In this document: piece after piece, positions 1-32,857 of the stretch
How the letters are laid out: each line of letters starts with the position of its first letter
Numbering within the stretch: position 1 is the stretch's first letter
Origin: Promethearchaeia archaeon
Lineage (GTDB): Archaea; Asgardarchaeota; Lokiarchaeia; Sigyniarchaeales; SOKP01
DNA: 32,857 nt
NCBI GenBank assembly: GCA_029856295.1
Contig: JAHQWS010000202.1
Location: forward strand, 1-32,857
Direction: 5' to 3'
Notes under the pieces: generated by a model
Told to the model about the DNA's origin: nothing
The model's input: the letters and a program-made list of their open reading frames with translations, nothing else
The model's database searches: none
Made by a program: the position numbers and the translations under genes

Positions 1-154
1 ATCTATCAGTGGCAATTATAATTCTGATATCTTCCCGGATATAATTATCACGTACTTTGCCTTTATACAGCCTTCCTAATGAAGAGAAATTAGTTTCAGT
101 TAGCGTATTATCGAATTGTCTTTTAATTATCTCGTCAATCTTTTCTATTGGCAT
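1..154 (-). CDS. purC: SAICAR synthase (phosphoribosylaminoimidazole-succinocarboxamide synthase), N-terminal fragment; gene runs off the window start
   Basis: Not in the ORF track. A minus-strand ATG at 152-154 opens a frame that stays open to position 1: MPIEKIDEIIKRQFDNTLTETNFSSLGRLYKGKVRDNYIREDIRIIIATDR. The GKVRD-x-Y ... ATDR pattern matches the PurC/ADE1 N-terminus as I remember it. Confidence 0.55.
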   Translation of the reverse strand, partial: MPIEKIDEIIKRQFDNTLTETNFSSLGRLYKGKVRDNYIREDIRIIIATDR

Positions 155-262
155 TTTTTTCGAGTTTATTTTCCTTTTGAATTGTATTTTTTATTTTTTT
201 TTATAATTAAATCCTTTTTATTAACATAAAAATAAATATAGCTACCCAAGAACTGGATTCAT

Positions 263-631
263 TTATTTTTTATAAAAAATTCCATTGTTAAATTCTTTAA
301 TTGAGTATTTTTTCTTATTTATTTCCATTTTTTTGATAAAAGATTGAGCCAAATCAATATTTAAAGAATTAGCAAGGCTGATCAAATAAATCAGAACATC
401 TGCAATCTCGTTTGATATTTGATCAACAAGTTCTTCATTCTGTAAGATATTATCCTTCGTCATTTCTTTAAATAAAAATAATTCTGATAATTCAGCAGCT
501 TCAATTTGAAGTGCTTGAATCAAATTCTTTGGCGTATGATATCGTGTCCATTCGCGTTCTTCCACGAACTTTTTCACATCATTTTTTAAAGATGAAATAA
601 CAGTATTTTTATCATTCCTATTAGAGTCCAT
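263..631 (-). CDS. MazG-like nucleoside triphosphate pyrophosphohydrolase (dCTPase/DCTPP1-like, all-alpha NTP-PPase)
   Basis: 122-aa ORF with an ATG start. The motifs FVEEREWTRYHTPKNLIQALQIEAAELSELF and EIADVLIYL are typical of small MazG-family proteins (EExxE/D metal-binding helices). Confidence 0.75.
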   Translation of the reverse strand: MDSNRNDKNTVISSLKNDVKKFVEEREWTRYHTPKNLIQALQIEAAELSELFLFKEMTKDNILQNEELVDQISNEIADVLIYLISLANSLNIDLAQSFIKKMEINKKKYSIKEFNNGIFYKK

Positions 632-676
632 ATTAATTTCACGATGTTTTTGAGTAAATTTAGGTATATTTAATAC

Positions 677-748
677 TCACTTGAGATCTTTAATAAAATT
701 ACATATTAATTCGTTAATTATCTCTTTACGTTGTGCTGGAAAAAAATG
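677..748 (-). pseudogene. Relic of the last ~23 codons of a second alpha/beta-hydrolase gene, paralogous to 1351-2175
   Basis: The minus-strand reading HFFPAQRKEIINELICNFIKDLK* aligns codon for codon with the intact hydrolase C-terminus HFAPAQRKDVVNELILNFIRDLK* (1351-1422). Similarity stops 2 nt before the stop codon of the neighbouring gene (751-753). Confidence 0.6.
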
Positions 749-750
749 AG

Positions 751-1170
751 TTATTTGCGTTCTTCAACTTTAAGTTCCATGACAATGTTACCCCATCCGC
801 CACATTCTAAACCCACATCTGAACACCCTGCTACGTTAAATGGCATTTTATTGGGATCTTGACCAGCCCATAGTAATGTTGTTGCACTATGTACTAAGTT
901 TCCAGCAGCACTCAAAGCGGACATACAAATTCTCTTAGGAGAGAGTTTTGTAAGCAAGTTTCCGAACCCATTAAAATAAAATTTGTCTCCAACTTTATGC
1001 TCACCATCACAGCCGTGAGACTTAATTACTTCTACGATTATTGTCTTATTTCCTAAATCAGGTGCTTTCTTAAGAATTTCAATGTTTTTCGGATTTTCCA
1101 TAAAAATCTTCATTTCGTCATCTGTAAATTCTAAACGCCTTTTAAGATTATTTAAATCTTCTTCTGACAT
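751..1170 (-). CDS. TIGR04076-like small Cys-containing protein of unknown function
   Basis: 139-aa ORF with an ATG preceded by GAGAGGA. The core SHGCDGEHKVGDKFYF ... SPKRICMSAL ... AGCSDVGLECGGWGNIVMELKV matches my memory of the TIGR04076 family. This needs an HMM check. Confidence 0.5.
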   Translation of the reverse strand: MSEEDLNNLKRRLEFTDDEMKIFMENPKNIEILKKAPDLGNKTIIVEVIKSHGCDGEHKVGDKFYFNGFGNLLTKLSPKRICMSALSAAGNLVHSATTLLWAGQDPNKMPFNVAGCSDVGLECGGWGNIVMELKVEERK

Positions 1171-1350
1171 TATAATTTCCTCTCAATAAACGTTAATTTA
1201 TCCTTATTTTTTTAGTTTAATTCTCATTATTATTCTTAAATTTAAATCATTTTTTGTTATTTGAATTTTTTGAAGATTAATTGGATGAGAAATGCACAAA
1301 ATGGATATTGTATTCCAGATACCGTTGATTGGATCATATTGAGATAATAA

Positions 1351-2175
1351 TCATTTAAGATCTCTAATAAAATTTAATATCAATTCATTCACTACATCTT
1401 TACGCTGAGCAGGAGCAAAATGACCTGCCATATCAATGATTTCTAATTGAGAATTGGGAATCTTTTTATGTAATTCTTCCGACATTTGTTCGGGTGCGAA
1501 ATTATCCAGCCTTCCCCCAATAATTAAAGTTGGGCATTTGATATTAGGATCGTATCCTTTTATCTCAGTAATCATTCTAAATATCTGATCTTCAATTTTC
1601 ATGTATAATTCTTCTTTCGACAAATCTATATTATAAACTGAGTTGGATAACGCTGTAATTATGTATGGAATAGTTTTATCTAGGACATCTTCAACTGTAT
1701 TCGCAACTACATCCAAGAAATTCATACGAATAAAATACGGCAGCAAATTATAGAACATATTTCGAATTACGTTATCAATCATTATATATCCAGAATTTAA
1801 TAAAATGAGGAACTTGGTATCTTCAGGATGACTTATGCAAATTAATTGAGCAATCATTCCTCCGACGAGTGAATGCCCTATAATGCCATATTTTTCCTTT
1901 ACTCCTAGAAATTTTAAAAGATCCTCTAAATCTCTAATAATTTCATATCTAATATTTTTTGAAATGTTTAGTTCTTTTGTGTGTTCGCTTTTGCCATGCC
2001 CTAATGCGTCAAAGGCAATAATTCTATAGAAATTTTTTAAGACTTTTATTTGTGCCTTGAAGAACGAGGCTGAAGATGCGAAACCGTGAAGTAAGATAAT
2101 AATCCCTTTATCAGAAGAAGGGTTAATATCTTCATAATAGAGATTGTATCCCTCTCGATTGTTAAAGTACGGCAT
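1351..2175 (-). CDS. Alpha/beta-fold hydrolase
   Basis: 274 aa. HG oxyanion motif (ILLHGFASS), nucleophile elbow variant GHSLVGG, late Asp (GGRLDNF) and His (MAGHFAP), in the standard alpha/beta-hydrolase order. Confidence 0.85.
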   Translation of the reverse strand: MPYFNNREGYNLYYEDINPSSDKGIIILLHGFASSASFFKAQIKVLKNFYRIIAFDALGHGKSEHTKELNISKNIRYEIIRDLEDLLKFLGVKEKYGIIGHSLVGGMIAQLICISHPEDTKFLILLNSGYIMIDNVIRNMFYNLLPYFIRMNFLDVVANTVEDVLDKTIPYIITALSNSVYNIDLSKEELYMKIEDQIFRMITEIKGYDPNIKCPTLIIGGRLDNFAPEQMSEELHKKIPNSQLEIIDMAGHFAPAQRKDVVNELILNFIRDLK

Positions 2176-2498
2176 CTGTCAGCTTATCTATTCTTATTTG
2201 AATTATATCTTAAATTCAAGTAGTAAAAAATTTTATACAAAAAATACTTTTCTAAATCTAATTTTAAAGAAATAATTGGTAGGAAGAAGCTATACTTCAA
2301 AATGTACGGCATATATGCATAAAAACATTATGAAAAAATATTTAATAAAAATCTATGATATAATTCTCAACGTAATTAATGTCTCCATGAAAGATTTCAA
2401 TCCCCAATTTTGAGTAGATATATATTTAAAGAATTATCTTTATTCATCAATTAATAGTCCAATTAGATTTTAATACAATAAAGGAATCGGGAATTATA

Positions 2499-3431
2499 AT
2501 GGAATTTACAACTTTAGGGCGCACAGGATTAAAAGTATCTGTAATGGGAGTGGGATGCGGGGGTCCAAGCAAAGTAGGAAAAGCAACAGGAAAGACTACA
2601 GAAGAATCCGTAGCCCTTATTCGCCATGCTCTGGATAATGGCATTAATATTATTGATACATCAGAGCTTTATCGAACTGAAAGAATTGTTGGTGAGGCAA
2701 TAAAAGGATATGATCGCGAATCCATAATTATATCTACAAAAAAATCGGTATGGCGTAGTCTCACACCTAAAAATGTGGAGAAAAGTTTTGATAAAAGCCT
2801 TAAAAGCCTTGGTACAGATTATATTGACATATACCATCTTCATGCTGTACTTCCAGAAGATTATGAAAAAGTTATATCAGAAACTATTCCACCTCTCAAA
2901 AACCTACGAGATGAGGGAAAGATACGTTTTATTGGAATCACAGAAAGGTTTGATATTGATTTTCAGCATGTGATGCTTCAAAAAGCTTTAAAAGACGACT
3001 ATTGGGATGTTATGATGGTGGGCTTCAATATTTTAAATCAATGTGCTCGCGAGCTAATTTTTCCAGAAACGACTAAAAAAAATATTGGAACCTTAGTAAT
3101 GTTTCCTGTTCGCTTAGCACTCAGTAGACCTGAACGTCTGAGGCAAATTATTGATGAATTAATAGAAAAAGATGAATTTGATCCCTCTGATATTGACATG
3201 AATAATCCATTGGGCTTTCTTATCCATGAGGGTGGTGCTATAAATTTAGTTGATGCAGCTTATCGTTTCTGTAAATATGAGCCTGGAGCCGACGTTATTC
3301 TTTCTGGAACAGGAGATATTGAACATTTGAAGGCAAATATTGATTCATTCTCAAGGACACAGCTTCCGGATGAAGATATACTTAGACTAAAAAAAATTTT
3401 CCAAAATGTTGATTCTGTCTCTGGACAATAG
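2499..3431 (+). CDS. Aldo/keto reductase family oxidoreductase
   Basis: 310 aa. N-terminus LGRTGLKVSVMGVGCGG, then NIIDTSELY, YIDIYHLH and GKIRFIGITE, which are typical AKR blocks. Transcribed divergently from the hydrolase. Confidence 0.85.
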   Translation: MEFTTLGRTGLKVSVMGVGCGGPSKVGKATGKTTEESVALIRHALDNGINIIDTSELYRTERIVGEAIKGYDRESIIISTKKSVWRSLTPKNVEKSFDKSLKSLGTDYIDIYHLHAVLPEDYEKVISETIPPLKNLRDEGKIRFIGITERFDIDFQHVMLQKALKDDYWDVMMVGFNILNQCARELIFPETTKKNIGTLVMFPVRLALSRPERLRQIIDELIEKDEFDPSDIDMNNPLGFLIHEGGAINLVDAAYRFCKYEPGADVILSGTGDIEHLKANIDSFSRTQLPDEDILRLKKIFQNVDSVSGQ

Positions 3432-3466
3432 AAAAATGGAAAAATTATAGTTAAAAAATATAAAAA

Positions 3467-4924
3467 TTAGAGATCTTTGGTAACTCGCTTTTTTAGAAAA
3501 AGATCTAACACATTGGGCATGAAAAGTCTATTTAATTTCTTGTAAACCTTTACATTTGTTTTATTAGGATTGAATTCTTTTTCGAATCTAACCATTTTTT
3601 CAATCGCATCATCTAAACTTTTGTATTTTTTCAAACCACAATACCCTAAAATGGCGGCACCTAGAGCAGAACAGTCCTTAATTTCTGGAATAAGAATTTT
3701 TTTATTCATAACGTCGGATAATATTTGAGCCCATAAATCACTGTACATACCACCACCATCAGCTTTTATCTCTGTTGCTTTAATACGCCCAACCGCTTCT
3801 ATAAGTCCTAAGTACATTTGAGCGCTTAATGCTGATGATTCCATTATAGAACGTATCATATGTGCTCTGGTATGATTCCATCCTAAACCATGGAAAGTCC
3901 CCTTTCTAAACATTTGTAAAGGCAAAAACAATAAACCCTCGCTTCCGGGAGAAATTTGTGCTGCTTCTTTAGTTAAGACCTCATATACATTGACATTTTT
4001 TTCTTCACATTCTTTAGTTTGTAATTGAGAAAAGTTATCCTTAAACCATTTAAAAGCAATTCCAGTTCCTGGCATAGCACCTTCTAATATCCATTTTCCT
4101 TTAATAACATGGGGAAGTGGGAAGATGGGAATATCTCCAGGAGGAAGCTTTGCTGGTTCATTACCCGTTACGTAATTAACAAATGTATACGTTCCCATGG
4201 TCACTTTTGCTTGACCAGGATTTATCACTCCCATTCCTAAAGCTGAACATTGTTGATCCCCTCCTCCTAATATTACAGGAATATTGCTTTTTAGTCCTAG
4301 TTCTCCCGCTACTTCACTAGATAATTCACCAATTATTTCTCCTGGAGTACGGATTTCCGGCCATAATTCTAATGGTAAATCATATTTATCAGCGAGATTT
4401 GGATCCCAATCTAGTGTATTCGCATTCATAATTCCATACATTCCGTTTGTTGGCTCAGTAATACATAAATCTTTTCCACATAAGTTCATGTAGATGTATG
4501 TATCGGGAAAAATTATCTTATAAACCTTATTAAATATATCAGGTGCTTCGTTTTTCAACCATAACATTTTGGGAACCGATAACCTTAATCCTTCTTCAGC
4601 TTGGAAATCCATCCCTCTTTCATCCATCGCTAACATGGCCGGATACAATACTTCCCTATTTTTATCAATGATTGTTGCATTTACACGTAGAATTCCTCCA
4701 GTTACCCCAATAATATCATCTATATTTACTTTTTTAACAACTTGTTTACATATATTCTTGGTAGCAGTCCACCACATTTTAGGATCTTGTTCTGCAATAC
4801 CAAATGGGTGTTTAACAACAGGGTATTCTTCATAAGCACTGGCAATTTCTTTTCCATTGATGTCAAAAATAATGGTTCTTGACCCCGTTGTCCCAACGTC
4901 AAAGACAACCAATAATTCGCTCAT
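3467..4924 (-). CDS. FGGY-family carbohydrate/polyol kinase, array copy 1 (most diverged)
   Basis: FDVGTTGSRT phosphate loop, GGGDQQCSALGMGV...GQAKVTMGTYTF (GlpK-like GDQQ block), HGLGWNHTRAHMIRSIMES and ADGGGM. I place the start at the ATG at 4924 (MSELLVVFD). The ORF-track GTG at 4933 sits inside the AAGTGAT Shine-Dalgarno-like motif. Confidence 0.85.
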   Translation of the reverse strand: MSELLVVFDVGTTGSRTIIFDINGKEIASAYEEYPVVKHPFGIAEQDPKMWWTATKNICKQVVKKVNIDDIIGVTGGILRVNATIIDKNREVLYPAMLAMDERGMDFQAEEGLRLSVPKMLWLKNEAPDIFNKVYKIIFPDTYIYMNLCGKDLCITEPTNGMYGIMNANTLDWDPNLADKYDLPLELWPEIRTPGEIIGELSSEVAGELGLKSNIPVILGGGDQQCSALGMGVINPGQAKVTMGTYTFVNYVTGNEPAKLPPGDIPIFPLPHVIKGKWILEGAMPGTGIAFKWFKDNFSQLQTKECEEKNVNVYEVLTKEAAQISPGSEGLLFLPLQMFRKGTFHGLGWNHTRAHMIRSIMESSALSAQMYLGLIEAVGRIKATEIKADGGGMYSDLWAQILSDVMNKKILIPEIKDCSALGAAILGYCGLKKYKSLDDAIEKMVRFEKEFNPNKTNVKVYKKLNRLFMPNVLDLFLKKRVTKDL

Positions 4925-5101
4925 TTTAATCACTTAAAGAAAGTTTAACCAATTTTGGATTATAAATTAATAGATATCAAATTATATTATATTATTATTT
5001 CGGTTATATCTTATATTTTAATCTTTTCTTTTTTAATTATGCTGGAACAATCTTATCTACTCCAGTTTGCTTACTTAAAAATTTACAATATAAATAAGAA
5101 T

Positions 5102-6562
5102 TTAGAGATCTTTTGTAACACGCTTTTTTTGATAAATATCCAATAAAGTTGGCATAAACAGTCTATTAAGTTTTTTGTAAATTTTTACGTTGTCTTTAAT
5201 GGGATTAAATTCTTTTTCAAATCGTACCATTTTTTCTATTGCATCATTTAAACTATTGTATTTCTTGCACCCATAAAAACCTAGAATTGCGGCCCCCATT
5301 GCTGCACCATCTCTGTTCTCTGGAACTAAAATTTTTTTTGACATAATATCCGCAAAAATCTGTGCCCATACATCGCTATTCATCGCACCTCCATCCGACT
5401 TTACTTCAGAGACTTTAGCACCTCCAATAGCTTCTAGCATCCCCATATACATCTGCGCACTTAATGCTGCTGATTCCATGATGGCACGTATCATATGGGC
5501 TCTGGTATGGTTCCAGCCTAGACCATGGATGGTTCCTTTTTTTAATATATATAAGGGCACAAATAGTAGTCCTTCACTTCCTGGTTTAATCCCCTCTGCT
5601 TCTTTCGCTAATTCGGCATATACGTTAAGATGTTTTTCTTCACATTCTTTAATTTGTAATTGTGAAAAATTATCTTTAAACCATTTGAATGCCATCCCTG
5701 TACCAGGTATCGCTCCCTCAATAATCCATTTGCCTTTAATAACATGCGGTAGAGGGAAAATGGGAATATCTCCTGGAGGAAGTTTTGCTGGTTCAGTACC
5801 TGTAACATAATCCACACAAGTTACCGTACCCGTAGTTACTTTTGCTTGTCCTTTCTCAATAACTCCTAATCCTAAGGCAGCAGATTGTTGATCTCCTCCT
5901 CCTAAAACTACGGGAACATTACTTTTAAGCCCTAAATTTCCTGCAGCTTCGCTTGATAATTCACCAATGATTTCTCCGGGTATATGGAGTTCTGGCCATA
6001 ATTCGATGGGTATACCATATAATTCAGCAAGTTTTGGATCCCACTCAAAAGTTTCTTTGCTCATAATTCCTTGAATCCCATTTGTATGATCTGTAACAAA
6101 TAAATCTTTACCGCATAATTTCATGTAAATATATGTATCTGTGAAGAAAATTTTGTAAGTTTGATTATACAAATCAGGCTTGTGGTTTTTGATCCATAGT
6201 ATTTTAGAAACAGTTATTCTTAAATCTTCATCAATAGTTGTATCAAATACCTCTCTCTCATCCATCCATGTTAATGCCGGATGCAAAACTTCCCCCTTCT
6301 TACCAATAATACCAGCAGTTGCCCGTTGAAAAGAAGCACATACTCCAACAATATCGTTAGGATTTACATTTTTTACAGCAATATTACAAGTATTTTTAAC
6401 TGCATTCCACCAAATCATTGGATCTTGTTCAGAAATACCAACTGGCTGTTTTTCAAGTGGATATTCCTCGTAAGCTCTTGCAATTTCTTTTCCATTTATG
6501 TCAAAAATAATAGTTCTTGCCCCTATTGTCCCAATATCAAACACAACTATTAGATCGCTCAT
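5102..6562 (-). CDS. FGGY-family carbohydrate/polyol kinase, array copy 2 (altered phosphate loop)
   Basis: Same architecture as copy 1. Start moved to the ATG at 6562 (MSDLIVVFD), with GGGTGA upstream. The loop reads DIGTIGAR rather than D-x-GTTG(T/S)R, and GGGDQQSAALG replaces ...QQC.... Confidence 0.8.
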   Translation of the reverse strand: MSDLIVVFDIGTIGARTIIFDINGKEIARAYEEYPLEKQPVGISEQDPMIWWNAVKNTCNIAVKNVNPNDIVGVCASFQRATAGIIGKKGEVLHPALTWMDEREVFDTTIDEDLRITVSKILWIKNHKPDLYNQTYKIFFTDTYIYMKLCGKDLFVTDHTNGIQGIMSKETFEWDPKLAELYGIPIELWPELHIPGEIIGELSSEAAGNLGLKSNVPVVLGGGDQQSAALGLGVIEKGQAKVTTGTVTCVDYVTGTEPAKLPPGDIPIFPLPHVIKGKWIIEGAIPGTGMAFKWFKDNFSQLQIKECEEKHLNVYAELAKEAEGIKPGSEGLLFVPLYILKKGTIHGLGWNHTRAHMIRAIMESAALSAQMYMGMLEAIGGAKVSEVKSDGGAMNSDVWAQIFADIMSKKILVPENRDGAAMGAAILGFYGCKKYNSLNDAIEKMVRFEKEFNPIKDNVKIYKKLNRLFMPTLLDIYQKKRVTKDL

Positions 6563-6718
6563 ATTGTTCACCCAAATTAAGTTTAACCAATTATGGATTT
6601 CAAATTAAAAATTAACAAATAAAAGTTCCTTAATTATTAATTTAGATATCTTTCGTATTTTAATCTTTTCATCTGTTTGAGGAAGGTTATTCCTTTTTAA
6701 TTTAAAATTTAGAATTAG

Positions 6719-6728
6719 AAAAAAAAAA
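6719..6728 (-). terminator. Oligo-T (T10) tract 8-17 nt downstream of the FGGY copy 3 stop; candidate archaeal intrinsic terminator
   Basis: A10 run on the plus strand at 6719-6728. Oligo-T tracts are the known archaeal termination signal. Confidence 0.35.
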
Positions 6729-6735
6729 TAAGAAT

Positions 6736-8196
6736 TTAAAGACCTTTTGTTACCCGTTTTTTATCAAATATATCTAATACAGTTGGCATAAATAGTCGAT
6801 TAAGTTTTTTGTAAATTTTTACGTTATCCTTTATGGGATTAAATTCTTTTTCGAATCTTACCATTTTTTCAATCGCATCATTAAAACTGCTATATTTCTC
6901 GCATCCGTAAAATCCTAAAATAGCAGCACCTAATGCCGCTCCATCTCTATTCTCTGGAAGGATTATTTTTTTTGACATTATGTCCGCATAAATCTGTGCC
7001 CACAAGTCACTATTCATAGCTCCTCCGTCTGATTTTAATTCAGAGACTTTAGCACCCCCAATAGCTTCTAACATCCCCATATACATTTGCGCACTAAGGG
7101 CTGCTGATTCCATTATCGCACGAATCATATGCGCTCTGGTATGATTCCACCCTAGACCATGGATAGTTCCCTTTCTGAATACATATAAGGGCACAAATAG
7201 TAATCCTTCACTTCCAGGTTTAATATTCTCTGCTTCTTTCGCTAATTCAGCATATACGTTGAGATTTTTTGCTTCGCATTCTTTAGCTTGTAATTGCGAA
7301 AAGTTATCCTTAAACCATTTTAGTGCTGTCCCTGTTCCTGGCATAGCGCCCTCAATAATCCATTTTCCTTTAATAACATGCGGTAATGGGAATATGGGAA
7401 CATCTCCAGCTGGAGTTGCCGGTGTATCACCAGTAACATAATCAACAAATGTTCCAGTTCCGGTAGTTACTTTTGCCTGTCCTTTTTCAATAACTCCTAA
7501 ACCTAAAGCAGCACATTGCTGGTCTCCTCCTCCCAGGATTACAGGGATGTTGCTTTTTAATCCTAGTTCTCCTGCAGCTTCGCTCGATAATTCACCAATT
7601 ATTTCTCCCGGAGTATGGAGTTCTGGCCACAATTCGATTGGTACGCCATATGATTCGGCAAGTTTTGGATCCCAATCTAGAGTTTCCTTGCTCATTATAC
7701 CCATAATCCCATTTGTAGGATCTGTAACAATTAAGTCTTTCCCGCACAATTTCATGTATATGTATGTATCTGGAAAGAATATTTTAGAAGCTTGATTATA
7801 CAGGTCAGGTTTATTGTTTTTGAGCCATAATATTTTAGGAACGGTTCTTCTTAATTCTTCATGATAAGTTGAAGCATCAATTACTTCTCTCTCATCCATC
7901 CATGTAAGTGCTGGATGTAAAACTTTTCCATCCTTATCAATAAGTCCGGCAGTTGCTCGTTGAAAGGAAGCACAAATTCCAATAATTTCATCTGGATTAA
8001 CTTTCTTTACAGCAATATTACAAGTACTTTTAACAGTATTCCACCAAATCATTGGATCTTGTTCAGAAATACCCACTGGTTGCTTCTTAAGAGTATATTC
8101 CTCATAAGCTCTTCCAATCTCTTTCCCATCAATATCAAATATTACTGTTCTTGTGCCAGTAGTCCCAACATCAAATACAACTATTAGATCGCTCAT
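6736..8196 (-). CDS. FGGY-family carbohydrate/polyol kinase, array copy 3
   Basis: FDVGTTGTRT, TWMDERE, GGGDQQCAALGLGV and SDGGAM. Start at the ATG at 8196, with ATGTGA upstream. A T10 tract follows the stop. Confidence 0.85.
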   Translation of the reverse strand: MSDLIVVFDVGTTGTRTVIFDIDGKEIGRAYEEYTLKKQPVGISEQDPMIWWNTVKSTCNIAVKKVNPDEIIGICASFQRATAGLIDKDGKVLHPALTWMDEREVIDASTYHEELRRTVPKILWLKNNKPDLYNQASKIFFPDTYIYMKLCGKDLIVTDPTNGIMGIMSKETLDWDPKLAESYGVPIELWPELHTPGEIIGELSSEAAGELGLKSNIPVILGGGDQQCAALGLGVIEKGQAKVTTGTGTFVDYVTGDTPATPAGDVPIFPLPHVIKGKWIIEGAMPGTGTALKWFKDNFSQLQAKECEAKNLNVYAELAKEAENIKPGSEGLLFVPLYVFRKGTIHGLGWNHTRAHMIRAIMESAALSAQMYMGMLEAIGGAKVSELKSDGGAMNSDLWAQIYADIMSKKIILPENRDGAALGAAILGFYGCEKYSSFNDAIEKMVRFEKEFNPIKDNVKIYKKLNRLFMPTVLDIFDKKRVTKGL

Positions 8197-8351
8197 GTTG
8201 TTCACATGAAAAAGGTTTAACTAATTATGGATTTCAAATTAATAGCTAAAAAATAAAAATGTATTAATTATTAAATCAGATATCTCCATATTTTAATCTT
8301 TTCTTCGGGCTAAGGAAAGTTATTCCTTTTTAAATTAAAATTTAGAATTAG

Positions 8352-8360
8352 AAAAAAAAA
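8352..8360 (-). terminator. Oligo-T (T9) tract downstream of the FGGY copy 4 stop; candidate archaeal intrinsic terminator
   Basis: A9 run on the plus strand at 8352-8360, in the same relative position as the 6719-6728 tract. Confidence 0.35.
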
Positions 8361-8367
8361 TAAAAAT

Positions 8368-9828
8368 TTAAAGATCTTTTGTTACACGCTTTTTATCAAA
8401 AATATCCAATAAAGTTGGCATAAACAGTCTATTAAGTTTTTTGTAAATTTTTACATTATCCTTTATGGGATTAAATTCCTTTTCGAATCTGACCATTTTT
8501 TCAATTGCATCATTAAAACTACTATATTTCTTGCAACCGTAAAATCCTAGAATTGCAGCGCCTAAAGCGGCACCATCTCTGTTCTCTGGAAGGATAATCT
8601 TTTTTGACATGATATCCGCAAAAATCTGTGCCCATAAGTCGCTATTCATCGCACCTCCATCCGACTTTACTTCGGAGACTTTACCACCCCCAATAGCTTC
8701 CAACATACCTAGGTACATCTGCGCACTTAAAGCTGCTGATTCCATAATGGCTCGTATCATATGTGCTCTGGTATGGTTCCATCCTAAACCATGAATGGTT
8801 CCTTTCCTAAACACATATAAGGGAACAAACAATAATCCCTCACTTCCGGGTTTTATCCCTTCTGCTTCTTTAGATAATTCGTTATATACATTAAGATGTT
8901 TTTCATCACATTCTTTGGTTTGTAATTGTGAAAAGTTATCCTTAAACCATTGTAACGCGGTCCCTGTACCAGGTATCGCACCCTCAAGAATCCATTTACC
9001 TTTAATAACATGCGGTAGTGGGAATATTGGATAATCTCCTGCGGGAGTTACTGGTGCATCTCCAGTAACATAATCAACAAATGTACCCGTTCCAGTAGTT
9101 ACTTTTGCTTGCCCTTTCTCGATTACCCCTAAACCCAATGCAGCACATTGTTGGTCTCCTCCTCCCAAAACTACGGGAACATTACTTTTAAGCCCTAAAT
9201 TTCCTGCTGCTTCGCTTGTTAACTCCCCAATCACTTCTCCTGGAGTACGGAGGTCTGGCCATAATTCGATTGGTATACCATATGATTCAGCAAGTTTTGG
9301 ATCCCAGTCTAAAGTTTCTTTACTCATAATTCCAAAGATACCGTTTGTGGGATCTGTAACACATACTTCATTACCACATAATTTCATGTATATGTATGTA
9401 TCTGGGAAGAAAATTTTTGAGGCCTGACTATATAAATCAGGTTTATTATTTTTAAGCCATAGAATCTTAGGAACTGTTCTTCTTAGTTCTTCGTGATATG
9501 TTGACGTATCAACTACTTCTCTCTCATCCATCCATGTTAATGCCGGATGCAAAACTTCTCCATTTTTATCAATAAGCCCCGCAGTTGCTCGTTGAAAGGA
9601 CGCACAAATTCCAATTACATCATCCGAATTTATATTCTTTACAGCAGTATTACACGTACTTTTAACAGCATTCCACCAAATCATTGGATCTTGTTCAGAA
9701 ATACCAACTGGTTGTTTTTCAAGAGTATATTCTTCGTAAGCTCTTGCTATTTCTTTTCCATTAATATCAAAAATAACCGTCCTTGTTCCAGTCGTCCCAG
9801 AATCAAACACAACTATTAAATCGCTCAT
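8368..9828 (-). CDS. FGGY-family carbohydrate/polyol kinase, array copy 4
   Basis: FDSGTTGTRT, TWMDERE and GGGDQQCAALGLGV. Start at the ATG at 9828, with AAGTGGA upstream. A T9 tract follows the stop. It differs from copy 3 at 7 of the first 60 ORF-track residues. Confidence 0.85.
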   Translation of the reverse strand: MSDLIVVFDSGTTGTRTVIFDINGKEIARAYEEYTLEKQPVGISEQDPMIWWNAVKSTCNTAVKNINSDDVIGICASFQRATAGLIDKNGEVLHPALTWMDEREVVDTSTYHEELRRTVPKILWLKNNKPDLYSQASKIFFPDTYIYMKLCGNEVCVTDPTNGIFGIMSKETLDWDPKLAESYGIPIELWPDLRTPGEVIGELTSEAAGNLGLKSNVPVVLGGGDQQCAALGLGVIEKGQAKVTTGTGTFVDYVTGDAPVTPAGDYPIFPLPHVIKGKWILEGAIPGTGTALQWFKDNFSQLQTKECDEKHLNVYNELSKEAEGIKPGSEGLLFVPLYVFRKGTIHGLGWNHTRAHMIRAIMESAALSAQMYLGMLEAIGGGKVSEVKSDGGAMNSDLWAQIFADIMSKKIILPENRDGAALGAAILGFYGCKKYSSFNDAIEKMVRFEKEFNPIKDNVKIYKKLNRLFMPTLLDIFDKKRVTKDL

Positions 9829-9884
9829 TTTATCCACTTCAGAAAGTTTAATATCAATTATTTGTTTAATTTCAATTTTTCAAA

Positions 9885-9950
9885 TTATAAAGCTTTAATT
9901 AATAATTCAGCGATATCTATTATTTTAATTTTTTCTTTATCTTCTCCCAT
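9885..9950 (-). pseudogene. 22-codon relic of a second CCG-type Fe-S subunit gene: start codon and 3' end fused by an internal deletion
   Basis: Reads MGEDKEKIKIIDIAELLIKAL*. The intact paralogue (11534-12802) starts MGEILKK and ends GDKENIKIIDIAELLIKAL*. About 45 nt (9885-9929) are identical to 11534-11578. The ATG abuts the upstream oxidase stop (TAAATG) exactly as in the intact pair at 12800-12805. Confidence 0.8.
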
Positions 9951-11432
9951 TTAACTTTCCATTCCTTCATCCCAGGGACTTTCATAAATTTTCCCTGGAT
10001 TTAGGATATTATTCGGATCAAGCAACTTTTTGATAGATTTTAACGTTTCAAAAGCTTTTCCCCATTCCACAGGCATCCAATGACTTCTCGTGATCCCAAC
10101 GCCGTGATGGTGACTAAAAGATCCACCAGCATCTTCTACTACCTTAACAACTGTATTCCACACTTCTTGATAGAATTCAAGGTCAGTTTTTTCTTCCGGA
10201 GGTATTCCAGCAAATGTAAAATAAAAACCTATTCCGTTCGGATAAAAGTGTGATATATGAGCTGTCATCATTATAACACCTTTGACTTTTTTAGTAGTTT
10301 CTAAAACAGAATGATACATATTCGCTGCATTATCCCATAAAAATCCAATTTCTATAGTATCGGCAACCATCTTTAAAGTTGGAGCGAAGGAAGTTTCTGT
10401 TACTCTGAATCTTGTTTCAAACCAATGATTTACGGGCTCCTCTCCACAATCAATACCATTATTTTTTTCACAAGTCTCTCTTGTAATTATTGCTTCAAGA
10501 TCAACCAATTTTTTAACTCCCTCACACACAAAAACAACCATAACTTTATTCTTCGCATTTTCGATATGACCAAAATGCCTATACGTTTCATCAGCATCGT
10601 ATATTCGAATAACAGCGGGATAAATCTGCTGCCTTAATATTTGTCTTGTCGCTTCTAACGAATCTTCAAAGGTGGTGAATGCATAAGAAATAAGCGCTCT
10701 CTTTTCAGGAAAAGGCCAAATTTTTAGTGTAGCTTTAGTTACTATTCCCAATGTACCCTCATTTCCTATGAATAATTTATCCAGTTGAGGACCGGTCGAT
10801 GCCCTAGCAATTGTTTTAAATTTGATAATATCTCCTTGAGGTAAAACTAATTCCATGCCCATTACTATATCCTCGATTTTGCCGTATTTAGAAGAAAATT
10901 GTCCTGCAGCTCTATGAGCTATCCATCCTCCAACAGAGGATGTATAAAGTGATTGCGGAATATGACCTCCTGTATAACCTTTTGCGTTCAAATATCTTTC
11001 TAAATTCATTCCATTTGTACCTGCCTCTACAGTAACAGTTAAATCTTTATCATTAATTTCTAAAATTTTATTGAACTTTTTCATATCGAGAATAATTCCG
11101 CCATAAATGGCTATTGCTCCCCCTACAGCTCCAGAACCTTCCGAAAATGGAATAACAGGAATTCCTTCTTCGTTTGCTAATTTTAAAATCGAGGAAATTT
11201 GTTCTGGAGTCTCAGGCCAGACAATAAAATCGGGAAGTGCCGTGAGTTTACCTTCCAGAGTCCAATTAAATGCTAAAAGAGTGGTGTCTTTATTATATGC
11301 CATAATATCAATTTCATTATCTGATACATTGGCATTACCAACAATTTTGCTTAGTTTTTCCTTAATTTTTGGTTTGTTTTCAATTATAACTCGATTATCT
11401 TTATAAATTAATTCAAAATTCTCTATATTCAT
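9951..11432 (-). CDS. FAD-linked oxidase-family flavoprotein, alkyl-DHAP synthase (AGPS)-like, copy B
   Basis: FAD_binding_4-type N-domain (PDFIVWPETPEQISSILKLANEEGIPVIPFSEGSG). AGPS-like blocks GYTGGHIPQSLYTSSVGGWIAHRAAG, STGPQLDKLFIGNEGTLGIVTKATLKI, FYFTFAG, GGSFSHHHGVG (HHH codons at 10104-10112) and LDPNNILNPGK. The start is probably the ATG at 11432 (MNIENF); the ORF-track start at 11441 is a TTG. Confidence 0.8.
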   Translation of the reverse strand: MNIENFELIYKDNRVIIENKPKIKEKLSKIVGNANVSDNEIDIMAYNKDTTLLAFNWTLEGKLTALPDFIVWPETPEQISSILKLANEEGIPVIPFSEGSGAVGGAIAIYGGIILDMKKFNKILEINDKDLTVTVEAGTNGMNLERYLNAKGYTGGHIPQSLYTSSVGGWIAHRAAGQFSSKYGKIEDIVMGMELVLPQGDIIKFKTIARASTGPQLDKLFIGNEGTLGIVTKATLKIWPFPEKRALISYAFTTFEDSLEATRQILRQQIYPAVIRIYDADETYRHFGHIENAKNKVMVVFVCEGVKKLVDLEAIITRETCEKNNGIDCGEEPVNHWFETRFRVTETSFAPTLKMVADTIEIGFLWDNAANMYHSVLETTKKVKGVIMMTAHISHFYPNGIGFYFTFAGIPPEEKTDLEFYQEVWNTVVKVVEDAGGSFSHHHGVGITRSHWMPVEWGKAFETLKSIKKLLDPNNILNPGKIYESPWDEGMES

Positions 11433-11462
11433 GGAAATCAAAATTTATAATTTTAATACTTT

Positions 11463-11470
11463 AATATAAA
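11463..11470 (-). promoter_or_regulatory. Candidate TATA box (TTTATATT) for oxidase copy B
   Basis: TTTATATT lies about 30 nt upstream of the ATG at 11432, which implies a very short leader or none. The same element and spacing occur upstream of copy A. Confidence 0.35.
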
Positions 11471-11533
11471 TTAACAAGATATAATTAAAATATTGCTTAA
11501 ATCATATATTAAAAATAAAAAGATTAGAGGTTT

Positions 11534-12802
11534 TTATAAAGCTTTAATTAATAATTCAGCGATATCTATTATTTTAATGTTTTCTTTATCACCTTCACTG
11601 AGCCCATAAGCTAAACCTAACTCACATAGAGGACACGCAGATAAGAACACGTTCGAACCCGTTTCTTTCAATTCATTAACTCGATTCTTGGCTTCTTTGA
11701 TTGCTAATGATCTGTCTGCCCAATGGGCTGTACCACTCCAACCGCAGCAATGAACAGAATCTTTATTATACATTGGTTCTGATATTTCAAGGCCGGGGAT
11801 TTTATTTAGAATAGCTCTTATTGAAGTAGTATCATTTAAGTTTCTCGCAATAAGACAAGGATCATGAATCGTTATTTTGCTAAATTCGTCACTCACATTC
11901 TTTTCAAATTTGAGTTTACCCTCGTCAATTAATTGCTTGATGTATTCTACTATGTGGATAACTTTTGTTCCAATTTCGATTCCTGCTTTTTGATACCTAC
12001 TCGTTAGCGTTACAACGCACCCTGGACAATCAGATACAACAACATTAGCTCCTGTCTTTTCGATCAAGTCCTTATTCCTATTTGCAAAATCTTTAGCAGT
12101 TTCTAAATCCCTGATATTAAATGCTGGACCCCCACAACATACCTTAGTTTCTAAATTTGTTGAGAATCTTACACCTGCTTTTTTTAATAGTTCAATATTA
12201 GCTTTTACAACTTCAGGAAATTTCATAGATTCACAGCCGATATAATAATAAACTTCATCATTACCATCAGTTTCTATGTTTTCTATTCCCTTTTCCTTAT
12301 ATGTCTCATAAATATTATGATCCTCAATGGTATTTGTCTTTTTTAATTTATCAATTTGCTCTTTGCAGTAATCTGGCATCAGACCTTTATCGTTGAGATC
12401 ATCACGAACCGTCTCAAGCAAAGAAACTACTGAAAACTCAAAAGGACACCATATCTTGCAGGATTCCTCATTTGAGCATTTATACATTAAATCAATAAAT
12501 GCCTTATTTTCCTCTTTTGAAGGATCAATCTTTCCAATCGTAAGATAATATCCAATTCTTGCCTTGTAAGCGGGACTCATTGTTTCCTTCTGTTCTGCTT
12601 GAAGAGTTCCGCAGTCAAAACGGCACATATTTGGACAAAGCATACAATTTACTAAATTTTTTATATCTGCTTTGTACTCTCCTTCTGGAAAGAAGTTTTT
12701 GTCCCGCATTCGGAAGTTCTTCATAAATAATCTCTTAACGTCGCGATCCATCGCATCGATTATTGGTCCCATCCACTTGTACTTCTTTAATATTTCGCCC
12801 AT
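11534..12802 (-). CDS. (Fe-S)-binding CCG-domain protein, GlcF/GlpC/HdrD-like electron-transfer subunit
   Basis: 422 aa. N-terminal Cys clusters CMLCPNMCRFDC and CSNEESCKIWCP. Two CCG-type modules: YYIGCESM...KVCCGGP...SDCPGC and HDPCLIARN...VHCCGWSG...SACPLC. Its ATG directly abuts the upstream oxidase stop. Confidence 0.8.
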   Translation of the reverse strand: MGEILKKYKWMGPIIDAMDRDVKRLFMKNFRMRDKNFFPEGEYKADIKNLVNCMLCPNMCRFDCGTLQAEQKETMSPAYKARIGYYLTIGKIDPSKEENKAFIDLMYKCSNEESCKIWCPFEFSVVSLLETVRDDLNDKGLMPDYCKEQIDKLKKTNTIEDHNIYETYKEKGIENIETDGNDEVYYYIGCESMKFPEVVKANIELLKKAGVRFSTNLETKVCCGGPAFNIRDLETAKDFANRNKDLIEKTGANVVVSDCPGCVVTLTSRYQKAGIEIGTKVIHIVEYIKQLIDEGKLKFEKNVSDEFSKITIHDPCLIARNLNDTTSIRAILNKIPGLEISEPMYNKDSVHCCGWSGTAHWADRSLAIKEAKNRVNELKETGSNVFLSACPLCELGLAYGLSEGDKENIKIIDIAELLIKAL

Positions 12803-14284
12803 TTAATTTTCCCCTCCTTTTTCCCAAGGACTTTCATAAATTTTCCCTGGATTTAATATATTATTCGGATCGAGTAAATTTTTTATGGCTTTTAAAGTAT
12901 CAAAAGCTTTTCCCCATTCCACAGGCATCCACTTAGACCTATTGATTCCCACACCGTGGTGATGACCAAAAGATCCACCTGCGTCTTCTACTGCTTTAAC
13001 AATTGTATTCCAAACCTCTTGATAAAACTGAAAGTCAGATTTCTCTTGTGGTGGTATTCCAGCAAAAGTAAAATAAAAACCCACTCCGTTAGGATAAAAA
13101 TGAGAAACATGAGCAGTTATCATTATGACTCCTTTCACATTTTTTGCAGCTTCTACGACAGAATGATACATTTCTGCAGCCTTATCCCATAGAAATCCAA
13201 TCTCAATTGTATCGGCGACCATTTTAAAGGTTGGTGTTGATGAGGTCTCTGTTACTCTGAATCTAGTTTCAAACCAGTGTTCGACAGGTTCTTCGCCGCA
13301 TTCAATACCATTATTTTTTTCACAAGTCTCTCTTGTAATTGTAGCTTCTAAATCTACAAGTCTTTCAATACCCTCACAGACAAATACAACCATAACGCTA
13401 TCCTTAGCTTTTTCTATATGACCAAAATGTCTATAGGTTTCATCCGCATCATAAATTCGAATAACAGCGGGATATATTTGCTGCCTTAATATTTGTCTTG
13501 TTGCTTCTAAAGAATCTTCAAAGGTGGGGAAAGCATAAGAAATAAATGCTCTCTTTTCAGGATAAGGCCAAATTTTCAGCGTGGCTTTGGTTACTATTCC
13601 CAATGTACCCTCATTTCCTATAAATAATTTATCCAGTTGAGGACCTGTGGATGCTCTGGCAATAGTCTTAAATTTTATAACGTCTCCCTTTGGTAAAACT
13701 AATTCCATGCCCATTACCATATCCTCGGTTTTCCCATATTTAGATGAAAATTGCCCTGCAGCCCTATGCGCTATCCACCCTCCTACAGAGGAAGTGTAAA
13801 GAGATTGCGGAATATGGCCTCCCGTGTAACCTTTAGCATTCAAATATCGCTCCAAATTCATTCCATTTGTACCAGCTTCTACTGTAACAGTTAAATCTTT
13901 ATCATTTATTTCCAAGATTTTATTAAACTTCTTCATGTCGAGAATTATTCCTCCATAAATAGGTATTGCCCCTCCAACAACTCCAGAACCTTCTGAAAAT
14001 GGAATCACAGGAATCTTTTCTTCATTCGCTAATTTCAAAATAGAAGAAATCTGTTCTGGAGTCTCAGGCCATACAATAAAATCCGGCAATGCGGCAATTT
14101 TTCCTTCGAGAGTCCAGTTAAGTGTTATAAGAGTGGTGTCTTTGTTATAAGCCAGTATATCAATTTCATTATCCGATACATTTTCATTACCAACAATTTC
14201 GCCTAGTCTTAACTTAATTTTTGGTTTGTCTTTAATTATAACTCGACTATCCTTATAGATTAATTCAAAATTCTCTATATTCAT
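12803..14284 (-). CDS. FAD-linked oxidase-family flavoprotein, alkyl-DHAP synthase (AGPS)-like, copy A
   Basis: Close paralogue of copy B with long identical stretches, e.g. GGIILDMKKFNKILEINDKDLTVTVEAGTNGMNLERYLNAKGYTGGHIPQSLYTSSVGGWIAHRAAGQFSSKYGK. GGSFGHHHGVG has its HHH codons at 12956-12964. The start is probably the ATG at 14284; the ORF-track start at 14293 is a TTG. Confidence 0.8.
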   Translation of the reverse strand: MNIENFELIYKDSRVIIKDKPKIKLRLGEIVGNENVSDNEIDILAYNKDTTLITLNWTLEGKIAALPDFIVWPETPEQISSILKLANEEKIPVIPFSEGSGVVGGAIPIYGGIILDMKKFNKILEINDKDLTVTVEAGTNGMNLERYLNAKGYTGGHIPQSLYTSSVGGWIAHRAAGQFSSKYGKTEDMVMGMELVLPKGDVIKFKTIARASTGPQLDKLFIGNEGTLGIVTKATLKIWPYPEKRAFISYAFPTFEDSLEATRQILRQQIYPAVIRIYDADETYRHFGHIEKAKDSVMVVFVCEGIERLVDLEATITRETCEKNNGIECGEEPVEHWFETRFRVTETSSTPTFKMVADTIEIGFLWDKAAEMYHSVVEAAKNVKGVIMITAHVSHFYPNGVGFYFTFAGIPPQEKSDFQFYQEVWNTIVKAVEDAGGSFGHHHGVGINRSKWMPVEWGKAFDTLKAIKNLLDPNNILNPGKIYESPWEKGGEN

Positions 14285-14313
14285 AAAAATCAAAATTTAT
14301 TATTTTATTACTT

Positions 14314-14321
14314 TAATATAA
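14314..14321 (-). promoter_or_regulatory. Candidate TATA box (TTTATATT) for oxidase copy A
   Basis: Same octamer, flanking sequence and ~30-nt spacing to the ATG as at 11463-11470, so the upstream region was duplicated along with the gene. Confidence 0.35.
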
Positions 14322-14396
14322 ATTTACAAGATAAAATTAAAATTTTTATTAAATTATATTAACAACTAAAATAAATTTACGTATTTTATTTTCGAG

Positions 14397-15884
14397 TCAA
14401 TAAATAGTTTCTCCGGTAATTCTATTTACCTTCAAATGCCTGAACTTTGCTGTAGCTGCATTTGTTATTTTCTCAATATTAGAGATCCTATCTACTAATT
14501 CTTCAGGAAATAAATATTTTGCTAAATGAATCATCATCTGCTTGGTTTCTATACAATTGAGAAGTTTTAAACTCTCACAGGAATAAAAAATCTCGCTTAC
14601 TAAATCATAATTAGTATCTTGTGAAAAATTAAGAATTTCCAAATTTCTATAAATTCTCGAAATGATATTTCCAAGAATGTCATAGTCACTTAAATTGTCA
14701 AGTGAGTTCCTCATATAATTGCAAAATAGAACGTAGTATGTGGCTTCGGAAGATACAAAGCCATCACGGTATTGCTTTATACCTTCAACTGTGATTCTTG
14801 TATCAATCTCATCAATTAGAGCTTTAATTTTTTGATTATCTAATTTTTGATAGGCTCCAACAATATGATAGATTTTCAATATAACTACTAGCTGTGATGT
14901 CTCCAAATTTTTTAAATAGTTAGGTTCAAAAAATCTTTCTTCAATTTTCATACTTTTACTAATTTCTTCATTAGTTAGCCATAAATTTGCTAATTGAGTA
15001 GTTTTAAAGTAGCAGTAGACTCTATCAGTGGCTTCAATAACAGGCGCTTCGAACTCATCAATAGTTTCCTCATATAAATTTAATAAAAACTTCTTTACTT
15101 CCAAATAGTCGATTTCTACGTCTAGATGCGTCGCCAAATAAACTCCACAAAAATAAAGATCGGGATTTTTTAAAGTTACTAAAGGTATCGTATCTAACCA
15201 TTCATTAAGATTATTTTTGAGATATGTTTTGATATGAGAAAAATCGAAAATTTTCTGTAAATGAAAGAAATCTATAATTCTATAAATTAAATACAATAAC
15301 TGTAATTTATCCTTTGGATCCTTTAAATCTTCTAAACTTTCTATCTTATCCTTGTTTTCTCTAAATTTTTTTATTATCTTATCTCGAATCTGTATATATT
15401 TACGTAGGTTCTCAGTTTTTTCAGGAGATCTCTTTAATAATTTCTTTAAATTTATGAGTTCAAAGATAAATTCAAAGGGAAGTAAACCACTAGATTTCAA
15501 ATTTAACACTATTGTAACTATCTTATTATCTACAAGATAATCTACTATTTTTTCTAAGAAAATTTCATAAATTATTGGCATAATTTTTTTTTCATATAAT
15601 TGAAGCGCATTTGTGATAATTCCTACATCCTTCCGTTCAATTTCCAAGTATGGGTCTAAAAATTTATCTTCAATTTCTTTTACGTCAAACCCTAATTGTA
15701 ATAATTCTTTTTTTAGTACTAAAAGAATCTTTTCAAGGAGTTTATTCAATTCTGACCTTTCTAATGATTTATCTTCTAAAAAAGAGTCTAGTTTCTCCCG
15801 AAAGTATTTGTCAGTATTATCATAAAAGAGATCAATCTCATTAGAGTAGAGATCTAAGATATTAAATAATCCTTGAAAAATCAT
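14397..15884 (-). CDS. Hypothetical protein, 495 aa, predicted all-helical cytoplasmic; no recognisable catalytic motif
   Basis: Long ORF with an ATG start and a composition typical of real genes in this window. It heads the co-directional oxidase/kinase cluster. The C-terminal half shows about 5 loosely repeated ~45-50-aa units with an aromatic-rich helix (LYFCGVYLATHL, RVYCYFKTTQLANL, EATYYVLFCNYMRNSL, SEIFYSCESLKLLNC). Confidence 0.6.
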   Translation of the reverse strand: MIFQGLFNILDLYSNEIDLFYDNTDKYFREKLDSFLEDKSLERSELNKLLEKILLVLKKELLQLGFDVKEIEDKFLDPYLEIERKDVGIITNALQLYEKKIMPIIYEIFLEKIVDYLVDNKIVTIVLNLKSSGLLPFEFIFELINLKKLLKRSPEKTENLRKYIQIRDKIIKKFRENKDKIESLEDLKDPKDKLQLLYLIYRIIDFFHLQKIFDFSHIKTYLKNNLNEWLDTIPLVTLKNPDLYFCGVYLATHLDVEIDYLEVKKFLLNLYEETIDEFEAPVIEATDRVYCYFKTTQLANLWLTNEEISKSMKIEERFFEPNYLKNLETSQLVVILKIYHIVGAYQKLDNQKIKALIDEIDTRITVEGIKQYRDGFVSSEATYYVLFCNYMRNSLDNLSDYDILGNIISRIYRNLEILNFSQDTNYDLVSEIFYSCESLKLLNCIETKQMMIHLAKYLFPEELVDRISNIEKITNAATAKFRHLKVNRITGETIY

Positions 15885-16184
15885 GGTTAAAAATTAAAAA
15901 ATTAATGCAATATCGTTATTCTTCTATTATTTCAAGTAATACTTGAGAAATTTAATAATTTAGCTTTTTATATTATAAACCCACGTTGATTTATACTTTT
16001 AAAAAGATTTTATGAAATTGCTATTTTGAGTTATATTAGTTATATTTATTATACAAATTGAAGTTTAAAAACTTAAGGTAATGATATTTCTAAGATAAAT
16101 ATAAAAATTAAATATTCTTCTTCATTTTAAATTAGAAGTAGTTTTTAAAAAATAAATGAATATTTAACTAAAAGAGGATATTGA

Positions 16185-17609
16185 ATGACGTCAAATATTT
16201 TTGGCACATCTGGTATAAGAAGAGTTTTTCAAAATTACAGCGAATCAGATCTTTTATTTACACCACAAATGGCTTTAGATGTGGGGCTAGCTTTAGGATC
16301 TGTCTTAAAAGGTAATGGTAAAGTAGTTATAGGGAAAGATATTAGAACTTCAGCTTTGCCTGTAGAATATGCATTAATTTCAGGAATAGTTAGCGCAGGA
16401 TGCAATGTGTGGGCTTTAGGAATTGTTACTACTCCGACGTTAGCAATGTCATTACGCTATTTGAATGCTGATGCAGGTGTTATGATTACTGCATCTCATA
16501 ATACTCCTGAATATATAGGGTTAAAAATGTGGAATCGTTCTGGTATTGGGTTTTCCCCTGAACAAGAGGAAGAAATTTCGCGAATATATGATCAGAAAGA
16601 TTTCGTTAAAATTGATTGGGATCAAATTGGCAAAATCACGCAGATCAATGATATTAATGACAAGCATATTTCAGATATAACTGATCAGATTATGTTTGAT
16701 GGAAGTAAATTAAACGTAATCGTTGATCCAGGCAATGGCTCTGGATGTGAGATTGTTCCAAAACTACTAAGTAATTATAATATAAACATTATGACTATCA
16801 ATGCACAAATGGATGGTAGGTTCCCTGGAAGGCTCTCAGAGCCAAGCGAGAAAAATTTAATACAAATTTCTAAGTTTTTGAAAATCTCTCCGCAGGAAGA
16901 TATTGGGATTGCACTTGATGGAGACGCGGATAGAGTAATATTCTTAGATGAAACGGGTGAAATTGTAGACCCCGTCAGATTATTAGCGCTTATGGCAAAA
17001 TATTTTGTTCAAGAAAATAAAGATAAATTATCTAAAGATGATTTGAAAGTATCTACGCCAGTAAATTCATCGAGTTTGGTTGAAGATGTCTTAGAACCCC
17101 TTGGCTGTAAAATAATAAGAACAGAAGTAGGAGATATTAAGGTAGCATTAGCTTTACAAGATGGCGGCTTTTTAGGCGGAGAAACCTCCGGTACTTATAT
17201 ATGGCCTAAATTTCATTTAGGTCCAGATTCAATAGTTACTATTGCTGTTATATTACAAATGATTGTTAAAACTGGTAAAAGTTTAAAGGAATTACTAAAG
17301 GAAATTCCTCAATATCCATACTATCGTAATCAATTTAAGTTAAAAAATGATATTCCTTTTACAGAAGAGATAAATCAAAAAATTATTGATGAAATGAAAG
17401 ATTCTTTTGATTCTCTTGGTAAAAATATAAAGAATATCAATAAATTGGACGGCGTGAGGTTTGATTATGCTGATGGATGGATTTTAATAAGACGCTCAGG
17501 AACAAGTCCGTATTTAAGGATTTCTGGTGAATCTTCCATAGACATAAATAGTTCTATTGAGATGAACAAGATTGCCGAACAAAAAATGCAAAAATTAGAC
17601 ATAATTTAA
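16185..17609 (+). CDS. glmM: Phosphoglucosamine mutase / phosphohexomutase (archaeal GlmM type)
   Basis: Phosphoserine loop TASHNTPEYIGLK (Thr where most homologues have SHNP), metal loop ALDGDADRV, sugar loop GGETSG, phosphate loop RRSGTSPYLRI. AAGAGGA lies 7 nt upstream of the ATG. Confidence 0.8.
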   Translation: MTSNIFGTSGIRRVFQNYSESDLLFTPQMALDVGLALGSVLKGNGKVVIGKDIRTSALPVEYALISGIVSAGCNVWALGIVTTPTLAMSLRYLNADAGVMITASHNTPEYIGLKMWNRSGIGFSPEQEEEISRIYDQKDFVKIDWDQIGKITQINDINDKHISDITDQIMFDGSKLNVIVDPGNGSGCEIVPKLLSNYNINIMTINAQMDGRFPGRLSEPSEKNLIQISKFLKISPQEDIGIALDGDADRVIFLDETGEIVDPVRLLALMAKYFVQENKDKLSKDDLKVSTPVNSSSLVEDVLEPLGCKIIRTEVGDIKVALALQDGGFLGGETSGTYIWPKFHLGPDSIVTIAVILQMIVKTGKSLKELLKEIPQYPYYRNQFKLKNDIPFTEEINQKIIDEMKDSFDSLGKNIKNINKLDGVRFDYADGWILIRRSGTSPYLRISGESSIDINSSIEMNKIAEQKMQKLDII

Positions 17610-17675
17610 AATGTATCAAACAAAAATAGTGAAAATTGCTTCTTTTATCTAAATTATCTTTTTTTATAACTTAAT

Positions 17676-18635
17676 TTAATTAAATATTTCAAATTCTATT
17701 CCTTTTTGTTCTAATGTTTCTTTATTGGCTAGGAATTCTCGACCTGCGATCTTATCTAATATATAAATTAGGTTACCGCCATTTTGAGAGTATATTTGGC
17801 CAAATGAAATAGGAACATCCGGAGTTGGGTCCCCCAATAAAGATTCTGTTACTACTTCAACCTTACGTTCTCCGTTAGCTAGCAGAATCACTGTTTTAGC
17901 TTTATAAACCAATTCAGCTCCCATGCTGACAGCGTATCTTGGACTTTCATTCTCCGAAGGGAAATGACCGTCTATTACAGCATTAGAAACTGTATTGTCA
18001 TCAAGTTTTACTAATAGAACATTGCTACCTTCGAAAGGAATCCCTGACTCGTGAAACGCTACATGACCGCGACCTCCAACACCTATTATTTGTACATCAA
18101 TACCACCAACATTTTCGATTTTTCGGGCATAATCCTCCTGTACTGTCTTACGGATCCAAGCTAAATATTTTGAACTTGGATTATCTTTAATCACAATTGA
18201 TTTTCCAGCGTCTTTGCCCAGTTCGGTCCAATCTTCCTTATTAATTTCGAGTTCATTTATGAATTTTTCTTGATCAACCAAACAACCGTAAGGTACACTT
18301 GTTTCAATGAATTTATTTTCAAGGAGACTAAAAAATTCTTGAATCATAAAATAGCTGTAACTTTCTGGATGAATTGTGCGTTGCTGACAATTCTCACCTG
18401 GTAAGCCAATGTATTCATCTAGGTTAAAAGATCGGATAAGTTTGCAATCGAATTCACCGGCGTTGGCCATTTTAGCTAGATTTTTATAAAGACCAGTTGG
18501 CGAATTTCCTGTTGCAAGTCCTAATACGCATTCTTTTTGTTGTTTCAAGATTTGGATAATTTTTTCTTTAACGATTTGTGCGGCAACTTGGCTCATACTT
18601 TCAAAATTTTCTGTTATTATAATCTTAATAGTCAT
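17676..18635 (-). CDS. nagB: Glucosamine-6-phosphate deaminase/isomerase family protein (NagB-like, long form)
   Basis: LGLATGNSPTGLY, FNLDEYIGL and IGVGGRGHVAFHESG are NagB/6-phosphogluconolactonase-superfamily blocks. At 319 aa it carries an extra ~45-aa segment between the second and third blocks. Confidence 0.7.
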   Translation of the reverse strand: MTIKIIITENFESMSQVAAQIVKEKIIQILKQQKECVLGLATGNSPTGLYKNLAKMANAGEFDCKLIRSFNLDEYIGLPGENCQQRTIHPESYSYFMIQEFFSLLENKFIETSVPYGCLVDQEKFINELEINKEDWTELGKDAGKSIVIKDNPSSKYLAWIRKTVQEDYARKIENVGGIDVQIIGVGGRGHVAFHESGIPFEGSNVLLVKLDDNTVSNAVIDGHFPSENESPRYAVSMGAELVYKAKTVILLANGERKVEVVTESLLGDPTPDVPISFGQIYSQNGGNLIYILDKIAGREFLANKETLEQKGIEFEIFN

Positions 18636-18788
18636 TTAAACTGCTTCAAATTGTTTCATATTAAATTTTAAACTAAAAAAAGGATAATCTAATAAAAACT
18701 TATTGAAATTGATTATATTGAATATATTAATTATATCTTCTTTTAACTATAATAATCTTAATATGAGAGTTTATCTTTTCTATTAATA

Positions 18789-20639
18789 ATGTGTGGAATA
18801 TTTGGAATTATAACTAATCAAGATATATCTATAGGGAATGTTATTTTACAAGGAATTAAGCGATTAGAATATCGTGGATATGATTCTTGTGGAATTGTTT
18901 CACAATATAACTCCAAATTAATTGTTAAAAAAGATTCTGGAAAAATTGATGATATTATAAAAAGAATTGACTTGACAAATTTTCCAAATGGATCTAAGCT
19001 TTCCCTTGCTCATACTCGATGGGCAACACATGGACCCCCTACTAAAGAAAATAGCCATCCTCATTTAGATTGTTCAGGCGAAATTGCAGTGGTGCATAAT
19101 GGAATTATAGATAATTTTATGGAATTAAGAAAAGAGCTTATATCAAGAGGTCACATTTTTAAATCGGATACAGATACAGAGGTTATTCCACATTTAATTG
19201 AAGATAATATGAAAGATGGCTTAAATATTAAAGATGCTACTATGAAAGCTTTAAAAAAATGTAAAGGTGCTTACGCACTTGCTGTGTGTCATGCTAAAAT
19301 ACATGATTCAATTATTGTAGTTCGAAGGGAATCTCCATTAGTAATTGGAATAGAAGAAGGAAAAACAACGTATTGTGCCTCGGACATTCCCGCTTTTTTA
19401 CCTTTAACAAGAAAATGTTATATTATGGATGATGATGAACTTGCCGTTCTAAAAGCTGGAGATGTTACATTTTTTGATCTCAAAAACAATAATGAACCAA
19501 TTGAAAAGGAAATACAAACTATTGAATGGAATATTGATGCTGCTGAAAAAGGAGGGTATGAACATTTCATGCTAAAAGAAATTTACGAAGAACCGAGGGC
19601 ATTGAAGCAAACTATGATGATTTCTAAAGATATTCTATTAAAATTTGCCAATACTCTAATTTCAGCGCAAAATATTTATATCACAGCAGCAGGTACCTCC
19701 TTTTTTGCAGCATTAGCAGGCAAATTTATCATTACAAAATTTTTAGGCAAATACTTACAAGAAATGGAATGCTCCGAATTTAAAACTCAATTCTCAAATT
19801 CTTTACAAGACAATTCTGTCATTATAGTAATTTCGCAATCAGGTGAAACAATTGATACAATTGAAGCAATTCGTTGGGCAAAAGAGAAAAAAAATGTAAA
19901 AATTCTAGCAATTACAAACGTAGTAGGATCTTCTATCACCAGATATTCTGATCATGTGATAGTAACTCAAGCTGGACCTGAAATTGGCGTTGCCGCAACA
20001 AAAACGTATAGTACTCAAGTGCTAACCCTTGCTTTAATTGCCTTAGAAATAGCAAAAATAAGAAAAATAGAGCCTAATGAGGAAATTAGAAAGTATTATA
20101 ATGCTTTAAATTCCACACCTCAGATTATTGAAAAATTTCTGGAAAAAAACGTTAATTTGCTTAAATATATCGTTAATAATTTAGAAAAAAACTTAAACTA
20201 TTTTTTTTTAGCTCGAGGAATTTCTATCGCAACAGCGAAAGAGGGAGGTCTAAAATTAAAGGAAGTCGCATGTCGCTTTATTGAAGGGTATTCGGCTGCA
20301 TCTGCTAAACATGGACCAATTTCTTTAGTTAGGGAAGGTTTTCCGATTATATTCATCGCACCGCCTGATGATACTTATGAAAGATTAGTTGGAAATGTTA
20401 TGGAATTCAAAGCTAGAGGGGGTACAATTATTTCAGTTGTTGTGGAAAGTGATGTACAGATAACTGAGTTAAGTGATATAACTATTCGGATTCCCCAACC
20501 ACCCGATAAATATCATAACTTATTCAGCCCAATTACTTTTGTACCTGCTTTGCAATTATTAGCTTATTATGCTGCTTTGGCTCATGATTTAGATCCTGAT
20601 AAGCCTCAAAATCTCAGTAAGACTGTAACCGTTCACTAA
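18789..20639 (+). CDS. glmS: Glutamine--fructose-6-phosphate aminotransferase (isomerizing)
   Basis: N-terminal nucleophile MCGIFGI, HTRWATHG, two SIS domains (SQSGETIDT) and the C-terminal tail NLSKTVTVH. Confidence 0.9.
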   Translation: MCGIFGIITNQDISIGNVILQGIKRLEYRGYDSCGIVSQYNSKLIVKKDSGKIDDIIKRIDLTNFPNGSKLSLAHTRWATHGPPTKENSHPHLDCSGEIAVVHNGIIDNFMELRKELISRGHIFKSDTDTEVIPHLIEDNMKDGLNIKDATMKALKKCKGAYALAVCHAKIHDSIIVVRRESPLVIGIEEGKTTYCASDIPAFLPLTRKCYIMDDDELAVLKAGDVTFFDLKNNNEPIEKEIQTIEWNIDAAEKGGYEHFMLKEIYEEPRALKQTMMISKDILLKFANTLISAQNIYITAAGTSFFAALAGKFIITKFLGKYLQEMECSEFKTQFSNSLQDNSVIIVISQSGETIDTIEAIRWAKEKKNVKILAITNVVGSSITRYSDHVIVTQAGPEIGVAATKTYSTQVLTLALIALEIAKIRKIEPNEEIRKYYNALNSTPQIIEKFLEKNVNLLKYIVNNLEKNLNYFFLARGISIATAKEGGLKLKEVACRFIEGYSAASAKHGPISLVREGFPIIFIAPPDDTYERLVGNVMEFKARGGTIISVVVESDVQITELSDITIRIPQPPDKYHNLFSPITFVPALQLLAYYAALAHDLDPDKPQNLSKTVTVH

Positions 20640-20653
20640 TATAAAAACAAATT

Positions 20654-21907
20654 TTAAATAAAAGATGGAAGATATTTCATTATTTTATCCCGTGTTTTTT
20701 CTACTATACTTAGAAGCCAAGAAGCTCCAACTTCTAAATTATTTTGATTTAAATTTTGTATTACCTTGATATAATCATTTCCTATTTTCTGAATAGTTGC
20801 ATCTATGTTCTCTAAAAATTCGTCTTTCTTTTTCTGATCTCCCGAATATGATTGGCATTCATTAAAACCATTTTCCATTTCTTGTATATTTTCGAATAGT
20901 TCTCTTTTTTGATTTAAGAGCTCTTCTGATGCTTTATCCCCCATAATCGATTTATATAATTCTATAGATTTTTCCATTTTATTAGCAAGTGCCTTGAATC
21001 TTTTAACTCTTTCATTGAAAATAATCTCAAGCTTTTCAATCGCACCTTCATAGAGCAGTTTTTCCATTTCACTTTCCTGATAGAATTTAACACGCACAAT
21101 TAGGTACCATTGTCTAAGAGCTATTATATTAGCGATATATTCAATGCAATTTGTAGCTCTTCTTTTAACACTCCAATATAGTCCGGGATAGAAATCCATA
21201 TCCTCTTTTTGAGGCTCTTTACCCATTAAAAGCTTATGGCCTTGAGGACAATCTCCACGGTAAATAACTCCTGCCGCAATTATTGTGCCATATCCTATCC
21301 GACTTGGTCCTACTAGTCCACCTTGACCTCCTAAAAAGATAGGCGGTCGATTAAGCATGACACCCTGGACTACATCTCCAATTAAAGATGCCGTTGCTTT
21401 ATCCTGATTTGGTGTGTAATTAAAATGGATATATGAACTACCCACCTCACTATGATTTGCTCTGCTCGTCCCACCTGCCATTAAAATGTCACAAAAGTTA
21501 ATAAGGCTTCCTAATGTAACAAAAGGAAGAAGTATTGTTTGTTTAAGGCCTACTGTATGGGCACCATTTGCTTCTTCCTCCAGGAGACATCCTTCCCGGA
21601 CTTCAGCACCATCACCCATATTTGCAGAATCCAAAAATGTTGATTCTTCAAAATAACCCCCTTTTAATTCAACATTTTTCCCTAATTGACAGTTTTTAAT
21701 GGTAACCGGAGATCTTCCCCCCAGTTTAACTCCCGGCATAATAAGGGTCTTCTTGCCAAAAATCTTACAACCAGAGTGAATAGTAACATCCTCAGATGAT
21801 ATCAGATTAATATCGACACCCTCACCTATCTCTACTGATGAAGGATTCGGTATTTTGACTCCTTTTTCAATTAAAGCAGTAAGTAACGAATTTTTATTAT
21901 AATCCAT
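20654..21907 (-). CDS. Left-handed beta-helix (hexapeptide-repeat) protein with a C-terminal helical/coiled-coil domain; possible acyl/acetyltransferase, function unassigned
   Basis: Imperfect hexapeptide-like turns across residues ~30-250 (IGEGVDI, IHSGCKI, LGKNVEL, MGDGAEV, LGGQGGLVGPSRIGYGTII), then a ~170-aa K/E-rich helical tail. I prefer the ATG at 21907 (GAGAGGT 7 nt upstream, MDYNKNSL). The ORF track extends to an ATG at 21976. Confidence 0.55.
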   Translation of the reverse strand: MDYNKNSLLTALIEKGVKIPNPSSVEIGEGVDINLISSEDVTIHSGCKIFGKKTLIMPGVKLGGRSPVTIKNCQLGKNVELKGGYFEESTFLDSANMGDGAEVREGCLLEEEANGAHTVGLKQTILLPFVTLGSLINFCDILMAGGTSRANHSEVGSSYIHFNYTPNQDKATASLIGDVVQGVMLNRPPIFLGGQGGLVGPSRIGYGTIIAAGVIYRGDCPQGHKLLMGKEPQKEDMDFYPGLYWSVKRRATNCIEYIANIIALRQWYLIVRVKFYQESEMEKLLYEGAIEKLEIIFNERVKRFKALANKMEKSIELYKSIMGDKASEELLNQKRELFENIQEMENGFNECQSYSGDQKKKDEFLENIDATIQKIGNDYIKVIQNLNQNNLEVGASWLLSIVEKTRDKIMKYLPSFI

Positions 21908-22135
21908 ATAATTACCTCTCTTTTCTGGTTCCACTGGCAAGCAAGATGATATGCTGCGTATTAGGAATGGTTCCATAATTTTCTTTAATCAAAATCTCCA
22001 TGATACATCATATTCTTACAATATTTTTTTTATTAAATAAAGAAAAATTCTAACAATTAATAAACCTTTTTTAGGGAGTTATATATAATTTTCTGGTAAA
22101 AATAGGGTTTTAATAAAAAAAAACAAAAAAATATT

Positions 22136-22819
22136 CTATTTAATTAAAAATCCTTTAACTATGAAGACTACTCCTATATCAGAAGCTATAAGACCAAGAA
22201 TTTCTATTAATATTGATTCGAATATTCCTCCAATTAGATTAAATAAAATTCCAACTATAACAATAAAAGAACCAGCAAAAAACCAGAGTACTTGTTTTCT
22301 TGGAACTCCTTGGGTACTTTTTGCTACAATCGCATATTTATACAAAACAAAAATAAATAACACTAACCGCCATACATTTACAAATAGAAACCACCCGATA
22401 GGGGTTTCAGTGTCAACAATGCCCTGTTTATATCTCTCCATATTTAATGTTGGAGTCCAAATAAAAAATCCAAAAATCGAAATGATATATAAAACCATCA
22501 TAATTGTCAGATATTTGGGAACCATAGCTAACTTCTCAGATTTTTCCAAGATAAATACAGTCATTAAAAGTGATATAATAGCAAAATTATAAAGAAATTG
22601 TGCCGTGATCATTATCGGAATAATAAGGTATGGTTCCAATGTCGCCAAATGGTAAATACTATAAGCCAAAAACCCAAAGGCCGCTGAAACAAAAAAAATT
22701 GCAAACCATCTATTCAACCAATAATCAGGATTTTTACGCAATTCAATATAACCAGCTATAAAAGCAAAAATGACTGTAATTATTGATGCTGTTATCTTAA
22801 GAATATTAAAAACATCCAT
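22136..22819 (-). CDS. Integral membrane protein, about 7 predicted TM helices, no soluble domain
   Basis: 227 aa with seven hydrophobic stretches of ~20-25 aa (e.g. ITASIITVIFAFIAGYI, WFAIFFVSAAFGFLAYSIY, LWFFAGSFIVIVGILFNLIGGIF). It resembles a stand-alone version of the 7-TM sensor modules found at the N-termini of some histidine kinases (weak call). Confidence 0.6.
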   Translation of the reverse strand: MDVFNILKITASIITVIFAFIAGYIELRKNPDYWLNRWFAIFFVSAAFGFLAYSIYHLATLEPYLIIPIMITAQFLYNFAIISLLMTVFILEKSEKLAMVPKYLTIMMVLYIISIFGFFIWTPTLNMERYKQGIVDTETPIGWFLFVNVWRLVLFIFVLYKYAIVAKSTQGVPRKQVLWFFAGSFIVIVGILFNLIGGIFESILIEILGLIASDIGVVFIVKGFLIK

Positions 22820-22998
22820 TTTGAGAACGACCTCTATTTATTATAAAATTACGTTTAATAAATTAAGAAGCGAAAAATAGTTTTATATTTTTGTATATCA
22901 ACTAAGCAATATATTGAATTTATTTTAGTTCGATTTATGAGATTGGAGTTTCATAAGATTATAATATGGTTAAAAAAAGAAATTGCGATGTAATTATT

Positions 22999-24288
22999 TT
23001 AATAATAAATTTTTTTTATAATTCCTTTATTTGGGTCCTGATAATATAAAGTATTGGGGGGTACATCTTCAAGAACCATAGTATGCGCTCCGATTCTTGA
23101 ATTTTCATTAATAATTTTTCCAGTCATGATGCTAACATTAATACCAGTTTTTACATTAGGACCAATTATAGTACCCAATTTCCTCCGTTGTGAATCAACT
23201 AATTTCCCTTTTATTTTGACTTTTATATTTCCATCATCAAGCCTTAAATTAGCTACTATTGTCCCTGCACCGAGGTTAACATTTTCACAAATAATTGAAT
23301 CCCCAATATAGTTAAAATGTGGAACATTTGAATCCGAATAAATAATTGAACTTTTAACCTCGCTTATTCCAATATGACAATTATTTTCAATTGACGTATT
23401 CGGCCTAATAAACGCATTCGGTCCTATAATATTATTATCTCCTATATAGCATGGGCCTTGAATATAAGAACCGGATCGGACTATAGTATCTTTTCCTACA
23501 TATACATTCCCAAATATATGTACATTTGCCTCAACATTACCTAGTATTTTACCTTCCAAACTTTTTAGTATAAAGTTATTTGCATCTAATAATTGCCACG
23601 GGAGCCCAATATCGCTCCAAAAATATTCATTTATAGTATATCCTATAATTTTACCATTTAATTGGTTAATCAATAATTCCATCGAATCAGTGAATTCATA
23701 TTCATCTCTTATAGACTTTTCGGTCATTTCAATGGCTTTAAATATAAGAGAATCAAAAATAAAAATTCCTGCGTTCGCTAAATTACCTAAATTTAATTCT
23801 GGAGAAGGTTTTTCTGTAATTTTTTCTACATATCCATTAGAATTAAGGGTAATTATTCCAAATTCTTGAGGATTATTTACTTCGATTAAGGAAATTAATC
23901 CTTCAGTTTTAGAATCATGAAACTTTTCCACTACCTCTTTAAAGACAATTGGATCTACAAGGATATCCCCATACATCATTAAAATTGTATCATCCTTTAC
24001 AAAATCCTTTGCGTAGCTCGCAGCATGGGCGGTACCCAAATATTTCTCTTGAGTAATATATTCGATTTTAATATTGAATTTATCAATTCCATTGCCAAAG
24101 TAATCTTTAATTAGCTGCTCTTTATATCCGACTATTAATAATACCTCATCTATTCCAGCAGCTTTCAATCCTAAAAGAGTATGTTCCAATAATGGTTTGC
24201 CAGCGATTGGTATCAAGGGTTTAGGACGAGTTGAGGTTATCGGGCGTAATCTCTTTCCTTCTCCTGCAGCCAGTATAACAGCTTTCAT
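22999..24288 (-). CDS. glmU: Bifunctional sugar-1-phosphate nucleotidylyltransferase / acetyltransferase (archaeal GlmU, ST0452/MJ1101 type)
   Basis: MKAVILAAGEGKRLRPITSTRPKPLIPI (GxGxRL NTP-transferase motif). The C-terminal left-handed beta-helix contains HFNYIGDSIICENVNLGAGTIVANLRLD...RRKLGTIIGPNVKTGINV, which closely resembles the Sulfolobus tokodaii ST0452 enzyme as I recall it. Confidence 0.85.
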   Translation of the reverse strand: MKAVILAAGEGKRLRPITSTRPKPLIPIAGKPLLEHTLLGLKAAGIDEVLLIVGYKEQLIKDYFGNGIDKFNIKIEYITQEKYLGTAHAASYAKDFVKDDTILMMYGDILVDPIVFKEVVEKFHDSKTEGLISLIEVNNPQEFGIITLNSNGYVEKITEKPSPELNLGNLANAGIFIFDSLIFKAIEMTEKSIRDEYEFTDSMELLINQLNGKIIGYTINEYFWSDIGLPWQLLDANNFILKSLEGKILGNVEANVHIFGNVYVGKDTIVRSGSYIQGPCYIGDNNIIGPNAFIRPNTSIENNCHIGISEVKSSIIYSDSNVPHFNYIGDSIICENVNLGAGTIVANLRLDDGNIKVKIKGKLVDSQRRKLGTIIGPNVKTGINVSIMTGKIINENSRIGAHTMVLEDVPPNTLYYQDPNKGIIKKIYY

Positions 24289-24419
24289 TATTGAAATAAA
24301 TTGATAATGATATTAAAACATTCTTTAATAAGAAAGAAAAGGAAATTTAGATATCTAAAAGTTTTTTATATTAAGATTTTTAATATATTATTTATACAAA
24401 ACAGTGAGGATGAAATTTC

Positions 24420-24998
24420 ATGGTTAAATTATCTGATGAAGCAAGAAAATTAATTGAAAAATATCAAAAAACTGAGAAACAAAAAGAATTTCAGTTTGAT
24501 TTTTTTGTTGATCAATCCAAATATGAAAAATGGGAAGATGTCATTATTGGTACAGAAGGTTTCGGGGAAAGAACATTTGAAGTAAAAAAGGAGGATATTG
24601 ACGCCTACGTGGAATGTACCATGGAGGATAATCCGGTTTTTAAGGATGAGGAATCCGCAAAGAAAACTCCTTGGGATGAATTAATCGCACCTCCTATGTT
24701 TATAACACCTGTAGTTTTCTGGATTGCAGGAACTGGTTCGGGAAGTTGGATAAGAACCCCAGGAGCCATAAATCCCGGTCAAAAAATAGAATTCTATGAA
24801 CCTATTCGGGTAGGAGATATAATAAAAATTAGATCAGAAGCCTATGATAAATATATAAAGAGGGGAAAACGATACCTTACATATTATTCTGAATTTACAA
24901 ATCAACGTGGAGAGCTTGTTGCGAAATGGTGGGGGACTTTAATACTCCCGTTTTCTAAAGCTGAAGAGGAACATAAAATTGAAGGAGGAAAAAAATAA
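24420..24998 (+). CDS. MaoC-like dehydratase, N-terminal-type hotdog subunit (non-catalytic partner)
   Basis: 192 aa. The block LIAPPMFITPVVF...GQKIEFYEPIRVGD fits the MaoC_dehydrat_N-type pattern and lacks the D-x-N-P-x-H hydratase motif. GTGAGGA lies 9 nt upstream of the ATG. Confidence 0.65.
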   Translation: MVKLSDEARKLIEKYQKTEKQKEFQFDFFVDQSKYEKWEDVIIGTEGFGERTFEVKKEDIDAYVECTMEDNPVFKDEESAKKTPWDELIAPPMFITPVVFWIAGTGSGSWIRTPGAINPGQKIEFYEPIRVGDIIKIRSEAYDKYIKRGKRYLTYYSEFTNQRGELVAKWWGTLILPFSKAEEEHKIEGGKK

Positions 24999-25026
24999 CA
25001 ATAGAAAAAAGAGAGGGATAAAACTA

Positions 25027-25464
25027 ATGTCTGAAAGCGTAAAATTTGAAGATATAGAATTGGATTACGAGCTGCCTACCTTAAAAAGGGAAATTTCACA
25101 AGAATTTATTTCAATGTTTGGTTGTGGTTCCCTCGATTTCAATCCAATTCATATGGACCCAATTTGGGCGAAAAATGTAAATCTTTTCGGGTTCGGTAAG
25201 ACGATTGGTCATGGGCAATTAACTATTGCACTTTTAACGCAAGTAATTACTAACTGGTGCTATGCTGAGGGTGGTAAACTTAAATCAATTGATATAAAAC
25301 TTATCTGGCCGCTATTCCCCGGAGATACGGCTACGTGTGGAGGAAAAATAGTCGCAAAACATCCAAGAAAAAAAGATATAAGCTTCGTGGACTTAGATTT
25401 GTATGCAGATAACCAAAAAAAGAAAAGAGTAGCTGTAGGCAAAGCTCAGGTCTATTTACCATAA
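25027..25464 (+). CDS. MaoC-family (R)-specific enoyl-CoA hydratase / 3-hydroxyacyl dehydratase, catalytic hotdog subunit
   Basis: The hydratase-2 motif is present (GSLDFNPIHMDPIWA). I start at the ATG at 25027 (GAGAGGGA 8 nt upstream). The ORF-track start at 24979 is a TTG inside the upstream gene. Confidence 0.75.
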   Translation: MSESVKFEDIELDYELPTLKREISQEFISMFGCGSLDFNPIHMDPIWAKNVNLFGFGKTIGHGQLTIALLTQVITNWCYAEGGKLKSIDIKLIWPLFPGDTATCGGKIVAKHPRKKDISFVDLDLYADNQKKKRVAVGKAQVYLP

Positions 25465-25465
25465 A

Positions 25466-26971
25466 TCATAATTTTAAACGCTTGATATCAAGTATATGAC
25501 CATTCCATGGGAGTAAATCTATATATAGACCATATACACTAAGATGTCCACCAGTATAAGTATACGTTTTCTGTGCTAACAAATCATTGAAGTTCCACTC
25601 ATTATTCCCATACTCTATCGCATCGATTCTTATATGACCTTGAGAACGATAAGGACTATAATTAACCACAGTAAGTTGATATTGTTCATTTACCCGCCAT
25701 AAATACGCAATTAAATTTATATTTGAATGATTCTCATCGTTAATTTGATCAACTCTACAAAGCGACCATTTTGCGGCGTCAAATTCTCTTCCAGGTGCTG
25801 CTTTTAAAAGGTTTTCATAAAATGTTGTGATATTTGGATTTTTTTCTTCAATTAATCGCCTGCCTAATTGAACCGGCAATTTAGTTCTATATCCAACGAT
25901 TTGACCTTCATGAATAAGTCGCGCACCTGGTAATGTTAATGCTAAAATTGCTGCTGCTTTGGACTTATCTTCACCAAGTACCTCAATAGCTCTTTTTTCA
26001 TCATGATTTTCTATGAATCTCACCAATTTACTCTGGTAATCCCATTCTGCTTGGAGATGACCTTTTATTGATTGAGCATTATCATGAATCAACCTGTCAT
26101 ATAATCCTTTATCATAGCAATAATCAAATCCCTGTTGTTGTAATTCCCATTCCATGTCCCAATATACTTCGGCTAAAAATTTAAAATCTGGGAATTTGGT
26201 TCGAACAGATTTAATAACTTCGACCCAAAACTCTTTCTCTGGAAATGGCCCCGCTCTCTCACCCCAGGTTTGAAAAAATACTTTATTTGTCATAAGCATT
26301 GCCATATCACAGCGAACACCATCGCATTGCTTCGCAATTTCTAATAATGTAAATATTGCTTTTTCTCTAGCCTCAGAAGAAAACGCTTTTATTTGGATTG
26401 TATCACTCCACGAAGGGAAAAAAGGATCCTTTCCATTAGCATAAACTTGATCAACTACCGTAAAGAATTCATTAGGATGAGAGATTAAATCTTCTGCAGT
26501 TCCCTTTATGAAAACATCCGACTTTATTAAGGTCCACATGTGATCAACGGCAACATGATTAGGAACATAATCCAAAATTAAAAGCAAACCGCAATCCTTT
26601 AGTTTCTCACGAAAAGAAGCTAAACCCGTATTTCCACCAAGATAATTATCAACTCGATAATAATGAACCGAATAAGGAGATCCTACAACATCATCCTTAC
26701 TAAAATCTTTTAGAGCGTTGCGGTATTCCTCCTGCAAATCTGGATGTTCTATTGCGATATTTCTGCCTTGAGGGCTTCTTTCCCACACCCCCATAAGCCA
26801 AATTACGTCAAAATATTTAAATTCATTCTCTAAGACTTCGTCAGGTACATTATTTAGATTAATATTTAACTTATCTAAATTATATTTCTCTGATAAACTG
26901 TTGAGCCACGGCCACGTATTAATTTCAAGAATTTTAGGATGTTTAGGCCAATTTATTTCTCTAACCGACAT
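25466..26971 (-). CDS. GH13 alpha-amylase-family glycoside hydrolase, cytoplasmic (no signal peptide)
   Basis: All four GH13 conserved regions occur in order: LDYVPNHVAVDH (I), DGVRCDMAM (II, nucleophile Asp), FLAEVYWD (III, acid/base Glu) and FIENHDEKR (IV). Confidence 0.85.
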   Translation of the reverse strand: MSVREINWPKHPKILEINTWPWLNSLSEKYNLDKLNINLNNVPDEVLENEFKYFDVIWLMGVWERSPQGRNIAIEHPDLQEEYRNALKDFSKDDVVGSPYSVHYYRVDNYLGGNTGLASFREKLKDCGLLLILDYVPNHVAVDHMWTLIKSDVFIKGTAEDLISHPNEFFTVVDQVYANGKDPFFPSWSDTIQIKAFSSEAREKAIFTLLEIAKQCDGVRCDMAMLMTNKVFFQTWGERAGPFPEKEFWVEVIKSVRTKFPDFKFLAEVYWDMEWELQQQGFDYCYDKGLYDRLIHDNAQSIKGHLQAEWDYQSKLVRFIENHDEKRAIEVLGEDKSKAAAILALTLPGARLIHEGQIVGYRTKLPVQLGRRLIEEKNPNITTFYENLLKAAPGREFDAAKWSLCRVDQINDENHSNINLIAYLWRVNEQYQLTVVNYSPYRSQGHIRIDAIEYGNNEWNFNDLLAQKTYTYTGGHLSVYGLYIDLLPWNGHILDIKRLKL

Positions 26972-27023
26972 TTTGTTGATAAGCCTTTTTTAAATTTAGT
27001 TATTTGATTAATGAATATGAATG

Positions 27024-27314
27024 CTATTTTTTTAAAGTTAATAATCTGCTACCATGGATAATCATCTCAATTATAACTTTTTCATGAGAATATATATAGA
27101 TTATTCAATAATTTTGAAAAATCAATTCTCGATCATTCGGATCGTCTGATTCAGGAACTTTTCGACCCATTTGAGGAAATCCTTTTAAGTATTCTATCTT
27201 CTCAAGAATTCCATTTAAAAAAAATTCTGAATAACTGGGTGAATCTTGAGATATGTAATGTAGAATATTTTTAAGGTCCTTTTTGGCAGATTCAGACCAT
27301 TCTATTTCAACCAT
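27024..27314 (-). pseudogene. ParE/RelE-superfamily toxin gene interrupted by an in-frame TGA (27105-27107)
   Basis: The 69-aa ORF ends ...DRELIFQNY*. Continuing in the same frame gives IIYIYSHEKVIIEMIIHGSRLLTLKK* (stop at 27024-27026). The joined ~96-codon frame has the canonical ParE/RelE layout (W...A..DL..I..YI, FP..GR.VPE, RE.I...Y-R-IIY, V.I..I.HG.R), with the TGA sitting where the conserved Arg is expected. Confidence 0.75.
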
Positions 27315-27496
27315 TTTTCTGCCATTTTTTTGACTTGTTCATGAGAATACGTTCTACCTTGAGCGATATCTTCTTTAGCTTTTAGGAGCTTTTGTTTGAC
27401 ATAAAGATGATAAATTATATCATCTAAAGTTATATCATCAGGGAGTTCTTCAATGAGTGAAATAACTTCCTTTTTTAAAGAATTAGTTGTTGTCAT
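27302..27496 (-). CDS. Type II antitoxin (addiction-module component) paired with the ParE/RelE-like toxin
   Basis: 64 aa. LIEELPDD...IIYHLYVKQKLLKAKEDIAQGRTYSHEQVKK is the small antitoxin pattern often found upstream of RelE/ParE genes. Its stop overlaps the toxin start by 13 nt. Confidence 0.7.
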   Translation of the reverse strand: MTTTNSLKKEVISLIEELPDDITLDDIIYHLYVKQKLLKAKEDIAQGRTYSHEQVKKMAEKWLK

Positions 27497-27844
27497 GTTA
27501 AATCAATAATTAAATAGTAAATTAGATTTAAAAACTTATTTTAAATAAACATAAAATAATCATTAATCTCAGTTATGATCAAGTCTTCATAATTCAAACC
27601 TCTACAATATTTTCTCTAATAATTTATCTATATAATTCTGATGAAAATAGTTATCCAAAATGCTTTGATACTAATATTTTTGTAGGATTAAAAGCTTCAG
27701 TATCAGAAAATAACTAATATAAAGTTATTTTGTTTGAAAGTAAATACTTTTTTGTATTTTTATATAAACCTAATTTTATAGGTCTTATTTATCGAATTTA
27801 CTGATTTTCAATTTCAATTTGATAAGAAACACAAGTAATTAAGA

Positions 27845-28183
27845 TTATTTTTTATATTGAATAAATGATATGAATTCTCTCCCTTGAGCTTGAATTATAC
27901 ATCTTTTTTCTTTGGGAGATAGTTTAATAATAGCCTTATCAATCTCCTCTATCGGAATTCCTTCTTTCGGCAAAACTTCACGGAACCATTTAGAAATTGC
28001 CGTGTAATACCTCTCTACGTCGTCTCCTTCCATATCCGGAGTTAGCTTCCCCGTGATTAAATCAACTTCAATTTCAAATTCCGGGGTATAATGCTCAAAA
28101 GGATCGAGCATATATCCTATATCATCGCCGGATGATGTTCTGATTGCGTTATAAGCAACAGACTTTAATCTACTTAACTTCAT
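27845..28183 (-). CDS. Hypothetical protein, 112 aa, acidic, tightly coupled to the upstream MaoC gene
   Basis: ATG start only 2 nt after the MaoC stop codon (28186-28188). I recognise no motif. Confidence 0.5.
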   Translation of the reverse strand: MKLSRLKSVAYNAIRTSSGDDIGYMLDPFEHYTPEFEIEVDLITGKLTPDMEGDDVERYYTAISKWFREVLPKEGIPIEEIDKAIIKLSPKEKRCIIQAQGREFISFIQYKK

Positions 28184-28185
28184 AT

Positions 28186-28620
28186 TTAATCGCCCCCCTC
28201 AATTTGATAGGGGATACATGTTGCCTTGCCTTCACATACACTTTCACCGTTTTCATTATAACAAGTCATTGAGAAAGCTAAACGTTTCTGTTTTATATCG
28301 ACCTCATTAATTGTTGCGACGGCACGAACTGTATCCCCAAAAAATACAGGCTTTAAAAACTTAAATGAAATTGCCTCAGCAAGACAACCAGGCCCGGGAA
28401 AAAGATCGCCCCCGAAATGGCTAATCATCCCTCCTACGAGAAGCCCGTGAACAATAGGCTTTTTAAACCGAGTCTTTCTTATAAACTCCCCGTTATAATG
28501 GAACGGATTATGATCGCCTATTAAATCGGCCATAGTTTCCGTTTCTTCTTGGGTAAAAGTATGGGAGAATTCCGCTTGCATCCCTACTTCAAATTCATCA
28601 ATAGTTCGACCTATTTTCAT
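28186..28620 (-). CDS. MaoC-family dehydratase / (R)-specific enoyl-CoA hydratase (single hotdog domain)
   Basis: 144 aa. LIGDHNPFHYNGEF hydratase motif, IVHGLLVGG, and the overhang segment FKFLKPVFFGDTV. Confidence 0.8.
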   Translation of the reverse strand: MKIGRTIDEFEVGMQAEFSHTFTQEETETMADLIGDHNPFHYNGEFIRKTRFKKPIVHGLLVGGMISHFGGDLFPGPGCLAEAISFKFLKPVFFGDTVRAVATINEVDIKQKRLAFSMTCYNENGESVCEGKATCIPYQIEGGD

Positions 28621-28793
28621 GAATTAGAAATATTTAAAAAAGAAATTAAAGTTTGTTTTTTTAGAAATGACTATAAATTGACGAAAACCAAAATATAAAA
28701 GGAAGTTGTAGTATCTTTTATAAAATAAATAGATATATATTTTTAGAATATCATAATTATAATAAGAATTAAATTAAAAGAGAACATATTGTA

Positions 28794-29390
28794 ATGTCAG
28801 AATCAGAAAAAGAAGCATTAAGAAAGTTAGTTATGATTATTTCGGATTTGCGTGCAAAAGATGAGGAGAGATACGAAGCACATGTAAACTTTATGAATGA
28901 AACAATTAAGATGATAAGAGCAATCGAATCGCAAATGAATAAACATTGGGAAACAGTTTTAGATTCCTTAAAAGATTTAAATGAAAGCATTAATGCAAAT
29001 TTAGACTCGTTACTCACGGGGATTAATCCAAAAGGGTTAAGAGAAACTTCAAAATCATTAAGGGAAATTATGGATACAATGAATAAAAGCGTACAATCAA
29101 TGAATCTAGAGAAGGTATTAAGCGAATTAAAAGTTCTACAATCAGGCACCTATGCAGTCCCCATTGCGGGTCAATCATTTGCTCAACAACAGCCAGAACC
29201 GATAACAGCAGGAGCTGGTTTAACACCTCCTGGAGTGGCACCTCCTGGATTAAAAGCTCCTGGTGGAGCAACGGCCGCTCCGACATCGGCAGAAGGAACC
29301 AAATGGGTTGACCCAACTGAGGCAGCAAAAAAGAAGAAAGAAGAAGAAGAACCTCATTTGCTCAAACCTTCTGATTTATGGGGAAGTTAA
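28794..29390 (+). CDS. Hypothetical protein: N-terminal coiled-coil-like helical region, Pro/Gly/Ala-rich linker, K/E-rich C-terminal tail
   Basis: 198 aa with an ATG start. The helical heptad-like N-half (residues ~1-115) is followed by QQQPEPITAGAGLTPPGVAPPGLKAPGGATAAPTS, then KKKKEEEEPHLLKPSDLWGS. The antisense ORF 28769-29149 looks like junk by comparison. Confidence 0.6.
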   Translation: MSESEKEALRKLVMIISDLRAKDEERYEAHVNFMNETIKMIRAIESQMNKHWETVLDSLKDLNESINANLDSLLTGINPKGLRETSKSLREIMDTMNKSVQSMNLEKVLSELKVLQSGTYAVPIAGQSFAQQQPEPITAGAGLTPPGVAPPGLKAPGGATAAPTSAEGTKWVDPTEAAKKKKEEEEPHLLKPSDLWGS

Positions 29391-29422
29391 TTATATTTTT
29401 TTTCTTAAAAAATCTTCATCTC

Positions 29423-30772
29423 TTATTTGAACATTTCCATAAAAGAACTCAATTGAGTTCTAATTTGTTCGACATCTTCCCCAATTTTTTTAAAGTTAAT
29501 TACAATTGCAGGAATATCAAGCTCATTTCTAATCCTTTCTTGCAATGTAGAGTATATATTCGATAATGAATGACACCCAAATACCTGATTGAAAATAAAT
29601 CCATCAATATTCATTTTCTTAGCTGCTTTAAAATATGATTTAGTTAAATTTTCATTATCACATCCTATTCCTTTTCTGGAAGCACCCAAAAGAAATCGCG
29701 CATAATCTTCAATGGGATTCGAATTGTTTGACACAGGAATTTCTTCAAGAAATCCTAATATGTCCCAGTCTGCATATAAAACTCTGCCTCCTAACTCATA
29801 AATGATTTCATGAATATAGGGCTCCCACCCTCCATATATTGGCGTTAAAAGAATTCTAGGCATATCACTAACATCCATCCCAATTCCAGTTCTAATTCGT
29901 TCTCTCATCTCTTTTACCAATTGACTCATATTTTCTAAATATCTTTGAGCATTAGAATTATAATCTTGAAATGTGATTGTTAGCAATGCTAAAATTTCTG
30001 CGAATGTCGCGGGATTACAGGGATAAAAATTGGAGGCACTTATTTCATAAAGAATAGCCTTATAAAACCTTTTTACCTGGTTTCCTATACGAAATTGTTT
30101 TTTTAGACTATTGTCAGTAACAACATTACCAGTTATATTCTCTATTTCTGTTATCGCATTCTTAATATTGTCTACCATAATTTCTAAACTTTTTTTGTTG
30201 TTTGCTATATCTTTAGGAGGAAGATCAATCCACACCTGATTAGGAACTATTGTTTTTAATGATTCAGAAAATTTATTCCATTCACTGCAGCGTACTGCGA
30301 AATTAAGGTTTGCGTCTATATCTTTTCCCTTTGAAATATGCATCCCATAAAGCGCTTTTATACCAAAACATAAATCAGGAGGTACATCATTCTCTTCAGC
30401 TAAATCGTACATTTCATTGTATTTCCTATTGGTAGAGCTAATGACATCTTCTAGAATATGGTCAACAATCTTTAACACATCAAATCTTCTTGCAATATCT
30501 AATAATTTTGAGGTTAAATCCCAACCTAAAACAGAGGTTGCGGAATTTAAGGCTAACAAGGTTTTATTAACCTTGAAAGATTCCATTCTTATTGGAAGGA
30601 CGGGGATAGAATCGGCTGCAAATACAAGATCTGGAAAACCTAATGCGACAGAAATCAGATTTTTTCTCTCTCTAACCTTTTTCCTCTTTAAATATTCTCT
30701 CCCCGTTAAGAAATTATATGCAATCTTTAATACTGATGTAAAACTTACAACGTCATCTGCGTATATACTCAT
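29423..30772 (-). CDS. 2-hydroxyacyl-CoA dehydratase / benzoyl-CoA reductase B/C-family protein (HgdAB/HadBC/BcrBC superfamily), paralogue A
   Basis: 449 aa. The layout matches my memory of this family, and five Cys are conserved with paralogue B (LCFGIK, VRCSEW, YPCNPATFAEIL, GIGCDNE, VFGCHSLSN). TTGGAGAT lies upstream of the ATG. Confidence 0.7.
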   Translation of the reverse strand: MSIYADDVVSFTSVLKIAYNFLTGREYLKRKKVRERKNLISVALGFPDLVFAADSIPVLPIRMESFKVNKTLLALNSATSVLGWDLTSKLLDIARRFDVLKIVDHILEDVISSTNRKYNEMYDLAEENDVPPDLCFGIKALYGMHISKGKDIDANLNFAVRCSEWNKFSESLKTIVPNQVWIDLPPKDIANNKKSLEIMVDNIKNAITEIENITGNVVTDNSLKKQFRIGNQVKRFYKAILYEISASNFYPCNPATFAEILALLTITFQDYNSNAQRYLENMSQLVKEMRERIRTGIGMDVSDMPRILLTPIYGGWEPYIHEIIYELGGRVLYADWDILGFLEEIPVSNNSNPIEDYARFLLGASRKGIGCDNENLTKSYFKAAKKMNIDGFIFNQVFGCHSLSNIYSTLQERIRNELDIPAIVINFKKIGEDVEQIRTQLSSFMEMFK

Positions 30773-30915
30773 TTTCCAATTATCTCCAAAATCAGCTTTA
30801 TTTAAGTTAAAATTTTAGGTTTAACATTTAAAATGAATCATAAATTTATAAAAAAACTTTTGAGAGCTTTATAAGGATGTAAAACTTTCCTACATTTAAG
30901 AATCTGAAACTTCTA

Positions 30916-32268
30916 TTAGAACATTTCCATAAAAGCTCCTAACCGAGTCTTAACTTGTTCTATATTTTCACCAATCTTATTAAAAGTTAGAGCAGTTGTA
31001 GGAATTTCAAGTTCTCGACGAATTTTTTCTCTTAGCATCGCATAACAATTTGAAACCGAATGGCAACCAAACAATTGAATGAAAATTAAACCGTCAGCAT
31101 TCATTTGTTTAGCATTTCTCAAATATGAATTAGTCAACGTGTCATTATCACATCCAATTCCATTTGATGTCGCATTCATTAAATATTTAGCATATTCTTC
31201 AATGGGATTCGAATTTCTTGACACATCTATTTCCTCTAAAAGTAACAACATTTCCCAGTCAGCGTACAATGCCCTACCCCCTAATTTATAGATGATTTCA
31301 GTAATCTCTGGCTCATATCCTCCAAACATAGGAGTAACTAAGATTTTAGGCATTTTGGATACATCCATACCAATACCTTTCTTTATTCTATCTTTCATTT
31401 CACTTACTAAATGATTCATATTTTCGGCATATCTTTGTGCATTTGAGTTATAATCTTGGAACGTGTGGTTTAATAAGACTAAGATTTCTGCAAATGTAGC
31501 AGGGTTACACGGATAAAAATCCGACGTCCCTATTTCATATAAAATAGTTTTATACGATTTTTTTACTTGATTACCAATTTGAAAATGTTCTCTTAATCTA
31601 TTATCGCTACATGTGATTCCTGTTAAATTTTCTAATTGGGTTATCGCCCGTGAAATATTATCCATTAATATTTCCGAGGCATCTCCTATATCTCTTGGGG
31701 GTATATCGACCCATACCTGTTCTGGGGGATGTGCAATTGTTTTTAAAGATTCTAAGTATTTATTATAAGCACTACATCGGATTGTAAAATTCAATACAGC
31801 ATCGCAATTCTTTCCTTTTGAGACGTGCATACCATATAGAGATTTTATTCCATAACAAAAATCGCTAGAGATGCCACTTTCAATCCCTAGATCATACACT
31901 TCATTGTACTTTCTATTTATAGTATCGATCGCGTCATCAATGATTTTATCAACCGTTTTACTTAGTTCACTTATGCCTGAACTCTTAATAAATCCTAAAA
32001 AATCAGAGACTTTTTTCCATCCAAAAATACTCGAGGCTGAGCCTAAATAAACAAGATATTTATTAATTTCAAGGGTTTCCATTCGTATTGGGAATACTGG
32101 AATACCTCCTGTAGCAAATGCTAAATCTGAAAATGGTAAAGCTACAGAGATTAACTTTTTTTTCTCTCTAAACTTCTTCCTCTTTAAATAATCTCTACCA
32201 GCTAAGAAATTATATGCAATTTTTAAAACGGAAGAAAACCTAACAATATCATCGGCAAAAATACTCAT
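30916..32268 (-). CDS. 2-hydroxyacyl-CoA dehydratase / benzoyl-CoA reductase B/C-family protein, paralogue B
   Basis: 450 aa, collinear with paralogue A over its full length (MSI(Y/F)ADD(V/I)V, YPCNPATFAEIL, FQDYNSNAQRY, GIGCDN, FGCHS, FMEMF). The same TTGGAGAT motif lies upstream of the ATG. Confidence 0.7.
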   Translation of the reverse strand: MSIFADDIVRFSSVLKIAYNFLAGRDYLKRKKFREKKKLISVALPFSDLAFATGGIPVFPIRMETLEINKYLVYLGSASSIFGWKKVSDFLGFIKSSGISELSKTVDKIIDDAIDTINRKYNEVYDLGIESGISSDFCYGIKSLYGMHVSKGKNCDAVLNFTIRCSAYNKYLESLKTIAHPPEQVWVDIPPRDIGDASEILMDNISRAITQLENLTGITCSDNRLREHFQIGNQVKKSYKTILYEIGTSDFYPCNPATFAEILVLLNHTFQDYNSNAQRYAENMNHLVSEMKDRIKKGIGMDVSKMPKILVTPMFGGYEPEITEIIYKLGGRALYADWEMLLLLEEIDVSRNSNPIEEYAKYLMNATSNGIGCDNDTLTNSYLRNAKQMNADGLIFIQLFGCHSVSNCYAMLREKIRRELEIPTTALTFNKIGENIEQVKTRLGAFMEMF

Positions 32269-32495
32269 TTCTTATATCATCTCCAAAAATGTCTCTATTC
32301 TTGTGGAGGCAACTATCTGACTCTTTTAACTTCAAATTTTATATTAATTTTAAAAGTTATGAGTTTCAAGAGAATATGTAAGATATGTAAGAATTTCTTA
32401 AATAACTAGTTAAAAATTAAGTTCGAATTAATTCTACGATTAATTGGACAATTTTAAAAATCTTGAAAATGAAAATAAAATGATTTAGCTTTAAT

Positions 32496-32857
32496 TTAAT
32501 CTTGACGCTTGAGGTTTAAGCGTTTTTTGAATAGCATGGCTGATATAGCACCTACCAAACCAATCAGAATGAAGGTATTATATCCTGGAATTGCTTCCCT
32601 CTCGCCGGCATAATAACCATCATCATCACCGTCAACAGGTAAACCTGGTTCAGAGATTATCTCTTCTTTTAAAACATAGACGTCTGAATAACCGATATAA
32701 CCTCGAGTATCATTGCAATAGAATCGAATCGTAATATAACCATAGGAAAGACTACTCCATAGGGTCTGATTTATTGAACCAGTTATATTTTCATTAAAAA
32801 CTACGTTTAAATCTGTTAAGTTCATTATTTTTCCGGTTCCTAAGATTTCATACCAGA
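32496..32857 (-). CDS. C-terminal part of a probable secreted/surface glycoprotein with a C-terminal TM anchor; gene runs off the window end
   Basis: The frame stays open upstream of the ORF-track Met through to position 32857 (..WYEILGTGKIMNLTD..). Four N-x-S/T sequons fall within ~50 residues (NLT, NIT, NQT, NDT). An acidic linker (DGDDDGYY) is followed by IPGYNTFILIGLVGAISAMLFKKRLNLKRQD, i.e. a PG(Y) motif, a hydrophobic helix and a basic tail. Confidence 0.6.
   Translation of the reverse strand, partial: WYEILGTGKIMNLTDLNVVFNENITGSINQTLWSSLSYGYITIRFYCNDTRGYIGYSDVYVLKEEIISEPGLPVDGDDDGYYAGEREAIPGYNTFILIGLVGAISAMLFKKRLNLKRQD

Follow-up and report, generated by a model that had tools for sequence, protein, structure and literature searches.

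An AGPS-type flavoprotein paired with a CCG iron-sulfur protein beside FGGY kinases in a Lokiarchaeial genome

We found an oxidase gene pair in the analyzed stretch of Lokiarchaeial DNA (32,857 nucleotides, hereafter the window) that combines the active-site signature of alkylglycerone-phosphate synthase (AGPS) with an iron-sulfur partner, a combination present in this archaeon and in many bacteria. The pair adjoins kinases of the sugar/glycerol type and the gene set is recurrent in many bacteria; hence, the two proteins probably act on a phosphorylated substrate, either a three-carbon compound or a small sugar alcohol.

Gene order and local amplification

Within the window, two oxidase genes bracket a gene coding for a protein with two CCG domains and are followed by four tandem FGGY kinase genes:

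14397..15884, (-): conserved 495-aa protein, directly upstream; membership of the unit uncertain
12803..14293, (-): AGPS-like FAD flavoprotein, copy A (FAD_binding_4, 1e-42; FAD-oxidase_C, 8e-35)
11534..12802, (-): soluble Fe-S/two-CCG protein, 422 aa (CCG twice, 3.5e-28; weak Fer4_8 match)
9951..11441, (-): AGPS-like FAD flavoprotein, copy B (FAD_binding_4 and FAD-oxidase_C; duplicate of A)
8368..9837, (-): FGGY kinase 1, subfamily not assigned (FGGY_N and FGGY_C)
6736..8205, (-): FGGY kinase 2, 89% identical to kinase 1 (tandem unit of ~1634 bp)
5102..6571, (-): FGGY kinase 3, 85% identical to kinases 1 and 2
3467..4933, (-): FGGY kinase 4, 69% identical to kinases 1-3
2499..3431, (+): aldo-keto reductase (Aldo_ket_red, 7e-40; nearest PDB matches IolS and L-galactose dehydrogenase)
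1351..2175, (-): alpha/beta-hydrolase, esterase-type (Abhydrolase_1 and Hydrolase_4)

Counted from TTG, both oxidase reading frames have 496 aa, but the real start is likely the ATG at codon 4 (14284 for copy A), giving 493 aa as in the homologues; at this length, the two proteins are 87% identical. The TAA|ATG stop/start junction at 12802/12803, noticed already in a sequence-only reading of this DNA, joins copy A to the CCG gene and is kept in four relatives (L003, L005, L007, and L094). About 10 related Lokiarchaeial contigs carry a syntenic oxidase-CCG-FGGY core, each in a single copy; therefore, the extra copies found here are a local amplification. Positions 9942-11520 and 12794-14371 are 85% identical, including ~78 nt upstream of the oxidase, and copy B is a recent duplicate of copy A. 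The kinase array and the second oxidase are a recent lineage-specific tandem amplification, outside the conserved design.

The alpha/beta-hydrolase, whose PDB matches are generic esterases only, closes the Asgard cluster after the kinase in five relatives (L001, L003, L005, L007, and L094). The aldo-keto reductase holds the same position in the two nearest ones (L007 and L094), and in the nearest, L007, the cluster includes DhaK/DhaL together with the aldo-keto reductase, i.e., triose-level enzymes. The 495-aa upstream protein, without match in Pfam, NCBIfam, or PDB, is kept in L003, L005, L007, L010, L011, and L093 and missing in L001 and L094. No Asgard locus had a DAO-type gene at a distance of up to 10 kb, and none had a FAR, GNPAT, or acyltransferase gene. 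Synteny among the Asgard examples extends over a wider region (GlmS, PGM, and purine genes), so that the Asgard data alone are no proof of selected linkage.

Active site and phylogeny of the oxidases

The His-His-His loop described in the sequence-only reading agrees with the translation of both oxidase genes, at codons 12956-12964 (CATCACCAC) of copy A, within GGSFGHHHGVG, and 10104-10112 (CACCATCAC) of copy B, within GGSFSHHHGVG. The other AGPS blocks it had listed (GYTGGHIPQS..SSVGGWIAHRAAGQ, FYFTF, and LDPNNI) are also present in both oxidases, and the GlcD-type relatives have, as it had expected, an E-H-G-type motif (G-E-H-G) where the AGPS-type oxidases have HHH. Both oxidases also keep the Arg and Tyr that are catalytic in AGPS (R419 and Y578 in Cavia, R352 and Y508 in Dictyostelium); in copy A, these are R279 and Y407, and the HHH loop is H444-446. 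With Dictyostelium AGPS, the oxidases share most of the active site (H160, S164, S183, R279, W340, R344, H395, S397, H398, Y400, Y407, and HHH), and this residue set, from H160 to HHH, is missing from GlcD-type relatives. Conversely, where the GlcD site binds metal and carboxylate, the oxidases have other residues (E->R279, H->Y407, G-E-H->H-H-H, and GH..DGN.H->AHxSHxY). The differences from AGPS are an N-terminal region ~70 aa shorter and, in the Asgard clade, the absence of one catalytic Arg (Dictyostelium R447, motif PY[IL]RD).

AGPS (also ADPS, EC 2.5.1.26), with which the oxidases share the PCMH/VAO-type two-domain fold, is their best match in both sequence and structure, although identity is only ~28-30%. 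The nearest PDB entries by sequence are AGPS 2uuu (1e-62) and 4bby (1e-59), followed by D-LDH (7e-41), and the top Foldseek matches of the AF2 model of copy A (pLDDT 90.6) are AGPS, with TM values of 0.81-0.86 compared to 0.80 for mouse LDHD. The best NCBIfam model is GlcD, yet with 220-226 bits versus a cut-off of 568. In a tree rooted on GlcD-type sequences, both oxidases fall in an AGPS-type clade apart from the GlcD/D-LDH-type enzymes (bootstrap 100), and the Asgard sequences group with P0241 (bootstrap 100), while the clade of Dictyostelium and Cavia AGPS (97% support) excludes them. Signature residues, PDB E-values, and phylogeny support the original assignment of the oxidases to the AGPS type and not to the GlcD/D-LDH type. 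The search for homologs retrieved 1909 matches at E<1e-30, and among the 150 best-scoring cluster representatives, 139 have HHH. We place the oxidases in a large, uncharacterized prokaryotic branch of AGPS-type flavoenzymes, no characterized member of which was found in the literature searched.

The iron-sulfur partner and the linked kinases

In the 422-aa protein, an N-terminal Cys-cluster region (CxxCPNMCRFDC plus CX5CX3CP) precedes a pair of complete CCG motifs (C190..CCG222..CxxC259 and C316..CCG352..CxxC390); the ferredoxin-like part has just 7 Cys. The top NCBIfam matches (TfrB, LdhH, and GlpC) are all under cut-off, the best curated model being TfrB (3e-40, 138 bits versus 385), and PDB matches include HdrB chains. 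We found no hydrophobic segment in this protein and no transmembrane segment in any subunit. Its homologs include the C-terminal half of a fused bacterial protein (P0246, 2e-37), which like P0399 is an oxidase::Fer4_8::CCG fusion, a type found in Bacillota with 894-899 aa, and the CCG subunit of the bacterial locus L095 (1e-47). The Asgard and bacterial CCG subunits are orthologous and have the CxxCPNMC[RK]FxC motif in common. Since the fusions and the common motif make the pairing look functional, they support the idea, advanced earlier, that oxidase and CCG protein are a conserved functional unit.

This architecture, an FAD-linked oxidase with an adjacent ferredoxin-like/two-CCG protein taking electrons, resembles GlcD/GlcF glycolate oxidase and D-LDH with an HdrD-like protein (Desulfovibrio/Archaeoglobus Dld-type; mouse LDHD, 8jdc; LctD, 7qh2). 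There is no GlcE-type subunit here, the second flavoprotein being a duplicate. TfrAB (thiol:fumarate reductase), which we group with the heterodisulfide reductase family HdrD-HdrB, is likewise a soluble flavoprotein/CCG pair, but the subunit studied here scores far under the TfrB cut-off, its N-terminal motif is of another type, and its flavoprotein partner is unrelated. AGPS itself works without an Fe-S partner.

All four kinases carry GGGDQQ, the block on which they had been called GlpK-like, and retain Arg83. That likeness stands, but their identity as GlpK was rejected: they score 198 bits against the GlpK cut-off of 590 (for kinase 1, GlpK, 199; XylB, 258; LsrK, 238; each under cut-off), QRA replaces QRE, so that Glu84, a glycerol ligand in GlpK, is Ala, and the Tyr135 loop is missing. 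FGGY genes adjoin 14 of 45 bacterial AGPS-type genes compared to 0/17 GlcD-type genes, which, with the Asgard contigs, bears out the proposed kinase linkage; it is seen repeatedly in different bacterial phyla, and only with genes of the AGPS type. The commonest neighbor families are FGGY and DAO. In bacterial operons of L009, L022, L025, L064, L092, and L095/L096, the AGPS-like and CCG genes are accompanied by an FGGY kinase gene and one for a GlpA/GlpD-like flavoprotein; the operon of L095/L096 has six genes (AGPS-like-CCG-GlpA-like-FGGY-Pyr_redox_2-DUF1667). The bacterial GlpK-like and GlpD-like neighbors all score under the curated cut-offs and hence are paralogs rather than housekeeping glycerol enzymes. 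Oxidases fused to a HAD phosphatase or a PfkB kinase are in line with the phosphorylated substrate suggested before. Since the partner kinases include PfkB besides no fewer than three FGGY subfamilies, the substrate may also be other than C3.

Proposed reaction and alternatives

The reading we favor, although tentatively, is a soluble flavin/Fe-S oxidoreductase with the oxidase and the CCG protein as its two subunits and a DHAP-/glycerol-phosphate-type kinase product as its substrate. The adjacent FGGY kinase(s) would act on a compound similar to glycerol or on a small polyol/ketose, and the flavoprotein would bind the phosphate ester thus formed in its AGPS-like Arg/His/Ser/Tyr-rich pocket. 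We infer a phosphorylated substrate of the C3/DHAP type, its C3 head group most likely being of the DHAP or glycerol-phosphate kind. The carbon beside the carbonyl or hydroxyl would be converted at flavin N5, two electrons passing to or from the [4Fe-4S]/CCG clusters in the CCG protein, which might in turn exchange them with a soluble acceptor or donor, be it a disulfide/thiol couple or a carrier of the ferredoxin type. Against this reading, the retention of the AGPS catalytic set as a whole argues for AGPS-like covalent chemistry rather than simple dehydrogenation, since the AGPS reaction is redox-neutral.

Genuine AGPS chemistry (covalent N5-DHAP, O-substituent exchange at C1) run in the catabolic or salvage direction seems unlikely to us. 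Here, a kinase would phosphorylate a 1-O-substituted glycerol (alkylglycerol, monoacylglycerol, or similar), and 1-O-substituted DHAP would then be produced either by a GlpA/GlpD-like enzyme or by the flavin/CCG pair itself; from it, the AGPS-like enzyme would free the substituent to leave DHAP. If true, this would provide oxygen-independent cleavage or recycling of glyceryl ethers and esters. It would agree with an AGPS signature complete but for one Arg (R447), the sub-cut-off bacterial neighbors, kinases without Glu84, the esterase-type hydrolase of the Asgard cluster, and the fatty-acid release and alternative acceptors of AGPS (PMC3509576). DegV/FakB and FakA, a fatty-acid kinase system, follow the AGPS-like gene in L031, but in this single locus only; other contexts are sugar-type (PfkB fusion, DeoC aldolase, cupin isomerase, ROK kinase, and sugar ABC transporters), the missing R447 itself counts against this chemistry, and an electron-transfer subunit on a redox-neutral enzyme is left without explanation.

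The main hypothesis of the sequence-only reading was a noncanonical anaerobic G3P dehydrogenase, in which FGGY makes G3P and the AGPS-like/CCG pair oxidizes it to DHAP, replacing GlpABC/GlpD. The CCG subunit resembling GlpC, GlcF, and TfrB, a glycerol-kinase-like FGGY gene nearby with its GDQQ block and Arg83, the triose-level neighbors, and the lack of DAO-type genes around the Asgard loci are consistent with it. However, the substrate flavoprotein is PCMH/AGPS-type and not DAO-type, a membrane anchor or quinone site is not evident in the pair, and the kinases fail the GlpK model. The idea is further weakened because bacterial operons hold the pair alongside GlpA/GlpD-like flavoproteins, not in their place; in Bacillota it shares one operon with a GlpA-like/Pyr_redox_2/DUF1667 trio that recalls the Thermococcus/Thermotoga-type GlpA-like/Nox-like/DUF1667 complex. 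A redundant G3P dehydrogenase is thus unlikely, and G3P to DHAP is probably not the AGPS-like enzyme's own step in those bacteria. Loki genomes already contain glpA/D-type G3P dehydrogenases and most of their FGGY homologs are not glycerol kinases (PMC6737245, PMC5059525). We hold this reading to be improbable. An ordinary D-lactate, glycolate, or D-2-hydroxyacid dehydrogenase (GlcD plus GlcF/HdrD-like, as in sulfate reducers and Archaeoglobus) with unrelated kinases is very unlikely: GlcD-type flavoproteins are often paired with CCG proteins (7/17 loci), GlcD is the best model, and the fold is about as close to LDHD as to AGPS, but the sub-cut-off score, the replaced site residues, the tree, and the specific FGGY linkage speak against it.

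The least likely reading is a bona fide ether-lipid synthase, with which the Asgard archaeon would make 1-O-alkyl-DHAP as a precursor of lipids with fatty-alcohol ethers, and we rejected AGPS orthology. JGI pipelines name these oxidases alkyldihydroxyacetonephosphate synthase, R279, Y407, and HHH are kept, and AGPS homologs have been noted in archaeal MAGs (PMC11868695). Nevertheless, the PY[IL]RD arginine is missing, the oxidases lie outside the eukaryotic AGPS clade, and their expected partners (FAR/GNPAT) are not nearby, which weakens the ether-lipid role considered earlier; the validated Myxococcus xanthus MXAN_1676, in contrast, shows 42% identity to human AGPS and has a FAR-GNPAT fusion as its neighbor (PMC9131029). 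Ether-lipid synthesis would also leave the Fe-S partner and the kinases without explanation.

A comparable pathway logic may be that of the erythritol pathway in Brucella, in which, to our knowledge, no AGPS-like or CCG component takes part. There, EryA (an FGGY kinase) and EryB (a GlpD-like dehydrogenase) are GlpK and GlpD paralogs acting on a non-glycerol polyol, and the bacterial neighbors of the AGPS-like genes, likewise sub-threshold, could act in a similar way.

Gene order and local amplification of the oxidase-kinase cluster

The genes for the two 493-aa AGPS-like flavoproteins, A and B, flank that of the CCG protein, their putative Fe-S partner, and are followed by four FGGY kinase genes. 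The window has a G+C content of ~33%, and its proteins share 70-95% identity with those of Promethearchaeota/Lokiarchaeia MAGs. The genes of the cluster are as follows:

14397-15884, minus strand: 495-aa ORF of unassigned function, directly upstream of the oxidase
12803-14293, minus strand: flavoprotein A, AGPS-type
11534-12802, minus strand: 422-aa Cys-rich CCG protein, two CCG domains
9951-11441, minus strand: flavoprotein B, AGPS-type
8368-9837, minus strand: FGGY kinase 1, with GDQQ
6736-8205, minus strand: FGGY kinase 2, with GDQQ
5102-6571, minus strand: FGGY kinase 3, with GDQQ
3467-4933, minus strand: FGGY kinase 4, with GDQQ
2499-3431, plus strand: aldo-keto reductase
1351-2175, minus strand: alpha/beta-hydrolase

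The features described in the sequence-only reading were all reproduced, namely the HHH codons of the oxidases (12956-12964 and 10104-10112), the TAA|ATG abutment of flavoprotein A and the CCG gene at 12802/12803, the oxidase sequence blocks, the two complete CCG motifs and the GDQQ block of the kinases. The called TTG/GTG starts probably lie three codons early, since an ATG at codon 4 would give proteins of 493 aa and 486 aa, equal to the lengths of the homologues. No tRNA or Rfam match was found in the window, and promoter and terminator scans of it, made with bacterial-type models that are not applicable to an archaeon, scored no better than shuffles.

The second oxidase and the additional kinases are the product of a local, recent tandem amplification. 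The two flavoproteins share 87% amino acid identity, and their genes 85% DNA identity over a 1580-bp stretch that takes in ~78 nt upstream; the two copies lie within 9942-14371, on both sides of the CCG gene. The FGGY array (3453-9938) consists of four tandem units with a period of ~1634 bp, whose DNA is 73-80% identical from unit to unit; identity is 85-89% within kinases 1-3 and 69% between these and kinase 4. Related Asgard loci (L001, L003, L005/L010, L007, L011, and L094) carry the flavoprotein and CCG genes in single copy, with one or two kinases and then the hydrolase. A GlcDEF reading of the oxidase-CCG-oxidase order was rejected because oxidase B is a recent duplicate, absent in these relatives, rather than a distinct second flavoprotein of the GlcE type.

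The nearest relative, L007, lies on a 1.8-Mb contig and has a CCG protein 93% identical to that of the window; there, an aldo-keto reductase and DhaK/DhaL adjoin the hydrolase. In L003 and L011, the kinase adjoining the CCG gene belongs to another FGGY subfamily (87-102 bits versus >740 for the orthologues). GlmS, phosphohexomutase and purine genes form a wider synteny common to all the related Asgard contigs, and those labelled Thor-, Odin-, Heimdall-, Hermod- or Hodarchaeota have identical wider synteny at an identity of at least 70%. These contigs therefore represent one lineage whatever their label, so we did not count them as independent evidence of conservation; taken alone, they are no proof of selection for the linkage. 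The 495-aa ORF, which is rich in Lys, Glu, Leu and Ile, gave no Pfam, NCBIfam or PDB match, a SWIRM match being sub-threshold. It is kept directly upstream of the oxidase in L003, L005, L007, L010, L011, and L093 and is absent in L001 and L094.

Active-site signature and phylogeny of the flavoproteins

Both flavoproteins combine a PCMH-type FAD-binding domain (PF01565, 1e-42) with an FAD-oxidase C-terminal cap (PF02913, 8e-35). Among solved structures, the closest in sequence are the alkylglycerone-phosphate synthases (AGPS, EC 2.5.1.26) of Dictyostelium (1e-62) and guinea pig (1e-59), with D-lactate dehydrogenases at 7e-41 or weaker; with the TIGR00387 glcD model, the flavoproteins scored 220-226 bits (cut-off 567.9). 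The AF2 model (pLDDT 90.6) matched AGPS structures 4bby and 5ae3 in Foldseek with TM scores of 0.81-0.86 and mouse LDHD with 0.80; as these values are nearly equal, the fold was rejected as a discriminator, and it is the residue signatures that decide.

Residues R279, Y407 and H444-446 align with the catalytic Arg (Cavia R419, Dictyostelium R352), the catalytic Tyr (Y578, Y508) and the HHH loop of AGPS, and are invariant across 40 relatives. The Arg and the Tyr correspond to the residues mutated in PDB entries 4bc7 (R419H) and 4bca (Y578F), respectively, and Dictyostelium Y508 is the proposed base of AGPS (PMC3509576). We aligned the window proteins with those of 78 GTDB loci among the matches listed, cluster representatives (P numbers) and two eukaryotic AGPS. 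A signature of 14 residues (H160, S164, S183, R279, W340, R344, H395, S397, H398, Y400, Y407, [H/D/E]444, H445, H446) was common to the Asgard proteins, most bacterial proteins and Dictyostelium AGPS, while a second group of loci had the GlcD-type Glu, His and Gly-Glu-His at the signature columns. The elements of the GlcD-type site (Glu at the ELMD position, GH..DGN.H, G-E-H-G) are replaced in the flavoproteins by R279, AHVSHFY, Y407 and HHH; in this same alignment, L062 and L079, both GlcD-type loci, have the canonical GlcD residues.

In a distance-based neighbor-joining tree (100 bootstraps, rooted on the loci with the GlcD signature, the eukaryotic sequences being partial), the AGPS-type proteins were monophyletic with a bootstrap of 100, and the HHH proteins formed a clade with 94. 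Together with the signature residues, this sets the flavoproteins apart from the GlcD-type clade and upholds their original assignment as AGPS-type rather than GlcD or D-lactate dehydrogenase. The Asgard proteins grouped with the metagenomic P0241 (52% identity) at a bootstrap of 100. Dictyostelium and Cavia AGPS fell, without the Asgard clade, in a separate 97% clade with Bacteroidota, Bacillota-like and actinobacterial sequences. Dictyostelium R447, which is catalytically important in AGPS (PMC3509576), belongs to a motif (PY[IL]RD) kept in the clade with eukaryotic AGPS and occupied by VTETS in the Asgard clade. The N-terminus of the flavoproteins is ~70 aa shorter than that of Dictyostelium AGPS, and a helix predicted at 55-62 coincides in the alignment with the point where the Dictyostelium match begins. 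AGPS has a specific N-terminal domain with a gate-keeping helix and a C16 lipid tunnel. Judged by residues and phylogeny, the flavoproteins are thus classified as AGPS-type enzymes, but not as AGPS orthologues.

A library-wide search returned 26,218 matches, among them 1909 cluster representatives at E<1e-30, and HHH was found in 139 of the 150 best cluster representatives. The prokaryotic family defined by the AGPS active-site signature is very large. Five representatives without HHH, P0265, P0286, P0315, P0338, and P0361, proved to be members of the AGPS-type family with D/E-HH, not GlcD-type proteins. They form a sub-clade (bootstrap 99) with L019, L021, L024, L027, L029, and L036 in which Asp or Glu takes the place of the first His of the loop and all other signature residues are kept; this sub-clade is also linked to XylB-like FGGY kinases or CCG proteins.

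The CCG subunit, the kinases and their genomic partners

The CCG protein contains PF02754 twice (3.5e-28), as do two-CCG-domain proteins of the HdrD/GlpC/GlcF/TfrB type, with Cys at positions 190/222/223/259/262 and 316/352/353/390/393. Domains of this kind (Cx..CCG..CxxC) can each hold a non-cubane [4Fe-4S] cluster. At the N-terminus, seven Cys lie in the motifs CxxCxxxCxxxC and Cx5Cx3CP, a variant that differs from the two CxxCxxCxxxCP motifs of the 2x[4Fe-4S] ferredoxin-like domain and scores 20.9 bits with Fer4_8 (cut-off 27). Two Bacillota proteins of 894-899 aa, P0246 and P0399, are fusions of an AGPS-type flavoprotein, Fer4_8 and two CCG domains. The window CCG protein aligns over its full length with the C-terminal half of P0246 (2e-37) and matches the unfused CCG subunit encoded in the L095 operon at 1e-47; the three share CxxCPNMC[RK]FxC (residues 53-64 in the window protein, ~522-533 in P0246, and within 10547-11605 in L095). 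An adjacent CCG gene also occurs in the closest non-Asgard relatives (P0241, P0242, and P0253) and in several loci of Myxococcota, Planctomycetota and Spirochaetota. With these fusions, the common motif and adjacency in several phyla, the pairing first noticed in the window is real. Among the matches listed, 7 of the 17 GlcD-type loci have a CCG partner too, so the architecture is a known one, here with a different catalytic subunit.

Neighboring genes were surveyed with phmmer seeds and raw ORFs over ~10 kb on each side, with AGPS-type and GlcD-type loci kept apart by signature; 23 genes in high-G+C loci were left untyped. Among the matches listed, a same-strand FGGY gene lay within 3.5 kb of 14 of the 45 non-Asgard AGPS-type genes and of none of the 17 of GlcD type. 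From gene neighborhoods, the kinase linkage suggested by the sequence-only reading is therefore real, and it is specific to AGPS-type genes. For the 24 bacterial loci that most resemble the Asgard protein, a Pfam tally of 89 same-strand neighbors (among the matches listed) was led by FGGY (10) and DAO (8, of which 6 have a GlpD-type DAO_C domain), with PfkB (3) next. One representative is a fusion of a PfkB kinase to the flavoprotein, within a cluster of DeoR, DeoC aldolase, cupin isomerase, ROK and ABC sugar genes; in another, a Cof-type HAD phosphatase is fused to the flavoprotein and followed by FGGY and GlpD-like genes. From these fusions and neighbors, the substrate is likely to be phosphorylated. 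The two fusion loci are L008 (2556-8027) and L092 (2559-8032), one of each type. After the PfkB fusion come genes for a 432-aa protein that lacks annotation, a DeoC-type aldolase, a cupin GPI and a ROK kinase. A Streptomyces locus (L023) has DeoC and PfkB genes on either side of the oxidase.

The window kinases fall below the XylB (248-258 bits, cut-off 380), LsrK (238-249, 528) and GlpK (178-199, 590) models. Of the four glycerol ligands of GlpK, alignments to 2dpn and 3ezw show Arg83 and Asp245 (of GDQQ) to be kept and Glu84 to be replaced by Ala, while the loop with Tyr135 is deleted. Most Loki/Thor FGGY homologues have been considered not to be bona fide glycerol kinases, and glpA/D is already present in those genomes (PMC6737245, PMC5059525). 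The GlpD-like (290-339 bits, cut-off 360) and GlpK-like (~376 versus 590 bits, QRA[ST]T for QRETT) neighbors of the bacterial loci are classed by score as sub-threshold paralogues, and the remaining partner kinases there are XylB-like or outside assigned subfamilies.

All the partners found separately elsewhere are united in the compact operon of L095 (8297-16492) and L096 (2869-11064), with overlapping genes for GntR, AGPS-like, CCG, GlpA-like (DAO and BFD), FGGY, Pyr_redox_2 and DUF1667 proteins, whose products might form one multi-subunit complex, possibly bifurcating. In L009, a fused flavoprotein/CCG gene precedes GlpA-like, Pyr_redox_2 and DUF1667 genes, and GlpD-like, AGPS-like and FGGY genes occur together in L022, L025, L064, and L092. 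An AGPS-type gene of the eukaryotic-AGPS clade, in L031 (9728-14147), has GlpO-II-like, Pyr_redox and DUF1667 genes upstream and is followed by DegV (a FakB-type fatty-acid-binding protein) and FakA (a fatty-acid kinase), which hints at a lipid link in this one locus.

Proposed reaction, alternatives and flanking genes

We tentatively favor, with not quite even confidence, a soluble flavin/Fe-S oxidoreductase acting on a phosphorylated kinase product, most likely with a DHAP- or glycerol-phosphate-type head group. The FGGY kinases would phosphorylate the substrate, the flavoprotein/CCG pair would act on the product, and electrons would be exchanged between flavin and CCG clusters and handed on to a soluble partner; no membrane-spanning hydrophobic segment was found in any protein of the cluster. 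The AGPS catalytic set is retained, which suggests chemistry that would begin alpha to the carbonyl by way of a flavin N5 adduct, an intermediate that the Fe-S outlet could allow to be resolved oxidatively. The resemblance of the CCG protein to TfrB makes thiol-driven reduction a possible direction.

The pair had been proposed as a non-canonical analogue of GlpABC that oxidizes a kinase product. The link to kinases stood; the role of a simple replacement for GlpABC is weakened by the L095/L096 and L009 operons and by the L022, L025, L064, and L092 loci, which contain both systems and place the AGPS-type enzyme alongside a G3PDH-like enzyme, not in its stead. The window has no DAO-domain ORF, and the GlpC model scored 78 bits against a cut-off of 278. 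That the pair is a stand-alone G3P dehydrogenase seems unlikely to us, and we are just as doubtful that AGPS chemistry is run catabolically on 1-O-substituted glycerol phosphates. The sub-threshold GlpK and GlpD paralogues among the neighbors, the conserved esterase of the Asgard cluster and the DegV/FakA genes after one AGPS-type gene would fit the latter, which is at odds with the Fe-S subunit and the sugar-type contexts elsewhere. Both the site residues and the tree speak against an ordinary 2-hydroxyacid dehydrogenase of the GlcD/Dld type, which is quite improbable. Least credible is a true ether-lipid synthase: the flavoproteins belong to another clade and lack the Arg at the R447 position, and no acyltransferase or acyl-CoA reductase domain (FAR, GNPAT) was found among the called genes within ~10 kb on each side in the window, L001-L007 and L094, whereas the validated AGPS gene of M. 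xanthus, MXAN_1676, adjoins its FAR and GNPAT partners (PMC9131029).

A more speculative proposal, to which we attach a low probability, is that AGPS-type covalent flavin chemistry removes, rather than installs, the C1 O-substituent of a DHAP derivative. With a dedicated kinase and GlpA/GlpD-like or Fe-S-coupled oxidation, it would provide an O2-independent route for glyceryl ether/ester degradation or recycling. If so, its substrates would be alkylglycerols, possibly archaeal or bacterial ether-lipid cores, and the two oxidases and four kinases of the Lokiarchaeon would represent an amplification for scavenging lipids in sediment.

What is known of AGPS comes from eukaryotes and one myxobacterium, and describes a single enzyme whose flavin mechanism is unusual in being non-redox. 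Our literature search found no paper characterizing any member of this AGPS-type branch or the flavoprotein/CCG pairing; for bacterial and archaeal MAGs, published work has only counted AGPS homologues, as putative ether-lipid genes (PMC11868695). While the architecture of a flavoprotein with a CCG protein is known, an AGPS-type catalytic subunit within it, wired to kinases and GlpA/D-like enzymes, is not known. Recurrent links of the family are those to FGGY/PfkB kinases, GlpA/GlpD-like dehydrogenases and phosphatases; members in anaerobes are repeatedly linked to a dedicated Fe-S/CCG subunit as well. Defining the reaction would give a function to thousands of genes labelled "FAD-binding oxidoreductase" or "alkyldihydroxyacetonephosphate synthase", the latter label being probably wrong for these genes, and would add a further step to the glycerol or polyol-phosphate metabolism of anaerobes. 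It also bears on metagenome-based claims of ether-lipid or bacterial-type lipid capacity in Asgard archaea and on their use of C3 compounds or lipids as food in sediments.

Beyond the 495-aa ORF, a hexosamine/UDP-sugar gene group occupies 16185-24288, and an alpha-amylase-family gene lies further on:

16185-17609: phosphohexomutase
17676-18635: NagB-like glucosamine-6-P isomerase-family protein
18789-20639: GlmS
20654-21976: 440-aa ORF without any Pfam match
22999-24288: NTP-transferase with hexapeptide repeats
25466-26971: alpha-amylase-family gene

Three MaoC/hot-dog dehydratase-type ORFs and two paralogous genes for HGD-D, the D-component of 2-hydroxyacyl-CoA dehydratase, are located at 24420-25464, 28186-28620 and 29423-32268, and suggest acyl-CoA or amino-acid fermentation functions.
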